A stretch of DNA of 64,000 nt from Alphaproteobacteria bacterium. GTDB taxonomy: Bacteria > Pseudomonadota > Alphaproteobacteria > JAJFFI01. The stretch lies in contig JASJBI010000057.1 in the NCBI GenBank assembly GCA_030066595.1, positions 40,021-104,020 of the forward strand, written 5' to 3'. The first letter of the stretch is position 1. Every line of letters begins with the position of its first letter. Positions 1 through 64,000 of the stretch are shown here, in pieces. The notes under the pieces were generated by a model. It saw nothing but the letters and a program-made list of their open reading frames with translations. It was not told the DNA's origin and made no database searches. The translations under genes were made by a program, and so were the position numbers.

Positions 1-477
1 GCCCTTTTCGAAATGCGATTCGATGGTCTCCTGCCAGATGACCGCACGGTCCTGTGCGCCATACAAGCGGTAGTGCACAACCAGCTCGCCGACATTCTTG
101 AACTCCAGGAAGGGACGGCCCAGCTCCTGCGAGACGATTTGCGCCTCGAGCCGGTAGTCGCCCTCGTCCCCGACGACGACGCGACGGAACAATCCTGATT
201 TCTCGAGCGTCCCCGAGAGCGCCGCGGTAAATGCCTGATCATCGATGCGCGAGAGATCCATCTGGTCTTCCCCCGTCTTCTCGCCGCCGCCGACGCGCCA
301 GATCGCGATCGTCTTGGCACCCCTAGCGGTCGGCGCCGCCGTCACCTCCGGCACCATCAGGTCAGCCTTTGGCGGTTGCGCACAGGCGGCCAGTATCGCG
401 ACCACGAGCAACAGCGACGCAAATCGCGGACGCCTCAAATCTCCGAACAATGGCGCAATCATGGGAACGGCCCTCAT
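1..477 (-). CDS. Lipoprotein, partial; the C-terminus runs off the left edge of the window
   Basis: My own reverse-complement reading gives an ATG at 477-475 and MRAVPMIAPLFGDLRRPRFASLLLVVAILAAC... with a lipobox (LAAC). This ORF is absent from the supplied track because it has no stop inside the window. Confidence 0.5.
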   Translation of the reverse strand, partial: MRAVPMIAPLFGDLRRPRFASLLLVVAILAACAQPPKADLMVPEVTAAPTARGAKTIAIWRVGGGEKTGEDQMDLSRIDDQAFTAALSGTLEKSGLFRRVVVGDEGDYRLEAQIVSQELGRPFLEFKNVGELVVHYRLYGAQDRAVIWQETIESHFEKG

Positions 478-484
478 CACCCGA

Positions 485-1006
485 CTACGGCTTCAACTCT
501 TTCTTGATCCCGGCAACGATTCCGTCGGCGCAATTCTCCAGCACCTGCCGTGGGTAGCCGCCGGACGCGAGCCCGCCCCCGCGCATCCGTTGGCGCGAAA
601 CAATCTCACCCTTGATCTCGCCCGACGTTCGATCGACGAGATCGCTCTGCACCATGCAGTAGGCGGTGCCGCCGCCGACGGATGTCCAACGCTCGGCGAC
701 CGTGCCGGGCTCATAGGCAATAAGCCTGCTCTCGACCAACAGGACGGGATCGGTGCCGGCACCCGGCGGTGTGACTTGGTATCCCGCCTCGCGCAGACCG
801 GATTTCAGCCGGTCGGTCACGACTCCCATCAGCGCGGGACTGACGTTTTGGCCGGTTTGATCCGCGACGTCCGGCACTTCGAATGTCTGATAGCCGGCCA
901 TGGCTGCTTTCGGCGCCAGATAGACCGACGGCGCGCTCTCCTGGCTGACGCATGCAACGGGCAGCAAAGCCAGAAACAGAAAGACGACTCGTGAATTTTC
1001 CATCAC
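485..1006 (-). CDS. Secreted lipoprotein of unknown function
   Basis: 173-aa ORF with a signal peptide and lipobox (MMENSRVVFLFLALLPVACVSQ). Composition is protein-like, and it lies in tandem with the upstream lipoprotein. Confidence 0.6.
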   Translation of the reverse strand: MMENSRVVFLFLALLPVACVSQESAPSVYLAPKAAMAGYQTFEVPDVADQTGQNVSPALMGVVTDRLKSGLREAGYQVTPPGAGTDPVLLVESRLIAYEPGTVAERWTSVGGGTAYCMVQSDLVDRTSGEIKGEIVSRQRMRGGGLASGGYPRQVLENCADGIVAGIKKELKP

Positions 1007-1460
1007 AAAGCCCGCTGACCTTCGTAGAAGGTTGCGAAATTTTCATGCTTAGGGTGCCTTTTTTACAGGATTGCTACAAAAATAGCATTGATCTGTGTCA
1101 TCTGTTTACTTTAAAGCACTCTATGTATTTGATTTGTTACGATTGGTTCTTTGAAAGTTCGCCATCTTTGGCAGGATCGGCGCGCCTTCGTGATGCGCTC
1201 GCGTTGGCCGACTTTGGCCCGCAGGGTTCGCCGTTGCTGACGGCCGCGTCTCCGCGATCAGACAGATTGGTCGCCGAGCGTGTTGTCAGGCTTGCGATGA
1301 CCCACAACCCCCCTCTGGCCGCAGGGCGCACACGCGCATCGATCACAGGCCGAAAACCGCTTGGAAATCGCCTCTCCGGGGCCCTACGCTGGCGCACGGC
1401 AAGCCGAACGGCGATGCCGGATGCGGGGTGTGGATCGCGCCCCGCGCCAGATTACGGCCA

Positions 1461-1874
1461 ATGATTGGAGGAGGTGGACCGTTGCCCAGAACTGGAACAT
1501 GCCTGTGCGGGGAAGTGAGCTTCTCAGCCGAGCCGTTGCCGACCATGCAGGCCTGCCATTGCGGCATGTGCCGCAAATGGAGCGGCGGACCGTTCATGTC
1601 GACGCCGTGCAAGGAGGCGGTCTTCGATGGGCCGGTGACGCGCTATGCCTCGTCGGACCACGCCGAACGCGGCTTCTGCGCGACCTGCGGCACGCATCTC
1701 TTCTATTTTGCGAAGGCCGCAGGAATCCATGCGATCCCGATCGGCCTGTTCGATGACCAGACGGACTTGCCCTTCCGGGCCGAGTTCTATGTGGACCGCA
1801 AGCCGGACTACTACGCGTTCAGCAACGAGACCAAGCAGCTGACGGCCGCCGAGTACGAGGCGAAGTTCCGCTGA
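1461..1874 (+). CDS. GFA-family (CENP-V/glutathione-dependent formaldehyde-activating enzyme-like) zinc-binding protein
   Basis: Cys motifs CLCGEV...CHCGMCRKWSG...CATCGTHL are typical of the GFA fold. The ATG at 1461 (MIGGGG) is the most plausible start. Confidence 0.7.
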   Translation: MIGGGGPLPRTGTCLCGEVSFSAEPLPTMQACHCGMCRKWSGGPFMSTPCKEAVFDGPVTRYASSDHAERGFCATCGTHLFYFAKAAGIHAIPIGLFDDQTDLPFRAEFYVDRKPDYYAFSNETKQLTAAEYEAKFR

Positions 1875-2058
1875 CGCGACACGCTTCGCGATTTGATCGA
1901 CAAAGCGGCGGGCGGATCGTGGATCAAGTCCCGCCGCCCCTCGAATCGCCGCGCGGCCCGCGGCGCGGGTCTCGAGTCGCCGCCGGCAGGCAGGGCAGGC
2001 ACGTACTCGCGATTTCGAATATTGTATACAAAATCCAAAACGATGGTAGCATGCCGGC

Positions 2059-2742
2059 ATGGCCTTGCCCGAACGTGCGCTGCGCATTCCCGAGAGCATC
2101 GCGAGCGAGCTTGCCCGCGTGCTCGAGGACGCGATCATCTATGGCGAGATCGAGCCGGGCACGCGGCTGCGTGAGGAAGAGGTATCGGTGCGCTATGGCG
2201 TGAGCCGGTCGCCGGTGCGCGAAGCCTTCCGGCTGCTCGAGCGGGACGGCCTCGCGATACGGGCGACGCGCCGGGGCTTCAAGGTCTCGGAGGTGGGCCG
2301 TCGCGACCTGCGAGAGGTCTACTCCTGCCGCGTCGCGCTCGAAGGGCTCGCCGCCGAGCAGGCCGCGGCCGCGCGGACCCAGGCCCAGGTGGCGGCCATG
2401 CGGCGCCTGCTCGCCGACATGGGCGCCGCGAAGGCGGCCCGGGACGCCCGGGCCTACTTTGCGCACAATGTCGCGCTCACCGGGTTGATCTACGAGGCGA
2501 CCGGCAACGAGACCTTGCAGCGACTGCTCTCGCGCATCGAAAAGCAGGCGCGGCGCTATCGCTTTATGGCTTATGTCACGCGGCCCGCGCTGATCGCGCA
2601 GTCGGAGACGGGCAACCGCCGCATCATCGACGCGATCGCCGACGGCAAGCCAGAGACCGCGCGAGACATCACCGAAGGGCTGATCCGGACGTCCTGGAAG
2701 GCGATCGACGCCCACCTCGAGAGTGCGGGCTTCGATGAGTGA
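2059..2742 (+). CDS. GntR-family transcriptional regulator with an FCD ligand-binding domain
   Basis: N-terminal winged HTH (EEEVSVRYGVSRSPVREAFRLLERDGL) followed by a helical FCD-like C-terminal domain. Its stop overlaps the next gene's start within ATGAGTGA. Confidence 0.85.
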   Translation: MALPERALRIPESIASELARVLEDAIIYGEIEPGTRLREEEVSVRYGVSRSPVREAFRLLERDGLAIRATRRGFKVSEVGRRDLREVYSCRVALEGLAAEQAAAARTQAQVAAMRRLLADMGAAKAARDARAYFAHNVALTGLIYEATGNETLQRLLSRIEKQARRYRFMAYVTRPALIAQSETGNRRIIDAIADGKPETARDITEGLIRTSWKAIDAHLESAGFDE

Positions 2743-4720
2743 CTTCATCACCAGCGCCGTGATCCGGGAATCGCTCGCCTCCGTCGTGCGCGAGATGCGC
2801 CGCTCGATGGTGCGCTCCTCGTACAGCTCGATCATCTATGAGGGCTATGACTTCTCCTGCGCCATCATGGACGCCCGCGGCCAGCTGGTCGCCCAATCCG
2901 GCGAGGATCATCCGTTTCACGTGATCCCCGTCGCGTGGAGCGTGGGCAAACTGCTGGAGACCGGGGTCGACGTGCGGGACGAGGACGTCTTCCTGCACAA
3001 CGACCCCTACTCGGGCGGCACGCATCTCAACGACGTGGCGGTGATCTGGCCGGTCTTCGAGGACGGGCGCCTCTTGATGTTCGTCGTCATCCGCTCGCAT
3101 TGGGCGGACATCGGCGGCATGACTCCGGGCAGCCTCAGCGGCAAGGCGCGAGAGATCCTGCAAGAGGGGCTGAGGCTCAACCACGTGCGCGTGCCCAAGA
3201 CCGGGCGGTCCGAGGTCATGGACGTGATCTTCGCCAACGTCCGAATCAATGACGAGGCGCTCGCCGACTTCCGAGCCGTTCTCGGCACCTGCCGGGTGGC
3301 GGAGGCCCGCCTGAAGGAGCTGCTTCGGAAATACAGCACCGGCACTGTGCTCGCCGCAATTGACGAGCTCTTGCGGGCCTCGGAAGAGCGCATGCGGTCC
3401 GCGATCCGTGATCTGCCGGATGGCCGCTATGTCGGGACGGGATACCTGGACGGCAACGAACCGGCGCTCTTTCCTTTGCGTGTCCAGGTTGCCTTGACCC
3501 TCGAGGGCGACGGTTTGCGCGCCGACTTTGACGGCACCTCGGCGCAGGTGCCGGCGCCCTTGAACGCCGGTCCGGCGATCGCCGCGACCAGCGTGCTCAC
3601 CATCGTGAAGAGCTTTCTCGACCCGGCCGGGGTGATCAACTCCGGCACCATCCGCGCGATCGAGGTCGAGGCACCGGCAGGTACCATACTGCACGCCACC
3701 TATCCCGCTCCCTGCGGCGGCCTGAACGAGGTTCGCTTCGCCGCCGACGGCGCGGTCATGGCAGCACTGGCGCAGATCATTCCCGAGCGCATCACTGGCG
3801 ATGTGCGCGGCACCTCGAACCACACCTACATCGGGGGCGTCGACCCGGCGCGGGGCAAGCCCTTCATCTTCTACGAATATCCGTCCGGCGGCACCGGCGC
3901 CTTCGACGGCTCGGACGGCAATCACGCCGTGCGCGCCTTCAACGAAGGCGAGAACGTCTCGATCCAGTCCGCAGAGGTGGTGGAGACGATCTATCCGCTT
4001 CGCATTCGTCGGAACGAGCTGCGCCCGGACAGCGGCGGCCCCGGCCGGTTCCGCGGCGGCTGCGGCCTGCTGCGCGAGGTCGAGGTGCTGGCCGACGGTG
4101 CCCGCCTCTCGGTGCTCTCCGACCGCAATCTCATCCCCCCCTTCGGCGTCAACGGCGGTCGGTCCGGCGCCCCAAACCGATACGAGATCCAGCGCAACGG
4201 CGAAACCATCGAGCCGTCCGCGTTTCCGGGCAAAGTCGCGGATTTCCCGCTCCAGCGGGGCGATGTCGTGCGCATGATGAGCTCCGGTGGGGGCGGTTAT
4301 GGCGCTGCGCCGGCGCGGGATCCCGAGCGGTTGACGCGGGATTTCGAAGACGGGGTGGTGACCGAGGCGGGGCTGGAACCCTACGGTGCCGAGCTCACGA
4401 ACGGGACGCTCGCGATGAACGGCTGGCCGACCGACGAGACCTCCGCGCGCGTAGTTCTGAGCAACGAGAAGGCGCCGGTTCACGCGTGCCGCGTGTCCGC
4501 CGCTCTGGCCCAGAGGCTCGCACTCAGCGAAGGCCAGATGGTCGAGTTGGTGCGGGCGCACGGGCCGGCGATGCGGTTCTGGGTGGCCGACACCGAACCC
4601 GGCGTCGAGCCCAGCATCGCGCTCTCCAGCATCTGGCGTGGCGCCCTGGAGGAGGAAATCTGCGTCGTGCGCGCGACGCCGACACGCATGCCCAACATGG
4701 GAGCACAGCAAGATGAGTGA
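2735..4720 (+). CDS. Hydantoinase B/oxoprolinase-family protein (HyuB-like, ATP-dependent amidohydrolase subunit)
   Basis: N-terminus MSDFITSAVIRESLASVVREMRRSMVRSSYSSIIYEGYDFSCAIMDARGQL matches the hydantoinase_B signature. It carries about 80 extra C-terminal residues and is translationally coupled to its neighbours. Confidence 0.85.
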   Translation: MSDFITSAVIRESLASVVREMRRSMVRSSYSSIIYEGYDFSCAIMDARGQLVAQSGEDHPFHVIPVAWSVGKLLETGVDVRDEDVFLHNDPYSGGTHLNDVAVIWPVFEDGRLLMFVVIRSHWADIGGMTPGSLSGKAREILQEGLRLNHVRVPKTGRSEVMDVIFANVRINDEALADFRAVLGTCRVAEARLKELLRKYSTGTVLAAIDELLRASEERMRSAIRDLPDGRYVGTGYLDGNEPALFPLRVQVALTLEGDGLRADFDGTSAQVPAPLNAGPAIAATSVLTIVKSFLDPAGVINSGTIRAIEVEAPAGTILHATYPAPCGGLNEVRFAADGAVMAALAQIIPERITGDVRGTSNHTYIGGVDPARGKPFIFYEYPSGGTGAFDGSDGNHAVRAFNEGENVSIQSAEVVETIYPLRIRRNELRPDSGGPGRFRGGCGLLREVEVLADGARLSVLSDRNLIPPFGVNGGRSGAPNRYEIQRNGETIEPSAFPGKVADFPLQRGDVVRMMSSGGGGYGAAPARDPERLTRDFEDGVVTEAGLEPYGAELTNGTLAMNGWPTDETSARVVLSNEKAPVHACRVSAALAQRLALSEGQMVELVRAHGPAMRFWVADTEPGVEPSIALSSIWRGALEEEICVVRATPTRMPNMGAQQDE

Positions 4721-6089
4721 GATCACTCTGCCGACCGCCGCTCAGGAGCCTGCGGTCAACCGGCGTTCTGTTCCTTTGGGACGGAATGGGCGAACCAGCG
4801 AACGCGAAGCCGGCCAACTTGCCCTGGCCTATGAGTTGCTGCCCGGCGGCGCGCTTGGCGGCAACGCTTTGCCCGACGACCTGCGCTTCGTGTTCCATCA
4901 CGGCAACGGCGCACGGTTCCGGGACACGACCGGCAACGAATACATCGACTACTGCCTGGGATCCGGCCCGCTGGTGCTCGGGCACGCCCATCCGGCGGTC
5001 GTCCAGGCGGTCATCGACCAGGCCCGCCGCGGCACGCATTTCTTTGCCTATCTCAACGAGCCGGCGGTTCGTCTCGCCAAGGTCATCGCCGACCACCTGC
5101 CCTGCGCCGAGAAGCTGCGCTTCACCACGTCCGGCTCGGACTCGACCTTTCACGCCATCCGCCTGGCGCGGGCCTTCACCGGCCGGGACAAGATTCTCAA
5201 GTTCGAAGGCGCCTATCACGGCCATCACGACTACGCGCAGCTGTCCACCTCACCAAAGCGCGTCGCCGAGTTCCCGGCGCCGCAGCCGGACACCAGCGGC
5301 ATTCCGGCCGATGTGCGCGAGCTCATGCTGGTCGCGCCCTACAACGATCTGGAGACGACGCGCGGCATCGTGGAAGCGCATGCGGGCGAGATCGCGGCGA
5401 TCATCGTCGAGCCGGTGCAGCGCATCATCGCGCCCGTCGACGGTTTTCTCGAGGGGCTTCGCGCGCTGACCGAGGCGCACGGCATCGTGCTCATCTTCGA
5501 CGAGGTGGTCACCGGCTTCCGCTTCGGCATGGGCGGGGCCCAGGCGCATTTCGGCATCACCCCCGACCTGTGCACCTTGGGCAAGATCATCGGCGGCGGC
5601 ACGCCGCTCGGCGCGGTCGCCGGCAGGGCGGATATTCTCGACCAGTGCGACCCACGTCAGAAGGGCGACCCCGCCTATGTCTACCAGAACGGTACTTTGA
5701 ACGGGAACCCGCTGGGCGCGGCGGCGGCGCTCGCGACCCTGGCCGAGCTGGAGAAGCCGGGCGCGTTCGACCGCCTGTTCGAGATCGCGGCCGCGGTGCG
5801 CAGCGGCATCGGCGAGGTCTTGGCCGCCAACCGGATGCCGGCCATCTGCTTCGGCACCGGACCGATGTGGCACATCCTGTTTACCGACCGCGAGCCCCGG
5901 AACCATCGCGATGTCATGGCGGCCGACGGCAAGGCGCTCATACGCTTCGACTACGAGCTGATCCGCAACGGGATCTTCGTACTGCCGGGCAACCGCCGCT
6001 TCGTCTCGCTGGCCCACAGCCGAGGCGACATCGAGGACACCTTGGCGGCGGTCGACCGGGCCTGCCGCCGGTTCACGCTGGCCGCTTGA
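4713..6089 (+). CDS. Class-III (omega) aminotransferase, glutamate-1-semialdehyde aminomutase-like
   Basis: GSGPLVLGHAHPAVVQAV...TSGSDSTFHAIRLARAFTGRDKILKFEGAYHGHHD and the lysine region FDEVVTGFR...GKIIGGG are class-III aminotransferase motifs. Its start overlaps the hyuB stop. Confidence 0.85.
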   Translation: MSEITLPTAAQEPAVNRRSVPLGRNGRTSEREAGQLALAYELLPGGALGGNALPDDLRFVFHHGNGARFRDTTGNEYIDYCLGSGPLVLGHAHPAVVQAVIDQARRGTHFFAYLNEPAVRLAKVIADHLPCAEKLRFTTSGSDSTFHAIRLARAFTGRDKILKFEGAYHGHHDYAQLSTSPKRVAEFPAPQPDTSGIPADVRELMLVAPYNDLETTRGIVEAHAGEIAAIIVEPVQRIIAPVDGFLEGLRALTEAHGIVLIFDEVVTGFRFGMGGAQAHFGITPDLCTLGKIIGGGTPLGAVAGRADILDQCDPRQKGDPAYVYQNGTLNGNPLGAAAALATLAELEKPGAFDRLFEIAAAVRSGIGEVLAANRMPAICFGTGPMWHILFTDREPRNHRDVMAADGKALIRFDYELIRNGIFVLPGNRRFVSLAHSRGDIEDTLAAVDRACRRFTLAA

Positions 6090-6090
6090 T

Positions 6091-8128
6091 CATGCAGCCA
6101 AACGGGCAAATTATCGTCGGGATCGACGTCGGCGGGACCTTCACCGACCTGACGCTCTACGACCCGCAATCCGGCGAGACGCGTGCCGTGAAGTCCCCGT
6201 CGGACTCCGCGAGGCCCGACCAAGGCGTGCTCGCGGCGCTCGACAAGTCTGGGCTCGATCTGGGGGACTGCGGGCTCATGGTGCATGGCACCACGGTCGG
6301 CACCAATGCGTTGCTCGAACGCAAGGGCGCGCGCACCGCAATGATCACCACCGCGGGCTTCCGGGACGTGATCGAGCTCGGCCGCACCACCCGGATGACG
6401 CCGAACACGCTTTACAACCCGTATTTCCGCAAGACGCCGCCGCTGGTCCGGCGAAAAGACCGCCACACGATTGCCGAGCGGATCGGCGCCGACGGCGCGG
6501 TGGATCGGCCGCTCGACGAGGCGGCGCTGGCGGCGCTGGCCAAGCGCCTATCCGCCGGCGGTACGGAGTCGGTCGCCGTCTGCCTGCTCAACAGCTATGC
6601 CAACGATGCACACGAGCAGGCGGTTGCCGATCACCTGCGCGCCCATATTCCCTTCGTCTGTCGTTCAGTCGACGTCCTGAACGAGATCCGGGAGTACGAG
6701 CGGTTCTCGACCTGCGTCATCAACGCCTATCTGATGCCGCTCATGGGGCGCTATGCCGGCCGCCTTGTCGACACGCTGCGGGAGCGCGGCTACCAGGGCT
6801 CCTTTCACACCATGGCCTCGAATGGCGGCCTGCTGAGCGACGCGATGGTGCGCGCCGTTCCCGTGCGCACGATCCTCTCTGGCCCGGCCGCCGGCGTCGC
6901 GGCCGCCGCCTATCTGATGCAGGGCCTGGGCCGTGGCGACTATGTGACCTACGACATGGGCGGAACGTCGACCGATGTGGCACTGGTCGTGGACGGGACT
7001 TGGCCGGTCAAACGGGAGACCGTGCTCGAGGGTATCATGATCAAGATCCCGCAGCTCGACATCCAGACCATCGGCGCCGGCGGCGGCAGCATCGCCTCCC
7101 TCGACGCCGGCGACAGCCTGCTTGTCGGGCCAGAAAGTGCCGGTGCGCACCCGGGCCCGGCCTGCTACGGCCATGGCGGCGAGGAGCCGACGGTCACGGA
7201 CGCGAACGTGGTTCTGGGCCGGCTCGGCGCGGGTCAGGAGCTCGGCGCCAGCCTGCGGATCGACGCAGACGCGGCCCGCGCTGCCGTGGCCAGGCTGGCC
7301 GCGCGGCGCAAGATCACGGTCGAGACCATGGCCGCCGGCATCGTGCGCGTCGCCGTCGCCAAGATGGCCGCCGCGATCTACGAGATCTCGGTCGCGCGCG
7401 GCCACGATCCGCGCGAGCTCGCCCTGCTGCCCTTTGGCGGCGCCGGGCCGCTGCACGCTTGTGCGATCGCCGACGAGCTGGGCATCGGCAGCGTCGTGGT
7501 TCCGCCGGTCCCGGGCGCGTTTTCGGCCTATGGCGGGCTCTGCTCGTCCCTGTTCAAGGAGAAGATGGCGACGCTCTTGGCGCCGCTCGACGCGGCCGCG
7601 ATCGGCCGCATGGCGGAGCTGGCGGTGGGTTCGGCCGCGGCGCTGACTGAAGAGTTCAAGCGCGAGGGGCTGTCCACGGAGCGGCTGCGCTTCCGGCGCG
7701 AGATCGACGCCCGCTATCTGGGGCAGGCGCATGAGGTCACGGTCGAGGTCCCCGACGACGTCGATCCCGGCGCGGCGCGGGCGCTGTTCGAAACCGAGTT
7801 CGAACGTCAGTTCGGCCGCCGCGACAGCGACAAGCCGGTCGAGATCGTAAACCTGCGGGTGATCGGCGAGATCCTGCCCGAGCCGCCCGCACTCAGACCG
7901 ATGGCCACGCGCGAGACCGCGGTGGCGCCCGTAGCCATGCGGCCGGTCTACCACGAGACCGGATTCGCCGACTGTCCCGTCTACGACCGGGAGACCTTGG
8001 CGGGCGGGGCCACGATCGCCGGGCCCGCCATCGTTCAGGAGATGAGCTCGACGGTGTATCTGCCGCCCGACTGGACGCTCGCGGTCGGGCGTTTCGGCGA
8101 GCTCGAGCTGACACGGACACAGACTTGA
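6091..8128 (+). CDS. Hydantoinase A/oxoprolinase-family protein (HyuA-like)
   Basis: MQPNGQIIVGIDVGGTFTDLTLYD is the characteristic N-terminus of hydantoinase_A/oxoprolinase. The track's 5570 start is a spurious upstream extension across the aminotransferase. Confidence 0.85.
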
Positions 8129-8145
8129 CCGAAGGGAGCTGAGAC

Positions 8146-9096
8146 ATGCCTGACACGCCACTGCGGGAGCCGGACGCGTTTGCGGACACCCGCGCCTTTC
8201 TCGAGAAGCACGGCTATCCCCGGGGCGATCTCTGGGATCGCCCCATATCGGACGCGCGCTTTCCGGACGGCGCCCACTTCCGCATCGAGGTACCCACCGT
8301 GAACAGCGCGGATGCGGTGCGCACACTGGTGCGCATCGTGCGCGAGGAAAGCGGGGTCACCATCAACCGCATCGACCAGACCGCCGGCATCATGCGGTTC
8401 TCGGACAAGGAGCATGAGGCCTACCTGGATGTGGGACGCGAGCACGACATCGAGATCTTTTTCGCGCTCGGGCCGCGCGGCATCTACGACATCGGCGCGC
8501 AGAAGATGGTCAACTCGGTCTGGGGGCACGCCTCGGCGCTGCGCACGCGCGGCATGGAGCAGATCGTCTACGCCATTGAGGACGTCAAGCGCATCGTCGG
8601 CATGGGCGGACGCGGCCTCCTGATCTCCGACGAGGGTATGCTGATCCTGGCCAAGAAGCTGCGCGACGACGGCGTGATCCCGTCGGACGTGAAGCTGATG
8701 GCCTCGGCCCATATGGGCCACAACAACCCGGTCACCTACAAGATGCTCGAGGATCAGGGCGCGGACACCATCGCGTCCCAGCGGGATCTGGATTTCAGCA
8801 TCATGGCGGCGTTGCGCGCCGCCGTGCAGATCCCGCTGCACGTGCACATCGACAATCCCCAGGCGACGGGCGGTTTCATCCGCGTGTACGACGCCCCGGA
8901 GATGGTGCGGATCTGCGCCCCGGTCTACCTCAAGACCGGCTCGTCGGTGCTCGAGCGGCACGGCATGGTGATCACCGAGGATCTGGCGGTCCAGATGGGC
9001 CGGCAGGTCGCCGTATCGATGGAGACGCTCAGACGCTATCTGCCCGACGCGATCCAAACCGAGGGGCGGGCGGAGGATTTGGCGATTCCGGTGTGA
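8146..9096 (+). CDS. Conserved hypothetical protein, family not recognised
   Basis: 316-aa ORF with protein-like composition in the same operon orientation, between hyuA and dctP. No diagnostic motif recognised by eye. Confidence 0.5.
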   Translation: MPDTPLREPDAFADTRAFLEKHGYPRGDLWDRPISDARFPDGAHFRIEVPTVNSADAVRTLVRIVREESGVTINRIDQTAGIMRFSDKEHEAYLDVGREHDIEIFFALGPRGIYDIGAQKMVNSVWGHASALRTRGMEQIVYAIEDVKRIVGMGGRGLLISDEGMLILAKKLRDDGVIPSDVKLMASAHMGHNNPVTYKMLEDQGADTIASQRDLDFSIMAALRAAVQIPLHVHIDNPQATGGFIRVYDAPEMVRICAPVYLKTGSSVLERHGMVITEDLAVQMGRQVAVSMETLRRYLPDAIQTEGRAEDLAIPV

Positions 9097-9186
9097 TCGA
9101 GAATGCCGGACTTGGGAACGCCGCGGGAGACGCTGCAAGAAGCCGACCTGCGGCTCATAACAACGAAGCAGAGGAGGGAACAGACA

Positions 9187-10167
9187 ATGCTGTCCAGACT
9201 ATCAACAACGGCGCTCACGGCACTGCTGGGGTGGTTCCTGATCGGAACCGCGCCCGCGTTTGCCGCCGATTACACCGTAAAGATCGCCTATGAAACATCC
9301 GAGACGCACCTCAAGGCGCGCACGGCGGCGCTGTTCGCGGACGAACTCAAGAAGCGGAGCGGCGGCAAGATCGACGTCGAGATCTTCCCCAACGCCTCGC
9401 TGCTGCCGTCGAAGCAAGAGGTGAATGCGGCCATCCGCGGACAGGTTCAGGTGATCCTGCCGTTCCTGAGCTACTACGAATCCATCGCGCCGAGCGTCAA
9501 GGTGTTCACCATGCCCATGGTTTTCGCCGACTACGGCCATCTCGCCAAGGCGTGGCAGGGCAAGGCGGGCGATCAGATCCGCAAGGAGCTCGACAAGGTC
9601 GGCCTCCACGCGCTCGCCTTCTGGTACGAGACGCCGACCCAGCTGTTCACGACGGGAAAGCAGGTCACCAATCTGGATCAGCTCAAGGGACTGAAGATCC
9701 GGACCTATCCCTCGGCATTGCTGGAATCGACGCTGACCAATCTCGGCGCCGTGGCCACGGTGATCCCCGGCAGCGAGGTCTATCTGGCGCTCCAGAACAA
9801 CACGGTCGATGGGGCCATCACGACGCCGAGCTTCGCCGCTTCGCTCAAGCTCACCGAAGTGCTCAAGACCATGACCCAGATCGGTCTCGCCTATGGCGGC
9901 TACATCCTGGCGATCAACAAGGACTTCTACGACAAGCTGCCGGCCGACCAGAAAAAGGCGGTGGACGAATCGGCCGCGGTCGCCTCTGAGTGGAACGCCA
10001 AGGAGATCGACGCCGAGGTCGAGAAGTCCAATGCGGCGATGCGCGACGCCGGGGTCAAGGTGTTCGACCTCGACAAGGGCGACCGCAAGCGCTGGGTCGC
10101 GGCGGTGCAGCCGGTGTTCAAGGAGCAGGACGACTCGCTCAAGGCGCTGATTGACGCCGTGAAGTAA
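9187..10167 (+). CDS. dctP: TRAP transporter substrate-binding protein (DctP family)
   Basis: Signal peptide (MLSRLSTTALTALLGWFLIGTAPAFAADY) and DctP-like body. A good SD (GGAGGGA) lies upstream of the ATG at 9187. Confidence 0.85.
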   Translation: MLSRLSTTALTALLGWFLIGTAPAFAADYTVKIAYETSETHLKARTAALFADELKKRSGGKIDVEIFPNASLLPSKQEVNAAIRGQVQVILPFLSYYESIAPSVKVFTMPMVFADYGHLAKAWQGKAGDQIRKELDKVGLHALAFWYETPTQLFTTGKQVTNLDQLKGLKIRTYPSALLESTLTNLGAVATVIPGSEVYLALQNNTVDGAITTPSFAASLKLTEVLKTMTQIGLAYGGYILAINKDFYDKLPADQKKAVDESAAVASEWNAKEIDAEVEKSNAAMRDAGVKVFDLDKGDRKRWVAAVQPVFKEQDDSLKALIDAVK

Positions 10168-10193
10168 TCGCGCCGCGCCGGTAGTATCGGCGC

Positions 10194-10727
10194 ATGCCGA
10201 GCGGCGCGCGCATTCGGAGGATCATCCGCCGTCTCGACGGGGTGTTGAGCCGCGTCGAGACGGCGCTGGTCTCCGGGTGCCTGGGATTCGCGGCCTTGAC
10301 CGCGTTCGGCTTGATCGCCGGACGCAACCTGCTCAACCGATCCTACAACGCCCTCGAGGAGATCTCGGTCTACCTCATCATCTGGATGGTGTTCGCGGGC
10401 ATGATGCTGGCCGACCGGGCGCGTCAGCACATCTCGATCGACATCGTCCACTACATCATCCCCGCGCACTGGCAGGGCCCGCTACAGAGAATCGCGGACG
10501 GGTTTCAAGCTCTGGTCTGCCTCGGGCTTGCCTGGTTCAGCCTGGACGCGGTGCGGTTCTCCTGGCGGATCGGCGAGCGCTCGGTCTCGACCCTCGAGCA
10601 GCCCATCTGGGTGCTGATGTCCATCATGCCGCTCGCCTTTCTGGTGGTCGGGTTGCGGTCGCTCGCACGCAGCCTCGGCGAGACCCGCGCGCGAGAGGTT
10701 CGCGACGAGGGAGTGTCGTCTGTTTGA
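10194..10727 (+). CDS. dctQ: TRAP transporter small permease (DctQ family)
   Basis: 177-aa protein with four predicted TM helices, lying between dctP and dctM. Confidence 0.75.
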   Translation: MPSGARIRRIIRRLDGVLSRVETALVSGCLGFAALTAFGLIAGRNLLNRSYNALEEISVYLIIWMVFAGMMLADRARQHISIDIVHYIIPAHWQGPLQRIADGFQALVCLGLAWFSLDAVRFSWRIGERSVSTLEQPIWVLMSIMPLAFLVVGLRSLARSLGETRAREVRDEGVSSV

Positions 10728-12025
10728 CTGACCAGACCGCCCTCCTGATCGCTCTCGTCGTCCTGGTCCCGGTGCTGCTGTCGGGACTGCCGATCGCCTT
10801 TTCCCTGCTTCTCGTGTCGATCGGCTACTTCCTGCTGAGCGGCTCCGACGCGGCGGTCACCGCCTCGAACATGTTCTGGTTTCTGAACAAGTCGGAGCTG
10901 ATCTCAATCCCCTTCTTCATCCTGGCCGCCGATATCCTGGGGCGGAGCCGCGCGACGGACGACCTCGTGGCCGCCGCCGAGGCCCTGTTCGGCTGGCTGC
11001 GCGGCGGGCTCGCGCTGGTCACCATGGTCTCGACCATCGTGTTCAGCGCGATCAGCGGTTCGAGCGTCGCGACCGCGGTGGCCATCGGCCGGGTGATGAT
11101 CCCGAAGCTGGTCGAGGCCGGCTACAACCGCCGCTTCTCGGTCGGGCTGGTGGCGGCGGGCGGCGGGCTCGGCATCCTGATCCCGCCGAGCGTGCCGCTG
11201 ATCATCTACGCGACCGTCGCCGAGATCTCCGTGGCCGACGTGTTCATGGCGGCGACCGGCCCGGGCCTGCTGATGGGCGCCGTGTTCTGCGTCTTCATCG
11301 TGATCATGGGGAACCGGGCGCGCGACCCGAAGGCCCGCTTGGTGGCGCCGGAACTCAGGCCAGGCGACCGCGCGCGCCTGCTGCTGCGGGCCGGGCCCGT
11401 CATCCTGCTGCCCTTTCTGATTCTGGGCGGCATCTACGGCGGCTATTTCACGCCCGGCCAGGCGGCGGCGGTCTCGGTGATTTATGCCGGGGTCCTGAGC
11501 CAGACCTTCTACCGTCGCCCGGGCATGGAGCCGCTCCCCCGGCTGGTCGCCGAGGCCGGGCGGCTGGCGGCGGTCATCCTGCTGATCATGGCGGCCACCT
11601 CCGTGTTCGGCTACATCATCACCCAGAACCGGATTCCCTTTCACTTCGCGCAGTACATCGACGGGCTCGGGCTCTCGCCCTTCGTGTTCCTGATCTGCGT
11701 GAACGTGCTGCTGCTGCTGCTCGGCTGCCTTCTGGAGATCATCTCGGTGATTCTGATCACGCTGCCGATCTTCCTGCCGATCCTGGCGCAGCTCGACATC
11801 AACCCGGTGCACTTCGCCATCGTCATGATCATCAACATGGAGCTTGCCGTGATCACGCCGCCCATCGGCATGAACCTGTTCGTGATCTCGTCGATCAGCG
11901 ATGTGCCGCTGTTGCGGGTGTTCCAGGGCACGCTGCCGTTCGTGGGACTGATGCTCGCCATGCTGCTGCTCACCACCTACTCAGAGGCGGTGGCGTTGGC
12001 CACGTTGCGGCTCTTCGGCGGGTAG
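10724..12025 (+). CDS. dctM: TRAP transporter large permease (DctM family)
   Basis: LTDQTALLIALVVLVPVLLSGLPIAFSLLL... is a typical DctM N-terminus. The TTG start at 10724 overlaps the dctQ stop; the track's 10277 start is an out-of-context extension. Confidence 0.8.
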   Translation: MTDQTALLIALVVLVPVLLSGLPIAFSLLLVSIGYFLLSGSDAAVTASNMFWFLNKSELISIPFFILAADILGRSRATDDLVAAAEALFGWLRGGLALVTMVSTIVFSAISGSSVATAVAIGRVMIPKLVEAGYNRRFSVGLVAAGGGLGILIPPSVPLIIYATVAEISVADVFMAATGPGLLMGAVFCVFIVIMGNRARDPKARLVAPELRPGDRARLLLRAGPVILLPFLILGGIYGGYFTPGQAAAVSVIYAGVLSQTFYRRPGMEPLPRLVAEAGRLAAVILLIMAATSVFGYIITQNRIPFHFAQYIDGLGLSPFVFLICVNVLLLLLGCLLEIISVILITLPIFLPILAQLDINPVHFAIVMIINMELAVITPPIGMNLFVISSISDVPLLRVFQGTLPFVGLMLAMLLLTTYSEAVALATLRLFGG

Positions 12026-12074
12026 CGCATGATCGGGTTCGGCATTTCGGACAGACACATCGGATCCTGAAGCC

Positions 12075-12542
12075 ATGTCTGACAAGATCGTTCCGCTCCA
12101 TCGTCTGCCGCCGGGCGCGCCCTACTGGGAGGTCGGTGGTCTCGTCGACCGTACCGAGGTCACGTTGGCGCTGCACGGCGACGACCTCGACCCGCCCGAG
12201 ATCACGCGGCGCATCGGCCGCGAGCCGACCCACGCCCACCGCCGCGGCGAGCCGAGCGAGGGCCCCAAAGTCAAGATTCCCTACAAGTCCGGGGCGTGGC
12301 TGCTGACCGTGGATGTGGAAGCCCCGGAGGGGCCGGAAGAAGCCACGGAAGAGCTGCTCGACCTCCTGCCCGACGACCAGGGCCTCTGGCAGGAGCTGTC
12401 TGAGCGGTATGACATGTATTTCTCCTACGGGATCTTCTTCGACGGCGTCAACCGGGGGTTCACGCTTTCCGCCGATCTGCAGCGGCGCCTCGCGACATAC
12501 CACGCCGATCTCAGTTTCGACCTGTACTCGAACCAGTCTTAG
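12075..12542 (+). CDS. Small cytoplasmic protein, DUF4279-like
   Basis: 155 aa. The pattern LALHGDDLDPPEITRRIGREPTHAHRRGEP...GAWLL...YDMYFSYGIFFDG...LSFDLY resembles my memory of DUF4279; that assignment is unverified. It is convergent with the zinc-ribbon gene. Confidence 0.5.
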   Translation: MSDKIVPLHRLPPGAPYWEVGGLVDRTEVTLALHGDDLDPPEITRRIGREPTHAHRRGEPSEGPKVKIPYKSGAWLLTVDVEAPEGPEEATEELLDLLPDDQGLWQELSERYDMYFSYGIFFDGVNRGFTLSADLQRRLATYHADLSFDLYSNQS

Positions 12543-12581
12543 CGGGATGACCGTGCTGCGCCCAGTCGGTCGGATCGTGCT

Positions 12582-13961
12582 TCAGATGCGGTGGCCGCAC
12601 TGGGTACAGAACTTCTTGCCGCGGCCGAGCTTGGCGCCGCATTTGACGCAGTGCTTGGCGGCAGCCGAAGCCGGTCGGCGCGACTTGGTGGTCGAACCGC
12701 GCTTGCCGGGCCGCCGCTGACTGACTGCGGCTTTCGGCGCTTTCCGCGTGCGGCTGGCTGTCTTGGATTTTGCTGTTGCCGCCGTGCCCGCCGCGGCGCG
12801 CTTGGCCCTCTTTGGGGCCGCGCGAGGCGGCGCATCCGGTTTCGAACGCCGTGGGCGCGCGGCGGCTGCCTTCGGTGCCGCGGCCTTCGCCCGTGACCGA
12901 GCTTTGCCGGCCGGGCTCGCGGGGGAGACTTTTGGCGCCGATGCCGCCCTGGCCCGGCCGGACGCGGACCCAGCGAGCGAGTCGTCGACGATGGCAAAGG
13001 CGGTGTCAGCGGCCACGTCCGACAGCACGAGGCTCGCGGCACGGCCCGGCGGCCCGTCCCAGACACCGAGCAAGAGCCCGCCAGGCGCTCTGATCAGCAT
13101 GAGCCAGTCGACGGTCACGTCCCGGCCATCGGTCGCCATGACAATCAAGGAGCTGACCACCTGCGCTTCACTGAGCGCGCTGGCGACGCCCAGCCCAACG
13201 GTGGTCACCCGGCCCTCGGCATCGACCAGGCCCGAGGCGCCCAACTCCCGTACGCCGGCCTCGAGGACCTCGAGGCTTCGATCGCCGGCGATCGCTCCGG
13301 CGCTCACCAACGCCATCAAGGTGACGACGGCGCGCGTATCCGGCCGGTCGAGACCAAGTTCCGTCATGTGCGTCAGGTCCGTCAGATCGATGGGTGCGGC
13401 GGCAACGCTCATGAGGTCCGGGACGCGCGCCAGCCGGCTCTGCAGCTGGTCCTCGCTCAGCCGATCGGCGATTGCGGCGAGGGCCGTCAGAGCCTTGGTG
13501 CTGAGGCGCACCGAAAACCCGCTGTCCTGCGCCGGACCCGCGGTCAGGCCGCAGAGGTCGTCCAGGATGGCCATGAGCTGGTCGCGCGCCGTCAACAGCG
13601 CCAGGTCCCAGTCGCCCGCCTCGTCAATGGACAGCATGGCATAGGGTCCGTCCGCGCCATCGCACGCAAAGCGCGCCTCGATCGACACCGGACTGCCCGG
13701 CCGATAGCTGCTCACGTTGATTGACTGCGTCGGCGCGGCCAGCACGCGGAACAGGCATTCAGCCTCCGCCACAAGCTTGGCTTTGCCACGGCGCACATGG
13801 TTCGGCAGCGACGTCGCAGGCTCGGGCAGGCCCGCATAAAGCTGCGCGTCGGGCGGCGCTGCCCCCAGCACGGCGAAGCAGCCGGCCACCTCCGCCGGGC
13901 TCAGGATGAACCGGGCCGGCGCCAGGTCGCTAGGGCTGCTGCTGGTCGGTTTGGAACTCAT
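12582..13961 (-). CDS. Uncharacterised protein with a Lys/Ala/Pro-rich basic tail and a C-terminal double zinc ribbon
   Basis: The C-terminus has AKP-rich repeats (KAAAPKAAAARPRRSKPDAPPRAAPKRAKRAAAG...) followed by CVKCGAKLGRGKKFCTQCGHRI. The most plausible start (MSSKPTSS, 13961) overlaps the upstream gene's stop by 32 nt; the track's 14075 start is probably an extension. Confidence 0.55.
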   Translation of the reverse strand: MSSKPTSSSPSDLAPARFILSPAEVAGCFAVLGAAPPDAQLYAGLPEPATSLPNHVRRGKAKLVAEAECLFRVLAAPTQSINVSSYRPGSPVSIEARFACDGADGPYAMLSIDEAGDWDLALLTARDQLMAILDDLCGLTAGPAQDSGFSVRLSTKALTALAAIADRLSEDQLQSRLARVPDLMSVAAAPIDLTDLTHMTELGLDRPDTRAVVTLMALVSAGAIAGDRSLEVLEAGVRELGASGLVDAEGRVTTVGLGVASALSEAQVVSSLIVMATDGRDVTVDWLMLIRAPGGLLLGVWDGPPGRAASLVLSDVAADTAFAIVDDSLAGSASGRARAASAPKVSPASPAGKARSRAKAAAPKAAAARPRRSKPDAPPRAAPKRAKRAAAGTAATAKSKTASRTRKAPKAAVSQRRPGKRGSTTKSRRPASAAAKHCVKCGAKLGRGKKFCTQCGHRI

Positions 13962-16900
13962 CCCGCCATCCCTTGACCACGAGCTTGGGTGTCGACGCCG
14001 TGGCGCCCGGCGCAGCGGCACCCGGCACGGGGGCGCCGCCGCCGCGCAACTTCTGGAGACCTTCGACATAGGCACTCATCTGCCCGGCCAGCTGCTCCGT
14101 GCCGGTGCCCATGCGCGCCAGCACGGCTTCGGCCTGCGCCGGGGTCAGGTGCCCCGTCTGCACTTGTTTCAGCACATTGACGCCCTCGGACAGGGAGCGC
14201 GGGATCGTGGCACCCGGGGCGTTGCCCAGCGCCTGCATCGCGCGGGTGCGCGTGACCACCATGTTGCCGTACTGCTTGACGAGCTGGCGCTGCGCCTCCT
14301 CCTCGAGGGCAACGGCGGCTTCGAGCAGCTTTTGCTTTTGACCGGGGGTGCTCGCGGACGCCGCCGCGCGCTTCAACTCGTCGGCTTCCTTCATCCAGTG
14401 ATTGACCTTGAATTCGACCGTCTTGGCGGTGACGGCGGGGTCAATGAAGTCGCGGCCGCGATACGCGTCCTTGGTTGCGGTATCGAGGTCGCCCTGGCCA
14501 GTGCCATAGGCTTCCGGGTGCAGCCGATCGGTGGTCGCCTGGTCGAGCCGCTTGGCGAGCTTGTCGGCGTCCAAGATATCGTTCGGGTCGGCCAGATGCT
14601 CGGACGGGCTCAGATGGGTGTCCTTGAAATCGACGCTCGACTGCTGGGCCGCCATCTCCGCTCGTGGCTGCCGGCTCGGGGTTGGCGCGTCATCGACCCC
14701 CTTGGCTGCCTTGTAGAGCTCTTCGTTGTAGATCCGCGCCGTCGTGGTCGACGGGACGTCCTCCATGATCACGCGTCCGGTGTGGGGATCGACGGTCCGG
14801 ACGCGCATGGTCAGGTCGCGGTCGAAGCTCGCCTTGTTGCCCTTGGGCTCGCGAGCGGCCTGGGCCGCGTCCGCGGGCGATTGCGACGGGCCGGTGCCCG
14901 TCGTATCTGCGGCGCTGCCCCGGCTTGCCTCGGCCCGGCTGCCGGTCACGCCGCCGTCGGGCTCCCAATGTGACGCATGACCCCAGTTCTCGCGCGGCGG
15001 GGCGCGTGGGTCGATCTTCATGCCCGCTTCGCCCGGCATGTTGGTGATGGTCACGACCTGAACGTCTTCCGGTCGCACGCCATACTCCTCGGCGAGCCGG
15101 GCCTTGGTCCCGCGATCGGCCTGCTCGTATATCGCATCCATCTCGCCGTTGAACTCTTTGATGACGGCGTTCTCGCCGTCCGTCTTGGGCAGCCTGTTCA
15201 ACTCGTTCATGGCATGCTTGTCGGCCTGAACGCGGAGCACGTCTTCGCGCATCTGGCGTTCCAGCGCGGCGATCTGGTCGGGTGTCGCGGTGCCGCTCGC
15301 CCTGGCGGCCTCCAGCTCCTCGATCGAACGGCTCAGCGCCTCGACCTTCTCGCGCCCAGCGGCCCGGCCGCTCTCGAAGTGGTCATCCATCTCGCGCGTG
15401 ACCCCTGAGTCCCGCGTTTCGGCGGCAATGCGCTCGGTCTCCGCCGACAGCTGCGCCTCGTTGAACCTGGTCTCGGCGAGATCGGGCGTCAGGCGGTGCG
15501 ATCCACCATCGGGCGTCAGGCGGCCCGATCCCCCGAGGCCGATCCCATCGAGCGCCGACTCGATCGCTTCCGTGCCGGTCTTGTTGAGGGCGTTGACGCG
15601 TTCCGAAACGGCCGTCGTCATATCCGAGATGCCACGCTTGAGATTGGCGTGGGTCTCGGCGTCCAACACCCGTTTGGCGACCGAGTCCAGCGCCGCGCCA
15701 GGCTCTACGCCCGCAACCTCGGCAATATCCAGTCCGGCCGCCGCATCGGCAAACATGCTGACGCCGAGTTCCGTCCAGGAAACCTTCTCGCCGCGGCGCA
15801 TACGGACGAGCGCATCGACCGTGTTGACCGGCAGGTTCTCCCTGACGAACTCGCCCGTGACGGTGTTCAGCACGTCGGTCGATGTGAAGTCCTTGCCCTG
15901 ATCGACGGCCCGGTGCACGCTCGTCTGGACCGCTTGGAGCGTGGTGCCGCTTTGAAACACAGCCTCGCTCCATCCTTTCGTTGCGACGCCTAGAATTGCT
16001 CGCTTCCAGAAGCTGTTGGACGCGTCTTTGAAGCCATGGTGTGCGGCGTCCTGCAGAATGTCGACCGTCGAGGTGCGTCCGAGCTTGTGATCCGGCATCG
16101 CCAGGTCCCGGGACAGGCGGCTTCGCAGCGCTCCTTTGAGCCTGTTCACATAGTCGATATTGACGGAGCCATCGTCATTGTAGATCTGGCCGTGATGGCT
16201 GCGCGCCAGGATCTCGTCGAGCCCCATGTGCTCGGCCGCCTTGCGGATGCGGTCGATATCGTCGATGGCCGCGCGCCGCTCCGCTTCCCCGCGGCGGATC
16301 TCGGCCTCTTTCCGGCGCTCGGCCTCGATCTGTTCCTTCGCGCGTTTCTTGAGCTCTTTGCGCCGGTCGTCGGACTCGCGTTCGAACGCGGTGGCGTCGC
16401 GCCGGCGCTGCTCCACCTCGCGCTCGAGCGCGGCGACCGCCCGTTCGGCTTGCGCACGGGAAAGCCAACGCCAGTTGCCCTTCTTGTCGGGCGCCCAGAC
16501 CTGGCCCTTGGCATTGACCTGGAGGGGCTGGCCGTCCCGCGGATCGATCAGCGGCGGCGGGCGCGCAACCGGCGGTCGGGGCGGGGCGGGTGGCTGGTGC
16601 GTCGGGCGTCCGCCGATGGCGTCGAGAATATCCTGCGTCGTGACATCGACCCCCGCCTGGACGGCGTTGGCGATCGCCGTGGCTACGGCCTGGGCGACGC
16701 TGACGGCGATCCCCGCCGCCACCAGGACCGAGGCGATGACGGCTGCCGCCGCCGCCGCCTCGTCCGAGGACAGCTCGATCTGGCCACCTTGGAACTGTCC
16801 GCCAAGGACGCCGAGGATGTTCCGGATCCAGAGCCAGATGCCTCCGCCTGGCCGCGGGAGATCCTTGCAAAGCTGATCAGAGAACTTCCGGTGATACCCT

Positions 16901-17175
16901 AGGAACTCGTCAAAGCAAAAGCAGTGAACGGCCCACCACCGGCAATCTCGGATGCGGTTCCCCCGGCGCCGTAAGGGCCGCTGGGCAAGAGTCGTGATCT
17001 CGTCAGTGTGCTGCGATCCCGGGAACAACCGCAGGGGTAGATCGACGTCATGGCCGATGGACGCCGGAAGCGGTGCACTTGATTGTTCGGCTTCGGCTCC
17101 CGTTGCGGCCTGCACGCCCTGCCCAAGTCCGCACAGCAGGACGCCGATGGCGAGGTATCGCAGCAGCCTTGTCAT
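13930..17175 (-). CDS. Large (about 1080 aa) uncharacterised envelope protein with signal peptide, Cys-containing N-domain, hydrophobic segment, Pro-rich linker, coiled coil and a long acidic region
   Basis: Start at 17175 (MTRLLRYLAIGVLLCGLGQGVQA, SD GGGGA upstream), not the track's 17598. It then has a Cys-rich segment (RDCRWWAVHCFCFDEF...LCKD), an Ala/Val-rich hydrophobic stretch, PPAPPRPPVARPPPL, a charged coiled coil (ERRKEAEIRRGEAERR) and an acidic remainder. No enzymatic motif recognised. An uninterrupted ORF of this length with protein-like composition is unlikely to be spurious. Confidence 0.6.
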   Translation of the reverse strand: MTRLLRYLAIGVLLCGLGQGVQAATGAEAEQSSAPLPASIGHDVDLPLRLFPGSQHTDEITTLAQRPLRRRGNRIRDCRWWAVHCFCFDEFLGYHRKFSDQLCKDLPRPGGGIWLWIRNILGVLGGQFQGGQIELSSDEAAAAAAVIASVLVAAGIAVSVAQAVATAIANAVQAGVDVTTQDILDAIGGRPTHQPPAPPRPPVARPPPLIDPRDGQPLQVNAKGQVWAPDKKGNWRWLSRAQAERAVAALEREVEQRRRDATAFERESDDRRKELKKRAKEQIEAERRKEAEIRRGEAERRAAIDDIDRIRKAAEHMGLDEILARSHHGQIYNDDGSVNIDYVNRLKGALRSRLSRDLAMPDHKLGRTSTVDILQDAAHHGFKDASNSFWKRAILGVATKGWSEAVFQSGTTLQAVQTSVHRAVDQGKDFTSTDVLNTVTGEFVRENLPVNTVDALVRMRRGEKVSWTELGVSMFADAAAGLDIAEVAGVEPGAALDSVAKRVLDAETHANLKRGISDMTTAVSERVNALNKTGTEAIESALDGIGLGGSGRLTPDGGSHRLTPDLAETRFNEAQLSAETERIAAETRDSGVTREMDDHFESGRAAGREKVEALSRSIEELEAARASGTATPDQIAALERQMREDVLRVQADKHAMNELNRLPKTDGENAVIKEFNGEMDAIYEQADRGTKARLAEEYGVRPEDVQVVTITNMPGEAGMKIDPRAPPRENWGHASHWEPDGGVTGSRAEASRGSAADTTGTGPSQSPADAAQAAREPKGNKASFDRDLTMRVRTVDPHTGRVIMEDVPSTTTARIYNEELYKAAKGVDDAPTPSRQPRAEMAAQQSSVDFKDTHLSPSEHLADPNDILDADKLAKRLDQATTDRLHPEAYGTGQGDLDTATKDAYRGRDFIDPAVTAKTVEFKVNHWMKEADELKRAAASASTPGQKQKLLEAAVALEEEAQRQLVKQYGNMVVTRTRAMQALGNAPGATIPRSLSEGVNVLKQVQTGHLTPAQAEAVLARMGTGTEQLAGQMSAYVEGLQKLRGGGAPVPGAAAPGATASTPKLVVKGWRDEFQTDQQQP

Positions 17176-17210
17176 GGCCGCGCCATTATCCCCATTACAC
17201 GATCGCAGTC

Positions 17211-17831
17211 TCATCTGGCGCTCTCCCGCACCACCCGCATCCGCACGAACAGCAGGAGGGACACGGTCGCCAGCATCGCCGTGGTGAACGCGCCGGTCAT
17301 GACGCCGCCCTGAACGAGGAAGGCTTGCGATCCGACCACCGACAGGAACTGGGTCAATCCATAGGTGACGGCCCACGCGATCAGGTAGCCCGTGGTCCGT
17401 TGAGCCATCAGGGACCCGTCGGCCACGTAGACGTGGTGGGCGCGGCCGCGGTATGCGCCGACGACCAGGCCCAGCAAGATGATCCCGAGCAGCAGGACCG
17501 GCGGCGGCAGATCGCGGTTCAGAACGGCGAGTTGCACCGCATAGCACCCGAAGGCGGCGAGCGGCGGCATGAGGCAGGCGATCCAATTGAGCCGCCATGG
17601 CCTCCGGTAGGTCCAGAGGAGCATGCCGAAGGACCCCGCGAAGAGCCAGATCAGACCTATGACGACTTGCCCGGAGGCGAGCAGGAAGAAGCCCGGGCCT
17701 AGAACCGCGGCGCTCATCGCCAAACTCTTGGCGAGGCTCTTGCCGCCGGCCGCGACCACGCGCCGCACCATTTCGGCCTTCAATTGGGCCGATTGTTTCG
17801 AGGCCTTGGTGCGTCGCGGTCTTGCAGGCAT
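17211..17831 (-). CDS. Integral membrane protein of unknown function
   Basis: 206 aa with a basic N-terminus and four to five hydrophobic helices. It lies immediately upstream of, and on the same strand as, the large protein gene (35-nt gap). Confidence 0.55.
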   Translation of the reverse strand: MPARPRRTKASKQSAQLKAEMVRRVVAAGGKSLAKSLAMSAAVLGPGFFLLASGQVVIGLIWLFAGSFGMLLWTYRRPWRLNWIACLMPPLAAFGCYAVQLAVLNRDLPPPVLLLGIILLGLVVGAYRGRAHHVYVADGSLMAQRTTGYLIAWAVTYGLTQFLSVVGSQAFLVQGGVMTGAFTTAMLATVSLLLFVRMRVVRESAR

Positions 17832-17949
17832 CTACGCCGCCCTTCCGCGACGGCGCCGGCCACCACCGCTGCCAGCGGTGGTCTCACCGCGCGAAGGCAA
17901 CGTCCGTCTCCTCCTGCCGGACGGATATGCTAGTCTTTCCGCTTAGGCG

Positions 17950-18324
17950 GTGGCAAGGGGAGCGGCGATGGCCGGGAAGTGCCCCGACTGTGGTGGCAGC
18001 GTCGCCAAGACTGACAAATTCTGCGGTCATTGCGGCGCGCCCGTTCGCGCGCCTCGGGCGCCGAGCAAGGCCCCGGCAAGCGTCCTACCTCCGGCGGCGC
18101 GCCCAACGCTCTCCGGTTTCGCGCTGTTTCGCGCGGTCGTCGAGGGCGTGGTGTGGTTCCTCGCCGCCTATGGTGTGCTCGCGGTCATAGACTATGTTCT
18201 GCGGTACCGCGGCTATTATGGTCTTCAAGACCTCATATGGCTGAGGGTCTTGATTTCCATCGCGGTCGGCGTGATCGCGTTCGTTTGGAAGCAGGGGTCT
18301 CTGCGTACCGACCGGCCGACCTGA
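17950..18324 (+). CDS. Zinc-ribbon domain membrane protein
   Basis: N-terminal CPDCGGSVAKTDKFCGHCGAPV zinc ribbon followed by two hydrophobic helices. Divergent from the membrane/large-protein operon. Confidence 0.5.
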   Translation: MARGAAMAGKCPDCGGSVAKTDKFCGHCGAPVRAPRAPSKAPASVLPPAARPTLSGFALFRAVVEGVVWFLAAYGVLAVIDYVLRYRGYYGLQDLIWLRVLISIAVGVIAFVWKQGSLRTDRPT

Positions 18325-18371
18325 CACAGGAGGGGAGGCGTCGCTCCGACAGTGGTCTCGGGGCGACCTCT

Positions 18372-19199
18372 CTAAGCCCGTGCCCTCACGCGCATCTCGA
18401 TCGGGCCCTTGGCGCGGCCATTGATCATCTGCTGCAGGTAGGGGTTGTCCGATGCGTCGATCTCGCTGGTTGCCCCGGCCCAGACGATGACGCCTTCGTG
18501 CAGCATGAACAGGTAGTCGTAGACGTGGCGCGCGGACGCCATGTCGCTGGTGATGCAGAAGGCGGTGGAGCCGAGCTCGCGCACATTTCGGTCGATCATG
18601 ACGTTGATGGTGCCGGTCGTGATCGGATCGAGACCGGCCGTCGGCTCGTCCAGCAGGAGGAGGGCAGGATCGCCCGCTATGGCCCGGGCGAAACCCACCC
18701 GCTTCTGCATGCCGCCGGACAGTTCGGCCGGGTAGAGGTTCGCCGTCTCGGGCGGCAGATTGACCATGGCGAGTTTCTGAACCGCCATGTCCTTGGCGTC
18801 CCTGCGGCCGACGCCCAAGGTGTTGATCAGCTTGAAGCTGATGTTCTCCCAGACCGGCAGGCTGTCGAACAGTCCGCCTTGCTGGAACAGCACGCCGAAG
18901 GTTTCCATCAGCTTTTCCCGCTCGCGGTCCTTGAGCCCGGCCATATCCTGCCCGTCCACCGCGATGGTGCCCGCGTCCGGCGAATAGAGCCCGGCCAAGC
19001 ACTTCATCAGCACCGTCTTGCCGGATGCCGCCGGGCCGATGAGCACCGATTTCTTACCCGCCGGCAAGTCCAGATCCACGCCGCGCAGGACCTGGTTCCC
19101 TCCGAAGCTCATGGTGAGCCCGGAGATCCGCACCTTGGTTTCCATATTGGCCGGCATTGCGTGGGGGTCCCCCTCATGAACTCCGTTCGGCGCAGACAT
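18372..19199 (-). CDS. ABC transporter ATP-binding protein, MlaF/Ttg2A-like, with no adjacent permease
   Basis: Walker A GPAASGKTV, signature LSGGMQKRVGFARA and Walker B LLLLDEPTAGLD. The start is uncertain (19199, 19157 or 19145). Confidence 0.75.
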   Translation of the reverse strand: MSAPNGVHEGDPHAMPANMETKVRISGLTMSFGGNQVLRGVDLDLPAGKKSVLIGPAASGKTVLMKCLAGLYSPDAGTIAVDGQDMAGLKDREREKLMETFGVLFQQGGLFDSLPVWENISFKLINTLGVGRRDAKDMAVQKLAMVNLPPETANLYPAELSGGMQKRVGFARAIAGDPALLLLDEPTAGLDPITTGTINVMIDRNVRELGSTAFCITSDMASARHVYDYLFMLHEGVIVWAGATSEIDASDNPYLQQMINGRAKGPIEMRVRARA

Positions 19200-19274
19200 C
19201 GGATCTCTTTCACCGACTGACCGCGATCACCACGGGATCCTATGCGCGCAAGCCGCTCTTGCAAGAGCCGTGTT

Positions 19275-20975
19275 CTAGGCCACCCACTCGCTGACCGGCG
19301 CGCGGGCCTCGTGCAGCGGCTGCGTCTCGATATCGACGAGCGTCGGCCCGCCGGCCTCGACCGCGGCGGAGAGGGCAGGGCGCAGCGCGGCGGCTTCGCG
19401 CACCCGCCAGGCCTTCAGGCCATAGGCCTCGGCGACCGCGCCGTGATCGGTGCGGCCGAAGTCCACGGAGTAATACCGCTCGGCATAGCCGCTCTTCTGG
19501 CCCGCCTTGATCCAGCCATAGGTCGCGTTCGACAGCACGATCAGCGTCACCGGAAGCTTCAGGCGGGCGATGGTCTCGAGCTCGCCGGCCGCGAAGCCGA
19601 AGCCGCCGTCGCCTATAACCGCAACGCATTTGGCATCCGGCCGCCCGAACTGCGCGCCGACGACGGCGGGTAGACCATAGCCCAGGGCGCCATGGGCGCG
19701 GTTGGAGATGAAGTGGCGCCCGGGCCTGCGGAACTCGTAGTAGGCGGAGATATAGGGACAGGGGGTCCCGGCATCGGCGATGACCACGGCTTCGTCGGGC
19801 AGCACCTCTTGCAGGTCCGCGACGATGCGTTCGGGTCGGATCGGCGTCTCGTCGGAGGCCGCAAGGTCTCGGAACGCCGCAAACTTCGCCCGCTTAAGCT
19901 GCTCGACCGCCCGGGCGGCCGCTTCGGACTCGCCAGCGTCCACCTTCTTTTCCAATGCGGCGAGGCACATCCGGGCATCGCCCACGAGCGCGACGTCCGT
20001 CCGATAGTTCACGCCGATGACCTGGGGGTCGATATCGATGTGGACCACCCGGGTGGCGCCGGGCTTGGGATAGCGCCAGCGCTCCGTCGTCACCGAGCCC
20101 GCCCGGCAGCCGATGAAGATGACCAGATCGGCCTCGGCCAGGATCGAGCGGGTCTCGGGCGTGCCGCCATTGCTGCCGACCACCCCGACCGCGAGTGCAT
20201 GGCTCTCCGGGATGCTGCCCTGACCGCTGATGCTGGTCGCGACGGGCGCGCCGCAGCTCTCGGCAAGCGCCTGCAACTCGCTCTCGCCGCCCGAGATCAC
20301 CACGCCGCCGCCGCAAACGATCACCGGTTTCCGCGCCGCCGCGAGCAGCTCCGCGGCCGCTGCCACGGAGTCCGGGTCCGGGCCGACGCGGCGTGCCGGG
20401 TATGTGCCCAGCGACGGGTCGGCCCAAACATCATCCGCGTCGACGGGGTCGTTCTGGACGTCGAAGGGCAGGCCGATATGGGCGGCCCCCGGACGCCCCG
20501 TCGTCATGGCGGTAAAGGCCGCGCGAATCGCCCCCGGGATCTCGCCGCCCCGATCGAGCACCCGGTTCCATTTGGTCACGGGCCGGAACAGGCTCTGCTG
20601 ATCCAGCTCGGTCAGCGTGAAGCGGCCGCGGGAGGAGGTCGAAATATCCGTCGTGATCGCCAGCACGGGCACCGACGACTCGTTGGCCTCGGCCAGCCCG
20701 GGCACCGTGTAGGTGGCGCCGCCGCCGCTCGGCCCCTCGCAGACGCCGACCCGGCCGCTCGTGCGCGCATAGGCGTCGGCCATGTAGGCGGCCGAGCGCT
20801 CGTCGCGGGTGAGCACGTGCTGGATGCCCCCGCCGATGCGATAGAGCGCGTCGTAGAGCGGCAGGCTGGTATCCCCGCAGAGCCCGAAGATGTGGCGCAC
20901 CCCGTGGGCCTCGAGCATGCGCACGACGGCTTCGGCACCCGAAAGCTGGTTCATCTGCGCGCTCTCGGGTGTCAT
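19275..20975 (-). CDS. Thiamine-pyrophosphate-dependent enzyme, acetolactate synthase large-subunit-like
   Basis: TPP N-domain (GVRHIFGLCGDTSLPLYDAL), central domain and C-terminal TPP-binding motif GDGGFGFAAGELETIARLKLPV. The ATG at 20975 forms an ATGA overlap with the upstream glyoxalase stop. Confidence 0.8.
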   Translation of the reverse strand: MTPESAQMNQLSGAEAVVRMLEAHGVRHIFGLCGDTSLPLYDALYRIGGGIQHVLTRDERSAAYMADAYARTSGRVGVCEGPSGGGATYTVPGLAEANESSVPVLAITTDISTSSRGRFTLTELDQQSLFRPVTKWNRVLDRGGEIPGAIRAAFTAMTTGRPGAAHIGLPFDVQNDPVDADDVWADPSLGTYPARRVGPDPDSVAAAAELLAAARKPVIVCGGGVVISGGESELQALAESCGAPVATSISGQGSIPESHALAVGVVGSNGGTPETRSILAEADLVIFIGCRAGSVTTERWRYPKPGATRVVHIDIDPQVIGVNYRTDVALVGDARMCLAALEKKVDAGESEAAARAVEQLKRAKFAAFRDLAASDETPIRPERIVADLQEVLPDEAVVIADAGTPCPYISAYYEFRRPGRHFISNRAHGALGYGLPAVVGAQFGRPDAKCVAVIGDGGFGFAAGELETIARLKLPVTLIVLSNATYGWIKAGQKSGYAERYYSVDFGRTDHGAVAEAYGLKAWRVREAAALRPALSAAVEAGGPTLVDIETQPLHEARAPVSEWVA

Positions 20976-21418
20976 GCGCGCTCGATCAACTCGACCTTGT
21001 AGCCGTCCGGATCCTCGATGAAGGCGATGACCGGGCCGCCATGCTTCATCGGGCCCGGCGGGCGGGGAATGCGCACGCCCTCGGCTTCCAGCGCCTCGCA
21101 GGTCTTGTAGATGTCCGGCACGCCGATCGCGATGTGGCCGTACGCGTTGCCGAGGTCGTAGGGCTCGTCCTGCTCCCAGTTGTGGGTGAGCTCGATCACG
21201 GTGCTGGCCTCTTCCGGCCCATAGCCAATGAAGGCCAGCGTGAATTTGCCGGTCGGGTAGTCCTTCCGGCGCAAGAGCCGCATGCCCAGGTGGCGGGTGT
21301 AGAAATCGAGCGTCTGCTCGAGGTCCCGAACCCGAAGCATGGTGTGCAGGAGCCGGAAGCCGGCGGTGTCCGTGGCGGTCTTTGGCTCCAGCGTGTCCGC
21401 GTTCGATGTCTCTGTCAT
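20972..21418 (-). CDS. gloA: Lactoylglutathione lyase (glyoxalase I)
   Basis: RLLHTMLRVRDLEQTLDFYTRHLGMRL...GHIAIGVPDIY...FIEDPDGYKVELIE matches the glyoxalase I/VOC fold. Start is 21418 or 21436. Confidence 0.8.
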   Translation of the reverse strand: MTETSNADTLEPKTATDTAGFRLLHTMLRVRDLEQTLDFYTRHLGMRLLRRKDYPTGKFTLAFIGYGPEEASTVIELTHNWEQDEPYDLGNAYGHIAIGVPDIYKTCEALEAEGVRIPRPPGPMKHGGPVIAFIEDPDGYKVELIERA

Positions 21419-21461
21419 GGCAATGCCTCCTCTCAATGCAGGCGATGTCCGGCCCGCTCGC

Positions 21462-21782
21462 TCACCGAATCGGCGAGAACGACACGGGCACGATGATCTT
21501 GTCCTCCTGGGTCATCAGCGCGCCCAGCTCTTCGTTCCGCCGCAGAAACTCCTGCCAGGCGGGATCCTGAGCCATCGCCGCGCGGCGGCGCTGGCGGTCG
21601 GCCAGATCCTCGAATCCCCAGAGATGGATGACCTGGTTGAGCGGGCCGATCTCGGTCTGGAAGAAGCCGATGAGATTGCCGAGGTGCTCGAGCTGGACCG
21701 GCAAGGCGTACTGCTCGTAGAGCGCCAGCCACTTGCCGAGCTTGAGGGGATACAGCGTGTAGGAACGGTGATCGATAATCAT
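21462..21782 (-). CDS. NIPSNAP-family protein
   Basis: MIIDHRSYTLYPLKLGKWLALYEQ...IHLWGFEDLADRQRRRAAM is the typical NIPSNAP pattern. Confidence 0.7.
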   Translation of the reverse strand: MIIDHRSYTLYPLKLGKWLALYEQYALPVQLEHLGNLIGFFQTEIGPLNQVIHLWGFEDLADRQRRRAAMAQDPAWQEFLRRNEELGALMTQEDKIIVPVSFSPIR

Positions 21783-21832
21783 GGTCTTTTCCTCCCCTTG
21801 TGGGTCGCCAGGTCACGACGGCGCGTGGCGCG

Positions 21833-22951
21833 TCATGCTGTACTGCAATCCGGCGCGATCACTTTCTCGCTGGCCAGATCGATCAGATGCATGTGGCTCA
21901 TGTCTGCCCTGAGACGGATGCGGTCGCCCGGCCGCCTGGGCACGCCCGAATCGGCGATCGCGGCGAACTCGATGCCGTCGATCGAGAAGGTGATCAGGCT
22001 GGTCGCACCCGTGGGCTCGATCACGTCTATCGTCGCGTCCAGGAAATGGCAGCTCGGCGCGTTCGTTTCCTGGCGGTCGGTGAGGTGATCGGGCCGCAAG
22101 CCGATCTCGACCGCCTGGTCCGCGTAGGGCCGATAGGCGGGCCAGCGTCCGCGCGGTACCGGCAGAACCGTCCCGTCGCGCAGCTCGGCGCTGAGTGCGC
22201 CGTTCTCGGCCACCAATCGCGCGGGAATGAAGTTCATGCGCGGCGAGCCGATGAACCCGGCCACGAACTTGTTGGTCGGATGCTGGTAGACCTCGACGGG
22301 ATCCCCGACCTGCTCGAACCGCCCGTCCCGCATGACGACGATCTTGTCAGCTAGGGTCATCGCCTCGACCTGGTCGTGGGTCACGTAAACGATGGTGGCC
22401 TGGAGCTTCTGATGGATCTTTTTGATCTCGATGCGCATCTGCGCCCGCAATGCCGCGTCGAGGTTGCTCAGCGGCTCGTCGAACAGAAAGGCCCGCGGGT
22501 TGCGCACGATCGCGCGGCCCATGGCGACACGCTGTCTTTGTCCGCCGGAGAGCTCGCGCGGCTTGCGGTCGAGCAGGGCAGTGATGTTGAGCAGTTCGGC
22601 GGCGCTCTGCACGAGCCGCTCCTGCTCGGCCCGCGAGACGCCCTTCATGCGCAGGCTGAACGCCATGTTCTTGCGCGCCGACATGTGCGGATAGAGGGCA
22701 TAGCTCTGAAACACCATGGCGACGTCGCGGGCTTTTGGAGGCAGGTTCTCGACGGACTCGTTGTCGAAACGGATGTTGCCCGAGGTCACCTCCTCGAGCC
22801 CGGCGATCATGCGCAGCGTCGTCGTCTTGCCACAGCCCGACGGCCCCACCAGAACCGTGAACTCGCCGTTCTCGATCGCCAGCGTGACGCCCCGGACGGC
22901 CTCGTCGTCGCCATACCGCTTGACCAGATTGTCGAGCACGATCCGCGCCAC
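21833..22951 (-). CDS. Sugar ABC transporter ATP-binding protein (MalK/UgpC-like with TOBE C-domain)
   Basis: Walker A GPSGCGKTT, Q-loop, signature LSGGQRQRVAMGRA, Walker B FLFDEPLSNLDA, H-loop VTHDQ and a C-terminal regulatory domain. Confidence 0.85.
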   Translation of the reverse strand: MARIVLDNLVKRYGDDEAVRGVTLAIENGEFTVLVGPSGCGKTTTLRMIAGLEEVTSGNIRFDNESVENLPPKARDVAMVFQSYALYPHMSARKNMAFSLRMKGVSRAEQERLVQSAAELLNITALLDRKPRELSGGQRQRVAMGRAIVRNPRAFLFDEPLSNLDAALRAQMRIEIKKIHQKLQATIVYVTHDQVEAMTLADKIVVMRDGRFEQVGDPVEVYQHPTNKFVAGFIGSPRMNFIPARLVAENGALSAELRDGTVLPVPRGRWPAYRPYADQAVEIGLRPDHLTDRQETNAPSCHFLDATIDVIEPTGATSLITFSIDGIEFAAIADSGVPRRPGDRIRLRADMSHMHLIDLASEKVIAPDCSTA

Positions 22952-22954
22952 GGT

Positions 22955-23797
22955 TCAGCCCTTCACGCCGCCGGCGCCCCAGCCGGACACCAGAAAGCGC
23001 TGGATGTAGGCGAAGACGACCACCACGGGGACGATGATCAGCATGCCGCCGGCCATGATCATGCCCCAATCGATCACCGAGGAATTGTAGAGGTCGGCGA
23101 TGCCGACAGACAGGGTCTTGAGTTCGTCCGAGGTGATCAGGATGCGGACGAAGATGTAGTCGTTCCATGCCAGGATGAAGGTGAAGATGCCGGTGGCGAT
23201 GATCCCGGGCAGCGCCATCGGCAGCAGGACATACAGGATCGCGCGCGGACGGTCAGCGCCGTCGGTCAGCGCCGCCTCTTCGAGATCGAGCGGAATGCTC
23301 TGGAAGAAGGTGCGCAGCATCCACAGGCTGAACGGCAGGCAAAAGGCCGTGTAGCAGAGGATCAGCGCCAGATGCGTGTTCGCGATGCCGAAGAAGCGGA
23401 TCAGCACGTAGAACGGAATGATGATCATGATCGGCGCGAACATATAGGTGAACAGGATCACCGCCGCGATCTTTTCGCGTCCCGGGAAGCGGAACCGCGT
23501 CAGGCTGTAGGCGCCCGGCGTCGCGATCGCCAGGGTGACGAGGACCGTCATCGACGAGACGAACACGCTGTTGCGGAAATAGGTCAGGAACCGGGTTTGA
23601 TCGAACAGGCGGGCGATGTTCTCGAAGGTGAAGTCCCGGGGGAAAAAGTAGGGCGGATAGACGAAGATCTCGCTGGGCGCCTTGAAGGCGGTGGCGGCCA
23701 TCCAGAAGAACGGGAAGGCCGTGAAGGCGAGCAGCAGCGCCACCGAGGCGATCACCGCGAGCGTGCGCATGCCGGGGGAGGCGGCCCGCCCGCTCAT
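22955..23797 (-). CDS. Sugar ABC transporter permease (UgpE/MalG-like)
   Basis: 280 aa with six TM helices and an EAA-like loop (EEAALTDGADRPRAILYVLLP). Its ATG at 23797 overlaps the upstream permease stop (ATGA). The track fuses both permeases into one 601-aa ORF. Confidence 0.8.
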   Translation of the reverse strand: MSGRAASPGMRTLAVIASVALLLAFTAFPFFWMAATAFKAPSEIFVYPPYFFPRDFTFENIARLFDQTRFLTYFRNSVFVSSMTVLVTLAIATPGAYSLTRFRFPGREKIAAVILFTYMFAPIMIIIPFYVLIRFFGIANTHLALILCYTAFCLPFSLWMLRTFFQSIPLDLEEAALTDGADRPRAILYVLLPMALPGIIATGIFTFILAWNDYIFVRILITSDELKTLSVGIADLYNSSVIDWGMIMAGGMLIIVPVVVVFAYIQRFLVSGWGAGGVKG

Positions 23798-24669
23798 AGC
23801 CGCTCGTCCCGGCGGAACAGATAGAAATAGACCGTCGTAGACGCCACCAGGATGGCGAACATGACCACGGCGATGGCCGCGCCCGTGCCGGCCTCGTAGA
23901 AGTGGAAGGTGCGCAGATAGGCATAGACCGGCAGGGTGCGGATGTACTTCTCGGCGCCGCCGCCCTGGGTGATCAGCCAGACCGTGTCGAACTTGGTGAA
24001 CATCCAGATGCTGCGCAGCAGGATGACCACGAAGAGGACGCTCATCAGCTGCGGGAGCGTGACGTGCAAAAAGCGGCGTACCGCGCCGGCTCCGTCCACC
24101 TTCGCGGCTTCGTAGAGCTCGTGCGGAATGGTCTGCAGGCGCGCCAGAACGGCGAGCACGACGAACGGAAAGAACTGCCAGACCGAAATGAGGATGAGCG
24201 ACACCATGATATAGCTGCGCCCCATCCAGCTGATGTTCTCGTCCGTAATGCCGAACGCCACCAGGCCATAGTTGACGAGCCCGAACTGGTTGTTCAGCAG
24301 CCATTTCCACAGGATCACGGCGACCACGGTCGGGATCATGTAGGGAAACAGGACGATGCCCCGAACCAAGTTCCGGGCGGGGAACATCTCGTTCAGGACC
24401 AGTGCTGCGGCCACGCCGAGGACGATCTGAAGGATGATGGTCGAGACGGAGTAGATCACGCCGCGCCAGAGGCTCGACCAGAAATCGGGGTCGCCCAGGA
24501 GAAAGCCGTAGTTCGCCAAGCCGATGAAGGTCTGACCGGGGAAGAAGGAGTGCTTGGCATGAAAGCTCAGCCAGATCCCGTGCATCACCGGATAGAGCGT
24601 CAGACACAGAAGCAGCGCGACCGCAGGCGCGATCAGGAGGAGACCCGTGCTGCTTTGGGATAGCCTCAT
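23794..24669 (-). CDS. Sugar ABC transporter permease (UgpA/MalF-like)
   Basis: MRLSQSSTGLLLIAPAVALLL... with an EAA loop (YEAAKVDGAGAVRRFLHVTLP). Confidence 0.8.
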   Translation of the reverse strand: MRLSQSSTGLLLIAPAVALLLCLTLYPVMHGIWLSFHAKHSFFPGQTFIGLANYGFLLGDPDFWSSLWRGVIYSVSTIILQIVLGVAAALVLNEMFPARNLVRGIVLFPYMIPTVVAVILWKWLLNNQFGLVNYGLVAFGITDENISWMGRSYIMVSLILISVWQFFPFVVLAVLARLQTIPHELYEAAKVDGAGAVRRFLHVTLPQLMSVLFVVILLRSIWMFTKFDTVWLITQGGGAEKYIRTLPVYAYLRTFHFYEAGTGAAIAVVMFAILVASTTVYFYLFRRDERL

Positions 24670-24789
24670 ACATCGCCCTTTGTCTGAGTGCGGTCTCGGA
24701 TTTCGATCTGCGTCGAACGGGCGTAGCTGGAGAGGCGGCAGCAAACGAATTCGCCGCCACCCCTCCTCACGGATCGCGCCCTCAGCCGA

Positions 24790-26160
24790 TCACCACTTGG
24801 CGAAGCCCGCTTTCTTGACCAGCGCCTCGGCCTTCTTCTGCGCCCGATCTGCCGCCGTCTTGGGATCGACGCCTTCGACAGTCACCTCCATGACCATGTC
24901 GCGCAGAACACCGGATCCCAAGATCTGCATGAGATAGGGCTTGGTGTTGAGGTCGTCCCATTCGACCACCATGGTCGGCTTGACCAGGTCGTTGTCCAGA
25001 TAGTGCTCCTGGGCCGCGAGCCAGCCCGACCAGCGCTGGATCATCGGTGTTGCCGCATAGGCGTCCGATCGGCGCAGCGACTTGGTGATCGGGAAGAAGT
25101 GGATGGGAACCGACTGGATGTATTCGAGGTAGTTCTTGTCCTGATAGAAGAATTTCAGGAACGCCTTGGCTTCCTCCGGGTTCTTCGCGTCCTTGAACAG
25201 CATCCACGGCTCTTGGTCGACCTGGGCCGCAGGCGTCTTGCCACTGGGCCCGTGGGGCTTGACCCAAACGTCGAAATGATCGGTGCTCTGCATGTCCTTG
25301 GGCGCGTACTGCTCGATCAGCGATGCCCCGCGGCCGTAACCCTGGAACATCATGGCCGCCTTCTGGCCGTACATGTTCGCGAAGGTCTCGCGGTAGCCGT
25401 GCCCCTCCCAGCCGGGCGGCAGATAGGCCGTCAGCGCCTTCCAGAACTCGAGGGTCTCGATCATCTGCGGCTCGGTAAAGCGCGGGCGGTTCTTGTCGTC
25501 GAACAGGCCGCCGCCATTCGCCTTGATGAGCTCGCCCATCATGATGTTGATGAACAGATTGTCCCCGGGGATGGTCATGCCGTAGACATCGGTCTTGCCG
25601 TCCCCGTTGGTGTCCATCGTCAAGGCCTTGGCGTTGTCCAAAAGGTCGGCCCAGGTCTTGGGCGGCTTCACGCCCTTCTCCGTGGCCCAGTCCTTGCGGT
25701 AGATGAGCAAAGACGTCCCGGCGGCGTGCACCAGGCCGTAGTACTTGCCGTCCGCCCGACAGACCCGTTTGATCTGGTCCCAGATGTTATCCTCGCCGAT
25801 CGCCTGCACGACGTCGTCGAGCGGCAGCAGCATGCCCTGCTGCTGCAAGGCCGAGCAGGTGATGGGCTGGCCGTGCGACAGCTCGGGCGGCGAGCCGGCC
25901 GCGAGGGACGCCATGATCTTGCCTTCGAGATCGCCCCAGGCCAGCGCCTCCGCCTCGACCTTGATTCCCGGGTGAGACGCCTCGAAGCGCTGAATGATGT
26001 TGGCGATCGCCTTCTGGGACTGAGGGTTGGTCTCGGTGTGCCAGACCCGCACGACCTTGTCCGCGGCCACCGCAGACCCCAGCAGCGTTGCGAGGAAAGC
26101 TGTTGCGGCCAGGAGGCCGAAAAACGACGTGGTCAGCTCTCTTAAGCATCGTAGTGCCAT
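24790..26160 (-). CDS. Sugar ABC transporter periplasmic substrate-binding protein (extracellular solute-binding family 1)
   Basis: Signal peptide (MALRCLRELTTSFFGLLAATAFLATLLGSAVAADK) and a solute-binding body of about 430 aa. Confidence 0.8.
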   Translation of the reverse strand: MALRCLRELTTSFFGLLAATAFLATLLGSAVAADKVVRVWHTETNPQSQKAIANIIQRFEASHPGIKVEAEALAWGDLEGKIMASLAAGSPPELSHGQPITCSALQQQGMLLPLDDVVQAIGEDNIWDQIKRVCRADGKYYGLVHAAGTSLLIYRKDWATEKGVKPPKTWADLLDNAKALTMDTNGDGKTDVYGMTIPGDNLFINIMMGELIKANGGGLFDDKNRPRFTEPQMIETLEFWKALTAYLPPGWEGHGYRETFANMYGQKAAMMFQGYGRGASLIEQYAPKDMQSTDHFDVWVKPHGPSGKTPAAQVDQEPWMLFKDAKNPEEAKAFLKFFYQDKNYLEYIQSVPIHFFPITKSLRRSDAYAATPMIQRWSGWLAAQEHYLDNDLVKPTMVVEWDDLNTKPYLMQILGSGVLRDMVMEVTVEGVDPKTAADRAQKKAEALVKKAGFAKW

Positions 26161-26257
26161 TGCTTCCTCCCTGGTGAATCCGGGACCGCACATGCGCGCC
26201 GTCAGGTCATTGTTGGCTGTCCCGGTGTTCAATCTGTCCCCAAATAGTCCTCCTTGA

Positions 26258-26965
26258 TTACCGGAATCGAAGTCTCAGGCGGTCAGCCGCCCCTTCGAGA
26301 TGGCTGCGGATCTCTCGGCTGGCGCGCTCGGGGTCCTGGTCGGCAATCGCCGCCAGCACCTGTTCGTGCTCCTTGTGGACGCGGCGCAAGACTGTCCGCG
26401 TCGGCGGGGTGCTGCGGCGTCGCAAGGCTATGCTGTAGGTGATACGGCGCGTCACGTAGTCGAGGAGATCGAGCAGATAGGCGTTGCCGGCTGCCTCGGC
26501 GATCTCGATGTGGAACCCGTAGTCGGGATCAAGGCCCCAGTCGCCGCGTTCGATCATCTCCCCGATCTCGGCGAGGACGTGCCGCATGCGCGTGAGGTGT
26601 CGCTTGGTCCGGCGTCTGGCGGCCAGCGCCGCGGCCGAGGCCTCAAGCTCGATGCGGAGTTCGAACACGGGCGCCAGCTCGCGCGACTGGACAAGCATGC
26701 CGGCGTCGATCCGAAAGGCTTGCGGGCCGTCGGCACTGAGCACAAAGGCCCCCGACCCTTGCCGCGTCTCGATCAGGCCCTCGGACTTGAGCCGGACGAT
26801 CGCCTCCCGGATCACACCACGACTGACCCCGAAGTGCTCGGAGAGGTTGGCCTCGGTCGGCAGCCGTTCGCCGTCCTTGAACCTGCCGCCCTGGATCTCC
26901 CGCTGAATGGCGCGTGCGACCTCGACGGATAGATGTGCCGGCCTCTGGAATGTCTGAAACGTCAC
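26258..26965 (-). CDS. GntR-family regulator with FCD domain (FadR-like)
   Basis: HTH region LPTEANLSEHFGVSRGVIREAIVRLKSEGLI with a helical C-domain. The start is uncertain (GTG at 26965 or ATG at 27037). Confidence 0.75.
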   Translation of the reverse strand: MTFQTFQRPAHLSVEVARAIQREIQGGRFKDGERLPTEANLSEHFGVSRGVIREAIVRLKSEGLIETRQGSGAFVLSADGPQAFRIDAGMLVQSRELAPVFELRIELEASAAALAARRRTKRHLTRMRHVLAEIGEMIERGDWGLDPDYGFHIEIAEAAGNAYLLDLLDYVTRRITYSIALRRRSTPPTRTVLRRVHKEHEQVLAAIADQDPERASREIRSHLEGAADRLRLRFR

Positions 26966-27100
26966 CTCTCCGATCCAATGCGTGCTGTGGCCCCGTGCGC
27001 CCCTCGTCGTCCGTCCCGATCCGCCGAACCGGTGCACGGCGCACCGGCCGGGTTTGACGACACCCCAATTAGGTGCCTCCCCAGGCGGTCCGTCCGCTGA

Positions 27101-27118
27101 AGCCAGTCATCGGATAAC
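27101..27118. promoter_or_regulatory. Perfect 18-bp palindrome CGGATAACCGGTTATCCG, a candidate operator
   Basis: Read directly from the sequence. It is intergenic, 65 to 135 nt upstream of the GntR regulator at 26258-26965/27037. About 0.2 chance palindromes of this length are expected in 64 kb. Confidence 0.4.
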
Positions 27119-27363
27119 CGGTTATCCGGTTGTCGGACAAATTTTGATCAGTAGAGCATTCACTCGAAACCGAGTCAACAAGTGACCTTAGGTTTCGAGC
27201 TTTCCCATCCGCGCAGTGCAGGGCGCGACCGGCCCGGTGACGGGTCACGACACAGGCGGGCCCCGCATCGACCATGTTTCGCAGGGTCGTATGGCGTTCG
27301 CGCCGATCCTGGCTCTCATCTTGCCGGTCGTCGGCCGAGCGGGCGGGGGCGAAGGACCGAGCG

Positions 27364-28155
27364 CTAACGAGGCCCGACGCGCGCGCGTTCGCGCTCTCTC
27401 CGGGCTTGCATGCCGGATCCGGAACTGTACGTTGCGCGATTGGTTTCCCCATGCGCCAAAGCCTCGAGTGCCGGCCTGTTCAGGACGACGACGCGGCTGG
27501 GGCGTGGCATGGCCACAATCTTTTCCCGTTTGAGCCGGGACAGCTCGCGGCAAACGGATTCCGTGGTCAGCCCCAGGTAATCCGCGATCTCCGGGCGGCG
27601 CATGGGCAGCGCGAACTCACGGCAGATATTGGACTGCACGGCTAACGGCTGGCAGAACTCCAACAGGAAGGACGCGACCTTTTCTTCCGTCGACTTTCGG
27701 CCCAAGGTGACCATGCGTTCCTGCAGGCCGGTGATCTCGTCGGCGGCCAAATCCAGCAGGGCGCGGTCGATCTCGGGATTGGCGTCGGCCATCCTGCGCA
27801 GGCCCTCCCATTCGATGCGGCAGAGCTTGCTGGCGCGGACGGACTGGGCCGTGACCGGCCAAGGGGTATCGCGCCGGTGCAACGTCAAAATGTCGCCGAC
27901 GGATCGAAACGCGACGATCTGCTGTCGGCCATCAGGCAGTCGCTTGGCCAGCTTCAGCAAACCCGACGACACCAACAGGAAGTCGCCGTTGACCTCTCCC
28001 TCTCTCGCGACGACATCCCCGGGCGCAAGATCGACGACAGACACCAGAGACTCGAGCTGACGGCGGCAGTTCCGGTCGAGCACGGAATCGAAAGGCCAAA
28101 CCGTGTTGGGGACAGGCCGGCGACCCTGAACAACGCGCAGCTCCATGGCGCTCAC
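27364..28155 (-). CDS. Crp/Fnr-family transcriptional regulator without an N-terminal Cys cluster (FixK-like)
   Basis: cNMP-binding-like effector domain with a C-terminal HTH (RPEIADYLGLTTESVCRELSRLK). Its ATG overlaps the upstream usp stop (ATGA), so usp and this gene are probably co-transcribed. Confidence 0.8.
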   Translation of the reverse strand: MSAMELRVVQGRRPVPNTVWPFDSVLDRNCRRQLESLVSVVDLAPGDVVAREGEVNGDFLLVSSGLLKLAKRLPDGRQQIVAFRSVGDILTLHRRDTPWPVTAQSVRASKLCRIEWEGLRRMADANPEIDRALLDLAADEITGLQERMVTLGRKSTEEKVASFLLEFCQPLAVQSNICREFALPMRRPEIADYLGLTTESVCRELSRLKREKIVAMPRPSRVVVLNRPALEALAHGETNRATYSSGSGMQARRERERARVGPR

Positions 28156-28670
28156 GCCTTTACGATGGTGACCGGGATATGCGCCCGCCGCACGACGGTC
28201 TGCGAGGTCGAGCCCAGAAGCATCCGGCCGAGACCCTTGCGGTCGCGACCGCCGAGAACGATCTGGCGGGCGCCGTGTTGTTCAGCCATGTGCAAAATGG
28301 TCGCTGCCGGAAGCCCTTCGATGCAGACCGGCTGCGCCGTCTGGAGCGGCTCCACGTCTGGGCGAGCCTGTCGCAGCTCCTCGAGCACCGCAGCCACCCG
28401 GCGCTGAGCCACGTCGGCCATGGGCTCCAGTGCGTCGCCGTTCTCGGACCGGTAGGTTCCGGGGGACTCGGCCGGATCATGGATCACGTGCAGCACCTGC
28501 AGCGGAGCGCCAACACGTTGCGCGTAGTCGCTCGCCCAGAGCAGGACCGCCTTCGCCTGCTCGGACAAATCGACGGCGACCAGAACCGGCGCCTCCGCTG
28601 TCTCCGTTGCCGGCTCGTCGCGAACAGCCGTTCTCTCGACGTCTTCCGATTTTAGGACGATCTGCTCCAT
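28152..28670 (-). CDS. Universal stress protein (UspA family)
   Basis: VLVAVDLSEQAKAVLLWASDYAQRVGAPLQVLHVIHDP...IVLGGRDRKGLGRMLLGSTSQTVVRRAHIPVTIVK. Paralog of the USP at 41607-42111. Confidence 0.8.
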   Translation of the reverse strand: MEQIVLKSEDVERTAVRDEPATETAEAPVLVAVDLSEQAKAVLLWASDYAQRVGAPLQVLHVIHDPAESPGTYRSENGDALEPMADVAQRRVAAVLEELRQARPDVEPLQTAQPVCIEGLPAATILHMAEQHGARQIVLGGRDRKGLGRMLLGSTSQTVVRRAHIPVTIVKA

Positions 28671-28861
28671 GTCTTCCAAAATCCCCTGTTCTCCGCCGTT
28701 TACGGCGACGTAGCGGATCTGCGACGCCGCCGCCCCAGGTCGACTGAGTGCCCGCCGACCCGGAGAGCACAATTCGATCGCCTAGGACTGACCTTGCCGA
28801 TCCGAACGTAACCTTGACCCATGAAGCTTTTGTGACATTTCGCTTACATTTGTGTAACGAA

Positions 28862-28875
28862 TTGAGCAGGCTCAA
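28862..28875. promoter_or_regulatory. FixK/FNR-type box TTGAGCAGGCTCAA (TTGA-N6-TCAA)
   Basis: Perfect palindromic half-sites, intergenic. It lies about 190 nt upstream of the usp-crp operon (minus strand) and about 130 nt upstream of the histidine phosphatase gene (plus strand). Confidence 0.55.
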
Positions 28876-29002
28876 TTGTTTCCAGGATATTGCGGTGCAA
28901 TATGGATCCGCCCGGCAAATCGCCGGGACGGACGGTTGCGAGTGTTCGCGTTGCGACCCTTGGCAGCCGCTGAGGGGTATTGAGCAGGCGCTGGGTTTCA
29001 TG

Positions 29003-29554
29003 TCAGTTAGGTTCGAGTTCGGGGCGGCGACCTTCTATTTCCTGCGTCATGGGGAGACCGACGCCAATAAGAACGGGATCGTTCAGGGGCAGCAGGACAC
29101 GCCGCTGAACGCCCGCGGCCGACGCAGTGCCGAAGAGGCCGGCCTGCGGCTGATGCCGGTAGGGCTCGGATCGATCTATGCAAGTCCCCTGAAACGCGCC
29201 TGGCAGACCGCCACGATCGTCTCGCGCTTGACCGGCGCCCCGGTCCATCCGCTGCCGGGCCTGAAGGAACGCCATTGGGGCATATATGAGGGCCGCCGTA
29301 AGAGCATGCGTCCGCGCGAGCCCGATCCCCCGAGCGTCGAACGGATGGCCGCCTTCAAGTCCCGGGTGCTCGGCGCCCTGCGGACCATCGTCGGACCGCC
29401 GCCGGTGCTTGTGGTGGCACATTCAGGTGTGTTTCGGGTGCTTTGTGCCGAGATCGGCCTCGAGATCACGACGCCCTACTCGGTCGCCAGCACGCAGTTG
29501 CTGCGTTTAGAGCCCCCGGGGACCGATCACCGCTGGCATATTACCGAGGTCTAG
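29003..29554 (+). CDS. Histidine phosphatase family protein (phosphoglycerate mutase-like)
   Basis: FYFLRHGETDAN...DTPLNARGRRSAEEAG is the RHG catalytic motif. Paralog of the gene at 49177-49734. Confidence 0.8.
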   Translation, partial: SVRFEFGAATFYFLRHGETDANKNGIVQGQQDTPLNARGRRSAEEAGLRLMPVGLGSIYASPLKRAWQTATIVSRLTGAPVHPLPGLKERHWGIYEGRRKSMRPREPDPPSVERMAAFKSRVLGALRTIVGPPPVLVVAHSGVFRVLCAEIGLEITTPYSVASTQLLRLEPPGTDHRWHITEV

Positions 29555-29638
29555 AGAAGGAGCCGGTGCAGACAGCTCAAGCCTGTGCGGTCTTGGCACG
29601 GCAGAACGCCCGCGCGCAACCTCGCAGACACCAGCGGC

Positions 29639-30826
29639 TCACGCGAACACTTCCTCCGGCCGTTTGGCGAAATCGGCGGACAGGGCGTCGACGACGATGC
29701 GCAGGATCTCGTTGATGACCTGATCCTTGTAGTCGTTGACGACGATGCGGATGCCCCACCGATCCGCCTCGGACAAGAGGAACGACTGCAACTGCCAGAT
29801 GCCATCGAAGTGCTCGAGATATCTCTCGGCGCGTCGCTGGTCGGCGTGCTTGCCGCGCCCCCGGATCCCCGCCTTGAGCCGCTCGGGATTAAGGACGGCC
29901 AGCATGATCGGGACGACGATGGCGCCGGACTCCACCGGAATCCGGTCGAGCAAAGTGTGCTGTACGTGAACCCCCTCCAGGAGCAGTGAGACCTGCTCCC
30001 TGAGGGCGCGTTTGATGACCGCTTCACAGGGGACGGAGAGCAGCTCCGCCTGGGCTCGGTATCCATCGAGGACCGTGGCATCCGTATCGTTGGCGCGCTC
30101 GCCGCGGCCGGGCAGGGCACGCCAAGCGTCGAAGGAGGAGGTGTGCAGCACCGGTGAAAGGCGCTGCGGAATCATCATGCGCATGACTTCGCGAAGGAGA
30201 TCTGTCGACTGCGTGCGCACGATCCCGAGCCGATGCGCCACTTCGGTGGCCACGACGCTCTTGCCGCTGCCAGGGGCCCCACCGATCAGCACCAGCAAGG
30301 GTCGACCCCCGTGGAAGTAGTCCGCCAGAACCAGATAGCGGCGGGCGGCGCCGGCGCCCAGGGCGCGACGGACATAGCGAAACGTCAGAACCCCGAGATG
30401 GCGGGCCGTAATCTCCGCAACCGCCTTCTTCATCAGATGGTCGAAAATCGCGGTGGTGACCGCCGTGGATCGCTCGTAGGACAGTCCGCTGGACTCGAGA
30501 AGACGGCGATGCTGTTCCCGCGAGAACGGTGTGGTTCGCCCCGCGATGTCACGCACCAGGACCGTGTGGGGCGTGGCGCCCAGCGCCTCGTACCGCTGCA
30601 CGACCGCGGTGCCATACTCTGCCGACAGATGGCGTACGACCGCCTCGTGCAAGTCCGGCGTGGTGATCTCCGGCGTCTCTGCCAACTCCTCGCGCAAGGT
30701 TGAGGCGAGGGCATAGGCCTCATCGAAAGACAGGCCGGCATCCTGCAAAGATCGGGTCAAGATTCCGCGCAGAAACGGAATCTTGGTGTGGTCCTCGCCA
30801 GGCTCAATGACCAGCGTTTTCGCCAA
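29639..30826 (-). CDS. 2-phosphoglycerate kinase-like P-loop kinase with an N-terminal ATP-cone-like domain
   Basis: N-terminus IPFLRGILTRSLQDAGLSFDEAYALASTLREEL resembles the ATP-cone region of archaeal-type 2-phosphoglycerate kinases. P-loop LIGGAPGSGKSVVATEVAHRLGI. Family assignment from memory. Confidence 0.6.
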   Translation of the reverse strand: MAKTLVIEPGEDHTKIPFLRGILTRSLQDAGLSFDEAYALASTLREELAETPEITTPDLHEAVVRHLSAEYGTAVVQRYEALGATPHTVLVRDIAGRTTPFSREQHRRLLESSGLSYERSTAVTTAIFDHLMKKAVAEITARHLGVLTFRYVRRALGAGAARRYLVLADYFHGGRPLLVLIGGAPGSGKSVVATEVAHRLGIVRTQSTDLLREVMRMMIPQRLSPVLHTSSFDAWRALPGRGERANDTDATVLDGYRAQAELLSVPCEAVIKRALREQVSLLLEGVHVQHTLLDRIPVESGAIVVPIMLAVLNPERLKAGIRGRGKHADQRRAERYLEHFDGIWQLQSFLLSEADRWGIRIVVNDYKDQVINEILRIVVDALSADFAKRPEEVFA

Positions 30827-31019
30827 GGGCGCGCTCCGTTCGCTGCAAACTTGAGGATTTGTCCGACGGCTTCATTCGATGCGGTCGAACCGTCACATAC
30901 TCTTGATTTTTGTCAAGATCATACAGCAACGGAGCGGCCCGGAACAGCCGATCCGTCGTTCCAGGCAGACCCCACTTCGCGAATGAAATTTCGGGCCGGG
31001 AGCCTAGGTCAAGCGCTCC

Positions 31020-31475
31020 TCAGTCCTCGTCGGTCGCCCAGGCGGCGGACTTGGCGACCTGATCCTCCAGCGCACCGCGGATCCAGGTCAGCTCGGAAAG
31101 GACATTTTTGACCACGTCATTGATGCTGACGAGGCCCACCAATGCTCCGTCCTCCAGCACCGGCAGATGCCGCAGGTGACCACTTAACATCTGGTTCATC
31201 AGCTCTTCCGTGTCGGTCTCTGGCGTACAGGTCACGACCGACCGGGTCATCAGATCCGCGACGGATAGATCGAGCGTCTGCGCGCCGCGATCCGCGATGC
31301 TGCGCACGATATCGCGCTCGGAGATGATGCCGGCGATGGCCCCCTCATCCGTATTGACCAAGACGGCGCCAATCTGCTCGTCCCGCAGGATCTCGGCGAC
31401 CTCGGTCACAGCGGTGGCCTCGCGCGTTGTGACGACCCGTTCGCCCTTCTCCTTCAGAATGTCCGCAACCTGCAT
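31020..31475 (-). CDS. CBS-pair domain protein
   Basis: Two CBS motifs (VADILKEKGERVVT...IGAVLV...GIISERDIV; ADLMTRSVVTC...HLPVLEDGALVGLVSINDVV). Confidence 0.8.
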   Translation of the reverse strand: MQVADILKEKGERVVTTREATAVTEVAEILRDEQIGAVLVNTDEGAIAGIISERDIVRSIADRGAQTLDLSVADLMTRSVVTCTPETDTEELMNQMLSGHLRHLPVLEDGALVGLVSINDVVKNVLSELTWIRGALEDQVAKSAAWATDED

Positions 31476-31631
31476 TTTATGTTTCTCCTTGCTGCGACCC
31501 GACCTGGACTCCCATTCCCTCAAGCTTAGCCTGCGCCAGGCATGTTAAGGAAGGCCGGCGCCCGGCCCACCAGGCTTCGCTGACCAGGCCACGTCAGACA
31601 GGCGACGGAGGCTGCGCGTGTGGCGGCAACG

Positions 31632-32141
31632 TCAACTCGTCATGACGCCTACACCGATGAGCACCGCAAACCCCGCGACCAGAGCGATCAAGGCCTTGTT
31701 CTTGGTGGCGAACGACTTGACGTCTCGATTGAGCCCTTCGATCTCCTGCTCCTGCTCGCGGACGACCCAGCTCGTCAGGTCGCCGCTGGAGATCATCGCA
31801 AGCAGTTTGTCACCGTCCATGATCGGCAGATGCCGCACGCGACGCTCGGAGACCTGACGCATCGCCTCTTCGACGGTCATCGACGGTGGGACGCTGTACG
31901 GGTTCTCGGTCATGACCTGCGCGACCTGTGTCGTCTGAGGATCCAACGAGTCGTTCACCACACGGAACAATACGTCGCGCTCCGTGAAGATCCCGGCCAC
32001 CTTGTCGTCGGCGCGCACCAAGAGCGCACCCACCTTTTGGTCGTGCATTTTCTGGACGGCCTCGGCGACGGACGCATCCGGTGCGATCGCATGCACCTCT
32101 GAACCCTTCGATTTTGCGATCTCACTCAGCTGACTTTGCAT
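31632..32141 (-). CDS. CBS-pair domain protein with a C-terminal transmembrane anchor
   Basis: Two CBS motifs and a terminal hydrophobic helix (ALIALVAGFAVLIGVGVM). Confidence 0.8.
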   Translation of the reverse strand: MQSQLSEIAKSKGSEVHAIAPDASVAEAVQKMHDQKVGALLVRADDKVAGIFTERDVLFRVVNDSLDPQTTQVAQVMTENPYSVPPSMTVEEAMRQVSERRVRHLPIMDGDKLLAMISSGDLTSWVVREQEQEIEGLNRDVKSFATKNKALIALVAGFAVLIGVGVMTS

Positions 32142-32221
32142 GGCTGGATCTCCCCCTCGCGCTCAGTGCAACTCGGCTTTCCCGAAAGGCCGCAGTATTC
32201 TGCGCGGTTTCGGATCCCGCA

Positions 32222-32235
32222 TTGAGATATCTCAA
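32222..32235. promoter_or_regulatory. FixK/FNR-type box TTGAGATATCTCAA
   Basis: Perfect TTGA-N6-TCAA palindrome, about 80 nt upstream of the CBS-TM gene start at 32141. Confidence 0.55.
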
Positions 32236-32308
32236 TATTTTCCCTTCGATGATCGGAGCGCCGGCGGAGCGTCGTCGGCAGGCCATCGCAATCGCTCGAT
32301 AGACCGGG

Positions 32309-33385
32309 CTAAGACGTTCGGGCTGAACCGGCCGCGCGGGCAGCCCCTGCCATCCCCGGCGCGACAGCGCCGGTGTTGTCCAAGTGCGCCTTGAGAAGGT
32401 CATCCAGTTCGGGCCAGGATCTGTCATCCATAAGATTCAATGCCTTGAGCCCCGACAGCCGATCGATCAGCGCGACGCCGGCTTCCGTGCTGGTGGCCAT
32501 GCCGGCGACCAGGTCGGCCTTTCTGCCGAAGGCGTCGATGACGCCGAGCACCGAATAGGGATCGGACGCGCACAGCACCATGCAACGGACATGTGGGTCG
32601 ATCTGAGCCACCGCCACGGCACCATTGTAGGGCTCGAGTGGCGAGGCGCCCGCCTCCGCGACCAAGACGTCCGCAGACGCGCCAGCCATCATCGACATGA
32701 GCTGTTGTAGAGCGTCACGGTACTCGTCCTCCGGACACACGGTCGACGGCAAGCCCACGTCGACGAAATCGAAGATTTCCATGGCGCCCGCATCCAGCAT
32801 CCCCAGGATATCGCGATAGCGTCCGGCGCCGGTGAGCTTGGCGCCGATCACTGTGAGGCCCATCTCCGTGAGCCTGCGAATGATGATTTTTGCCGAGGTT
32901 GTCTTGCCGGCCGACATGGAGCTGCCAACCAGGAGTACGATCGGCAGCGTGAATTCGGCCGGGCCGCCCCGATGCGCATAGTCCCGCATGCGTGCGGGTT
33001 TGCCCTGGACCATGACATGTCCCTGATACTGCACCGGGATTGGCGGTGAGCAGTAAGGGGACTTCGATTCGACCTTTCCGAAGATGCCGGCCCCAGTCAG
33101 CGCCGTCATCCGTCCGTCCTCGCCGATATGCTTCCAGTCTCCGGTCAGCTCCAGGGTGGCAAACCGATTCCCGAAGGCGCCAACGATCAGGTCCCCTTCG
33201 GTCACCTCGATCATCCGGCCCGAGGTGAGCTCCAGCATGGCGCCGCGACTTGGCGGCTCGTTCACCAAGCCGACGACGTAATCGCCGGTTTGCCAGCTTC
33301 CACGGCCTTGCGGTTCGACCTCGAAGTCGATCTCGGAAAAGTCGGTAATGCGTGTCAACGAGGAAAAAAGGTAGTTGTGTCTCAT
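32309..33385 (-). CDS. P-loop NTPase-like protein (DUF1611-like or cyclic 2,3-diphosphoglycerate synthetase-like; uncertain)
   Basis: Walker A LLVGSSMSAGKTTSAKIIIRRL in the middle of a 358-aa protein. Its ATG overlaps the upstream M20 peptidase stop (ATGA). I cannot discriminate the family by eye. Confidence 0.5.
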   Translation of the reverse strand: MRHNYLFSSLTRITDFSEIDFEVEPQGRGSWQTGDYVVGLVNEPPSRGAMLELTSGRMIEVTEGDLIVGAFGNRFATLELTGDWKHIGEDGRMTALTGAGIFGKVESKSPYCSPPIPVQYQGHVMVQGKPARMRDYAHRGGPAEFTLPIVLLVGSSMSAGKTTSAKIIIRRLTEMGLTVIGAKLTGAGRYRDILGMLDAGAMEIFDFVDVGLPSTVCPEDEYRDALQQLMSMMAGASADVLVAEAGASPLEPYNGAVAVAQIDPHVRCMVLCASDPYSVLGVIDAFGRKADLVAGMATSTEAGVALIDRLSGLKALNLMDDRSWPELDDLLKAHLDNTGAVAPGMAGAARAAGSARTS

Positions 33386-34629
33386 GAGTCCTGTCCTTCA
33401 AGCGCGGGAACGGGCGCCGGGACCGCGTCGCTGGTCTTGGTCAGCCCTGATCCGCGCAGATCCGGTGCGACCAAGAGCAGAGCGAGCAGCGCGCTGCGCT
33501 CTACCAAACTGTCGAGGTAGACGAACTCGTGTTCCGCGTGCGCGCCGTCTCCGACCGCACCGAGTCCGTCAAGGGTTGCCGTATACAGGCTGGTAGTTGC
33601 CCCGTCCGAGCCGCCGCCGGCCATCCCTTCTTCCAGCGCCAGGCCGAGCACCGCTGCCGCTTCCTGGGCCAAAGCCCACAGTTCCCTGTTGCGCGGAGTG
33701 GACTCCATCGGAGGCCGCCCCATGCGGCCGCTCACCTTCAGCGAGACGCCCGGGGTGGTCGGCTGCAGGCTGGTAATTGCCTGCTCGACGCGGCCCGCGG
33801 CCGCCTGCGTTGGTACCCGGACATCGACAACGGCCCGGCTGGTCGGGGCGATGACGTTCGGTCCGAGCCCCCCTTCAATCTGACCGACATTGACCGTAAC
33901 ACCGCTGTCCGAATCGTTGAGGGCGAACAGCGCCTGGATCGCATAAGACAGTTCCAGGATCGCGCTGGCCCCGGCCTCGGGGTCGAGACCGGCATGTGCC
34001 GCCTTGCCCTGCGCCTCGATGGTAAACCGCCCGACCCCCTTGCGGGTTGTCTTGAGCTTGCCCTCGGGTCCGAGCGAAGGCTCGAATACGAAGGCACGGC
34101 GGGAACGACGCGCGATATGGCGGATCAGGCGGGCCGACTCGAAACTGCCGATCTCCTCGTCCGTGTTGATCAGGACGACCGGCGTCACATCTGGCGAGAT
34201 GTCGAGTTGCGCCAGTGCCTTGAGCGCAAAGATCACCTGTACGAGACCGGCCTTCATGTCATAGACGCCGGGTCCGTGCATGCAGCCGTCCTTGACGATC
34301 AGCGGCATGTCCTTGAGCGTGCCGATAGGCCAGACCGTGTCGCAATGACCGAGCAGCAGCTGCAGCGGCTGGCCACGGCGATGACGGCGTGGTCGGGCAT
34401 ACAGCTGGCCACCGGTGGCGCGGCCGGGGATCAAGCGAACCTCAAGGTCAAGCTCGCTCAGTGCTTCGAATAGGATGGTCAGGACGCCCTGCTGGGCTTC
34501 CGGGACTCGCGACGGCGATTCGGCGAGAACGAGGCGCTCCAGAAGGGCGACCATTTCCGCATACTGGGCGCCGAGCGTATCCAGGACGCTCTTGGCCAGG
34601 CGGCCGTCCATCGGATCAGGCGGCGACAT
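33382..34629 (-). CDS. M20-family metallopeptidase/deacylase (carboxypeptidase G2, ArgE or DapE-like)
   Basis: HCDTVWP...DMKAGL...NTDEEIGS...GKAAHAG are motifs of the M20 catalytic and dimerisation domains. Confidence 0.8.
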   Translation of the reverse strand: MSPPDPMDGRLAKSVLDTLGAQYAEMVALLERLVLAESPSRVPEAQQGVLTILFEALSELDLEVRLIPGRATGGQLYARPRRHRRGQPLQLLLGHCDTVWPIGTLKDMPLIVKDGCMHGPGVYDMKAGLVQVIFALKALAQLDISPDVTPVVLINTDEEIGSFESARLIRHIARRSRRAFVFEPSLGPEGKLKTTRKGVGRFTIEAQGKAAHAGLDPEAGASAILELSYAIQALFALNDSDSGVTVNVGQIEGGLGPNVIAPTSRAVVDVRVPTQAAAGRVEQAITSLQPTTPGVSLKVSGRMGRPPMESTPRNRELWALAQEAAAVLGLALEEGMAGGGSDGATTSLYTATLDGLGAVGDGAHAEHEFVYLDSLVERSALLALLLVAPDLRGSGLTKTSDAVPAPVPALEGQDS

Positions 34630-34746
34630 GCGGCGCGCCGCCCGCGGACGCCAATCGCGTGCCCGCGCGGACCTCCGTTGCAAGCAGGGATGGCTGATCG
34701 GCTCTCTTGCTCTCAGGGCGGAATCGGGTCATGGCGATCGGCCCAC

Positions 34747-35352
34747 TCAGCGCTTGAATCCGGCTGGGAACGGGAATGCAAGGCTCTCCCGGATGGTGGC
34801 GAACCGCCCGGGATGGAGATAGGCCAGCAGTGGCGAGTCATGGAACAGCTCGCTGTCGTCGCGCTCGGACTCGCGGAGGGCGTCTTCGGGCACATGGGCG
34901 GCGACGACTCGGCCGGTGATCAGGCTGTTTCCGGAAAAGCCGTCAATGATCTTGTGCAGCCGGCACTCCAGGAACAGGCTGCCGTCCCGCACGAACTCGC
35001 CGTCCACCTCGCGGGCCGGAATCGTGTGCAGAGCCATGAGGTTGGGTTTGCTGCCGTCGCCGCAGCGCGGCCCGGCGGCGATGCTGGTCAGCACGACCTG
35101 TGTCGGGCGCGGATAGCTGACCGTGAAGACCTGTTCCCGCTCGATGTTCTTGTAGGTGCCGTGTTTCGGCGTGCAGACGAAGCCGAAGAAATTGTCCCAG
35201 CTCATCGGCATGGCCATGTGCTTGGGCGCCAGGTCGTAGCTGCCGTCGGCCTCACGAGTCCCGATCAGCACAAGAGGAAAGACCGTAAAGAATCGATCCC
35301 AAATGGGATGATCCGTGGCCAGAGTAACAAGGCCGTCTTGAACATGCGACAT
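34747..35352 (-). CDS. Flavin reductase-like (FMN-binding split-barrel) domain protein
   Basis: FFTVFPLVLIGTREADGSYDLAPKHMAMPMS fits the flavin reductase-like fold pattern. Confidence 0.7.
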   Translation of the reverse strand: MSHVQDGLVTLATDHPIWDRFFTVFPLVLIGTREADGSYDLAPKHMAMPMSWDNFFGFVCTPKHGTYKNIEREQVFTVSYPRPTQVVLTSIAAGPRCGDGSKPNLMALHTIPAREVDGEFVRDGSLFLECRLHKIIDGFSGNSLITGRVVAAHVPEDALRESERDDSELFHDSPLLAYLHPGRFATIRESLAFPFPAGFKR

Positions 35353-35480
35353 GGCGATTTTCCAAGCTATTCTAGCAGCAAGATAGCCTCGCCAATCATA
35401 GCGCTGCCGGTGCGCCTCGATATATGACCTGCATCAAGAAACGCGCGGGGCCGGGGCTCGGACAGAGAGCGCCGGGTTGC

Positions 35481-36002
35481 TCAGTGGCGGCGCGGCAGAT
35501 CGCCTGCAGCCGACTCGCGGCGACCGAGCCAGAGCGGCTCGGTGCCTTCGGGCAGGGTCTTGCAGAACATGAAATGGTCCATGCGGTGTCCGCGACTGGT
35601 TAGGCTGTCGCGCAGCGCGCGATTGCCCCTTTGCGGCAGGTCGAGCAGCAAGCTGGTATGGATCGCCCTGCAGTCGCATTCTGCCGCCACCTGCTCGACG
35701 CCCTCGATCAAGAGGGCGAAGGCGGCTTCGGTCGATTGACGGACGGGCGCCAGGACCAAAGCGTCCTTGGCCAGCAAGGTTCGACCGTGCTTGAGATCGG
35801 TGTAGATCGTGTAGAAGATCAGGCCGAGGATGTAGCCCTGTTCCGTTTCGACGGTCAGGATGCCATGGTCGGCGCTCGCTGCTGGCCTCAGATGTTCCGT
35901 CGCGAGTGCGCACCAGCCCTCCAAGGAGAGATCAGGACGCATCGCCTGGATCAGTGGATAGGCTTGAGCGACCTTGGTGCGGCAAAGTGGCGCGAGTCTC
36001 AT
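35481..36002 (-). CDS. Hypothetical protein, possibly GNAT-like fold
   Basis: 174-aa ORF starting MRLAPL. The track's 36218 start is an upstream extension. Divergent from fnrL. Confidence 0.4.
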   Translation of the reverse strand: MRLAPLCRTKVAQAYPLIQAMRPDLSLEGWCALATEHLRPAASADHGILTVETEQGYILGLIFYTIYTDLKHGRTLLAKDALVLAPVRQSTEAAFALLIEGVEQVAAECDCRAIHTSLLLDLPQRGNRALRDSLTSRGHRMDHFMFCKTLPEGTEPLWLGRRESAAGDLPRRH

Positions 36003-36275
36003 CTGCGGTCCGACCGTAATCCCGCATTTGCCCAGGGATCCTGACCGAACAGCGACACGACGTCGTTGAGCTATGTCAAAACTGAGCGTTGCGTCGTCTA
36101 TGGGGTTGTTTGCTCCAAGGCCGCCGCCTGCGGTCCGGCATGATGCGGCGTGCTTGCAGCGCATGTTAACCCTAACTCCCCCGTCAAAACCGATACACCT
36201 CCACAGTTTCGAGCGCATTGCTTGCCTGCCAACGGCTTATCAGGCATGTTTGAAACCGGGGAGGACAGCACGAAT

Positions 36276-37061
36276 ATGGCCAAGGCTGCCAAGCCTTTGA
36301 CCGAGCTGGAGGGCACCACTGCGCTGCCGCGTGCGGTACCGCGCGGGGGGCCGGGTGTGGCGCCGTGCGGCGCCTGCGCGGTGCGGCCCTTGGCCATCTG
36401 CGCGGCTATGCCGCTCGAGCATCTCGCTCAGCTTGCGGCGATCGTCACAAGCGTCAGCCTCACCGCAGGCCAGCCGCTGTTCCTCGAAGGCGAGCCGGCG
36501 CGGCATCACTTCATCGTCACAGGAGGCGCCCTCAAGATCTATAAGCTGCTGTCCGACGGCCGGCGGCAGGTGACCGGCTTCGTGTTTCCCTCGGATTTCC
36601 TCGGCCTCGCCAACAAGGAGACCTATGCCTACAGCGCCGAGGCCATGACCCGGACCGAGCTGTGCCGCTTCCGCCGGGAAAAGCTCGAGGCGATGCTGGA
36701 TCGCTTCCCACAGCTTGAGAGACGCCTGCTGGCGGTGGCCAATGACGAGCTTGCAGCCGCCCAGGAGCGGATGCTGTTGTTGGGCCGCAAGACGGCCAAG
36801 GAGCGCATTGCCTCGTTCCTGACGACCCTGGGCAGGACCACGTCCCGTCGGGGAGAGAGCAAGCAGGTCGTCACCCTCCCCATGAGCCGGACGGACATCG
36901 GCGACTACCTGGGCCTCAGCACAGAGACCGTGAGCCGCACGTTCACCGAGCTAAAGCTGGCGGGCATCGTGCGGCTCGAGCCCAAGAGCCGCGTGCGTAT
37001 TCTGGATGACCGCAAGATCAACCTGCTGGCGGAATGCGAAGACGCGACACTGGGGCTTTGA
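36276..37061 (+). CDS. fnrL: FNR/FnrL-type oxygen-sensing transcriptional regulator (Crp/Fnr family with 4-Cys cluster)
   Basis: N-terminal CGACAVRPLAIC plus a central Cys (TELCRF) in the canonical FNR [4Fe-4S] ligand spacing. HTH DIGDYLGLSTETVSRTFTELK carries the E--SR recognition motif for TTGAT half-sites. Confidence 0.85.
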   Translation: MAKAAKPLTELEGTTALPRAVPRGGPGVAPCGACAVRPLAICAAMPLEHLAQLAAIVTSVSLTAGQPLFLEGEPARHHFIVTGGALKIYKLLSDGRRQVTGFVFPSDFLGLANKETYAYSAEAMTRTELCRFRREKLEAMLDRFPQLERRLLAVANDELAAAQERMLLLGRKTAKERIASFLTTLGRTTSRRGESKQVVTLPMSRTDIGDYLGLSTETVSRTFTELKLAGIVRLEPKSRVRILDDRKINLLAECEDATLGL

Positions 37062-37144
37062 GGGGGCCGGCGCGCAACGCCGGCCCCTGTCGACAGTCCG
37101 GCTGACCTACTCCGAGCCTTGAGTCGGGCGGCGCGCCGCTCCGT

Positions 37145-39460
<2,316 letters not shown>

Positions 39461-39601
39461 ATCGCCTCCCCTCGTCGTCCCGCGCGGGCCACGCAATCAG
39501 GCCCCCACGCAGGACAAACCACGTCCCTCACCTGATCCGGCCATTTTGGCCGGTCCAGGCAACGCGATTTTTTCTCTTATCGCGCCCCGTCCGAGCCCGC
39601 A

Positions 39602-39615
39602 TTGAGCCAGCTCAA
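39602..39615. promoter_or_regulatory. FixK/FNR-type box TTGAGCCAGCTCAA
   Basis: Perfect TTGA-N6-TCAA palindrome, about 140 nt upstream of the ppk1 start at 39460. Confidence 0.55.
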
Positions 39616-39702
39616 TAATCGCTGAAACTGGCTCCGCCCGGCGTCTGGGGCGCCGATCGCTTCACGACTGAGTATACACCCGTCAGCCCCGATCGGGCAG
39701 GA

Positions 39703-41511
39703 TCATTCCGCCGCCTCCGGCACGCCGGCGGAGGGCGTCACCGGCCACTGGGTCTTGGCGATCTTGCGGCAGAGCCGGTAGATGCGGCTCAGATTCTCGA
39801 TCATCTCCATTTCCCGCGTGAAGGTGCGCAGCCGGTTCGGTTCCTGGGCCACCAGGCGGCTGACCTCGTGGCGAGCCGTTTCTTGGGCCAGCTCGGCCAT
39901 GTCCTTCTTCATGCCTTTGACCCGCAAGGCGGCCGCCGGATCCTCCTCTCGAACCGCCTGAACGGACGTGTGAAAGGCTTCCGTGACCTGGTCGTGATAG
40001 CGCTGGATCACGGCCCGCGTCTCGTCGCTCACGGCCACGTCCTCCTCGATTCGCCGGCGCCCGATGGTGACCAGGTTGGTCTCCATGATATCGCCGATCT
40101 GCTCGAGGTTGTTGGCCACCAGCAAGAGATCCATGATCTCCGCAGTTTCCTCCGGCGAGAGCTCCTCGCGGCTCACCTGACCGAGATAACGGACGATGTG
40201 CCCATGCAGGACGTCGATATCCGCGTCCATTGCGGCAAGCCTCTCCAGGTCCTCCTCGGAGCCCGATACCACGGCCGGCAAGCTGGCCTGCAGCATCTCC
40301 TCGGTCAGATCGCCCAGGCGCCCGATCTCGCGCCGGGCCCGGTCGAGCGCCAGCGCCGGCGTCGACAGCAGCTCCTTGTCGAGATAGCGGGCCTGGATGA
40401 CCGCCGGCTCGACCATCGGCCGGTCGGGCACGAGCCACTCGGCGAAACGCGCGACCAGGCCGGCAGCCGGCAGGAACGCGAGGGCGAAGAAAACGTTGAA
40501 GGTGGTGTGGGCGTTGGCGATCTGGCGCGGCGTTTCGGCGGCCAGCTTGTCCATGCCGGTGACGCCTTGCGCGACCGGTGAGATCGAGCGCACGAATTCG
40601 GCGAGCATGGGAATGAACCACACGGCGATCGCGACGCCCGCGACGTTGAAGGTGACGTGCGCCACCGACACGCGAACGGCCTCCCGGGGCTTGCCGATGG
40701 CGGCGAGCCCCGCCGTGACGCAGGTTCCGATGTTGGCCCCCATGATCAGGGCGATGCCGCCTTCGAGGCTGATCAGACCCTGGGACGCCATCGCAATGAC
40801 AACACCCGTGGTCGCCGAGGACGACTGGATCAGGCCGGTGAAGGCCGCGGAGATCAGAATTCCCACGGCCGGAGTCGACACCTCGCGCATCAGCTCGATG
40901 AAGGGCTCGTAGGTGCGCAGCGGCTTCATGCCCGAGCTCATGATCCCCATGCCGAAGAAGATCAGCCCCAGCCCCATGACCAGCGCGCCATATTGCTTTA
41001 TCCGCTCGGACTTGCCGGTGAAGATCAGGACGAAGCCGACGGCCACCAGAAGAAGCGCGTAATGGGTGACCTTGAAGGCGACGATCTGGGCGGTAATCGT
41101 CGTGCCGATATTGGCGCCGAAGATGACGCCGACGGCCTGCGACAAGGACATCAGCCCGGCGGTCACGAATCCCACCAACATCACGGTGGTCACCGAGGAG
41201 GACTGAATGACCGCGGTGACGAAGGTCCCCGTGAGTGCGCCCATGAACCGATTTGTCGTGAGCTTGCCCAAAATGGTCTTCATCCGGTTCCCGGCGACCT
41301 TCTTGAGGGCCTCGGCCATCTGCTCCATGCCGAACAGGAACACGGCAAGCCCGCCGAAGAGCTGCATGCCCATCGTTCCCCACGCGATCGGCTTGCCTTC
41401 CGCCGCGGCGAGAGCGGGCGTGGACGCGATCCAGGCCGCCGCCGCCAAAATGAGAAAGATCCCGGTGTACAGGATCCGGTTCTTGGCGCTGGCGTGATGA
41501 ATGCTTCCCAT
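39703..41511 (-). CDS. Na/Pi cotransporter family protein (NptA-like) with C-terminal PhoU-like domain
   Basis: Duplicated Na/Pi cotransporter repeats (GANIGTTITAQIVAF...; GANIGTCVTAGLAAI) followed by a helical PhoU-like tail. ATG at 41511 with SD GGGGG upstream. Confidence 0.8.
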   Translation of the reverse strand: MGSIHHASAKNRILYTGIFLILAAAAWIASTPALAAAEGKPIAWGTMGMQLFGGLAVFLFGMEQMAEALKKVAGNRMKTILGKLTTNRFMGALTGTFVTAVIQSSSVTTVMLVGFVTAGLMSLSQAVGVIFGANIGTTITAQIVAFKVTHYALLLVAVGFVLIFTGKSERIKQYGALVMGLGLIFFGMGIMSSGMKPLRTYEPFIELMREVSTPAVGILISAAFTGLIQSSSATTGVVIAMASQGLISLEGGIALIMGANIGTCVTAGLAAIGKPREAVRVSVAHVTFNVAGVAIAVWFIPMLAEFVRSISPVAQGVTGMDKLAAETPRQIANAHTTFNVFFALAFLPAAGLVARFAEWLVPDRPMVEPAVIQARYLDKELLSTPALALDRARREIGRLGDLTEEMLQASLPAVVSGSEEDLERLAAMDADIDVLHGHIVRYLGQVSREELSPEETAEIMDLLLVANNLEQIGDIMETNLVTIGRRRIEEDVAVSDETRAVIQRYHDQVTEAFHTSVQAVREEDPAAALRVKGMKKDMAELAQETARHEVSRLVAQEPNRLRTFTREMEMIENLSRIYRLCRKIAKTQWPVTPSAGVPEAAE

Positions 41512-41606
41512 TGCGTTACCCCCTGCGGTTCTCTTATCGGCAGCCGGTTTTGTGCCCAGCAGGCAAAGCCCCATCCGACAGCCCCGCCCCATATTTCTGC
41601 TGTCTG

Positions 41607-42111
41607 TCAACGATCATTTCTCGGCGCCTTGACGATTGTGACCGGGATCGGCGAGAGCTGGACCACCCGCTCGGCCTTGGAGCCCAACAGCAGATGCGGC
41701 AGGCCGGTGCGCCCACGGCTTCCCATCACGATCATGCGGGCGCCGGTGTTGGTGGCCGCTTCCAGAATGCGCGTATCCGGAATGCCCTTGACCAGGGTCG
41801 TCTCGGCGGTTGCCAGCGCCTCGAGCTGCGGATGTTCCTCCCGCGCCGTGGCGACGAACTCGTCCATCATTTCCCGGGCGACGTCTTCCATGGGCTGCAA
41901 GTGATCTTTCTGGTTCTTGCGATAGGAGCCCGGCGCCTCGGCCGGATCGTGCACCACATGCAGAATGCGAACCGGTGCACCGACAGTGGCTGCATACTCG
42001 CAGGCCCATCGCAAGGCCGCCTCGGAATCGGCCGTGAAGTCGACGGCCACCAGGATCGGGCCGTCGTCGCTCGGATGCTCGGTGGATTTGGCCGTCTGGG
42101 TTTCGCTCACC
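41607..42111 (-). CDS. Universal stress protein (UspA family)
   Basis: ILVAVDFTADSEAALRWACEYAATVGAPVRILHVVHDP...VMGSRGRTGLPHLLLGSKAERVVQLSPIPVTIVK. GTG start at 42111 after SD GGGGGGAGAG. The track merges it with a long antisense ORF (41607-43760). Confidence 0.8.
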
Positions 42112-42194
42112 TCTCCCCCCCATATCTCCGCCCGCCGACGCAGCGGTCCGGCGCCGACTTGGTCGCAACCTAGCGAATGAGGTTGGCTCGGAAA

Positions 42195-42208
42195 TTGAGG
42201 TGGATCAA
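42195..42208. promoter_or_regulatory. FixK/FNR-type box TTGAGGTGGATCAA
   Basis: Perfect TTGA-N6-TCAA palindrome, about 85 nt upstream of the usp start at 42111 (minus strand). Confidence 0.55.
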
Positions 42209-42234
42209 GATCTAGTTGGCTGGCGCCACAACAA

Positions 42235-42248
42235 TTGAGCCACATCAA
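42235..42248. promoter_or_regulatory. FixK/FNR-type box TTGAGCCACATCAA
   Basis: Second perfect box in the same divergent intergenic region, 40 bp from the first and about 210 nt upstream of the CNNM gene start at 42456. Confidence 0.5.
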
Positions 42249-42455
42249 TTTCTGCAGTGCACAATTCCCCCTATATCTTGCGCTGGCAAAAAGCGCGGAC
42301 GAAACGGTACACTCCGGGCGGCGAGAGACCGGCCTGAGCGGCTGCCTTCCGCCATCTGGCCGATAGCGGCAGGCGCTCGCGCGTGGCGGTCTGGGACGCC
42401 TTGGTCCAGCCGGCCGGTGTCGCGAGCGATCGTCCGCCGGGGGAGGGAGAGGTGC

Positions 42456-44135
42456 ATGGACGGGACCGTCCTGGACATCGCGCGGATGTGGGAGGCGACC
42501 CAGGCCTTCTTCGCCTTCGACACGGCGCGCCTGCTCGCGCCCGGTATCATCGCCGCGCTCGTCCTGCAGGTCTTCCTGTTCGTCTGTTCCGCTTTCTTTT
42601 CCGGCTCTGAAACCGCGCTGTTCTCGCTGTCGCGGCTCGATCTGCAAAAGCTGCGACGCGAGCGGCACCCGCGCTCGGAAGTGCTGCATGCGCTCTTGGA
42701 CCAGCCGCGGCGCCTGATCATTTCGATCCTCTGCGGCAATGAACTCGTCAATATCGCGGCGACTGCAAATCTGGCCGGCATCCTGGTCTATCTGTACGGC
42801 GAGGATCGGGCCGGCCTGATCAACGTGCTGGTGATGTTTCCCCTGCTGCTGCTCTTCGGTGAAGTGACGCCGAAGACCATCGCGGTCAGCAATCCGGTCC
42901 GCATCAGCGCCGGCCTGGTGGCCTCTCCCTTGAGCGTCTGGGCCAAGCTGATCACGCCGCTGCGGCGGGTGGTCCGGATCGCGGCAGATCGGGTGACCAC
43001 TTGGATCGTTGGCGCGGAACGGGCGCGGGAGAACATCCTCCATGTGGACGAACTGCGCACCTTGCTGGAGGACGTGGAGCATGAAGGCGTCCTGGACGCG
43101 ACCGAACGGGTCCTGATCGACAATCTGCTGGAGGCGAGCGAGACGGAGATCGTCGAGATCATGACGCCCCGCACGCGCATCGACTTCCTCCGGGACGACA
43201 TGGCGGTGCCGGAGATCGTCAAGCATTTTCGGGCCTTCTGCCATCCCCGCGTTCCGGTCTGCCACGAGCATCACGACAACCTTGTCGGCTTCATTCATGC
43301 CGAGGATGTGGTCCGGCTCGTGCTCGACGGCGTCGACCTCTCGACGCTTGCGCTCGACGACATCATGCATCCGCCGGTCGTCGCGCCGCCGACCAAGCAT
43401 GTCGACGAGATGTTTGATTTCTTTGAGGCCAACAATGCGCGCGCGGCCGTGGTGCTGAACGAGTTCGGCGGCGTCGAGGGTCTGATCACCATGCGGGACG
43501 TGGTCAACTTCATCTTCGGCGAGATCTCGGAAGGCCTCGGGGGCCAGCACCTCTACCAAGAGCGAGACGAGAACGTCTATGTGGTGCCCGGCCAGATGAA
43601 GCTGACGGACTTCAACGACCTCACGAATTTCGGCATCGAGGACCCGCGCATGACGACGATCGGCGGCGTGGTCTTTCGCTATCTCGACCGTTTGCCCAAG
43701 GTCGGTGATCGCGTTGCCATGGACGGCTTCGTCGCCACCGTGCTGGAAATGGACGGGCATCGGCTGGCCAAGGTGCGCATCGCAAAGGGAACGATCGAGG
43801 AAGAAGAGCAGCGGGAAGCGAGCCGGCAGGCCGACGAAGCCGCCGCGGAGGCGAATTCGAAGCCGGCGCCGAAAGCCGGGAAGTCCGAGAAGAAGATCGC
43901 CGATGCGTCATCGAAAGGCGGTCCATCGAAAGAAAAAGATAAGGCAGCAAGAGAAAAGGCACCGAAAGCCAAGCCGGCGCCGGCTGCCACGACTTCCCGG
44001 GACGACGAGGACGCGCCCTTGGCGTCCGCCAAAGTCGTCGAGCTTGCGGCGCTCATGGAAGACGCCGCCAAGCCGGCGGCGGCGGAAAAGCGCGACGCGC
44101 CCGAGCGCGGCAAGAAAGGCAAGGAGAGGAGCTAG
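42456..44135 (+). CDS. CNNM/CorC/TlyC-family transporter (DUF21 + CBS pair + CorC_HlyC) with a Lys/Ala/Glu-rich C-terminal tail
   Basis: DUF21 membrane domain (FFSGSETALFSLSRLDLQKL), CBS pair, CorC_HlyC region, then about 100 aa of KA/E-rich low complexity. Start ATG at 42456 (MDGTVLD). Confidence 0.8.
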   Translation: MDGTVLDIARMWEATQAFFAFDTARLLAPGIIAALVLQVFLFVCSAFFSGSETALFSLSRLDLQKLRRERHPRSEVLHALLDQPRRLIISILCGNELVNIAATANLAGILVYLYGEDRAGLINVLVMFPLLLLFGEVTPKTIAVSNPVRISAGLVASPLSVWAKLITPLRRVVRIAADRVTTWIVGAERARENILHVDELRTLLEDVEHEGVLDATERVLIDNLLEASETEIVEIMTPRTRIDFLRDDMAVPEIVKHFRAFCHPRVPVCHEHHDNLVGFIHAEDVVRLVLDGVDLSTLALDDIMHPPVVAPPTKHVDEMFDFFEANNARAAVVLNEFGGVEGLITMRDVVNFIFGEISEGLGGQHLYQERDENVYVVPGQMKLTDFNDLTNFGIEDPRMTTIGGVVFRYLDRLPKVGDRVAMDGFVATVLEMDGHRLAKVRIAKGTIEEEEQREASRQADEAAAEANSKPAPKAGKSEKKIADASSKGGPSKEKDKAAREKAPKAKPAPAATTSRDDEDAPLASAKVVELAALMEDAAKPAAAEKRDAPERGKKGKERS

Positions 44136-44138
44136 CCG

Positions 44139-45434
44139 ATGATTACCGAAATGCTCCTGGCGATCCTGGCCATGCTGCTGTTCTTGGCGCTCAAGGGCTT
44201 CTTCTCGGGCTCGGAAATCGCTCTGGTCAACGCCGACAAGATCAAGCTCCGCCACCGGGCCAAACAGGGTCACCGCGGCGCCGAGTTGTCGCTGAAGCTC
44301 TTGCAGGCGCCGGACGTGCTGCTGAGTACGACCCTGGTGGGCACCAATATCTGCACGGTGGTGCTCACGACCATCGGCGCCTTGCTGATGATCCGGCTGT
44401 TCGGCGAGCTTGGCGAGGTCTACGCCTTCCTGATCCTGACGCCGTTGCTGCTGGTGCTCGGCGAGATCGTGCCCAAGAGTGTCTACCAGCAGAAGTCCGA
44501 TCGGCTGACGCCGATCATCATCTATCCGCTGCGTTGGGCCTCGTATCTGTTCTATCCGGTGGTCTTCGTGTTCTCCCGCGTGGCGCGGCTCACCGCGCGG
44601 CTGGCCGGCGCCGGTAAGCGGGAGCAGCCGTTCTTCATCACGCGGGAGCAGCTCCGCATGCTGCTCGACGTGGCCGAGCACGGACCGGCGATGGACGCCT
44701 TCGGCAAGGGCCGCATCCGCCGGGTCATCCGCTTTGCCGAGACGACCGTGGCCGAGGCCATGATCCCGATCGCCGAGGCAACGGCGATCAGCCGCAGCAG
44801 CAGCACGGCGACGGCGGTCGATCTGGTCCGCAAGCACGGCTATAACCGCCTGCCGGTGTTCGAGAGCAGCACCAGCAATATCGTCGGCATCGTCACCTTG
44901 ACCACCTGGGACCTGATGGACCCGGAACTCAGGGAACGGCCGCTCGAGAGCCTGATCAAGCCCGCCCTCTACGTCTCGCCCCTGCAGACGATCGACCAGC
45001 TGTTGCCGGTCCTGCGACGGCGGCCGGACCATATGGCCATCGTCGTCGACGAATTCGGCACCGCGATCGGCATGATCACCATGGAGGACATCGTCGAAGA
45101 GGTCGTTGGCGAGATCGATGTGGGCTACGACTTCGAGGAGTACCTGCCGAAAAGGAAGCGGGTCTACGAGAAGCTTGCCGAAGAGGTCTATCTGATGGAC
45201 TCGCGGCTCTCGGTTTCGGAAGCCAACGAGGTGCTTGCCATCAACCTGCCGACCACCGAGTTCCATACCGTGGGCGGTCTGGTTCTGGCGCGGCTCCGCC
45301 ATATTCCCGAGATCGGCGAATACATCGGCGAAGAGGGCTATCGCTTTACGGTGGTCGAGGCCAGCGACCGGGCGATCCTGAGGCTGCGGGTCGAACCCGA
45401 ACACCTTGTCGGCCAGGCCGACGAGCCGGTCTAG
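44139..45434 (+). CDS. CNNM/CorC-family Mg2+/Co2+ transporter (DUF21-CBS-CorC_HlyC)
   Basis: FFSGSEIALVNADKIKL..., CBS pair, and a C-terminal transporter-associated domain. Confidence 0.85.
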   Translation: MITEMLLAILAMLLFLALKGFFSGSEIALVNADKIKLRHRAKQGHRGAELSLKLLQAPDVLLSTTLVGTNICTVVLTTIGALLMIRLFGELGEVYAFLILTPLLLVLGEIVPKSVYQQKSDRLTPIIIYPLRWASYLFYPVVFVFSRVARLTARLAGAGKREQPFFITREQLRMLLDVAEHGPAMDAFGKGRIRRVIRFAETTVAEAMIPIAEATAISRSSSTATAVDLVRKHGYNRLPVFESSTSNIVGIVTLTTWDLMDPELRERPLESLIKPALYVSPLQTIDQLLPVLRRRPDHMAIVVDEFGTAIGMITMEDIVEEVVGEIDVGYDFEEYLPKRKRVYEKLAEEVYLMDSRLSVSEANEVLAINLPTTEFHTVGGLVLARLRHIPEIGEYIGEEGYRFTVVEASDRAILRLRVEPEHLVGQADEPV

Positions 45435-45475
45435 CGTAACCGGACCTCCGAGGCGAGTGAGCCGTCGGAAAGCAT

Positions 45476-46786
45476 TCAGGACCGTTGTGGATTTGGCAGC
45501 CGCGCATCTCGTCCAATGCGGCCTGGTGACTCTGTCTCAGGATCCTCGCTGGCGTCGGGTTGCCGGCGCCTGATCGTCACCCGGTCAATCCGCCGCGGCG
45601 ATGCCTCGGAAATCTTCACCTCCAGGCCGTCAATGGTGAAGACGGAGTCTTTCTTGGGAATCGATTCGGTGCGGGTCAGAATCCAGAGGCTCACCGTATC
45701 GGTGGGTTTACCTGGAAGGTCCAGGTCAAAGAAATCTTCCACCACGCGTAGCTCTGTCGATCCATCGACGGCTAGCTCGTGCTCGGAAACCCTGGTCGCC
45801 ATGGTCTGTGCAACGTCACTCTCGTCGAAGATTTCACCCACCAGCTCTTCGAGGAGGTCTTCAAGGGTCACGATGCCCCGGATCATGCCGTGTTCATCCA
45901 CGACGATGGCAAGGTGGCGCTTGTTTCGCAGCAGTTTCGAGAATAATTCGTCGATGGCCTGATATTGGGGGACAAACAGGGGGTCGTGGGCGTACTCGTC
46001 GAGCCGTGCATTGGTCTGGCCGTCGGCCACCGCGTTGAGCAGATCGCGCAGATACAATATCTTGTAAAGATTGTTCCGATTTTCATCGTGAAGTGGAATG
46101 CGGGTGTATGAGCCTACTGCCACCAGAGGCAACGCCTCGGCGACCGTTTTGCTTCCGTCGAGCGAGAAGACTTCGTCGTGCGGCGTCATCACGTCCCGGA
46201 CCTTGAGGTCATGAAACTCGAACACGCGCTCGATGATTTCGCGCTCGCCGTGGTCGATCGTGCCCTCCCGCTCGCCGTGCCCCAGCATGCTGATCAGCTC
46301 TGACTCGGTAATCGTAGGGTCGCTCGTTGCGCCGGTTTGTTTGTGTACCCAAGTGGTGAACTTGCCGAACAGCCAGACGAGCGGATAAATCAAGCGCATG
46401 AAGGCGAGCAATGGTGGCGCGATGGTGAGCGAAATTCGCTCCGAGTACCGAGTCGCGAGACTCTTCGGCGTTATTTCACCGAAGACCAGAATCATGATGG
46501 TCAATACGCCGACCGCGACGCCGGGGCCCGCGCTGCCGAACAATCTCGTTGCGAGAACCGTCGCCATGACCGATGCAGCGATGTTCACGAGATTGTTTCC
46601 GATCAATATCGTCGTCAGCATCCGAGAGGGGTCTCGCTTGAGCTGATGCAGGGCGCGCGCCCCCCCGCGCCCCTCCTTGACGAGGGCCTCGACCCGACCG
46701 ATGGACAGGTCCACCAACGCCGTCTCCGACCCGGAGAACACGCCGGATAGGATCAACAGCACCAGCAAGATGAAGAGCTCTGTCAT
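45476..46786 (-). CDS. CNNM/CorC-family Mg2+/Co2+ transporter (DUF21-CBS-CorC_HlyC)
   Basis: MTELFILLVLLILSGVFSGSETALVDLSIGRVEAL..., CBS pair, CorC_HlyC. This is the third paralog in a row. Confidence 0.85.
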   Translation of the reverse strand: MTELFILLVLLILSGVFSGSETALVDLSIGRVEALVKEGRGGARALHQLKRDPSRMLTTILIGNNLVNIAASVMATVLATRLFGSAGPGVAVGVLTIMILVFGEITPKSLATRYSERISLTIAPPLLAFMRLIYPLVWLFGKFTTWVHKQTGATSDPTITESELISMLGHGEREGTIDHGEREIIERVFEFHDLKVRDVMTPHDEVFSLDGSKTVAEALPLVAVGSYTRIPLHDENRNNLYKILYLRDLLNAVADGQTNARLDEYAHDPLFVPQYQAIDELFSKLLRNKRHLAIVVDEHGMIRGIVTLEDLLEELVGEIFDESDVAQTMATRVSEHELAVDGSTELRVVEDFFDLDLPGKPTDTVSLWILTRTESIPKKDSVFTIDGLEVKISEASPRRIDRVTIRRRQPDASEDPETESPGRIGRDARLPNPQRS

Positions 46787-47182
46787 GGATTCAACCGACC
46801 GCTCCCGCGATCACGGGCCGGCCGCCTGACCCGGCCCCACTTATGGTGTCAAGCGCCAGTTTAGACTCCTAGCGGCTTGGCGAAAACGTCGATCTGTCTG
46901 GAGCCCATCCGGAGCCCAGGACAGACCAACGCGGTGGTGCCGGATGGCCTCCGGCCTTTCCCTGCCGAGCGGCCGCCACCATAGCCTGGGCGGCTTTTTG
47001 ATCGGTCTCGCAAAGGCGATCCCTCCGGAGGGCTCGGTCATGCAGTTCGAGGGCATCTCGTTCACGGTCGAGGCGGCCACCGATCAGGCAGTCCAGGAGG
47101 TCCGGGTGAAGCGGTGAATCCACGGCCGTGCCGGGGGTCTATCGCTGACACGCCCATCGGGCGAGGCCAAGTCCGGGCATTC

Positions 47183-47196
47183 TTGAGCTACGTCAA
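47183..47196. promoter_or_regulatory. FixK/FNR-type box TTGAGCTACGTCAA
   Basis: Perfect TTGA-N6-TCAA palindrome inside the 790-bp intergenic region. It is about 385 nt upstream of the ppk2 start (47579) and about 400 nt upstream of the CNNM gene start (46786, minus strand). Confidence 0.5.
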
Positions 47197-47578
47197 TTTC
47201 GAGATGGCATGCTATGGTTAGCCTAGTCGTGCTGAATCGGCGCGCGTCGGGACAGGATCCGGCGCTGGCTCAGACCGCGGGGTCCAAATTCACCGGCTCC
47301 CTTTTTGGTTTGCGGCCAGGACTGCCTGAGCGGCAGTGCGAAGAGACCGGTCAGCAGGGCTTCGCGCTGCTGTCGGCGGGGCAGTCGGCTCGTCAGCGGC
47401 AACGCGTAAGGGGAGATCGCTGGGAGGCGTGAAGATTCTTGTTTGCAGAAAGTTAATGCGACTCAAGGTATTGCGGTGGGGCCTGGCGGGCCATGGTTAA
47501 CCGGCCCGGGTGCCGCAACCGCATGCAAGAGCGCCTCCATCGCCGCGCCAGGCGGCCAACCAGGTGGTGGTAGAAACG

Positions 47579-49144
47579 ATGTTTGAGACCGCAGAAATCG
47601 GACGGAAGGTCGCCAAGGCGACCTACAACAAGCAAGTCCCGCTATTGCGGCTGGAGCTGCTCGAGGTTCAACAGGAACTGCGCCAGGCGGGGTTCCCCGC
47701 CATCGTGCTGTTCGGCGGCGTCGACGCGGCCGGCAAGAGCGAGACCGTCAATCTGCTCAACGAATGGATGGACCCGCGCTGGCTCACCACGTCCGCCTAC
47801 GTAGATCCCTCCGACGAGGAGAAGGAGCGGCCCGAGTTCTGGCGCTATTGGCGTGACCTGCCGCCGAAGGGACAGATCGGTCTGTTCCAGAGTGCCTGGT
47901 ATTCCAGGGCCATTCGGGCGCGGGTCTACGGGGGCCTTTCGGATGCCGGGTTCGACAAGGCGCTCGAGCGCATCGAGACCTTCGAGAAGGAGCTCGCCGA
48001 CGACGGCACACTGATCCTCAAGTTCTGGCTGCACCTCAGCCGGGAAGGCCAGAAAAAGCGCTTCAAAGCCTTGGAATCCGACCCGCTGACAAGCTGGCGG
48101 GTGGCCAAGACCGACTGGGAGAACCTCAAGCACTATGACGACTTCGTGGCCGCGTCCGAACGTGCGATCGCCCGCACCAGCACGGGCGAGGCGCCCTGGC
48201 ACATCGTCGAGGGCTACGACCTGCGCTACTGCGGTCTGAGCGTGGCAGAGACGCTCAGGGATGCGCTGCAGAAGCATTTGCGCGAAGCGGAAATCAAGCA
48301 AGAGCTCGTTGCTCAGATGCAGATCGACGAAAGCCTCGCCCAGGACGAGCCCGCAGCGGCGCCGAAGAAGGGTAACGGGGCCGATGAAGACGCGGGCGCA
48401 GGTGTCGTCCTCTCGCCGCGCGTGACCATCTTGAGCCGGCTGGACATGAACCAGACCCTGTCCAAGAGCGATTACCGCACCCAGTTGGCGAAGTATCAGG
48501 CCAAGCTGCACAAGCTGAACCGCGAGGCGATCAAGCGCAAACTTTCGTCGATTTTCGTGTTCGAGGGCTGGGACGCCGCCGGCAAGGGCGGCGCCATCCG
48601 CCGGATGACCCAGGCGCTCGATGCGCGGAGCTATCGGGTCATTCCGATCGCGGCGCCGACCGACGAAGAGAACCAGCACCACTATCTATGGCGGTTCTGG
48701 CGCCATATTTCGCGCGCCGGCCGGGTCACCATGTTCGACCGCAGCTGGTATGGCCGTGTGCTCGTGGAACGGGTCGAGGGCTTTGCCAGCGAGGCCGAAT
48801 GGCGGCGCGCCTACGGCGAGATCAACGATTTCGAGGAACAGCTGGTCAATCACGGCATCCTCCTGCTCAAGTTCTGGGTGCACGTCACACCGGAGGAGCA
48901 GTTGGTCCGGTTCAAGTCCCGTGAGGAGGTGCCGTACAAGCGCTGGAAGCTCACCGATGAGGACTGGCGCAACCGCGAGAAATGGGGCGACTACGAGGAG
49001 GCGGTCAACGACATGATCGAGCGGACCAGCACCGCCTCGGCGCCCTGGACCCTGGTTGAGGGCAACGACAAGCGGTTCTCCCGCGTGAAGGTGATCCAGA
49101 CCGTCTGTGACAGTTTGGAGGAGCGGCTCAAGGCTGAGGCCTAG
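47579..49144 (+). CDS. ppk2: Two-domain polyphosphate kinase 2 (PPK2 tandem domains; polyphosphate:AMP phosphotransferase type)
   Basis: Two PPK2 P-loop domains (FGGVDAAGKSET...; FEGWDAAGKGGAI...) each followed by conserved W/R lid regions. Confidence 0.85.
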   Translation: MFETAEIGRKVAKATYNKQVPLLRLELLEVQQELRQAGFPAIVLFGGVDAAGKSETVNLLNEWMDPRWLTTSAYVDPSDEEKERPEFWRYWRDLPPKGQIGLFQSAWYSRAIRARVYGGLSDAGFDKALERIETFEKELADDGTLILKFWLHLSREGQKKRFKALESDPLTSWRVAKTDWENLKHYDDFVAASERAIARTSTGEAPWHIVEGYDLRYCGLSVAETLRDALQKHLREAEIKQELVAQMQIDESLAQDEPAAAPKKGNGADEDAGAGVVLSPRVTILSRLDMNQTLSKSDYRTQLAKYQAKLHKLNREAIKRKLSSIFVFEGWDAAGKGGAIRRMTQALDARSYRVIPIAAPTDEENQHHYLWRFWRHISRAGRVTMFDRSWYGRVLVERVEGFASEAEWRRAYGEINDFEEQLVNHGILLLKFWVHVTPEEQLVRFKSREEVPYKRWKLTDEDWRNREKWGDYEEAVNDMIERTSTASAPWTLVEGNDKRFSRVKVIQTVCDSLEERLKAEA

Positions 49145-49176
49145 AAATCGATCCGTTCGATTGACCGGAAATCAGC

Positions 49177-49734
49177 TCAGGCCGAGAAGGCGCGGACCCG
49201 CCAGAGCCCGCCGGGACGGTCGGGCGGCTCGAAGCGAACCGGCAGCCCATGGGGCACGCTGCCGCCCCGGCCGATGTCGATCCCGGCATGCGCGCAGATC
49301 ATTCGAAAGACGCCTGAATGGGCCACGATCAGCGGTGGCGAGGAGCCGACGATCGCGTTGAGGCTGTCGGCCACGCGCGCCAGAAACGCCTGTTGTGTTT
49401 CGCCGCCCCGAGGCGACGTTCCGAACGGCCGCTCGCCCTTGGGGCGTCCCTGATAGATGCCCCAGTTCCTGGCCAGCAGACCAAAGAGGGGCCGCGTCGC
49501 CACGCGCGTCGCGCGGGAAACGATCGAGGCAGTTTCCAGCGCCCGGTCCAGGGGGCTCGTGTAGATCGCCGAAATGGCAGCCCCGGAGAGAAGCCCGGCC
49601 GCGGCCTCGGCCTGGGTCCGTCCCGCTCGACCGAGAGGCGTATCGAGCTGCCCTTGCAGAATCCCTGCCTGGTTCGCCTCGGTCTCGCCGTGGCGCAGGA
49701 AGTAGAAGGGCTGCTCTGGCAGCGGTGACAGCAT
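49177..49734 (-). CDS. Histidine phosphatase family protein (paralog of 29003-29554)
   Basis: FYFLRHGETEANQAGILQGQLDTPLGRAGRTQAEAAAGLL...IYTSPLDRALETASIVSR is about 60% identical to the other copy by eye. The track's 49818 start is an N-terminal extension. Confidence 0.75.
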   Translation of the reverse strand: MLSPLPEQPFYFLRHGETEANQAGILQGQLDTPLGRAGRTQAEAAAGLLSGAAISAIYTSPLDRALETASIVSRATRVATRPLFGLLARNWGIYQGRPKGERPFGTSPRGGETQQAFLARVADSLNAIVGSSPPLIVAHSGVFRMICAHAGIDIGRGGSVPHGLPVRFEPPDRPGGLWRVRAFSA

Positions 49735-50225
49735 GCTCGGCCCCGGACGTAGACAATCGCGGGCTGGTTCCGGTGAAGATCCGCAGGAGGACTCGGTTGG
49801 GCCCAGCCGCTTTTGCAACTTTCCAGGGCTTGGCTAAATATTTCGTTAACTTTTGAGGGAAATTTGTCCCAGCCCAGCGGGGCAGGGGGCCGCTCATTCG
49901 ACGGACCCCGGCAGAGGCGCGCTGGCGCGCCGGGCCGAGATCGGCGGAATCGGTTTATTGCGCTGTATCAATTTACTAAGCTTGCCGTCTGGTTATGTTC
50001 GGACACGTGTCCTGAAATCCGTGGCCGGCGGGCCGGCTGAATGGCGCTTGCGGGTTTTCTTGGGTTCGGGGCCGAGCGACGAGTGTCGGCGCGATGTGGA
50101 GAGGGGACGTGATTGCAAGTGGCAAGATGGTGGTCCGGGACAGAGCCCGTGTGCTCAACGGGAGCCCGCGTAGTGCGGGTCCGGCCTGCCGGCGACGCTG
50201 TCCGGCTCCGACGGTGAGGTGAACC

Positions 50226-50921
50226 GTGGGCGGCAGGATTCTCGTTGTCGAAGATGAACTGGCGATCCGGGAGATGATCGGGCTGGCCCTGTCCAGAGCC
50301 GGGTTCTCATACACCTACGCGGTCAGCACGACGGCGGCACAAGAGGAACTCGAACGAGACCTGCCGGACCTGATCCTGCTGGACTGGATGCTGCCGGGCA
50401 GCTCCGGCATCGAATTCATTCGCTGGCTCAAGCGCACCGAGTTCACCCACGAGGTGCCGGTCGTGATGCTCACCGCCCGTGGCGAAGATGAGGACAAGGT
50501 TCAAGCCCTGAATCTCGGTGCGGACGACTATGTCACGAAGCCGTTCTCGCCGCGGGAGTTGGTGGCACGCATCGAGGCCGTCTTGCGCCGGACCAAACCG
50601 CATGCCACCGACAGCCCTGTCGAGCTGTGCGGCTTGAGGATCGATCCCCGCAGTCGCCGGGTCCACGCGGACGGGCACGCGGTCGACCTCGGACCGATCG
50701 AGTTCCGCATGCTGCATGTGCTGATCTCTCAGCCGGACCGCGTCTACAGCCGGGCACAGCTCTTGGACCTGGTTTGGGGCATCAACATCCACGTCGGCGA
50801 ACGCACCGTCGACATGCACATCAGCAATCTGCGCAAGGCGCTGGCACAGCACAGCAGCGGCCATCTGATCGAAACGGTGCGAGGCACCGGATACCGTTTC
50901 GCGATGCAGGCTCAGCAATGA
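50226..50921 (+). CDS. phoB: Phosphate regulon response regulator PhoB (OmpR family)
   Basis: Receiver domain (ILVVEDELAIREMI...LILLDWMLPGSSGIEF...) and winged-helix output domain (TVDMHISNLRKAL...GTGYRF). GTG start. Confidence 0.9.
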   Translation: MGGRILVVEDELAIREMIGLALSRAGFSYTYAVSTTAAQEELERDLPDLILLDWMLPGSSGIEFIRWLKRTEFTHEVPVVMLTARGEDEDKVQALNLGADDYVTKPFSPRELVARIEAVLRRTKPHATDSPVELCGLRIDPRSRRVHADGHAVDLGPIEFRMLHVLISQPDRVYSRAQLLDLVWGINIHVGERTVDMHISNLRKALAQHSSGHLIETVRGTGYRFAMQAQQ

Positions 50922-52258
50922 TTGGGGCTTGGCGCAAGGAGCTGCTGCTGGTTGCCGGGGTCGCCGCGCTGCTCTGGATCATCGGGCGTGCCATTGGCCA
51001 GCCCGGTCCGCTGCTGGCGGCCGGCCTGATCGGCTATCTCGGCTGGCATATCTTCAACCTGGTCCTCCTGCAGCTCTGGCTGCGACGCCGCCGCAGCGCC
51101 CGGCTGCCTCTCTCCTGGGGCGTTTGGGAAGCCGCGTTCGATGGTCTCCAGCAGGTCCAGAGCCAGCATCGACGGCGCCGGGGGCGGCTCACCCGCGCGC
51201 TCGCGGAATTCCGGGCGGCTGCGGCGGGGCTGCCCGACGCGCTGGTCGTATTGGACGAAACGAACTGTATCCGGTGGACCAATCCCGCGGCGACGCGGCT
51301 CTTGGGCGCGGACCGGCGGGTCCACCTGGGCAGCGACATCCGGGATCTGCTCCGGCATCCGATCCTCGAGGATGACCTGGCCGCGCCAGGGGCGAGTCGT
51401 CCCCTGGAGATCCCCTCGCCGGCGAACGGCGCATGGATGCTGAGCGTTCAGGTGACCCGGGTCCTGGGCGACCGGCGAGACGGTCAGCGGGTTCTGGTGG
51501 CGCGTGACGTCACCTCGATCTACAAATTCGACCGGGCGCGCCGCGATTTCGTGGCCAATGTTTCGCATGAACTGCGTACGCCGATCACCGTCTTCCGCGG
51601 TTTCCTCGAGACCTTGCGCGACATGTCCGACGGCAACATTGAGTGGGCCCGTCCGGTTGCGCTCATGGACCGCGAGGCCGCGAAGATGCAGAACTTGGTC
51701 GGCGATCTCTTGACTCTGTCACGCCTGGAGATGGCGGACCGGCCGAAGTCCGACCAACCGGTTCCGGTCGCCAACATGCTGGCCGAGATCTGCGCGGACG
51801 CCAGATCGCTGAGCGGCGCCGACAGCCACCGGCTCGTACTGGATGCCGATCCTGGACTATGGCTGCGGGGCGATCGGCAGGAGCTCCAGAGCGCGTTTTC
51901 CAATCTGGTGTTCAACGCCGTGAAGCATACGCCGCCCGGGACCACGATCGATGTCCGCTGGGACGCCTACGCGGACGGCGCAGCCCTGGCCGTGCGGGAC
52001 ACGGGGCACGGTATCGCCGCCCATCATCTGCCGCGTTTGACCGAACGCTTCTATCAGGTGGATACCGGCCGGGCGCGCCGCAACGGGGGCACCGGGCTGG
52101 GGCTGGCGATCGTCAAGCAGGTGCTCGAGCACTATCGGGGCGAGTTGCGGATCGCCAGCCGCGAGGGCGAGGGCAGCGCCTTCACCTGCACATTTCCGAA
52201 TGCCGTGGTCGAGGTCGACCAAGCCGCGAGCCGCTCTCTCGAGCGGGTTTGCGCCTGA
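50918..52258 (+). CDS. phoR: Phosphate regulon sensor histidine kinase PhoR
   Basis: TM N-terminus, PAS-like region, H-box (FVANVSHELRTPITV) and HATPase N, G1 and G2 boxes. Its ATG overlaps the phoB stop (ATGA). Confidence 0.85.
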   Translation: MIGAWRKELLLVAGVAALLWIIGRAIGQPGPLLAAGLIGYLGWHIFNLVLLQLWLRRRRSARLPLSWGVWEAAFDGLQQVQSQHRRRRGRLTRALAEFRAAAAGLPDALVVLDETNCIRWTNPAATRLLGADRRVHLGSDIRDLLRHPILEDDLAAPGASRPLEIPSPANGAWMLSVQVTRVLGDRRDGQRVLVARDVTSIYKFDRARRDFVANVSHELRTPITVFRGFLETLRDMSDGNIEWARPVALMDREAAKMQNLVGDLLTLSRLEMADRPKSDQPVPVANMLAEICADARSLSGADSHRLVLDADPGLWLRGDRQELQSAFSNLVFNAVKHTPPGTTIDVRWDAYADGAALAVRDTGHGIAAHHLPRLTERFYQVDTGRARRNGGTGLGLAIVKQVLEHYRGELRIASREGEGSAFTCTFPNAVVEVDQAASRSLERVCA

Positions 52259-52345
52259 ATCCGCCCTTTCCGCCACGTCATTGCAGAAGTCTCAAGTGGC
52301 GATGACAAAACCATAACAATACGACGCCAAACTCCTCTTCAGGAA

Positions 52346-52359
52346 TTGAGCAAGATCAG
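52346..52359. promoter_or_regulatory. Near-FixK box TTGAGCAAGATCAG (one mismatch), about 55 nt upstream of the pstS start
   Basis: Seven of the eight defining positions match. Weak evidence on its own. Confidence 0.25.
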
Positions 52360-52412
52360 TTTTGTGCCCGGCCCCTGCCGGGCGCGTGCGGACTGTTTGA
52401 AGGGGAGATGTC

Positions 52413-53297
52413 ATGCAAAAAGCGAAGCCGGACTGGCGAGTTGCCGTGGTGTTGGCCGCAATCGCGGTTCTCTTTTATCAGCAGGCGAATGCCCGTGATC
52501 TGATCCAGAACAAGGGCTCGGACACGCTGGTGAACGTCGCCCAGGCCTGGGCCGAGAACTATCAGAAGGTGAACAGCGACGTTGCGGTCGCCGTCACCGG
52601 CGGTGGCTCCGGCACCGGAATTGCGGCGATGATCAACGGGACCGTCGACATCGCCAATGCCAGCCGGGCGATGAAGAAGAAGGAACTCGATCTGGCGAAG
52701 TCGAAGGGCCAGAATCCGATCGAGCATATCGTCGGCTATGACGCCCTGGCGGTCTTCCTGCACGAGAGCAATCCGGCCAAATCCATATCGATCGCCCAGC
52801 TCGCGGAGATCTACGGCGAGGACGGCAAGACGGAGAAGTGGACCGACATCGGCCTCGAGGTGCCGAAGTGCAAGGGCCAGGAGATGGTGCTGGTCAGCCG
52901 GCAGAACAATTCCGGGACTTATGCCTATTTCCGTAAGGCCGTGCTCGGCAAGCGGCGCGACTACAAGATGGGCACCCGTGATATGCACGGCTCCAAGGAC
53001 GTCGTCGACCTGGTCGAGAAGACTCCCTGCGCCATCGGCTACAGCGGCCTCGCTTACGCGACCGACCACATCAAGATGGCCTGTGTCTCCAAGGAAGAAG
53101 GCAAGCCCTGCGTGATGCCCTCCGTCGCGACAGCGAGCGACGGGACCTATCCGATCGCGCGCCCGCTGTTCATGTACACGAACGGCGAGCCGAAGGGGCA
53201 GATCAAGGCCTATCTGGACTGGATCCTCAGCGACGAGGGCCAGTGCATCATCTTCAAGAAGGGATACGCCCCGGTTCGTGCCGTCAAGTGCGGCTGA
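52413..53297 (+). CDS. pstS: Phosphate ABC transporter substrate-binding protein (PstS family)
   Basis: Signal-anchor N-terminus and a PBP-like body (DTLVNVAQAWAENYQK...VTGGGSGTGIAAMINGTVDIANASR). Confidence 0.8.
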   Translation: MQKAKPDWRVAVVLAAIAVLFYQQANARDLIQNKGSDTLVNVAQAWAENYQKVNSDVAVAVTGGGSGTGIAAMINGTVDIANASRAMKKKELDLAKSKGQNPIEHIVGYDALAVFLHESNPAKSISIAQLAEIYGEDGKTEKWTDIGLEVPKCKGQEMVLVSRQNNSGTYAYFRKAVLGKRRDYKMGTRDMHGSKDVVDLVEKTPCAIGYSGLAYATDHIKMACVSKEEGKPCVMPSVATASDGTYPIARPLFMYTNGEPKGQIKAYLDWILSDEGQCIIFKKGYAPVRAVKCG

Positions 53298-53302
53298 GCC
53301 GC

Positions 53303-53340
53303 CCGGCCCGGGTCGACCTCCGTGGTCGACCCGGGGCCGG
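53303..53340 (+). terminator. GC-rich hairpin just after the pstS stop (CCGGCCCGGGTCGACC-tccgt-GGTCGACCCGGGGCCGG)
   Basis: Inverted repeat read directly from the sequence. There is no U-tract, as is common in high-GC genomes. It may act as an attenuator between pstS and the downstream genes. Confidence 0.35.
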
Positions 53341-53464
53341 CTCCGGCATAGATGCCGCGGGGGCGGACCGTACGACGGACGCTCTCGCGAGAGAGAGCCT
53401 GCGGATCGATCAGCGGGCCTGGCAGGGCCCGAGCGCGCAAGGGGCGTAGTGGAGCTAAGCTATC

Positions 53465-54550
53465 ATGACGCTTTACGAGGAAAGACTGTCGAAGGATCTG
53501 GGCCGCCTCCGCGACGAGGTCGCGACGATTGGGGCGGCGGTGCAGACGGCGCATGAGAATGCGGCCCAAGCCGCGTTAACCGGCAACCGGACGCTCGCCA
53601 ACCTCACCATCATCGGCGATCATCCCATCAATCGGCGGGTCCGCGAGATCAACCGGCTGGCGCACGCCTTCCTTGCGGTTCATCAACCCAGCGCCGGCCA
53701 CCTTCGCCTGATCTCCTCGATCCTGCGCCTGGTCAACGAGCTCGAGCGTATCGGCGATTACGCCGTGACCATCGCCCGCGAAGCGCTGCAACTGCCGCAT
53801 ACGCCCACGGGTCTGCTCAAGCAGGAGTTCGAGCAGATGGCCGATCAGGCGCAGACCTGCCTGCGCCAGTCGATGACCGCCTTCAACGAGAGGAATGCGG
53901 ACCTCGCCCGAGAGACGAAGGCGCTGGCGTCACAAGCCAAGGGCCGCGGTGACACGGTGTTCGGCGAGCTGGTTGAGGAAGCCGAAAAGGAGCAGATCCG
54001 CTACCTCTTCGACGTCCTGATCATGGTCGGACGGCTCAAGCGCGTGGCCGACCGGGCCAAGAACATCTGTGAAGAGACGCTGTTCACGGTCACCGGCGAG
54101 ACCAAGGCCCCGAAGGTCTACAAGATCTTGTTCCTCGACCAGGAGAACAACTGCCAGAGCCAGCTCGCCGAGGCGTTCGCCCGCAAGACCTTCCCGAACA
54201 GCGGGCAGTACAACAGCGCCGGCCGGGTCAACGGCGTGGACCTCGCGCCCGGGCTGTTGAGCTTCATGGAGATGCACGGGCTGGCGGTCCAGCCGATGAC
54301 GCCCAAGACCATAGAGACAGATCTCGATCGGATTGCCGCCCACGATTTGGTGATCAGCCTGGACGGGCCGATGTCCGCCTATGTCGACAAGCAGCCGTTC
54401 CGGACCGTCTATCTGGAATGGGACGTCGGGGCGCGGCCGGAAGGGGCCGACGAGGCGGAGGTCGAAACGCGGTACCGCGAGATCTATCGCGAGATCTCGG
54501 CTCAGGTCCGTGCCCTGATGGAAACGCTCAGAGGCGAGGAGGCGGACTGA
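53465..54550 (+). CDS. phoU: PhoU-domain protein fused to a catalytically degenerate low-molecular-weight phosphatase (LMWPc/ArsC-like) domain
   Basis: N-terminal 215 aa with two PhoU repeats (LVNELERIGDYAVTIA; IMVGRLKRVADRAKNICEE). C-terminal 140 aa with an LMW-PTP fold pattern, but the P-loop reads ILFLDQENNCQSQLAEAF, where the canonical sequence is V-C-X4-C-R-S. The catalytic Cys is replaced by Asp and the Arg by Gln. Confidence 0.8.
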   Translation: MTLYEERLSKDLGRLRDEVATIGAAVQTAHENAAQAALTGNRTLANLTIIGDHPINRRVREINRLAHAFLAVHQPSAGHLRLISSILRLVNELERIGDYAVTIAREALQLPHTPTGLLKQEFEQMADQAQTCLRQSMTAFNERNADLARETKALASQAKGRGDTVFGELVEEAEKEQIRYLFDVLIMVGRLKRVADRAKNICEETLFTVTGETKAPKVYKILFLDQENNCQSQLAEAFARKTFPNSGQYNSAGRVNGVDLAPGLLSFMEMHGLAVQPMTPKTIETDLDRIAAHDLVISLDGPMSAYVDKQPFRTVYLEWDVGARPEGADEAEVETRYREIYREISAQVRALMETLRGEEAD

Positions 54551-54551
54551 C

Positions 54552-55499
54552 GTGGCCGACACGACCAGAACTGTCGCGGAGCCGATCCCCACCGCTGCGC
54601 CGGCCGCCTTCGATCGCCGGGACGCCGACTGGTATCTCGACAAGGCCGTACAGGTCCTCGTCTTCATCGGCGGCATCTCCGCGATCATCTTCATCATCGG
54701 GATCTTCGTCTTCGTCACCCGCGAAGGTTTCGGGTTCCTGCTGGAGGGGTTCAGTTTCGGCGAGTTCTTCGGCTCGCCGCGATGGAAGCCGACATCCGAA
54801 TACAACACCACCTATGGCATACTGGCCCTGGTTGCGGGCACCGCCAGCGTCACCGGCCTGGCGATGATCGTGGCGATCCCGTTCTCGCTCGGGGCCGCCA
54901 TCTATATCGCCGAGTTCGCGACCGGCAAGACGCGCGAGATTCTGAAGGTCCTGGTCGAGCTGCTGGCGGCGATCCCCTCGGTCGTGTGGGGCTTCATCGG
55001 TCTCACGATCATGAACCCGCTCATCATCGAGTTGTTCGACGTGCCGGTCGGGCTCAACGTGCTCAACGCCGGCGTGATCCTTGGTCTGATGGCGGCGCCG
55101 ATCATGACCTCGATCGCGGAGGACGCGCTCAAGGCGGTGCCGGACCGTTATCGCGAGGCGGCCGAGGCCATGGGGGCGACACGCTGGCAGGTGATCTACC
55201 GCGTCGTCTTGCCGGCCGCGAAGAACGGTTTGCTCGGGGCCGTGCTGCTGGGCGTCGGGCGCGGGTTCGGCGAGACCATGGCGGTGCTGATGGCCAGTGG
55301 CCACGCGGTCAATCTGCCCGACAGTATCTTCGATTCCGTGCGCGCTCTGACCGCCACCATCGCGGCCGAGCTGGGCGAGACCGCCGTCGGGTCCGAGCAC
55401 TATCAGGCGCTCTTCACCATCGGCATCTTCCTGTTCATCATCACTTTCCTCATCAACCTGACCGCCGACCTGATCGTGCGCGGCATCCGGAAGGGCTAG
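54552..55499 (+). CDS. pstC: Phosphate ABC transporter permease PstC
   Basis: Six TM helices with an EAA loop (EAAEAMGATRWQVIYRVVLP). GTG start overlapping the upstream stop. Confidence 0.85.
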   Translation: MADTTRTVAEPIPTAAPAAFDRRDADWYLDKAVQVLVFIGGISAIIFIIGIFVFVTREGFGFLLEGFSFGEFFGSPRWKPTSEYNTTYGILALVAGTASVTGLAMIVAIPFSLGAAIYIAEFATGKTREILKVLVELLAAIPSVVWGFIGLTIMNPLIIELFDVPVGLNVLNAGVILGLMAAPIMTSIAEDALKAVPDRYREAAEAMGATRWQVIYRVVLPAAKNGLLGAVLLGVGRGFGETMAVLMASGHAVNLPDSIFDSVRALTATIAAELGETAVGSEHYQALFTIGIFLFIITFLINLTADLIVRGIRKG

Positions 55500-55514
55500 G
55501 CGCCGGGGGGCCTT

Positions 55515-56384
55515 ATGTTCGAAGCGACACCTCTCAATATCCAGGATCAGCGTCGGCAGGCTCTCGTCCGAATGCTGTTCCTGATCATGACGGCGCTGTT
55601 GATCCTGCCGGTGCTGATCATCCTGGCGACCCTGATCTACAAGGGCGGGCCGGCGATCTCGTGGGAGTTTCTGTTCGATGATCCCCGGGAAGGCATGACG
55701 GCGGGCGGCATCTTCCCGGCCCTCGTGGGCACGATCTGGCTGGTCGCCGTGGCCCTCCTGGTGTCCGTGCCCCTGGGCGTCGCTGCGGCCCTGTATCTCA
55801 GCGAGTTCGCCCCGGACAACTGGTTCACCCGGTTCATCAACCTGTGCATCATCAACCTCGCCGGCGTGCCTTCGATCGTGCACGCGCTGTTCGGGGTCGG
55901 CGCCTTCGTGCTGTTCTTCGGCTTCGGCACCAGCATCCTGGCCGCCAGCCTGACGCTGGCGATCATGACCCTGCCGATCGTCATCGTGGCCACGCGGGAA
56001 TCGTTGCAGGCTGTGCCGCTGGCCTTCCGCGAGGCGTGCTGGAACATGGGGGCTACACGCTGGCAGACCATCCACCGGGTCGTCCTGCCGAACGCCGTCA
56101 GCGGCATCCTCACCGGCGTCATCCTCGAGGTGTCGCGAACCACCGGCGAGACCGCACCGATCATGTTCACGGGCGCGGCGTTCTTCCTGCCGTTCCTGCC
56201 GACGAGCGTGTTCGACCAGACGATGGCGATGTCGCTGCACCTGTTCGTGATCTCCACGCAGGTGCCGGGGGTGCCGGACCATTTGCCCTACGGCGTCGCG
56301 CTGGTGTTGATCGCCATGGTCTTGACCATGAACGCCGCATCAATCGGCCTGCGCATGTATCTGCGCGGCAAGAAGAAGTGGTAA
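55515..56384 (+). CDS. pstA: Phosphate ABC transporter permease PstA
   Basis: TM helices with an EAA loop (REACWNMGATRWQTIHRVVLP). Confidence 0.85.
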   Translation: MFEATPLNIQDQRRQALVRMLFLIMTALLILPVLIILATLIYKGGPAISWEFLFDDPREGMTAGGIFPALVGTIWLVAVALLVSVPLGVAAALYLSEFAPDNWFTRFINLCIINLAGVPSIVHALFGVGAFVLFFGFGTSILAASLTLAIMTLPIVIVATRESLQAVPLAFREACWNMGATRWQTIHRVVLPNAVSGILTGVILEVSRTTGETAPIMFTGAAFFLPFLPTSVFDQTMAMSLHLFVISTQVPGVPDHLPYGVALVLIAMVLTMNAASIGLRMYLRGKKKW

Positions 56385-56389
56385 GGGCG

Positions 56390-57205
56390 ATGAACGACCA
56401 GGGGGTTGCCACGATTCTCGAGACGTCCCAGCCCGCGACCGCGGCGAAGGGACCGGTGAAGCTTGCCGTCCACAACCTGTCCATCAGCTATGGCGGCACG
56501 CCGGCGCTGGTCGGCGTCGACCTGGAGATCCACGAGAACGAGATCTTCGGCATCATCGGTCCCGCCAACAGCGGCAAGACGTCGTTCCTCAAGGCGCTGA
56601 ACCGGATGGACATGTTCAACCCGGCCATGCAGGTCGCGGGCGACATCCTGTTCAACGGCACCAACATCCGCCAGTGGCGCAATGTCTACGCACTGCGTCG
56701 GCGCATCGGCGTGGTCTTCCCCCTGCCGGTGGGCCTGCCGATGACCGTCTACGACAACGTCGCCCTGGCGCCACGGCTTTCGGGCGTCAACAGGAAGGCG
56801 GACTTGGACGATATCGTGGAGCGCTGTCTCCGGCGCGCGGCGCTGTGGGACGAGGTCAAGGACCGCCTCGACTCGCTGGGCAGCCTGCTCTCCGGCGGCC
56901 AGCAGCAGCGCCTGACCATCGCCCGGGCGCTCTCGCAAGACCCGGAGCTCTTGATGCTGGACGAGTTCTCCATCGCCGTGGACCCGGTGACCACGATGCG
57001 CATCGAGGACGTGCTCAAGGAGCTGCGGACGGAAATGACCATCATCCTCGTCACCAACCTGACCCAGCAGGCACGCCGCCTGGCCGATCGCACGGCCTTC
57101 TTCCTGACCGGAAGCTGCGTCGAGATCGGCGACACCGAGGCCTTGTTCACCGGCAACGTCCAGGACACGCGCACCGCGGACTACATCGCCGGCCGGTTCG
57201 GATAG
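56390..57205 (+). CDS. pstB: Phosphate ABC transporter ATP-binding protein, degenerate paralog (PstB1)
   Basis: PstB-like throughout, but the Q-loop is VVFPLP (Q replaced by P), the D-loop region is LMLDEFSIAVDP and the H-loop is ILVTNLTQQARR (His replaced by Asn). The ABC signature LSGGQQQRL is intact. ATG at 56390; the track's 55844 start is an extension. Confidence 0.8.
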   Translation: MNDQGVATILETSQPATAAKGPVKLAVHNLSISYGGTPALVGVDLEIHENEIFGIIGPANSGKTSFLKALNRMDMFNPAMQVAGDILFNGTNIRQWRNVYALRRRIGVVFPLPVGLPMTVYDNVALAPRLSGVNRKADLDDIVERCLRRAALWDEVKDRLDSLGSLLSGGQQQRLTIARALSQDPELLMLDEFSIAVDPVTTMRIEDVLKELRTEMTIILVTNLTQQARRLADRTAFFLTGSCVEIGDTEALFTGNVQDTRTADYIAGRFG

Positions 57206-57226
57206 GCGACGGGGGAGGGAAGCCGG

Positions 57227-58042
57227 ATGCATGAGCCGATCATGAACGAGACCCGTGCGGCCAATGGCGGCAATGGACACGACGCCATCTTCACCCGAGA
57301 CCTCAATCTCTGGTACGGCGACTTCCAGGCGCTGTTCGACGTGAACCTGGCCATCAAGGACGGCATGATCACCTCGCTGATCGGGCCGTCCGGCTGCGGC
57401 AAGACCACCTTCCTGCGCAGCATCAACCGCATCAACGAGCGGCTGGGCTACGTCCGTACCGAGGGCTCGATCCTGGTGTTCGACACGGACATCTACGGCG
57501 GCGAGGTGGAGCTCGCCCAGGTGCGCAAGCAGATCGGGATGGTGTTCCAACGACCGAACCCGCTGCCGATCTCGATCAGCGATAATGTGCTGTTCGGCTT
57601 CCAGCTCCATGGCGAAGGGCGCACGCGCATGCACAAGAGCGAGAAGGAAGAGATCGTCGAAGCGGCGCTCAAGCAGGTCCTGCTCTGGGATACGGTCAAG
57701 GACCGGCTGGACAGCAAGGCGACCGAGCTGTCGCTGGAGGAACAGCAGAAGCTCTGCATCGCGCGCCTCCTGCCGGTGAAGCCCACCATCCTCTTGATGG
57801 ACGAGCCCTGTTCCGCGCTCGACCCCAAGGGCACGGAGGCGGTCGAGGAGCTCATCTGGGAGCTGCGCGGCGACTACACCATCGTCATCGTCACGCACAA
57901 CATGGCGCAGGCGCGGCGCGCCAGCGAGGAATGCATCTTCATGCTGATGGGCAAGGTGGTGGAGCACACGGCGACCGAGGACATGTTCGTCACGCCGGCC
58001 AAGAAGGAAACCGCTGACTACATCGAAGGCCGCTACGGCTGA
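57227..58042 (+). CDS. pstB: Phosphate ABC transporter ATP-binding protein (PstB2) with canonical catalytic motifs but a degenerate signature
   Basis: Walker A GPSGCGKTT, Q-loop VFQRP, Walker B LLMDEPCSALDP and H-loop VTHNMAQARR are canonical. The signature reads LSLEEQQKL in place of LSGGQQQRL. Confidence 0.85.
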   Translation: MHEPIMNETRAANGGNGHDAIFTRDLNLWYGDFQALFDVNLAIKDGMITSLIGPSGCGKTTFLRSINRINERLGYVRTEGSILVFDTDIYGGEVELAQVRKQIGMVFQRPNPLPISISDNVLFGFQLHGEGRTRMHKSEKEEIVEAALKQVLLWDTVKDRLDSKATELSLEEQQKLCIARLLPVKPTILLMDEPCSALDPKGTEAVEELIWELRGDYTIVIVTHNMAQARRASEECIFMLMGKVVEHTATEDMFVTPAKKETADYIEGRYG

Positions 58043-58177
58043 CCGTCGGCGCGGGCCGCAGACGCCCGCATTGTTGCGCAATCCCCGAACCTGAAGAGCG
58101 ACCACCGACCGTTCCCGACGGCCAGCGCTGTGCGTTCTCCGCGGCCGTGGAAATTTCTCGCCGTTCATTGCGCCTTA

Positions 58178-58191
58178 TTGAGCTATCTCAA
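58178..58191. promoter_or_regulatory. FixK/FNR-type box TTGAGCTATCTCAA
   Basis: Perfect TTGA-N6-TCAA palindrome, about 205 nt upstream of the DUF47-pit operon start at 58396. Confidence 0.55.
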
Positions 58192-58395
58192 TTTGCTGCA
58201 AGTGCGAAATCGGTAATGTTCCGTACTTGACGGGACTGGCCCAAAGGGGGGCGTCAAGCTCGCCGGCAGCGGTCGCTGCGGTCGGGTGAGACACGAAACG
58301 CGGTTAGGCCAGTCCCGTTCGCAAGCTCTCCGGATCCCGGCGCAGCCATGTCCGTTCGTGCGCCGCGGTCCAATGCGAAGACAGGGGTGTCGCCT

Positions 58396-59076
58396 ATGGC
58401 CAGAACAAGTCCTTTTGCCAGCCTGTTCGCTCAGTCGCCGTTCAAGCCGATGCAACAACACATCGGCGTTGTCGCACGCTGCGCGTCGAACGTGCCCGAT
58501 CTTTTCGAGGCGTTGTGCGACGGCGATCAGGCCAAGGTATCCGAGGTCAAGGACAAGATCTTTGCCCTCGAGAATGAAGCCGACGGGATCAAGAACGAGC
58601 TACGCGCCCATTTGCCCAAGAGCCTGTTCATGCCGGTCGACCGCCGCGATCTGCTGGAGCTCCTGGATGTGCAGGACTCGATCGCGGACACGGCCCAGGA
58701 CATCGCGGGGCTGCTCATCGAGCGGCCCATGGAGGTGCCGGACGGGTTCAAGGAGCCGCTGCTCGGCCTGACCCGCCGCTGCGTCGACGCATGCAATCAG
58801 GCCGAGAAGATCATCGGCGAGCTGGACGAGTTGGTGTCGACCGGATTTCGGGGTCGAGAGTCCGAGCTTGTGTCGGAGATGGTCGACGAGCTCAACAAGA
58901 TCGAGGCCGACACCGACGAGATGGGCATGGATCTGACCCGGCGCCTGTTTGCCAAGGAAGACCAGCTCAAGCCGGTGTCGGTGATGTTCTGGTATCAGCT
59001 CATTCAGTGGATCGGCGATCTCGCCGACTACGCGGAAAAAGTGGGGAATCGACTGCGCTTGCTGCTTGCGCGCTGA
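58396..59076 (+). CDS. DUF47-family (PhoU-like, Pit accessory) protein
   Basis: Typical DUF47 helical protein (SLFAQSPFKPMQQHIGVVARCASNVPDLFEAL...ENEADGIKNEL...) immediately upstream of pit. Confidence 0.8.
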   Translation: MARTSPFASLFAQSPFKPMQQHIGVVARCASNVPDLFEALCDGDQAKVSEVKDKIFALENEADGIKNELRAHLPKSLFMPVDRRDLLELLDVQDSIADTAQDIAGLLIERPMEVPDGFKEPLLGLTRRCVDACNQAEKIIGELDELVSTGFRGRESELVSEMVDELNKIEADTDEMGMDLTRRLFAKEDQLKPVSVMFWYQLIQWIGDLADYAEKVGNRLRLLLAR

Positions 59077-59112
59077 TCAGCACGCAGTCGTCAAAGGGGG
59101 GGTACCCGATCC

Positions 59113-60378
59113 ATGGAACTCATTTCACTCTACGGCACGGTCTTCATTGTGATGGCCATCGTGTTCGGCTTCTACATGACCTGGGGCATCGGCGCCAACG
59201 ATGTCGCCAACGTCATGGGCACCTCTGTCGGCTCGGGCGCGATCACCGTCACCACGGCGATCATCATTGCCGGCATCTTCGAGTTTGCCGGCGCGGCGCT
59301 GGCCGGCGGGCACGTGACCAAGACGATTCGCAAGGGAATCATCGACCCGACCCCGATCGTCAACAACCCCGAGATCCTGGTCTTCGGCATGTTGGCGGCC
59401 TTGCTGGCGGCCGCGGTCTGGCTCACCGTTGCCTCGGCGCGCGGCTGGCCGGTCTCGACCACTCATTCGATCATCGGCGCCGTGGTTGGGTTTGCCATCG
59501 CCGGGATCGGCATGGAAGCCGTTCAGTGGGGCAAGATCGGACAGATCGTGGCCAGCTGGGTCGTCTCGCCCGTGCTGGGCGGCACGATCGCGTTCATCCT
59601 CATGATCAGCATACGGCGTCTGATCCTGAACACTGAGACCCCTTTCGTGAACGCCAAACGTTGGGGGCCGGTCTACGTGTTCCTGGTCGGCTTCATCATG
59701 TCTCTGGTGACCATGTACAAGGGCCTCAAGCACCTGAAGCTGGACCTCAGCGTGCCCATGAGCTTCCTCGTCGCAGCGATCTTCGGACTCATCGTCGCAG
59801 CTATCGGTTGGTATCTGATCAGCCGGGTGAAAGTGGATGAGCGCGCCGACAAGGATCACCATTTCGCCAGCGTCGAGAAGGTCTTCGTGCCGATGATGCT
59901 GTTCACCGCCTGCGGCATGGCTTTCGCGCACGGCTCGAACGATGTCGCCAACGGCGTGGGTCCGCTGGCGGCCGTCTACGGCTTGGTCCAGTCAGGCGGC
60001 GAGGTGGCCCAAAGGTCCGAGTTACCGCTGTGGATCCTGGTGCTCGGCGGGGTCGGGATCATCGTCGGTCTGGCGACCTTCGGCTACCGGGTCATGCGGA
60101 CCATCGGCACGAAGATCACCGAGCTCACGCCGACGCGCGGCTTCAGCGCCACCATGGCGGCCGCGGCGACGGTTGTGCTGGCGTCCCGGACCGGCATGCC
60201 GGTCTCGACCACCCATATCGCGGTCGGCGCGGTGATGGGCGTGGGCCTGGCACGAGGCATCGGCGCCATCGACCTGCGGGTCATCGGCGGGATCTTCGTC
60301 TCCTGGATCGTAACCCTGCCGATCGGCGGCGTGCTGGCCGCCCTGTTCTTCTTCACCCTGAAGGGCATGTTCACATAG
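59113..60378 (+). CDS. pit: Inorganic phosphate transporter PitA (PHO4 family)
   Basis: GANDVANVMGTSVGSGAIT...GSNDVANGVGPLAAV are the duplicated PHO4 signature repeats. Confidence 0.9.
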   Translation: MELISLYGTVFIVMAIVFGFYMTWGIGANDVANVMGTSVGSGAITVTTAIIIAGIFEFAGAALAGGHVTKTIRKGIIDPTPIVNNPEILVFGMLAALLAAAVWLTVASARGWPVSTTHSIIGAVVGFAIAGIGMEAVQWGKIGQIVASWVVSPVLGGTIAFILMISIRRLILNTETPFVNAKRWGPVYVFLVGFIMSLVTMYKGLKHLKLDLSVPMSFLVAAIFGLIVAAIGWYLISRVKVDERADKDHHFASVEKVFVPMMLFTACGMAFAHGSNDVANGVGPLAAVYGLVQSGGEVAQRSELPLWILVLGGVGIIVGLATFGYRVMRTIGTKITELTPTRGFSATMAAAATVVLASRTGMPVSTTHIAVGAVMGVGLARGIGAIDLRVIGGIFVSWIVTLPIGGVLAALFFFTLKGMFT

Positions 60379-60497
60379 CGGTTCAACAACCGAGGCGGAA
60401 CCGGCGCCAGTCCATACCCCACGCGATCGCCCAACGGACGTGTCCTGCGGGCGGTCGGTCGGGTGTCTGGGCTGGCGCGATCGTGAGGGAAGGTGGT

Positions 60498-62003
60498 CTA
60501 GACGTGGGCGGCGTCTAGAGGCTCCGCGCTACCGGATGAGGCAGCCTGCGAGGCCGCAGCCGGGCGCGCCGGGAGGTCGGAAACGTCACCGGAGGCAGCT
60601 CTCTCGTTGGCGAGCGCCAGCAGCGGTTCCGCCAAGTACTCAAGCGGCGTCATCTCTCCGTTCAGGCGCACGAAGATCGCCAGATTGTGTAGGTTCGAGC
60701 AGGTCAGCACATGATGCTGCCGGATCCCGCCAACGTCCGTCCACACGGTTCCCTCGGGAGTGATGTGCGAATGGCCGACGATGAACGGCGTGTGTTTGGC
60801 GACGCCGAGGCTTGACCGGAAGCGCTTGACGCTGCCCTTGGTGTAGCCGGCCGGCCGGTTCGGGCGCTTCAATCGGTTCCAGGTGATCTCGTGGGCTACA
60901 CCCGGGTATTTCTGGATGTCCACCAGCATCTGCATCGGCACTTCGGACCGGGTCGGCGCCGCATGGCAGGCGATGAAACGCTTGGTCTTGGCGACATAGG
61001 GCAGGTGTTCGAAGAACCGGGTCAGCTCGTCGACGTATTCATGTCCGCGCAGCTCGAGGGCGCGCTGGCGCAAGAGCACGCCTTGGCACACCCCACCCTT
61101 CGCGACCGCTTCGTCGAAGCTGTCGTGGTTGCCGCGCAGATAGAAGACACTGTTCGGAAACTCGATCTTCAACTTGAAGATCAGGTCCAGCATGAGCAGC
61201 GAGCTGTCCATCTCAGCAAGCTCGCTGTCCTCCTCGGAGTGGACCGCGTCTCCCAGGAACAGCAGATAGGCGGTGCCGCGCTCGAGCGATTCGAGAAGGC
61301 AGTTCTCGCTCAGGACCTTCAGGAGATTGTCAACGCGCGCATGCAAGTCGCCGATGATCACCGGCGTGGGCCGGTTTGGCAGATCCAGCAGCCCGCCCGG
61401 CCGCCCGTCCGCATTCGGCCGTCGATAGCCTTCCCCGGACAGGAGGGCGTTGACCTGCGCGACGGATGCAAGGGCTTCGCCTGGAGAGAGCAACTCCAGG
61501 GGGCCGCCGAAAAGCTCGCAGACGCGGTCCAGGTTCTCGAGCCGCTGTGTCAGGAACTTTGACGCTTCCCGCTGATCGTCGAGCAGCGAGATCTCGGTTG
61601 ACGCCTCGGGATCCAACGGGGCGACAATCAGCTCACCCCGGCGGTTCTCGATGTGCACGTGGCGCCGGCGGACCGTCCTTGAGAACCCGAAGATCTGATC
61701 GCAGTGCTCGTTCTCGCGGCCGAGCAAGAGGGTCTCGCCGGCCGCGATCCGTGCGAAACCCGCGATCTCGGAGAAATAGTGCTCGGGATCGAGCAGGATC
61801 CAATCTCGGGGTCCGCCCCGGCGCTGCGCACCCAGGCCGGTGTCCGGATACAGGCGGAGCTCCCTGTCACCAACGCGAAGCTGCGCCGGTCCGCCATCCC
61901 AGGGTAGCCGCACCCGGCCGCGCAGAGGGCGCAACTCGGGCGTCAGCGGCGACGCATCCGCCGCCGACTCACGCTTGAACAGCCCTTGCAGTCGACCCAA
62001 CAA
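60498..62003 (-). CDS. FHA-like domain fused to a PPP-family (calcineurin-like) Ser/Thr phosphoesterase
   Basis: N-terminal FHA-like pattern (LLLGRENEHCDQIFGFSRTVRRRHVHIENRRGELIVAPLD...STEI). Metallophosphatase motifs follow: VIIGDLHAR (GDxHG), LLFLGDAVHSEED (GDxxDRG-like) and LRGNHD (GNHE). Confidence 0.6.
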   Translation of the reverse strand: MLGRLQGLFKRESAADASPLTPELRPLRGRVRLPWDGGPAQLRVGDRELRLYPDTGLGAQRRGGPRDWILLDPEHYFSEIAGFARIAAGETLLLGRENEHCDQIFGFSRTVRRRHVHIENRRGELIVAPLDPEASTEISLLDDQREASKFLTQRLENLDRVCELFGGPLELLSPGEALASVAQVNALLSGEGYRRPNADGRPGGLLDLPNRPTPVIIGDLHARVDNLLKVLSENCLLESLERGTAYLLFLGDAVHSEEDSELAEMDSSLLMLDLIFKLKIEFPNSVFYLRGNHDSFDEAVAKGGVCQGVLLRQRALELRGHEYVDELTRFFEHLPYVAKTKRFIACHAAPTRSEVPMQMLVDIQKYPGVAHEITWNRLKRPNRPAGYTKGSVKRFRSSLGVAKHTPFIVGHSHITPEGTVWTDVGGIRQHHVLTCSNLHNLAIFVRLNGEMTPLEYLAEPLLALANERAASGDVSDLPARPAAASQAASSGSAEPLDAAHV

Positions 62004-62053
62004 GGTCCACGCCCCCTCCCACTCACATGATCCACGCGCCGGAACTGTTATTA

Positions 62054-62671
62054 TTAAGATGCTGATCCGACGATAGTCTTAGGCATACCATCAAATTGGT
62101 CTCTGACATAGATCAACATTTCGCAGCGATGGAAGTGCAGAGCCGCTTCACGATAGACCGCAACCTGTTGTTCTACCTGTGGTAGAGTCACGCCTTCATC
62201 GACGGGGTGGACCCCGCGCTGGGTGCGATCCAGCCGAAAGCGATAGATCTGCTCCGGCGGCGGCAGCAGGAACTCGAACACGAAGCGGGCACGCCAGTTG
62301 GTCGACCAGAAATGGGTCTTGGGCGGCGGGAGGTGAATTCGGGACAGATCCAGGACCAGCGGCTCGGGGGCATCCAGCCAGGCCCTGTCGAAAACCGTCA
62401 GCGCTTCCGGGACCCCGACGAACGGGAAGTCCAAATGGACCTCCCGAGGCCGGAAGGTCAGGGATTGGGCCCGCCACCAGTGATTGAGCGTAAGATCGAT
62501 ATGTCCCTCCTCGGGCCAGCCTCCGATCTTCGCCATGAGCCGAGACTTCCCGCAGCCCGGCGGCCCTGTCACGATCAGTTGACGAAAGCGCAGATCCGAC
62601 GGGAACGGGACGCCCTTGATAGAGCGAACGGTCTCGATCGGGGCGAGTTCGAGCTCCATGTGCTTATCCAT
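62054..62671 (-). CDS. Small P-loop NTPase/kinase-like protein of unknown function
   Basis: Walker A LIVTGPPGCGKSRLMAKIG. 205 aa, immediately upstream of and co-oriented with the FHA-phosphatase gene. Confidence 0.5.
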   Translation of the reverse strand: MDKHMELELAPIETVRSIKGVPFPSDLRFRQLIVTGPPGCGKSRLMAKIGGWPEEGHIDLTLNHWWRAQSLTFRPREVHLDFPFVGVPEALTVFDRAWLDAPEPLVLDLSRIHLPPPKTHFWSTNWRARFVFEFLLPPPEQIYRFRLDRTQRGVHPVDEGVTLPQVEQQVAVYREAALHFHRCEMLIYVRDQFDGMPKTIVGSAS

Positions 62672-62889
62672 GGCATGGAGGCCCGGCGCTGCACCCGGTT
62701 TTCCGGAAGGGGTACAGGCCCAGTGCCCGGGCGGGCGGTAGGGGTTGCGACATATCGCGGGCGCAGCTTATTGGACGACCCGTCATAGCTGCAACGGAGT
62801 CGATGTCTTAACCGCCGATTCGGGATACCTCAAGCCGAGCGCGCGATGGGCCATCTCGATCCGAATAGCGGAGACGGAGCGGCCAGTTC

Positions 62890-62903
62890 TTAATCTAGAT
62901 CAA
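62890..62903. promoter_or_regulatory. Near-FixK box TTAATCTAGATCAA (one mismatch), about 100 nt upstream of the NUDIX-SixA gene
   Basis: Seven of the eight defining positions match. Weak evidence. Confidence 0.25.
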
Positions 62904-63001
62904 TTTCTCCGGACACCACCCGGCACTATCCTGTGGATGTCTCGGGTGGTGCGCAAGCGCTACGCCGCCAGCCAGAAAGGCGGGCGCGGGGAGTGGCGGA
63001 G

Positions 63002-64000
63002 AGGGATCACTGATGAGCGGGGAGATGATACGGTTTCCGGACTGGGTGTATCGCCAGTCCGCGGTGCTGCCCTATCGTCAGGGCCCGGACGGCCTGGAGG
63101 TGCTGCTGATCACCTCGCGCAAGGGCCGCCGTTGGGTCTTGCCCAAGGGGATCATCGAACCCGGATTGACCGCGCCCCAATCGGCCGCCAAAGAGGCGCG
63201 CGAGGAAGCCGGGGTTGCGGGATCGGTTGGCCCCCAGAGCCTTGGCCGCTACTGGTACAAGAAGTGGGGCGGGACCTGCGGCGTTGAAGTGTTCCCGATG
63301 GAGGTGCGCGAAGAGGCGGCCGTCTGGCCCGAGGCGACGTTGCGCCGGCGCCAATGGCTGCCCATGGAGGAGGCCGCCGCGCGAATCGATAAGAAGGCGT
63401 TGCGCCGAATCATCCGTCGCCTCCCAGAGACGGTGAGCGCGGAACCGTTGATCAGGGCGGCCATGCACGAACCCGCTGTCGTCGATGAGGGCACGACTCC
63501 GCGGCTCATTTATCTCTTGAGGCATGCCAAAGCGGTCGCGGGCAGACCCGCGCGCAAGGATTTCGACCGCCCCCTCTCGGCTGCCGGAAGGCAGGCGGCC
63601 GACAAGATGGCCGAATACATGCGGCTGGCCGATGTGGAGCCGGATCTCGTGCTGTGTTCGCCCGCGCTGCGGACTCGAGAGACGCTCGCAGCCGTCCAGC
63701 ACGCCTTCGCTGAGGATGCGCCGATCAAGTTCGACCGCCCGCTCTACATGCTGGGGGCCCGAGGCCTGCTCAACCGGCTCAAGCGGACACCGGACAGGGT
63801 GGGGTCCGTTCTGGTGGTTGCCCACAATCCGGGGGTTCAGGCGCTCGCCCTGGCGCTCACCGGCAGCGGCGACAGCCGGGCCCAGGCGCGCATGTCAGCC
63901 AAGTTCCCACCCGGTGCCCTTGCCATCCTGGTCGGGCCCGGTGGGGCATGGGCAGAGCTGGCGCACGCAGGGTGCGAGCTGCACAGCTTCGTCAGTCCGG
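63002..64000 (+). CDS. NUDIX hydrolase fused to a SixA-like histidine phosphatase domain, partial (runs off the right edge)
   Basis: My own translation from the ATG at 63002: MSGEMIRFPDWVYRQSAVLPY... with NUDIX box GIIEPGLTAPQSAAKEAREEAGV (G-X5-E-X7-REAXEEAG). A second domain follows, LIYLLRHAKAV...RPLSAAGRQAADKMAEY..., whose RHA catalytic motif indicates a histidine phosphatase. Not in the supplied track because it has no stop in the window. Confidence 0.75.

Follow-up and report, generated by a model that had tools for sequence, protein, structure and literature searches.

Two probably independent gene modules, one with a 2-phosphoglycerate-kinase-family protein, in a FixK-box-rich phosphate island of an alphaproteobacterium

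The 64-kb stretch of alphaproteobacterial DNA analysed here (the window) contains a 35 kb, FixK-box-rich phosphate/polyphosphate island spanning ~27 to 62 kb, and within it five co-oriented minus-strand genes (29639-34629) that a first-pass annotation had read as a single operon for a possible (cyclic) 2,3-diphosphoglycerate pathway. The genes and their coordinates are as that annotation gave them, but gene-neighbourhood conservation divides the group between what we call modules A and B. We favour, with a probability of roughly 0.6, an architecture of two independent modules in which the ATP-cone kinase belongs to a phosphate/polyphosphate system and no cyclic 2,3-diphosphoglycerate (cDPG) synthetase is present. 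Module B would comprise usp, the Na/Pi cotransporter-PhoU gene, ppk1, CBS2, the ATP-cone 2-phosphoglycerate kinase (2PGK)-family gene and a convergent histidine phosphatase gene, a layout that is probably the ancestral alphaproteobacterial one; module A (32309-35352) appears, from its distribution, to be an independent and widespread three-gene operon inserted in the phosphate island. Features are listed in Table 1; the Pfam matches there uphold the M20, CBS and histidine phosphatase identities proposed at first pass.

Table 1. Positions in the window of genes and FixK-type boxes in and around modules A and B
Feature	Position	Strand	Evidence or remark
FixK/FnrL-type regulator	27364..28155	-	Pfam Crp-family domains; NCBIfam FixK (E 2e-29) and FnrL (E 5e-27), each scoring below its cut-off
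Universal stress protein (usp)	28152..28772	-	Pfam Usp E 4e-28
Perfect FixK box, between divergent usp and histidine phosphatase genes	28862..28875	.	
Histidine phosphatase, 183 aa (module B)	29003..29554	+	Pfam His_Phos_1 E 1e-37; RHG and HSG motifs
ATP-cone + 2PGK-family P-loop kinase, 395 aa, TTG start (module B)	29639..30826	-	
Perfect FixK/Fnr-type box TTGATTTTTGTCAA	30903..30916	.	centre ~83 bp 5' of kinase start
CBS2, CBS-pair protein, 151 aa from ATG, AAGGAG ribosome-binding site (module B)	31020..31475	-	Pfam CBS E 1e-22
CBS1, CBS-pair protein, 169 aa, C-terminal hydrophobic helix	31632..32141	-	Pfam CBS E 2e-24
Perfect FixK/Fnr-type box TTGAGATATCTCAA	32222..32235	.	centre ~87 bp 5' of CBS1 start
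Two-domain P-loop protein, 358 aa, contains GSSMSAGKTTSAKIII (module A)	32309..33385	-	
M20 metallohydrolase, carboxypeptidase-G2-like (module A)	33382..34629	-	Pfam Peptidase_M20 E 9e-27 and M20_dimer
Flavin-reductase-like/FMN-binding split-barrel protein, 201 aa (module A)	34747..35352	-	Pfam Flavin_Reduct E 9e-14
Imperfect FixK-like box, minus strand TTGATGCAGGTCAT	35424..35437	.	~80 bp 5' of flavin-reductase-like gene
Small conserved hypothetical protein, ~173 aa	35481..36002	-	codon-position GC signal
Perfect FixK box, between divergent crp/fnr-type and small hypothetical genes	36066..36079	.	
Crp/Fnr-family regulator, second copy	36150..37061	+	Pfam cNMP_binding, HTH_Crp_2, Crp
Polyphosphate kinase 1 (ppk1; module B context)	37145..39496	-	all four PPK1 Pfam domains
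FixK box near ppk1	39602-39615		
Na/Pi cotransporter with PhoU domains (module B context)	39703..41610	-	Pfam Na_Pi_cotrans E 1e-66, PhoU E 2e-18

Elsewhere, each module occurs without the other. The order flavin-reductase-like, M20, P-loop is kept in Actinomycetota, in Rhodothermales, in one further 2.2-Mb contig and in 80 metagenome loci; of the 48 trio loci whose upstream sequence spans 2 kb or more, all have the flavin-reductase-like gene upstream and 45 have the adjacent M20 gene as well, while any other neighbour of the trio recurs in at most 7 of 77 loci. No 2PGK-like gene or ppk1 occurs in 85 trio loci, and conversely neither a P-loop nor a flavin-reductase gene occurs in the 80 other kinase loci. 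The flavin-reductase-like gene, the partner of the M20 and P-loop genes, lies outside the interval covered by the first-pass annotation and had been missed there.

These counts weigh heavily against the original proposal, that the M20, P-loop, two CBS and 2PGK genes form one operon making 2,3-diphosphoglycerate or its cyclic form with the P-loop protein as a cDPG-synthetase-like partner. In its favour, the five genes are adjacent and co-oriented both in the window and in one related contig (L169), the kinase does fall in the 2PGK family, and cDPG synthetase (cDPGS) is likewise built of a ~130 aa N-terminal domain and a HypB/UreG-like P-loop domain. The "ATGA overlaps or short gaps" said to join the genes, however, reduce to a single 4-bp ATGA overlap, between the M20 and P-loop genes; CBS1 is separated from the P-loop gene by 167 bp and from CBS2 by 156 bp, CBS2 is 193 bp away from the kinase gene, and two of these 156-193 bp gaps hold perfect FixK boxes of their own (32222, 30903). 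The P-loop protein also has no sequence similarity to cDPGS, and its all-beta N-terminal domain (residues 1-138), which has no match or solved relative in the PDB, stands against an alpha/beta domain in cDPGS. We consider the one-operon reading very improbable. For the P-loop protein itself a cDPG synthetase identity was rejected on the unlike sequence and the different fold class of the N-terminal domain; the other half of the first-pass suggestion, a DUF1611-like protein, survives for the C-terminal part, since residues ~145-335 fold as a SIMIBI P-loop domain closest to those of DUF1611, dethiobiotin synthetase and CTP synthase.

By its profile matches the 395 aa protein is an ATP-cone plus 2PGK-family kinase, as the first reading had it. 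The Pfam ATP-cone model scores 30.7 bits against a cut-off of 25.8 (the match begins at model position 7, the first six positions being uncovered), and two NCBIfam 2PGK models, PRK12337 at E 2e-76 and PRK04220 at E 1e-67, align over nearly their full length, though the protein reaches the curated cut-off of neither (257 vs 603, 228 vs 343). The Walker A motif GGAPGSGKS is invariant across the family and the TTG start agrees with the homologue consensus MAKT. NCBI's automatic annotation instead reads 'zeta toxin family protein', and Pfam Zeta_toxin is indeed matched at 23.8 bits (cut-off 22.3); that match is limited to the Walker A region (residues 172-220), whereas the 2PGK models extend over some 290-380 residues, with E-values of 1e-67 to 2e-76, the locus has no antitoxin-like partner, PADLOC gave no match, and the synteny of the kinase with phosphate genes is conserved. 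We give a toxin next to no credence.

Inorganic phosphate (Pi)-transport or polyphosphate genes occur within 10 kb of the kinase in 68 of 80 loci, which are drawn from many phyla, compared with 2 of 85 control loci, and within 6 kb in 59 of 72. Related gammaproteobacterial MAGs account for many of the 80 loci, so the counts do not represent independent events. These neighbours include, by NCBIfam, PstS, PstC, PhoU, a PitA-like transporter, a TIGR00153 protein and Ppx/GppA. The order usp-NaPi/PhoU-ppk1-cbs-kinase is present in L006, L007, L014, L015 and L086, and a further locus (L008) reads PPK1-NaPi-CYTH/CHAD-ParA-like-kinase-HisPhos. Pho boxes are not enriched 5' of the kinase (3/77 loci, vs ~1.7% of shuffled sequences). 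Full-length CBS2 orthologues (48-56% identity) lie directly 5' of the kinase in 9 loci, and histidine phosphatase orthologues (49-60% identity) are convergent with it in 7 alphaproteobacterial loci, as in the window, where 84 bp separate the two genes. The kinase, CBS2 and the histidine phosphatase thus appear to be part of a phosphate/polyphosphate neighbourhood conserved across many phyla. The polyphosphate link, first proposed as a shared low-oxygen regulon, is in this respect much stronger than supposed, and the neighbouring phosphatase keeps its place; of the two CBS proteins offered as kinase partners, CBS2 qualifies but CBS1, just 27-38% identical to the conserved cbs gene, does not. 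CBS1, also present in L169, is a lineage-specific paralogue.

Substrate and product we infer from family and context. An ApgM-type phosphoglycerate mutase (TIGR00306, 337.6 bits against a cut-off of 320) is the most frequent immediate 3' partner of the kinase, directly following it in 29-34 loci (same strand in 29), and this adjacency gives indirect support for phosphoglycerate as the substrate. ApgM is missing from half of the kinase loci and from the 64-kb window, and it never occurs together with the histidine phosphatase in the same kinase locus. A kinase in the same phosphate/polyphosphate system acting on some other small phospho-acid or polyol, or serving mainly as an ATP-sensing regulator, is a lesser but real possibility: the scores lie below equivalog cut-offs, ApgM is absent at half of the loci, the family is known to be diverse in substrate (mevalonate-3-phosphate 5-kinase, matched at E 2e-16, belongs to it), the plant homologue LPA1 affects phytate, an inositol phosphate, and is not tied to diphosphoglycerate, and we found no solved structure that would show the active site. 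It must be set against the above-cut-off ApgM as commonest 3' partner, its replacement in alphaproteobacteria by a phosphatase of the phosphoglycerate mutase superfamily, and the alignment of the archaeal 2PGK model over positions 13-295 of 306. Formation of 2,3-bisphosphoglycerate is our leading assignment for the kinase, held at somewhat less than even odds. The cyclic product suggested at first pass is unsupported; nothing at this locus speaks for it.

In module A, the M20 protein has CPG2 as its closest solved structure (E 3e-30), its metal ligands (H95, D124, E158/E159, E183, H364) are conserved without exception in 56/56 members of the family, and its open reading frame extends upstream to a TTG at 34683. 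The flavin-reductase-like protein matches the FMN-binding protein 1eje in the PDB (E 2e-8). The structural neighbours of the P-loop protein include the N-acetyltransferase DgcN. One distant homologue sits in an operon argG, X, N-acetylornithine carbamoyltransferase, argH, and another overlaps a RimK/LysX-family glutamate ligase gene. An M20/P-loop fusion was found just once, on a single contig. An N-acylation role for module A is a tentative suggestion at best: the P-loop protein, as a DUF1611/dethiobiotin-synthetase-like enzyme, would N-acylate or ligate a glutamate-type amino acid, and the M20 enzyme would undo the modification.

Comparison with relatives places the insertion at the ppk1|cbs junction, where L170 carries PhoU_div and PHO4 and L169 shares the insert of the window. 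The window would thus represent the alphaproteobacterial phosphate arrangement plus module A, which probably entered between ppk1 and cbs with the crp-type regulator, the small hypothetical gene and the second CBS gene. The hypothetical gene has a 138 aa homologue at the same position in L169; its codon-position GC signal is confined to ~35481-36000, indicating that the 245 aa reading frame is over-extended, and Pfam, NCBIfam and PADLOC gave no match to its product.

Perfect TTGA-N6-TCAA boxes number 9 in the window against 0.30 expected, a count reached in 0/100 shuffles. The box reported at 32222 is indeed perfect and corresponds to a 1-mismatch box in L169. A second perfect box, at 30903-30916, had gone unreported; it has no perfect counterpart in L169. 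The box at 36066-36079 is kept in L169 (at 6668), as is a double FixK box 5' of usp in relatives, and at the equivalent of the imperfect 35424 box L169 carries TTGACCTATATCAT, with the same TCAT half-site. Because such boxes lie in module B, low-oxygen (FixK) control of this module is implied in this lineage; control at each promoter we infer from box position.

The trio might itself have been recruited here into the low-oxygen phosphate programme, so that the original grouping would be locally meaningful though not general. L169 shares an identical 12-gene arrangement including the trio (~70% protein identity), the imperfect box precedes the flavin-reductase-like gene in both genomes, and both have the perfect box 5' of the crp/hypothetical gene pair. 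Yet the arrangement is seen in these two genomes only, L170 has different cargo at the same junction, 85 other trio loci are without phosphate genes, and FixK-type boxes are no denser around the trio (0.43 per 10 kb) than around the kinase (0.42 per 10 kb); we regard such recruitment as unlikely.

Under the two-module architecture, the kinase would be a component of bacterial phosphate/polyphosphate homeostasis, most likely converting 2-phosphoglycerate to 2,3-bisphosphoglycerate in a reaction controlled by its ATP-cone, with no cyclic-DPG step encoded at the locus. In other lineages the 2-phosphoglycerate may be supplied by the co-transcribed ApgM-type mutase, and in alphaproteobacteria the phosphate of 2,3-bisphosphoglycerate would probably be removed or transferred by the histidine phosphatase. 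Such a 2,3-bisphosphoglycerate-forming role in phosphate homeostasis is plausible and seems not to have been described before; it may provide these bacteria with a small phospho-metabolite pool linked to the uptake of Pi and the turnover of polyphosphate.

ORF calls combined with Pfam and NCBIfam profiles place six minus-strand genes between 29.0 and 35.4 kb, encoding a flavin-reductase-like protein, an M20 metallohydrolase, a 358-aa P-loop protein, two CBS-pair proteins (CBS1 and CBS2) and a 395-aa kinase of the 2-phosphoglycerate kinase (2PGK) family (see table). The first-pass annotation had joined the last five of these into one operon with overlaps or short gaps, carrying a FixK box at 32222 and possibly serving a cyclic diphosphoglycerate (cDPG) pathway. 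The genes are real, as is the box, which lies upstream of CBS1, but the gaps are not short: only the M20 and P-loop genes overlap (by ATGA), and the remaining gaps are 167, 156 and 193 bp. The five-gene set is kept solely in L169, a related contig, and is missing from the 80 kinase loci and 85 loci of the P-loop gene compared below. Junction lengths and neighbourhood comparison thus both contradict a specific five-gene cDPG operon. The conserved unit is instead a trio (flavin-reductase-like, M20 and P-loop genes) that extends past the left boundary of the proposed operon and ends before the CBS genes. A plausible but wrong operon call is hereby corrected, while its core intuition, that a 2PGK-like kinase is tied to polyphosphate (polyP), proves right, with a link stronger than was supposed.

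Features of the window and perfect FixK boxes (TTGA-N6-TCAA)
Feature	Position	Strand	Remarks
Hydantoinase/oxoprolinase B and A subunit genes	2723-8128	+	outside the phosphate island
TRAP transporter DctM gene	10277-12025		after the hydantoinase/oxoprolinase genes; outside the phosphate island
1222-aa ORF	13930-17598	-	coding-like GC3 0.79; no Pfam match at E <= 1e-4
FixK box	28862		usp/histidine phosphatase
Histidine phosphatase	29003-29554	+	E 1e-37; convergent with kinase, 84 bp between
395-aa kinase	29639-30826	-	Pfam ATP-cone; NCBIfam 2PGK models
FixK box	30903		kinase
CBS2, CBS-pair protein	31020-31475	-	
CBS1, CBS-pair protein	31632-32141	-	C-terminal hydrophobic helix
FixK box	32222		CBS1
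358-aa P-loop protein	32309-33385	-	no Pfam or NCBIfam match
M20 metallohydrolase	33382-34629	-	ORF reaching 34683; Pfam M20 and M20_dimer
Flavin-reductase-like gene	34747-35352	-	Pfam Flavin_Reduct, E 9e-14
245-aa ORF	35481-36218	-	coding signal only in last ~173 codons
FixK box	36066		crp and hypothetical gene
FixK box	39602		ppk1
FixK boxes	42195, 42235		usp/CNNM, divergent region
Three paralogous CNNM/CorC genes	42216-46786		CBS-containing, Mg-transport-type; beside polyP genes
FixK box	47183		PPK2
Two-domain PPK2	47510-49144	+	Pfam E 3e-150, two matched stretches
Phosphate-uptake block	50627-60378		complete: phoR, pstS, phoU-LMWPc, pstC/A, two pstB-like ATPases, DUF47 (PhoU_div), PHO4/PitA
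PhoU-LMWPc fusion	53465-54550	+	within pst operon; low-molecular-weight phosphotyrosine-phosphatase/arsenate-reductase-like domain
FixK box	58178		DUF47-PitA
501-aa metallophosphoesterase	60498-62003	-	calcineurin-like

Judged from its sequence, the 395-aa protein is an ATP-cone-bearing P-loop kinase of the 2PGK family, catalytically intact and much as the first reading had it. The Pfam ATP-cone match scores 30.7 bits (cut-off 25.8), and two NCBIfam 2PGK models align over most of their length, PRK12337 at E 2e-76 (residues 11-388 against model positions 94-476 of 492) and PRK04220 at E 1e-67 (residues 97-385 against positions 13-295 of 306), with scores below the curated equivalog cut-offs (257.5 vs 603 and 228.3 vs 343, respectively). 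The Walker A motif and catalytic core are intact, G182, G183, G186, G188, K189, S190, E284, G285 and H287 being invariant across 23 family members, and homologues of similar size (about 395 aa) number more than 2300. Single-sequence and profile searches of the PDB returned only Walker-A matches to adenylate kinases, and the automatic name 'zeta toxin' was corrected. Homology to the archaeal 2PGK model extends along almost its entire length and relates the kinase to the Methanothermus fervidus 2-phosphoglycerate kinase/cDPG synthetase pathway (Lehmacher et al. 1990, as cited in PMC12136491). Unlike the enzyme of that pathway, it is bacterial and mesophile-type, falls below the curated cut-offs, carries an N-terminal ATP-cone and has pst, pit, ppk1, ppk2 and ppx genes around it. 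No cDPG synthetase homologue was found as its partner, so that a cyclic thermoprotectant is not expected and a cyclic product is unsupported.

The genomic surroundings of the kinase were compared across 80 species-level genome loci, with neighbours clustered without prior labels and the clusters then named by NCBIfam. Hosts include alpha- and gammaproteobacteria (Thiodiazotropha, Sedimenticola, Chromatiaceae), Planctomycetota, Desulfocapsaceae, Gemmatimonadota, Bacteroidota/Rhodothermales, Nitrospirae and sponge-associated lineages. The commonest neighbour is an ApgM-type cofactor-independent phosphoglycerate mutase (337.6 bits, cut-off 320), an archaeal-type enzyme and possible supplier of 2-phosphoglycerate, which in 29 of 72 loci lies on the same strand and always directly downstream. 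Also recurrent are PstS, PstC/A, PhoU, PPK1, PitA with its TIGR00153/DUF47 partner, a Na/Pi cotransporter (NaPi), Ppx/GppA, CNNM/CorC and PPK2, the last often divergent and ~100-150 bp upstream. At least one phosphate-transport or polyP gene occurs within 6 kb of the kinase in 59/72 loci, and within 10 kb in 68/80, as against 2/85 trio loci taken as a control. Among the same 80 kinase loci, none has a P-loop or flavin-reductase gene and only one has an M20 gene. The kinase is therefore a conserved member of phosphate/polyP neighbourhoods, preferentially coupled to phosphoglycerate mutase. ApgM is absent from the window, and Pho boxes are not enriched upstream of the kinase at 77 loci. At eight loci, of Thiodiazotropha type (L036, L039, L043-L045, L052) and related, the gene immediately preceding kinase-ApgM-ppk1 encodes a 578-aa protein that begins with a response-regulator receiver domain, which suggests a different regulatory input there.

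Three neighbourhoods show either the order usp-NaPi/PhoU-ppk1-cbs-kinase, which is that of alphaproteobacterial relatives, or PPK1-NaPi-CYTH/CHAD-ParA-like-kinase-HisPhos. CBS2 is a full-length orthologue of the relatives' cbs gene (48-56% identity, compared with only 27-38% for CBS1), and the histidine phosphatase (HisPhos) is a convergent downstream neighbour of the kinase in 7 loci (49-60% identity), never co-occurring with ApgM. The window keeps the relatives' order, except that an insertion of the trio and CBS1, together with a crp-type regulator and a small hypothetical gene, separates ppk1 from cbs. L169 (~70% identity) has exactly this arrangement; L170, another related contig, carries PhoU_div and PHO4 at the ppk1-cbs junction. 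The small hypothetical gene is the 245-aa ORF, whose shortened form is kept in L169 and has no family match; with the gene so shortened, the FixK box at 36066 stands ~70 bp upstream of both divergent genes. PADLOC found no defence-system match among eight proteins, and an Rfam search of 28.0-37.5 kb (E <= 1) assigned no RNA family to the long gaps between genes.

These genes belong to a wider phosphate island (27-62 kb) that contains FixK, usp, ppk1, NaPi/PhoU, three CNNM genes, PPK2, phoR, pstS, the phoU-LMWPc fusion, pstC/A, pstB, DUF47, PitA and the 501-aa metallophosphoesterase. Some of this content recurs elsewhere: the PhoU-LMWPc fusion in 21-28 kinase loci, the pairing of CNNM/CorC with polyP genes in relatives, and a 483-aa protein without NCBIfam match, 40% identical to the metallophosphoesterase (E 9e-102), near the kinase in 10 other loci, usually beside PitA/TIGR00153.

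FixK boxes in the window number 9 against 0.30 expected, and they lie upstream of genes, with only partial conservation in relatives. One at 30903, ~83 bp ahead of the start of the kinase, was not listed by the first-pass annotation. Relatives retain the double box upstream of usp; those at 30903 and 32222 are not kept as perfect sites in L169, and ahead of the flavin-reductase-like gene the window and L169 each have an imperfect box, sharing the same TCAT half-site. Box density is generally equal in kinase and trio loci, and hence the enrichment is specific to the lineage of the window. As in alphaproteobacterial FixK/FnrL regulons, boxes lie ~70-110 bp upstream of starts, and the island has two Crp/Fnr-family regulators. 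Classical FixK/FnrL targets are cbb3-oxidase and nitrogen-fixation genes, whereas the box-adjacent genes here concern phosphate, polyP and Mg transport; FixK control of them is a prediction from sequence. In relatives a single FixK-dependent promoter would serve the whole usp-to-kinase unit, and after the insertion the separated pieces would each carry their own boxes. Scans of 28.7-36.3 kb for sigma-70 promoters and intrinsic terminators gave nothing above shuffled sequence.

The trio has a distribution of its own. Its P-loop protein has more than 5000 homologues at E <= 0.001, nearly all unnamed, and the three-gene order occurs in an actinobacterial MAG, Rhodothermales MAGs and a 2.2-Mb contig with unrelated flanks. 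Fetching 80 further metagenome loci brought the sample to 85, in which M20 lies directly upstream of the P-loop gene in 52/57; where at least 2 kb of upstream sequence was available, the flavin-reductase-like gene is present in 48/48 loci and accompanied by a directly upstream M20 gene in 45/48. The same three genes thus recur across phyla in the same order with tight junctions. A 2PGK-like gene or ppk1 occurs in 0/85, and no other neighbour recurs in more than 7/77. A 740-aa M20/P-loop fusion was given little weight as Rosetta-stone evidence because it is a singleton on one contig.

An AlphaFold model of the P-loop protein, built from 36 homologues, is confident (pLDDT 90). The protein belongs to no Pfam family, and single-sequence and profile searches of the PDB gave no match. 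A first guess that it was DUF1611-like holds for the C-terminal P-loop domain, which has that fold in the predicted structure, but not for the whole: the N-terminal domain is not Rossmann-like as in DUF1611 and has no solved relative, the P-loop protein of the window has no match to PF07755 (DUF1611) at E <= 0.01, and its homologues reach 16-20.5 bits where the cut-off is 25. The alternative guess, a cDPG-synthetase-like partner, was rejected given the empty PDB profile searches and the alpha/beta N-domain that cDPG synthetase joins to an LpxK/UreG/HypB-like core (PMC10690619). Structural relatives are DUF1611 proteins (PDB 2g0t, 2obn) and the D-glutamate N-acetyltransferase DgcN (PDB 7xrj), with dethiobiotin synthetase and the synthetase domain of CTP synthase as further comparisons. 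A literature search on DUF1611 yielded nothing useful. DgcN works with the racemase DgcA, whereas the partners of the P-loop protein, unlike those in DUF1611/DgcN systems, are an M20 hydrolase and an FMN-binding-like protein.

Of these partners, the flavin-reductase-like protein is closest to an archaeal FMN-binding protein, and the M20 protein, with both catalytic and dimerisation domains, has carboxypeptidase G2 as its closest solved structure (E 3e-30). Its metal ligands and general base (H95, D124, E158, E159, E183, H364) are invariant in 56/56 family members, matching the canonical di-zinc ligands of carboxypeptidase G2 and of ArgE/DapE/LysK-type deacylases; unlike those enzymes it comes invariably with the P-loop and flavin-reductase-like genes, and it scores below every NCBIfam equivalog cut-off (best PRK07338 'hydrolase', 257 vs 357). 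Two distant P-loop homologues (~30% identity; L177 2822-3904 and L173 6001-7092) have telling neighbours. In one case the gene is flanked by argG and a gene for N-acetylornithine carbamoyltransferase (410 bits, cut-off 288), with argH next, and its product may be a missing N-acylglutamate-forming enzyme; in the other it shares a 4-bp overlap with the gene of a RimK/LysX-family glutamate ligase. Because of these two and the structurally related DgcN, the trio might carry out N-acylation and deacylation of a glutamate-type amino acid, an assignment we hold to be rather doubtful. The neighbourhoods of two other distant homologues, P0313 and P0317, were uninformative. On a single metagenome contig a P-loop-family domain is fused to a SAM methyltransferase and a TauD-type dioxygenase (P0373, 939 aa), a hint that some small molecule or amino acid is being tailored.

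For the kinase, co-location with ApgM (29-34 loci) lends only indirect support to the predicted reaction 2-PG + ATP -> 2,3-DPG + ADP, and action on a different substrate is a serious rival, since the 2PGK family also contains mevalonate-3-phosphate kinase and the plant protein LPA1 (low phytic acid 1), which affects phytate (PMC6417671). LPA1, as that paper describes it, is also a parallel in role, a 2PGK-family P-loop kinase required for accumulation of, and so genetically tied to, a phosphate-storage compound; it differs in being eukaryotic and in that the compound is phytate, not polyP. If 2-phosphoglycerate is the substrate, the kinase would turn it into 2,3-bisphosphoglycerate in a step controlled by adenylates, the histidine phosphatase (in alphaproteobacteria) or ApgM (in other lineages) would link that pool to glycolysis, and the pool would buffer or signal phosphate status alongside polyP.

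Our boldest reading, to which we assign a probability of roughly one in three, is that an ATP-cone-regulated 2PGK-family kinase found in at least eight phylum-level bacterial groups, usually coupled to an ApgM-type mutase or, in alphaproteobacteria, to a histidine phosphatase and a CBS protein, would form an undescribed branch of phosphate/polyP homeostasis. 2,3-Bisphosphoglycerate or a related bis-phosphorylated acid would serve as a buffer of phosphate or as a signal, tied in with uptake by Pst/Pit and turnover by PPK1/PPK2, in parallel to LPA1 and phytate, and apparently wired to oxygen limitation through FixK boxes in the lineage of the window; the inserted trio would be a new amino-acid N-acylation/deacylation system, its P-loop protein bearing a previously unseen N-terminal fold. 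A literature search for 2PGK or ATP-cone with polyphosphate or the Pho regulon returned only plant LPA1 papers and unrelated matches. Neither the 2PGK family nor its ATP-cone is new, but the placement of the bacterial kinase in a phosphate island, its pairing with ApgM and the wiring to FixK apparently are. As for the trio, it is a very widespread, uncharacterised operon without assigned function, and one of its domains has an unseen fold. Should the kinase make 2,3-bisphosphoglycerate, a small-molecule player would be added to bacterial phosphate homeostasis, of relevance to polyP-cycling sulfur-oxidising symbionts, sediment bacteria and microoxic alphaproteobacteria, and phosphate storage would become a common theme for the enigmatic bacterial and plant 2PGK homologues.

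Follow-up and report, generated by a model that had tools for sequence, protein, structure and literature searches.

Three genes for CNNM/CorB-family proteins lie beside a universal stress protein gene and among polyphosphate genes in the window analysed here, a stretch of 64,000 nt, and the locus raises the question of what role such a set of genes has in this setting. The source of the island is a Kiloniellales-like alphaproteobacterial MAG. The account we lean towards, with slightly better than even confidence, is that the first two genes, CNNM-A and CNNM-B, encode a heterodimeric Mg2+ exporter under low-O2, FNR-type control and linked to polyphosphate turnover, that CNNM-C has replaced a second pair (A2-B2), and that the C-terminal tail of CNNM-A is disordered.

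Gene content of the locus

Pfam bears out the initial annotation in reading all three as full-length DUF21-CBS-CorC_HlyC genes and in placing a usp gene beside them (Table 1). The same annotation took the three to be tandem and their grouping to be unusual. CNNM-C is, however, on the opposite strand and convergent, hence the genes are not tandem, and relatives in the clade have two or four CNNM genes consecutively. Pairwise identity among the three paralogs is only 25-31%, and they are not recent duplicates. They are one conserved, translationally coupled pair, CNNM-A and CNNM-B, and one single gene, CNNM-C, that was probably inserted later. An NCBI MAG protein matches CNNM-A with 100% identity. 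The gene usp2 opens a usp-Na/Pi cotransporter unit, and the adjacency of the two is kept in 10 loci.

Table 1. Features of the window, with the basis for each.
Feature	Position	Strand	Basis or remark
FixK-like Crp/Fnr regulator	27364-28155	-	without N-terminal Cys cluster; adjoins usp1
usp1	28152-28772		neighbour of FixK-like regulator
Box by usp1/FixK-like regulator	28862-28875
Box upstream of FnrL-like regulator	36066-36079
FnrL-like Crp/Fnr regulator	36150-37061	+	Pfam; Cys cluster CGACAVRPLAIC plus ELCRF; ETVSR recognition helix
ppk1	37145-39496	-	translation; conserved in related loci, with orthologs 62-75% identical
Box of ppk1	39602-39615
Na/Pi cotransporter with PhoU domains	39703-41610	-	Pfam, NCBIfam; downstream of usp2
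usp2, universal stress protein	41607-42110	-	Pfam PF00582, E 5e-31; ATP-binding motif GSRGRTGLPHLLLGS read from translation
-10-like element TAGGTT near box 1	42173-42168	-	sequence
FNR/FixK-type box 1 TTGAGGTGGATCAA	42195-42208	.	centre 91.5 bp upstream of usp2 start
FNR/FixK-type box 2 TTGAGCCACATCAA	42235-42248	.	centre 214.5 bp upstream of CNNM-A ATG
Predicted CNNM-A -10 element TATATC	42272-42277	+	33 bp from box 2 centre, class II spacing
CNNM-A, 559 aa	42456-44135	+	Pfam CNNM (PF01595), CBS, CorC_HlyC
CNNM-A tail, aa 445-559 (115 aa, C-terminal to CorC_HlyC)	43788-44132	+	composition, charge blocks
Shine-Dalgarno AAGGAGAGGAG for CNNM-B	44121-44131	+	inside last codons of CNNM-A (K-E-R-S)
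CNNM-B, 431 aa	44139-45434	+	Pfam CNNM (PF01595), CBS, CorC_HlyC
CNNM-C, 436 aa	45476-46786	-	Pfam CNNM (PF01595), CBS, CorC_HlyC
Pseudogene remnant of a B2-type CNNM gene, its final 54 aa (end of CorC_HlyC)	46953-47117	+	tblastn
FNR/FixK-type box TTGAGCTACGTCAA	47183-47196	.	between B2 remnant/CNNM-C and PAP gene
Two-domain PPK2, polyphosphate:AMP phosphotransferase (PAP)	47510-49144	+	TIGR03708, 702 bits (cutoff 548); Pfam PPK2 x2; true start possibly ATG 47579
Box before DUF47/PhoU_div-Pit	58178-58191
DUF47/PhoU_div	58348-59076	+	after box 58178-58191
PHO4/Pit phosphate transporter	59113-60378	+	after DUF47/PhoU_div

CorB/CorC proteins are Mg2+ exporters with Na+ dependence (PMC7875539, PMC8242095), and the polyamine exporter PaeA also belongs to the family. 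The best PDB match of both CNNM-A (E 1e-34) and CNNM-B (E 2e-44) is MtCorB. All three window proteins have the DUF21-CBS pair-CorC_HlyC architecture of TpCorC (PDB 7cfg/7cfh) and MtCorB (PDB 7m1t/7m1u) and retain the Thr/Arg ATP-site residues.

CNNM-A and CNNM-B are encoded as a pair

CNNM-B directly follows CNNM-A in all 16 related genome loci with downstream DNA. The gap in the window is 3 nt (TAG stop, CCG, then ATG), as it is in 10 of 14 related loci, where the last codons of CNNM-A are purine-rich. The 3-nt coupling and the shared Shine-Dalgarno sequence imply matched A:B stoichiometry. In a metagenome sample, all 61 B-like genes whose upstream DNA extended for at least 1350 bp were immediately preceded by a same-strand CNNM gene, at a median gap of 32 bp. 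Furthermore, the pair was duplicated en bloc: A and A2 are 37% identical, as are B and B2, compared with only 25% for A and B. CNNM-A and CNNM-B are an old, obligatorily adjacent and translationally coupled pair.

Ion sites and natural double-CNNM fusions

At the Mg2+-site positions as defined in TpCorC/MtCorB, A, A2 and C have S, S, N, N, GE and PK (S45, S49, N95, N99, G135-E136 and P139-K140 in CNNM-A). A and C therefore retain all the Mg2+ ligands and the pi-helix GE..PK. CNNM-B instead has K19 at the first Mg-ligand serine (TpCorC S43/MtCorB S21), T69 (N90) and T73 (N94), and retains S23, E26, G108-E109, P112-K113 and canonical fold motifs. Its K, S, T, T site is found in 14/14 loci, with the lysine in 119/120 and both threonines in 120/120 orthologs. 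The B2 site reads E, T, V and has lost the pi-helix proline; across B-like modules the equivalent positions hold K, E, Q, T, S, R, L, V or M. TpCorC and MtCorB consist of identical protomers, whereas here the gene for the canonical protomer always has a partner gene, of the Lys/Thr/Thr (B) or Glu/Thr/Val (B2) type.

The same order, a canonical module followed by a degenerate one, occurs in natural double-CNNM fusion proteins of 878-957 aa (at least 120 clusters; Poribacteria, Aminicenantes and Acidobacteria MAGs, e.g. P0288). Of 111 aligned fusions, at least 109 have canonical residues at all 10 sites of the N-terminal half, whereas in the C-terminal half S21, S25, N71, N75 and G110 vary and E28, E111, P114 and K115 are kept. 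These uncharacterised fusions differ from A-B in being single polypeptides with an extra hydrophobic segment in the linker (modelled by AF2 as a helix at 476-494, at a pTM of just 0.60), and they share only some 28-29% identity with CNNM-B.

We infer that CNNM-A and CNNM-B assemble into a heterodimer of CorB type that is asymmetric, with a single working ion site, and in which CNNM-B would act as a structural or regulatory protomer. We found no description of an asymmetric CNNM heterodimer. Heterodimeric ABC exporters are pseudo-symmetric dimers in which one of two nucleotide-binding sites is degenerate and whose genes are adjacent or fused. The analogy with A-B is conceptual and not one of homology, as fold and energy coupling are unrelated.

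Predicted FNR-type control

In class II promoters of the FNR/FixK/Anr type, TTGAT-N4-ATCAA is centred near -41.5; usp genes are classic targets. The initial annotation saw two perfect FixK boxes in the divergent usp2/CNNM-A promoter region. Both sites are real, and a site with a -10-like element is conserved in 10 related loci, but their match is perfect only over the core TTGA-N6-TCAA; a perfect TTGAT-N4-ATCAA occurs nowhere in the 64,000-nt window. The core occurs nine times against 0.30 expected (0/100 shuffles reach nine), always in intergenic DNA. The boxes lie ahead of usp, CNNM-A, ppk1, DUF47-Pit and the FnrL-like regulator, and at the intergenic region of PAP/CNNM-C. The half-sites favour TTGAGC..GCTCAA-like sequences over TTGAT, with TTGAG-N4-ATCAA at usp2/CNNM-A.

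A box upstream of CNNM-A was found in 12 related loci. Across 10 aligned upstream regions the TTGA..TCAA of box 2 is invariant, as is a TA 24-25 bp downstream of it (10/10), and the spacing from box to -10-like element is kept at about 32-33 bp. One related locus, L004, shows a matching two-box layout between usp and CNNM-A and carries a further box at the corresponding position ahead of PPK2. As in FNR/FixK/Anr systems, regulators with an E--SR helix are encoded nearby, one of them with a Cys cluster. The best NCBIfam match of this FnrL-like protein is FnrL (183 bits, under the equivalog cutoff). The FixK-like regulator, also below its NCBIfam equivalog cutoff, has an unusual ESVCR helix, and its pairing with usp1 (usp1-crp1) is kept in L004, L005 and L009. 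The island departs from known FNR/FixK/Anr promoters in that its predicted sites have mostly TTGAG half-sites and that the putative targets are polyphosphate, phosphate and Mg2+ transport genes and not respiratory ones.

The CNNM-A promoter is hence predicted to be of class II FNR type, divergent from usp, so that low O2 probably induces expression from it. The putative inducers are probably the FnrL-like and/or FixK-like regulators of the island.

The C-terminal tail of CNNM-A

Compared with TpCorC/MtCorB, CNNM-A adds an extra N-terminal helix (AF2 model), a deviant, non-acidic CBS2-CorC linker (TMRDVVNFIF) and the 115-aa tail. The Lys/Ala/Glu-rich tail reported by the initial annotation is real (A 28, K 18, E 16), and most orthologs also have a tail, with a median length of 92 aa. 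In order, it comprises an acidic helix (447-466), a K/A/P-rich patch (468-511), an acidic patch, SAKVVELAAL (aa 524-533) and a basic end. AlphaFold2 pLDDT values of 31-37 over aa 469-559 predict disorder. Its only conserved elements are the CNNM-B Shine-Dalgarno sequence and a short hydrophobic motif located 35-36 aa before the C-terminus, at which synonymous sites vary. The tail is, on these predictions, an intrinsically disordered, fast-evolving and lineage-variable extension. AEVVxLxxxK, a short motif specific to the clade, hints at a protein contact, not at polyphosphate binding.

A likeness to histone H1 or to other polyanion-binding tails had also been proposed. Histone-H1-like, AlgP and HupB-type Lys-Ala-Pro tails do resemble a short KAPKAKPAPAA-like stretch within aa 468-511. 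The tail as a whole is, however, not basic (K+R 25, D+E 24, net +1; 21% acidic residues), shows no tandem repeat in its DNA and is not conserved in this character: most of the ortholog tails listed have a net negative charge, typically of about -3 to -19, and the K/A-rich patch occurs only in this MAG and in a few relatives. These features speak against a histone-like polyanion-binding tail.

Polyphosphate and phosphate genes

DUF47-Pit follows the CNNM genes in eight related loci, and pst/phoR are further phosphate genes in the flanks. Phosphate or polyphosphate genes lie within 4 kb of the pair in 16/25 loci of the Lys type against 3/63 of other pair types (Fisher p = 9e-9, with unequal flanks, 10 kb trimmed by eye to 4 kb versus 4 kb). 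The clustering with polyphosphate genes had been read as counter-ion management. The physical linkage stands, being conserved across Alpha- and Gammaproteobacteria, and makes Mg2+ counter-ion handling a reasonable inference.

The likely role of A-B is Mg2+ export coupled to O2-regulated polyphosphate use. The neighbouring PAP would mobilise polyphosphate and so release Mg2+, which the A-B heterodimer would export, probably against Na+ as in TpCorC, and Pi would exit via DUF47-Pit or Na/Pi. In the textbook model of polyphosphate-accumulating organisms (PAO), PAP acts with adenylate kinase, and anaerobic polyphosphate use releases Pi and counter-ions, with Pit-mediated metal-phosphate efflux (PMC5216660). 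Since Pit-type efflux already carries metal-phosphate, there is no strict need for a separate Mg2+ exporter, and the identical box type on ppk1 (synthesis) and PAP (use) means that regulation could run in either direction. The island clusters genes of the PAO metabolism known from Accumulibacter and Acinetobacter johnsonii (ppk1, PAP-type PPK2, Pit and Pst), but the host is a Kiloniellales-like marine alphaproteobacterium. The island further differs in its dedicated CNNM pairs and in the FNR-type boxes on the polyphosphate genes themselves; the consulted part of the account of the predicted Accumulibacter FNR regulon names respiration, uspA and pta genes and no polyphosphate genes.

Alternative explanations

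CNNM-A and CNNM-B might be independent homodimers with different substrates, Mg2+ for A and another cation or solute for the Lys/Thr site of B, co-transcribed from a shared physiological need. The characterised CorB/CorC proteins, including all of known structure, are homodimers (PMC7875539, PMC8242095), which counts against an A:B heterodimer, and PaeA illustrates non-Mg2+ export in the family. Lys19, nearly invariant in the Lys-type clade, could mark a specific new site and not decay, and B, which keeps Glu109, Pro112, Lys113, the rest of its pi-helix GE..PK and the ATP-site residues, may transport another substrate actively. Nevertheless, we consider independent homodimers unlikely, though a serious proposal, because B-like genes were never found without an upstream CNNM partner (61/61 and 16/16), coupling implies matched stoichiometry, the pair was duplicated en bloc and the canonical module comes first in every fusion. 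The wide variation of the B-like site positions furthermore looks like relaxed constraint and not one new specificity. The fusions prove functional linkage, yet N:N and C:C dimerisation could also occur in them.

The regulation could likewise be otherwise, with TTGA-N6-TCAA bound by a Crp/Fnr-family protein that senses not O2 but, for instance, redox state, NO, a nucleotide or phosphate status, in a stress or phosphate regulon and not a hypoxia regulon. The FixK-like regulator without a Cys cluster, the missed equivalog cutoffs, the TTGAGC-like half-sites and the Accumulibacter regulon, as far as the consulted account extends, all speak for such a sensor. The second regulator, with its FNR/FnrL-type Cys arrangement, E--SR helix and FnrL match, speaks against it, as do the conserved class II spacing and the usp targets, and we think it rather improbable. 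Far less credible still is the reading of three redundant Mg2+-efflux paralogs, the first binding polyphosphate or nucleic acid by a histone-H1-like tail. The 44-aa K/A/P-rich patch has a net charge of +8, orthologs P0004 and P0016 likewise have K/A-rich tails, and the CNNM genes do lie among polyphosphate genes. However, besides the charge, disorder and conservation pattern of the tail, the paralogs are too divergent and differ too much in their ion sites to be redundant, A and B being an old obligatory pair with different site residues and C a separate insertion.

CNNM-C and a pseudogene remnant

CNNM-C is only 27-31% identical to all other CNNM types, and its GC content is 0.57-0.58 against about 0.64 (GC3 0.74). 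The synteny comparison found no ortholog of it in the related islands. At the position of the adjoining remnant, four related loci (L002, L005, L006 and L009) hold intact A2-B2 pairs. CNNM-C is an independent canonical CorB that replaced the second pair, and is probably a later insertion. The remnant is 53% identical to the B2 proteins of L005 and L009 (tblastn, E about 1e-14).

Three distantly related CNNM genes with unequal Mg2+ sites

The CNNM/CorB family is conserved between bacteria and humans, has links to human disease and has a transport cycle that is still under debate. The initial annotation had described three full-length CNNM paralogs in tandem. All three are indeed full length (CNNM-A, CNNM-B and CNNM-C), although CNNM-C is convergent with the other two and the array is thus not a tandem one; the observation is real and was partly misdescribed. 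Each protein carries a DUF21/CNNM domain (PF01595; 142, 160 and 194 bits for A, B and C against a cutoff of 28.4), a CBS pair (PF00571) and, at the C-terminus, a CorC_HlyC domain (PF03471), the latter two also above cutoff. Pairwise identities of only 25%, 29% and 31% indicate an old divergence. None of the three scores above the curated cutoff of the NCBIfam equivalogs CorC PRK15094, PaeA, GldE or PRK11573, the best matches being GldE (173-218 bits, cutoff 376) and PaeA (135-159 bits, cutoff 500). An NCBI protein from an Alphaproteobacteria MAG is 100% identical to CNNM-A, and the closest genome loci belong to Kiloniellales/Kiloniellaceae, Inquilinaceae and Rhodospirillaceae MAGs, together with some Gammaproteobacteria MAGs.

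Features of the island and positions of the TTGA-N6-TCAA boxes (CNNM genes from the ORF listing and Pfam; distances are to the start codon)
Feature	Position	Strand	Description
CNNM-A	42456-44135	+	559 aa
CNNM-B	44139-45434	+	431 aa
CNNM-C	45476-46786	-	436 aa
B2-type remnant	46953-47117	+	last 54 codons
usp2	41607-42110	-	PF00582, 108.5 bits
FixK-like Crp/Fnr regulator	27364-28155	-	without N-terminal Cys cluster; below equivalog cutoff
FnrL-like Crp/Fnr regulator	36150-37061		cNMP_binding, HTH_Crp_2, ETVSR helix
His_Phos_1 gene	about 29030-29554	+	
His_Phos_1 gene	49177-49818	-	
ATP-cone P-loop protein	29639-30826	-	
Stand-alone CBS-pair protein	31020-31523	-	
Stand-alone CBS-pair protein	31632-32141	-	
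ORF	32309-33385	-	358 aa
Box	28862		precedes usp1/His-phosphatase; 77-113 bp group
Box	30903		precedes ATP-cone P-loop kinase; 77-113 bp group
Box	32222		precedes CBS-pair gene; 77-113 bp group
Box	36066		precedes FnrL-like regulator; 77-113 bp group
Box	39602		precedes ppk1; 77-113 bp group
Box	42195		precedes usp2; 77-113 bp group
Box	42235		precedes CNNM-A; 214 bp
Box	47183		PAP/CNNM-C intergenic region; 320-400 bp
Box	58178		precedes DUF47-Pit; 163 bp

In TpCorC the Mg2+ ligands are S43, S47, N90, G129 and E130, with N94 responsible for Na+ sensitivity (PMC7875539); in MtCorB they are S21, S25, S71, G110 and E111, with P114 and K115 in the pi-helix (PMC8242095). When mapped onto these two proteins, CNNM-A, all of its orthologs, A2 (the first gene of a second pair found in related islands) and CNNM-C are fully canonical, with the signature S,S,(E),G,N,N,G,E,P,K. 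In CNNM-B this set of Mg2+-coordinating residues is not fully retained, K19 standing at S43, T69 at N90 and T73 at N94. This K/T/T combination is found in B of every readable locus (14/14); of 120 B orthologs, 119 have the Lys and all have the Thr/Thr. The Thr at N90 is chemically near the archaeal Ser71; the Lys at S43 is not a ligand. B2, the partner of A2, has Glu, Thr and Val at the site positions and has lost the pi-helix Pro. The TM3 pi-helix G-E-x-x-P-K is kept in all three window proteins (GEVTPK in A, GEIVPK in B, GEITPK in C), and both CNNM-A and CNNM-B retain the ATP-site Thr/Arg.

The CNNM-A clade has two further peculiarities, an extra N-terminal helix (aa 1-20, 42456-42515; pLDDT above 90) and a non-acidic CBS2-CorC linker. 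Within aa 344-356 CNNM-A reads TMRDVVNFIF (clade pattern TM(R/K)DVxxFIF) in place of the family-wide acidic T-x-E-D-x-x-E-E, whereas in CNNM-B the acidic linker is not replaced.

Pairs and fusions of canonical and degenerate CNNM proteins

CNNM-B directly follows CNNM-A in all 16 genome loci with downstream DNA, and 10 of 14 related loci have a gap of 3 nt between the A stop and the B start. In the window the two genes lie in one reading frame with only TAG-CCG between them (44133-44141), and the CNNM-B Shine-Dalgarno sequence AAGGAGAGGAG is located inside the last CNNM-A codons, followed by TAG-CCG-ATG. Four genome loci (L002, L005, L006 and L009) and metagenome locus L043 carry the second pair, A2-B2, immediately 3' of the first, giving four CNNM genes in a row on one strand. 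A and A2, like B and B2, are about 37% identical, compared with about 25% for A and B, which indicates that the pair was duplicated as a unit. Redundancy of the CNNM-A and CNNM-B copies is contradicted by the conserved pairing and the different ion-site residues.

An exhaustive HMMER search with CNNM-B, clustered at 50%, found that its nearest relatives are mostly non-canonical: E, K, Q or T replaces the first Ser, and the Asn positions hold T, V or I. Scanning metagenome contigs with a B-type alignment gave 80 loci, in which 61 B-like genes had at least 1350 bp of upstream DNA. All 61 have a same-strand CNNM gene directly upstream, with a median of 32 bp between domain ends. Of the 57 upstream partners that could be read, 53 have the first-ligand Ser and 35 are canonical throughout. 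A pair type in which both partners are non-canonical was also seen (L041, L047, L059, L063, L064, L068, L073, L075, L078 and L084), the upstream gene reading S(T/S)EG/A-I-N..GEPM and the downstream gene TSEGVHGEPK.

Two CNNM modules also occur within single polypeptides. The double-CNNM fusion P0288 (941 aa) represents a cluster of 15 sequences from JGI, ENA and NCBI, some of them on contigs of about 7 Mb, and there are at least 120 further fusion clusters of 878-957 aa (P0270 and P0272 are among the fusions); the hosts are Poribacteria, Aminicenantes and Acidobacteria MAGs. Of the 111 aligned fusions, at least 109 have an N-terminal module with all ten positions canonical; the C-terminal module varies at S21, S25, N71, N75 and G110 and conserves E28, E111, P114 and K115. 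Between the modules the linker adds a hydrophobic (TM) helix, as the topology requires for the chain to return across the membrane. An AlphaFold2 (AF2) model of P0288 as a single chain has a mean pLDDT of 78.7 and a pTM of 0.60.

To our knowledge, all CNNM/CorB structures determined to date are symmetric homodimers. Here the genes are strictly adjacent and translationally coupled, the pair was duplicated en bloc, and the fusions keep a fixed order; together these features form the classic signature of an obligate heteromer with decay at one of its two equivalent sites. The tandem CNNM genes would then be an example of a widespread canonical-plus-degenerate pair or fusion architecture, implying asymmetric heterodimeric CorB transporters. 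The structural papers on CorB and CorC describe homodimers (PMC7875539, PMC8242095), and the double-CNNM fusions could in principle dimerise N:N and C:C instead. The gene pairing and the fusions argue for A:B assembly rather than for a homodimer through TM2/TM3 and the CBS pairs. The searchable literature yielded no description of a heteromeric bacterial CorB/CNNM and nothing relevant on Rv1841c/Rv1842c. The asymmetric pairing, absent from the initial annotation, is the most interesting outcome of this analysis. If true, such a widespread natural class, with one site intact and the other degenerate and encoded by gene pairs or fusions, would offer a ready tool for studying CorB mechanism, namely whether one site is enough, how the two protomers communicate and what the CBS and CorC domains regulate. 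If the heterodimer idea fails, an ordinary CorB paralog set in a phosphate island remains.

The C-terminal tail of CNNM-A

The tail of CNNM-A comprises aa 445-559, after the CorC_HlyC domain, and is rich in Ala, Lys and Glu (A 28, K 18, E 16, S 9, P 9, D 8). It had been likened to a histone-H1-like or polyanion-binding extension that could bind polyP, a reading that the data do not support: K+R number 25 against 24 D+E (net +1), the basicity is not conserved in orthologs, and a search of the DNA at 43700-44200 for tandem repeats of KPAA/PAKKA-type units found none. The charge is instead arranged in blocks, acidic at aa 445-467 (net -6), K/A/P-rich at 468-511 (net +8), acidic at 512-523 (net -3) and basic at the end, 541-559 (net +3), with a hydrophobic motif, SAKVVELAAL. 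Tails in the 120 best homologs have a median length of 92 aa, about a dozen being short (14-24 aa). Ortholog tails are mostly net acidic, typically about -3 to -19 among those listed, with a few near neutral or positive; hence richness in Lys and Ala is a trait of this MAG and a small number of relatives.

The tail is no artefact of annotation or of a frameshift: the orthologs have tails too, the in-frame GC3 is 0.75 and an NCBI entry has the identical protein. The AF2 model of CNNM-A, built on a 91-sequence alignment, shows a folded core and a helical acidic block (447-466), and pLDDT values of 31-37 at 469-559 indicate that the rest of the tail is disordered; docking in cis on the CNNM-A core was rejected on the same values. 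Kiloniellales/Inquilinaceae-like orthologs share a motif, [S/A]-A-E-V-V-x-L-x3-K, 35-36 residues from the C-terminus, and this AEVVxL-type motif is absent from the gammaproteobacterial CNNM-A orthologs. Its synonymous sites vary, which points to selection at the protein level and led us to reject an RNA element. The extreme C-terminus is also conserved, as (K/D)E(R/K)(G/S) or, in another rendering, (D/E)ER(G/S). Here a protein motif was rejected because the overlap with the CNNM-B Shine-Dalgarno sequence provides a nucleotide-level explanation. The tail is thus real, a disordered and rapidly evolving region that carries a short linear motif specific to one clade.

CNNM-C and a remnant of a second pair

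The 720 bp between CNNM-C and PAP, a two-domain PPK2 (polyP:AMP phosphotransferase), hold the 3' end of a B2-type gene, which is 53% identical to the B2 C-termini of L005 and L009 (E about 1e-14). CNNM-C has a GC content of 0.57-0.58 compared with about 0.64, and a GC3 of 0.74 compared with 0.81-0.89. No CNNM-C ortholog was found in related islands, and identities of 29-31% led us to reject it as the A2 ortholog. Most simply, an incoming canonical CorB gene in reverse orientation would have taken the place of an ancestral A2-B2 pair.

An FNR/FixK-type regulon

Two perfect FixK boxes had been reported between usp2 and CNNM-A. The site type stands, but the exact TTGAT-N4-ATCAA sequence has no match in the 64-kb window, and the two sites, TTGAGGTGGATCAA (42195) and TTGAGCCACATCAA (42235), are each one position off it. 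Nine copies of the core TTGA-N6-TCAA are present in the 64 kb, where 0.30 would be expected, and a count of nine was reached in 0 of 100 shuffles. All nine sites are intergenic, six lying 77-113 bp from the nearest start codon and the other three about 160-400 bp away. The FixK-box idea is therefore supported and widened to a nine-site regulon, and both the box type and the regulon are well supported.

The box upstream of CNNM-A is present in 12 related loci. In ten aligned CNNM-A upstream regions the only invariant elements are the box, a TA located 24-25 bp 3' of it and the start codon. In the window this TA, conserved in the ten loci, belongs to a -10-like TATATC (42272-42277) 33 bp from the box centre. 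Class II geometry places the site centre at about -41.5, roughly 32 bp from the -10 centre, and the layout is that of a putative class II FNR/FixK promoter. Scans of 41500-47600 found no promoter-like sigma-70 sites and no terminator-like sites above shuffles. A riboswitch or leader RNA 5' of CNNM-A is unlikely: the rest of the leader (roughly 170 nt) varies in sequence and length across the ten loci, an Rfam scan of the whole window at gathering thresholds gave no matches, and an E-value scan of 42050-42520 returned only a spurious miRNA match.

The island itself encodes two Crp/Fnr regulators. The FnrL-like protein combines the E--SR helix of a cognate regulator (ETVSR) with Cys residues of the kind used for O2 sensing, a C-x2-C-x7-C cluster and a further central Cys; its best NCBIfam match is FnrL (183 bits, below the equivalog cutoff). 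The regulon is probably O2-dependent. The FixK-like protein has a Cys within its recognition helix (ESVCR) and is paired with usp1, a second usp gene (28152-28772), here and in L004, L005 and L009.

A phosphate and polyphosphate island

Directly downstream of usp2 are a Na/Pi cotransporter with PhoU domains and then ppk1; to the right of the CNNM genes lie the PAP gene (701.6 bits on TIGR03708, whose cutoff is 547.65), a histidine phosphatase, phoR, pstSCAB and DUF47-Pit. Usp2 contains the ATP-binding motif G-x2-G-x9-G-(S/T), here with Ser (GSRGRTGLPHLLLGS, from the translation), as in UspFG-type ATP-binding proteins. Along the island the genes run in the order His-phosphatase, ATP-cone kinase, CBS-pair, ppk1, NaPi and usp, and divergently CNNM-A, CNNM-B, (A2, B2), PAP and DUF47-Pit. 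The same arrangement is present in L004, L006, L007, L009, L011 and L018; parts of it are seen in further loci, Gammaproteobacteria among them.

Of 25 loci with Lys-type pairs, 16 have phosphate or polyP genes at a distance of up to about 4 kb, compared with 3 of 63 for Glu-, Gln- or Thr-type pairs (Fisher p = 9e-9), and the association holds in the metagenome set alone (3/7 compared with 3/60, p = 0.011). Hence it is specific to the Lys-type pair and not to paired CNNMs generally. The initial proposal of a polyP and counter-ion role gains support from these counts and from the recurring gene order. In the model for polyphosphate-accumulating organisms (PAO), PAP acts with adenylate kinase and Pi exits with counter-ions, generating a proton-motive force via Pit (PMC5216660). 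On the favoured reading, which builds on this model, the A-B transporter would dispose of or balance Mg2+ freed from polyP while the FNR-type regulon is active. As ppk1 shares the box, the regulon may control both the synthesis and the use of polyP. We lean slightly towards this mechanism as a whole.

The broader proposal strikes us as evenly poised. A large undescribed class of prokaryotic CNNM/CorB transporters would consist of obligate asymmetric heterodimers or fused pseudo-heterodimers with one canonical and one degenerate protomer (Lys, Glu, Gln, Thr or another residue for the first Ser), and the Lys-type pair would be its phosphate/polyP version, turned on by an FNR-type regulator and tying Mg2+ extrusion to anaerobic polyP use in marine Alphaproteobacteria. 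Nothing relevant on FNR control of polyP genes was found in the literature searched. The conserved grouping of the Lys-type pair with ppk1, PAP, Pit and Na/Pi under FNR-type boxes offers a testable genetic handle on Mg2+ counter-ions, and so on the old question of what cells do with these during polyP synthesis or consumption. Marine Kiloniellales-type bacteria would then join those with a PAO-like, O2-switched polyP metabolism.

Several other genes of the island deserve mention. The ATP-cone protein combines this domain with a 2-phosphoglycerate-kinase-like P-loop (PRK12337, 257 bits, below cutoff) and has its own box; its position beside a CBS-pair protein and ppk1 is conserved in the six loci that share the island order. 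The two stand-alone CBS-pair proteins belong to the same regulon (box 32222); an analogy with the Salmonella CorC, which is TM-less, makes them possible soluble partners or sensors of transporters that contain CBS domains. Between the CBS-pair and M20 peptidase genes is the 358-aa ORF, which has coding-like GC3 and no match in Pfam or NCBIfam. One of the two His_Phos_1 genes shares the 28862 box region with usp1, and orthologs are conserved in several related loci.

Follow-up and report, generated by a model that had tools for sequence, protein, structure and literature searches.

Organization of the pst locus

The window analysed here, a 64,000-nt stretch of an alphaproteobacterial contig, carries a six-gene operon in the order pstS-phoU*-pstC-pstA-pstB1-pstB2 (Table 1), where phoU* denotes a gene whose product joins a PhoU protein to a pseudo-enzyme domain of the ArsC/LMW-PTP fold. 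The fusion is encoded together with the genes of a Pst transporter and with phoBR, and in many related loci PhoB and PhoR are likewise found before or after the operon. The neighbourhood is phosphate-related throughout, including phoBR, PPK2 and Pit. The original prediction had given the gene order as pstS-phoU-pstCAB and had called the position of phoU atypical. That order is right apart from a second pstB gene, and the position, unusual compared to canonical pst operons, is a conserved rule for this operon type.

Table 1. Features of the pst locus; coordinates are positions in the window.
Feature	Coordinates	Strand	Evidence
phoB, response regulator, immediately upstream of the module	50226..50921	+	ORF
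phoR, sensor kinase; start overlaps phoB stop (ATGA)	50918..52258	+	ORF, junction sequence
pstS, phosphate-binding protein	52413..53297	+	PF12849, E 3e-43; TIGR02136, 236 vs cutoff 206.6
GC-rich hairpin directly past the pstS stop, inside the 167-nt pstS-phoU* spacer	53301..53342	+	dG -36.8 kcal/mol
phoU*, PhoU plus ArsC/LMW-PTP-fold pseudo-enzyme domain, 361 aa	53465..54550	+	ORF, Pfam, NCBIfam, AF2 model
PhoU domain, residues 7-212, two three-helix repeats	53483..54100	+	TIGR02135, PF01895 twice, model helices 2-210
Conserved linker G-E-T-K-x-P-K, residues 213-220	54101..54124	+	K214 and K217 nearly invariant
LMWPc/ArsC-like domain, residues 221-350	54125..54514	+	PF01451, family profile vs 1jl3, Foldseek
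Pseudo-P-loop D225-Q-E-N228-N-C230-Q231-S232 (ArsC C10...R16-S17)	54137..54160	+	HMMER alignments to ArsC
pstC, permease, GTG start 1 nt past the phoU* stop	54552..55499	+	TIGR02138, 275 vs cutoff 196
pstA, permease	55515..56384	+	TIGR00974, 261 vs cutoff 193
pstB1, diverged ATPase	56390..57205	+	motifs over 51 orthologues; TIGR00972, 282 vs cutoff 343.2
pstB2, ATPase	57227..58042	+	motifs over 48 orthologues; TIGR00972, 321 vs cutoff 343.2

The fusion gene starts with ATG, and a GGAG lies 11 nt upstream. A GGAGG for pstC sits within the 3' end of phoU*, and translation of the two genes is likely coupled. Folding of the spacer between pstS and phoU* gives z = -3.0 against shuffles, and structured spacers are common in related loci. 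The hairpin in this spacer is not a canonical intrinsic terminator, a promoter and terminator scan of the pstS region gave nothing above shuffles, and Rfam and tRNA scans gave no match within the window.

The fusion protein joins PhoU to an ArsC-like domain

The 361-aa product had been read as a complete two-repeat PhoU followed by a C-terminal domain of the LMW-PTP/ArsC fold, and profile searches agree on both domains and on their boundaries. The product matches PF01895 in two stretches (E 6e-25) and TIGR02135, phoU_full, at 140.9 against a cutoff of 130.25, and the helices of the full-length AF2 model (pLDDT 89.7, pTM 0.74) span residues 2-210. By these measures the N-terminal half of PhoU* is a bona fide PhoU. 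Glu94 and Asp98 of the putative metal-binding motif E94-x-x-x-D98 in repeat 1 are invariant, and the E/DxxxD motif of repeat 2 reads L-K-R-V-A-D in the clade of the window protein (E to K) and L-E-R-V-S-D in other clades. Canonical PhoU, as in E. coli (TIGR02135), and PhoU* thus have in common 212 N-terminal residues that pass the family cutoff, the first acidic motif and a pst operon next to phoBR. They differ in that PhoU* has about 145 extra C-terminal residues with the ArsC fold, carries K-R-V-A-D in the second motif and always occurs with two diverged PstBs; in addition, the canonical phoU gene is last in its operon, whereas phoU* stands before pstC or first.

In the C-terminal domain, residues 221-350 match LMWPc (PF01451) along positions 1-142 of its 144; the score, 29.8 bits, exceeds the gathering score of 23.2, so that both domains are detected above the Pfam gathering or NCBIfam cutoffs. 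A family profile of the C-domain matches B. subtilis ArsC (1jl3) at E 7e-12. The AF2 model of the C-domain (pLDDT 89, pTM 0.87) aligns with ArsC structures in Foldseek at TM 0.76-0.78 (0.77-0.78 for B. subtilis ArsC), rmsd 2.2-2.8 A and E 1e-8, and both Pfam and Foldseek find in it the PF01451-type fold, a four-stranded parallel alpha/beta domain with the P-loop between beta1 and alpha1. The C-terminal half of PhoU* descends from a thioredoxin-type ArsC/LMW-PTP enzyme. The thioredoxin-coupled arsenate reductases (B. subtilis 1JL3, S. aureus pI258 1LJL; TIGR02691) are its best match in sequence and in structure, with 26% identity. The LMW-PTPs (Wzb, YfkJ, PtpA, bovine and human LMPTP; PF01451) have the same fold and the same P-loop position, but their structural match to the C-domain is weaker than that of ArsC (TM 0.63-0.69).

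HMMER alignment to 1jl3 sets C10-T-G-N-S-C15-R16-S against D225-Q-E-N-N-C230-Q231-S, the same register as in the original alignment of the P-loops, and confirms that in the window protein the nucleophilic Cys is replaced by Asp and the P-loop Arg by Gln. Of the five catalytic residues of ArsC the C-domain keeps none: D225 stands for Cys10, Q231 for Arg16, D300 for Cys82, V307 for Cys89 and A323 for Asp105, the last at a position that varies in the window clade. Asn13, Cys15, Ser17, the SAG turn and the Trp of ArsC are found in both. The general-acid D-P loop after beta4 is absent. The window protein lacks both the catalytic Cys and the Arg of the C-X5-R-(S/T) signature, and it scores 31.3 bits with TIGR02691, the thioredoxin-coupled arsenate reductase family, against a cutoff of 174.3. 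With Cys10, Cys82 and Cys89 all gone, the C-domain, to judge from the alignment, cannot run the Cys10-Cys82-Cys89 relay, and the earlier view of it as a pseudo-enzyme with respect to thiol chemistry holds. The candidate pocket of the window protein carries D225, E227 and D320 and is net acidic.

The replacement of Cys by Asp is common to the fusion family

The distribution of the fusion, which the original prediction had proposed to survey, turns out to be wide. Full-length relatives number in the thousands and occur in at least 8 phyla, all named ones being metagenome-assembled genomes (MAGs); the family occurs in at least 572 metagenome stretches, falls into about 300 clusters at 50% identity and is abundant in MAGs from sediments, symbionts and guts. 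Because it is found again in thousands of proteins, the architecture is far beyond chance. Shorter matches of 90-270 aa in a representative search looked like shorter architectures; their N-termini start in the middle of PhoU and they are fragments.

We followed conservation in 120 relatives of the window clade, 48-72% identical, and in a non-redundant family sample of 109 sequences, no two of which reach 60% identity. Among the former, D225, P311-F312 and W319 are found in 120/120, N228 in 119/120 and C230 in 114/120; S232 is nearly invariant, and position 231, that of the P-loop Arg, is Q in 93/120 and L in 20/120. These alignments show PhoU* to be under strong purifying selection. Loss of all catalytic residues might suggest that the C-domain is a relic of ArsC, decaying and functionless. 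Against this, thousands of proteins from at least 8 phyla keep the same architecture, the same length and about 20 positions; AF2 models the domain with confidence, and truncated forms did not turn up, all short matches being fragments. On this conservation the relic is effectively refuted.

Position 225 is acidic in 105/109 non-redundant members, with Glu in 6/109, and the sister clade has Asp there in 118/120. This sister clade, the R-type with the loop D-x-x-N-x-C-R-S, retains the P-loop Arg in 79/120 and the Asp of the DP acid loop in 101/120, both lost in the window clade; compared with LMW-PTPs it has D-X5-R and DP, and only the Cys is missing. On this sampling the family-wide change is Cys to Asp only, so that the exchange of Arg for Gln, put forward originally as a defining feature, is correct for the window protein and does not apply to the family. 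The ancestor of the family already had Asp in place of the thiol nucleophile, so that the C-domain is neither an arsenate reductase nor a Cys-phosphatase. To judge from its sequence, it serves PhoU as a conserved regulatory module without thiol chemistry and is linked to an asymmetric transporter.

Other parts of the loop are less constant. In divergent members position 231 can be almost any hydrophobic residue and the P-loop may even contain Pro. The +1 and +2 positions vary (DYQN, DQHN, DRNN); +2 is E/D in 90/120 of one clade, whereas the other has H/N/Q there. On account of this variation we rejected DxD chemistry of the HAD or receiver kind. A possible stand-alone intermediate was also considered: four unfused ArsC-like proteins (L067-L070) keep the Cys and have Leu for Arg, and two of them are located just upstream of pstS. 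They were picked up because the search pattern required Q or L at the Arg position, their 45-49 bits with the C-domain profile do not exceed the score of B. subtilis ArsC, and they cannot count as demonstrated ancestors.

Retention of a phosphatase fold under selection after loss of the nucleophile, and its reuse for binding or scaffolding, is a trait that the C-domain shares with pseudophosphatases; STYX-type proteins are comparable examples. Among the profile matches of the C-domain is 6sga, from the trypanosome mitoribosome assembly intermediate (6SGA) that contains the LMWPc-fold protein mt-SAF26. PhoU* differs from these pseudophosphatases in that the replacing residue is specifically and invariably Asp and that the pseudo-enzyme is joined to PhoU within a transporter operon.

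The fusion co-occurs with an asymmetric pair of PstB ATPases

TIGR00972 is the best match for both PstB1 and PstB2, each scoring below the equivalog cutoff; both are clearly PstB-derived by sequence, and they are 38% identical to each other. The consensus of 51 PstB1 orthologues has Walker A GPANSGKT, Pro for the Q-loop Gln, a canonical LSGGQ, Walker B LDEF and Asn for the H-loop His. In the consensus of 48 PstB2 orthologues Walker A, Q-loop, Walker B and H-loop are canonical and the signature is degenerate, LSLEEQQ. Together the two would form one consensus and one degenerate ATP site. The asymmetry is kept at 90% or more over about 50 operons, including those whose fusion keeps the P-loop Arg. 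As an internal control, a canonical single PstB beside a plain PhoU on the same contig (L056) has all motifs intact.

Every fusion locus that is long enough carries pstC-pstA-PstB1-PstB2, in Alpha- and Gammaproteobacteria, Nitrospirales, Binatia, Acidobacteriota, Fibrobacterota, Verrucomicrobiota, Myxococcota and KSB1. Conversely, among the matches listed, the fusion is present in 28/28 loci with the PstB1 pattern and at least 3.1 kb of upstream sequence, and PstB2 is present in 55/55 with enough downstream sequence. These samples comprise 80 loci among the matches listed and are biased to sequences that fit the search patterns. The fusion and the asymmetric ATPase pair co-occur obligately, which is the strongest fact of context and is absent from the original prediction; it could stem from common descent of a single operon type instead of direct physical interaction.

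Two different nucleotide-binding domains (NBDs) with complementary losses are known from heterodimeric ABC transporters (TM287/288, TmrAB, BmrCD, PatAB, CFTR, TAP). Loss of the Walker B catalytic Glu is the usual hallmark of a degenerate site in exporters. Unlike those systems, PstB1 keeps the Walker B Glu (L-D-E-F), and the loss of the Q-loop Gln is additional; moreover, systems of the TM287/288 type are type IV exporters, whereas PstB1 and PstB2, encoded by separate genes, are the NBDs of a type I importer. By motif, the pair nevertheless shows what defines a degenerate site, namely that one NBD has lost catalytic residues and its partner the signature, in keeping with degenerate-site heterodimers described, for example, in PMC7756269, in which one composite site is without the H-loop His and the signature of the partner is degenerate. 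Adjacent pstB genes are also found in the two-pstB Pst systems of Firmicutes, such as E. faecalis PstB1/PstB2 and B. subtilis PstBA/PstBB (PMC12096839, PMC11466899); unlike these, the pair in the window is 38% identical with complementary motif losses, and its PhoU is fused to an ArsC-like domain.

Possible roles of the C-domain

What, then, does a conserved domain without catalytic residues contribute to PhoU? Our preferred explanation, held tentatively at a little under even chances, is that PhoU* is the PhoU subunit of a distinct six-gene importer and that its C-domain couples PhoU to the PstB1-PstB2 heterodimer. By analogy with E. coli PhoU, the PhoU half would be expected to bind PstB and the PAS domain of the kinase PhoR, to keep the Pho regulon repressed and to slow transport. 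The C-domain would be a fixed second contact that links PhoU to the asymmetric heterodimer, its functional face being the old active-site surface around the invariant Asp. The heterodimer would have a single catalytic ATP site, made of PstB2 residues and the LSGGQ of PstB1, and a regulatory site, made of PstB1 lacking the Q-loop Gln and the H-loop His and of the LSLEE of PstB2. One oriented PhoU per transporter would then act as a built-in sixth subunit, with this stoichiometry and the regulatory output being our own extrapolation. The conserved linker, the confident full-length model (pTM 0.74) and the apparent translational coupling to pstC all fit such a stoichiometric subunit. Because the Arg and the acid loop are lost, the pocket in the window clade probably does not bind phosphate tightly, and since divergent members do not preserve the P-loop past the Asp, a function shared by the family cannot rest on a canonical anion cradle. 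Docking alone would leave unexplained the choice of Asp as the invariant residue where the nucleophile used to be, and the persistence of the P-loop Arg/Ser/Asn and the DP loop in most of the sister clade, features that point to ligand binding.

A cytoplasmic oxyanion sensor, a refined form of the original suggestion, is possible though on balance unlikely. The P-loop pocket would bind Pi or arsenate without turnover, the Asp accepting a hydrogen bond from protonated phosphate as does an Asp in PstS, where this ligand selects for phosphate; an occupied pocket would signal high internal Pi, upon which the transporter would be braked and PhoR switched to its phosphatase mode. In the sister clade the Arg (79/120) and the DP Asp (101/120) are kept in the absence of the nucleophile, and a complete anion site selected without catalysis suggests binding. 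The near invariance of the loop-shaping N228, C230 and S232 in the window clade and the phosphate-related neighbours (phoBR, PPK2, Pit) agree with this, as does the appearance of R254 where the P-loop Arg is lost: R231 and R/K254 are almost mutually exclusive, both being present in 1 sequence only. Yet a basic residue is found at 231 in 13/109 non-redundant members, at 254 in 40/109 and at neither in 57/109 (counted from a pattern over positions 231, 254, 312 and 313), and the exclusivity tracks clade boundaries and may be mere phylogeny. Relocation of the Arg to position 254 as a general rule is unsupported, with 86 sequences over the whole set having neither residue and the split following clades. 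Nor is the basic residue 313 a likely pocket ligand; it is conserved (93/109), but precedes beta4 and by fold topology probably lies on the far side of the sheet. Against the sensor, the window protein has Gln for Arg, no DP loop and a net acidic pocket (D225, E227, D320), divergent members have hydrophobic or Pro-containing loops, and the obligate link to an asymmetric ATPase is unexplained. The retention of anion binding that was originally suggested is thus a live idea for the family, given the D-x-x-N-x-C-R-S loop and DP of the sister clade, and a weak one for the window protein, with Q or L for Arg and no DP. The sensor is compatible with docking, and both could act together.

In line with its net charge in the window clade, the acidic pocket (D225, E227, D320) might instead bind Mg2+, Mn2+ or a basic side chain, a role to which we give a slim chance. 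Position 320 is acidic in 63/109 non-redundant members, and such a site would extend the metal binding reported for E. coli PhoU (Gardner et al. 2014, as cited in PMC12976172). Only D225, however, is found family-wide, E227 and D320 are not, and R-type members have a basic pocket. Slimmer still is the chance of a new enzyme in which the invariant Asp is a nucleophile or phospho-acceptor, for instance in dephosphorylating PhoB~P or PhoR~P or in a phosphorelay. In its favour, the invariant Asp stands precisely where the nucleophile was, the P-loop Arg and Ser and the general-acid DP loop persist in R-type members, and an engineered C215D mutant of PTP1B retains weak activity. Glu, a poor nucleophile in such sites, nevertheless occupies position 225 in 6/109 members, and the window clade lacks the Arg and the acid loop. 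A conserved HAD-type DxDxT motif or a receiver-type acidic constellation is likewise missing, +1 and +2 being variable, and the window protein has no Pfam match to the HAD or Response_reg families.

Joining the sensor to the ATPase asymmetry, the Cys-to-Asp P-loop might be a purpose-built, Pi-selective cytoplasmic receptor that relays internal Pi through PhoU to the degenerate ATP site and to PhoR, which we consider doubtful. If true, the Pst/PhoU/PhoR pathway would gain its first identified element that senses Pi directly, and the transporter would be the first known ABC importer in which a trans-acting pseudo-enzyme exerts control through a degenerate site.

In the literature searched we found neither a PhoU-ArsC-like fusion nor a degenerate ATP site described for any Pst system, and no structure that shows PhoU bound to PstB. 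How phosphate is sensed jointly by Pst, PhoU and PhoR is a long-standing question. The PhoU* family is a natural variant in which PhoU, embedded in the operon and probably coupled to pstC in translation, is apparently hard-wired into the transporter. As the PstB1-PstB2 heterodimer offers one unique face, the complex should be easier to trap for cryo-EM and could show the place of PhoU. The pair extends degenerate-site asymmetry, studied mainly in exporters so far, to a type I importer, and a phosphatase P-loop with a natural Cys-to-Asp exchange is a rarity which, as members both with the Arg and without it exist, allows one to probe what such pockets bind. PhoU*, PstB1 and PstB2 are annotated merely as PhoU and PstB, and surveys of phosphorus cycling lump them with the canonical system.

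The fusion protein and its family

The gene phoU* encodes a true PhoU joined to a conserved domain that is incapable of thiol chemistry. The open reading frame is real and its product, of 361 aa, carries the complete two-repeat PhoU that had been predicted (Pfam, E 6e-25); residues 1-212 exceed the NCBI PhoU equivalog cutoff (140.9 vs 130.25), and Pfam LMWPc covers residues 221-350 over nearly the whole model (29.8 bits, gathering threshold 23.2). HMMER alignments to solved structures place the C-terminal part (the C-domain) on thioredoxin-type arsenate reductases and reproduce the proposed P-loop register, in which ArsC C10-T-G-N-S-C15-R16-S pairs with D225-Q-E-N-N-C230-Q231-S, replacing Cys by Asp and Arg by Gln. 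On phoU* the original observation is confirmed in full. The relay cysteines and the general acid of ArsC are replaced as well (C82 by D300, C89 by V307, D105 by A323); the B. subtilis ArsC sequence used for this mapping scored the same as PDB entry 1jl3. A profile of 27 fusion members matches B. subtilis ArsC at E 7e-12, whereas LMW-PTPs proper stay above E 0.01. Likewise, the AF2 model of the C-domain alone (pLDDT 89, pTM 0.87) superimposes better on ArsC structures (TM 0.76-0.78, rmsd 2.2-2.8 A) than on LMW-PTPs (TM 0.63-0.69). phoU* passes the tests of PhoU membership that were run. Its C-domain has the LMW-PTP/ArsC fold but fails on every catalytic count, so that it would be wrong to class the protein as an arsenate reductase or phosphatase. 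That the C-domain is instead an Asp-based enzyme we consider improbable.

The fusion is a family, not an accident. An identical database protein, from an Alphaproteobacteria MAG, is annotated 'phosphate signaling complex protein PhoU', and at least 120 full-length relatives (358-364 aa, 48-72% identity) all combine PF01895 with PF01451. The pseudo-P-loop is among the best-conserved segments of their alignment: D225 is found in 120/120, N228 in 119, C230 and S232 in 114 each, and P311-F312 and W319 are invariant. We find the fusion to be under strong purifying selection; that the C-domain is a mere relic is highly improbable. Searched with a family profile, 1.84 billion cluster representatives yielded 304 clusters at E <= 1e-10, and the best 150 of these are fusions or fusion fragments with one exception, P0234, a 456-aa protein in which three ArsC-like domains follow one another, each apparently intact and bearing the motifs C-N-H-N-S-C-R-S and C-C-G-C. 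Scanning species-representative genomes with a pattern that demanded Q or L at the P-loop Arg position yielded 71 fusion loci, from Alpha- and Gammaproteobacteria (including Ectothiorhodospiraceae, Thiotrichales and Thiodiazotropha symbionts), Nitrospirales, Binatia, Acidobacteriota, Fibrobacterota, Verrucomicrobiota, Myxococcota and KSB1. The survey that the original prediction called for thus reveals a family recurring across phyla, with the proviso that its named members, including every one of these 71, come from MAGs.

Given that the scan pattern hid other states of the Arg position, a search seeded with the Fibrobacter type served as a correction. It returned 2,904 further proteins at E <= 1e-20, of which the best 120 all share the architecture and, where named, derive from MAGs only. 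Among these 120 the nucleophile position is Asp in 118, the P-loop Arg is kept in 79 (R-type fusions), the equivalents of Asn13, Cys15 and Ser17 in 114-117 and the Asp-Pro general-acid loop in 101; the most frequent pattern is D-[DE]-H-N-x-C-R-S ... W-x-[VI]-x-D-P-S. In a set of 109 sequences with mutual identity below 60%, 105 carry an acidic residue at position 225 (D99, E6), whereas the Arg position is mixed (L47, Q17, R12, A12, plus others), and some divergent P-loops contain Pro. Judging from these alignments, therefore, Cys to Asp is the ancestral and universal change of the family, while Arg to Gln/Leu and loss of the DP loop are secondary changes, confined to some clades, the window's among them. 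Other family-wide constants are the core residues F223, A235, A237, F267, L299, W319 and L351, the SAG turn, P311, G357, the linker lysines and a basic residue at 313 (93/109).

An operon type with an asymmetric ATPase

We find the fusion in a single type of operon, one whose ATPase is asymmetric; this obligate pairing escaped the original prediction. Annotation of the 71 loci by comparison with the window's proteins shows that every sufficiently long one carries pstC and pstA followed by two different pstB genes, in fixed order. In Proteobacteria, Nitrospirales and Binatia the fusion lies between pstS and pstC; Fibrobacterota, Verrucomicrobiota and most Acidobacteriota have it before pstS. 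Apart from the second pstB, the gene order was originally predicted correctly, but its description as atypical does not hold: the position is the rule for this operon type.

PstB1 and PstB2 share only 38% identity, and neither reaches the PstB equivalog cutoff (282 and 321 vs 343 bits). In consensuses from about 50 operons their losses are complementary. PstB1 retains LSGGQ and the Walker B D-E but has lost the Q-loop Gln to Pro (VFPLP) and the H-loop His to Asn (VTN); in PstB2 the Walker A, Q-loop, Walker B and H-loop are all canonical, but the signature is a degenerate LSLEE. In a head-to-tail dimer, the PstB2 catalytic residues and the PstB1 signature would form one consensus site, and the other site would be degenerate. 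L056, a related locus, provides an internal control: on the same contig a canonical single PstB beside a plain PhoU has all motifs intact. R-type operons show the same gene order and asymmetry as the window's. The PstB1 C-terminal half (LDEFSIA[VI]DPVTTMRIE...VTN) is 62-90% identical across phyla, whereas the C-domain, between the same phyla, is far less conserved (25-30%).

The association also holds in reverse. With the PstB1-specific segment as bait, a metagenome search found at least 572 stretches; among the 80 loci retained, the fusion was present in 28/28 loci with at least 3.1 kb upstream and PstB2 in 55/55 with enough downstream sequence. Together with the forward survey, these counts make the association two-way within these capped, pattern-selected samples. 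A canonical pstSCAB-phoU lies within 10 kb of the locus in L037, L045, L056, L065 and L140; the 64-kb window has no second PhoU. In one long-read contig (L152) with an R-type operon, pstS, pstA and both pstB are broken into short ORFs, most likely by frameshift sequencing error and not pseudogenisation, since gene order is intact.

Known two-pstB systems differ from this one. The composite-site asymmetry resembles that of ABC exporters with degenerate-site heterodimers, but the window's system is a type I importer and retains the Walker B Glu. Full-text literature searches, outside subscription journals, turned up no description of the fusion, of a degenerate PstB or of their association. Database labels go no further than PhoU and phosphate transport proteins, and the PhoU plus LMWPc pair is already visible in precomputed Pfam annotations.

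A possible role for the C-domain

In E. coli, PhoU contacts PstB as well as the PAS domain of PhoR and holds back signalling and transport alike (Gardner et al. 2014, cited in PMC12976172; PMC9239213; PMC13577022). By analogy, the N-terminal half of phoU* probably acts likewise. We tentatively favor, at somewhat under even chances, a coupling role for the C-domain. It would provide a second, fixed contact on the transporter and so orient one PhoU on the PstB1-PstB2 dimer, whose halves are not equivalent; PhoU would thereby become a built-in subunit of the importer. This reading is favored by the two-way co-occurrence of fusion and PstB1/PstB2, by the conserved linker and the confident full-length AF2 model (pLDDT 89.7, pTM 0.74), by retention of the C-domain in many lineages though the P-loop is scrambled, and by the phoU*/pstC junction, where pstC starts 1 nt past the phoU* stop and a GGAGG, 8 nt upstream of the GTG, lies inside the 3' end of phoU*. 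Such tight junctions, that of phoB and phoR included, fit translational coupling along the cluster.

The main rival, first proposed in the original prediction and in our view less likely than coupling, is that the C-domain senses phosphate. In R-type members the pocket looks exactly like a phosphatase site that has lost hydrolysis yet could still hold phosphate. PstS selects protonated phosphate by a classic device, an Asp ligand, and Asp at 225 may be its parallel. The case is weaker for the window protein, as Gln replaces Arg, the DP loop is absent and the pocket is net acidic (D225, E227, D320). A cation site is unlikely. R254 might stand in for the lost Arg, but the mutual exclusivity of 231 and 254 tracks clade boundaries, and many sequences have neither residue. 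Coupling and sensing are not mutually exclusive.

Spacer and neighboring genes

Features of the window and of related loci
Feature	Position	Strand	Remark
phoU*	53465-54550	+	
pstB1	56390-57205	+	
pstB2	57227-58042	+	
phoB/phoR junction	50918-50921		phoR ATG overlaps phoB TGA (ATGA)
phoU*/pstC junction	54548-54554		phoU* TGA, pstC GTG
GC-rich hairpin	53301-53342	+	directly after pstS stop, in 167-nt spacer
PPK2 polyphosphate kinase	47510-49144	+	544 aa, two-domain, PF03976 twice
His_Phos_1	49177-49818	-	between PPK2 and phoB
His_Phos_1 paralogue	28748-29551	+	52% identical
PhoU_div/DUF47	58348-59076	+	directly downstream of pstB2
PHO4/Pit transporter	59113-60378	+	follows PhoU_div/DUF47
Second ABC transporter cluster, unrelated	18375-24766	-	NBDs 18375-19226, 21836-22954; permease 22958-24766
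Split R-type operon	L152 9275-13486		long-read contig
Stand-alone ArsC-like gene	L067 9902-10417		deltaproteobacterial MAG
Stand-alone ArsC-like gene	L070 9965-10411		deltaproteobacterial MAG

The hairpin in the pstS-phoU* spacer has 12 consecutive core base pairs; beyond two single-base bulges, four outer pairs extend it to 16 (dG -36.8 kcal/mol; spacer z = -3.0 vs shuffles). Since no T-run follows it, a role in mRNA stability or processing is the likelier one, by which the PstS level would be uncoupled from that of the other operon products. Related loci commonly have a structured spacer here as well, 70-200 nt long.

The PPK2 gene lies just upstream of the pho/pst cluster in the window. In at least 10 related loci (L005, L010, L021, L025, L030, L031, L040, L043-L045) a PPK2 gene directly follows pstB2, on the other strand, which suggests that this type of Pst has a conserved tie to polyphosphate metabolism. 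A His_Phos_1 homologue, of the histidine phosphatase superfamily to which SixA-type phosphohistidine phosphatases belong, adjoins the operon in L087, L094, L118, L131, L135 and L140. PhoU_div/DUF47 and PHO4/Pit are the usual Pit/accessory-protein pair, so that the locus has high- and low-affinity Pi routes, each with a PhoU-like regulator; the arrangement is also found in L072, L093 and twice in L152.

In L067 and L070, a stand-alone ArsC-like gene immediately precedes a pstSSCAB-phoU-phoB operon that is otherwise canonical. Its product retains the nucleophilic Cys, has Leu for Arg (L-F-L-C-x-D-N-S-C-L-S) and matches the C-domain no more closely than B. subtilis ArsC does; an Arg-less ArsC-like protein is here associated with pst genes a second time, independently of the fusion. 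The second ABC transporter cluster of the window has only distant similarity to Pst components.
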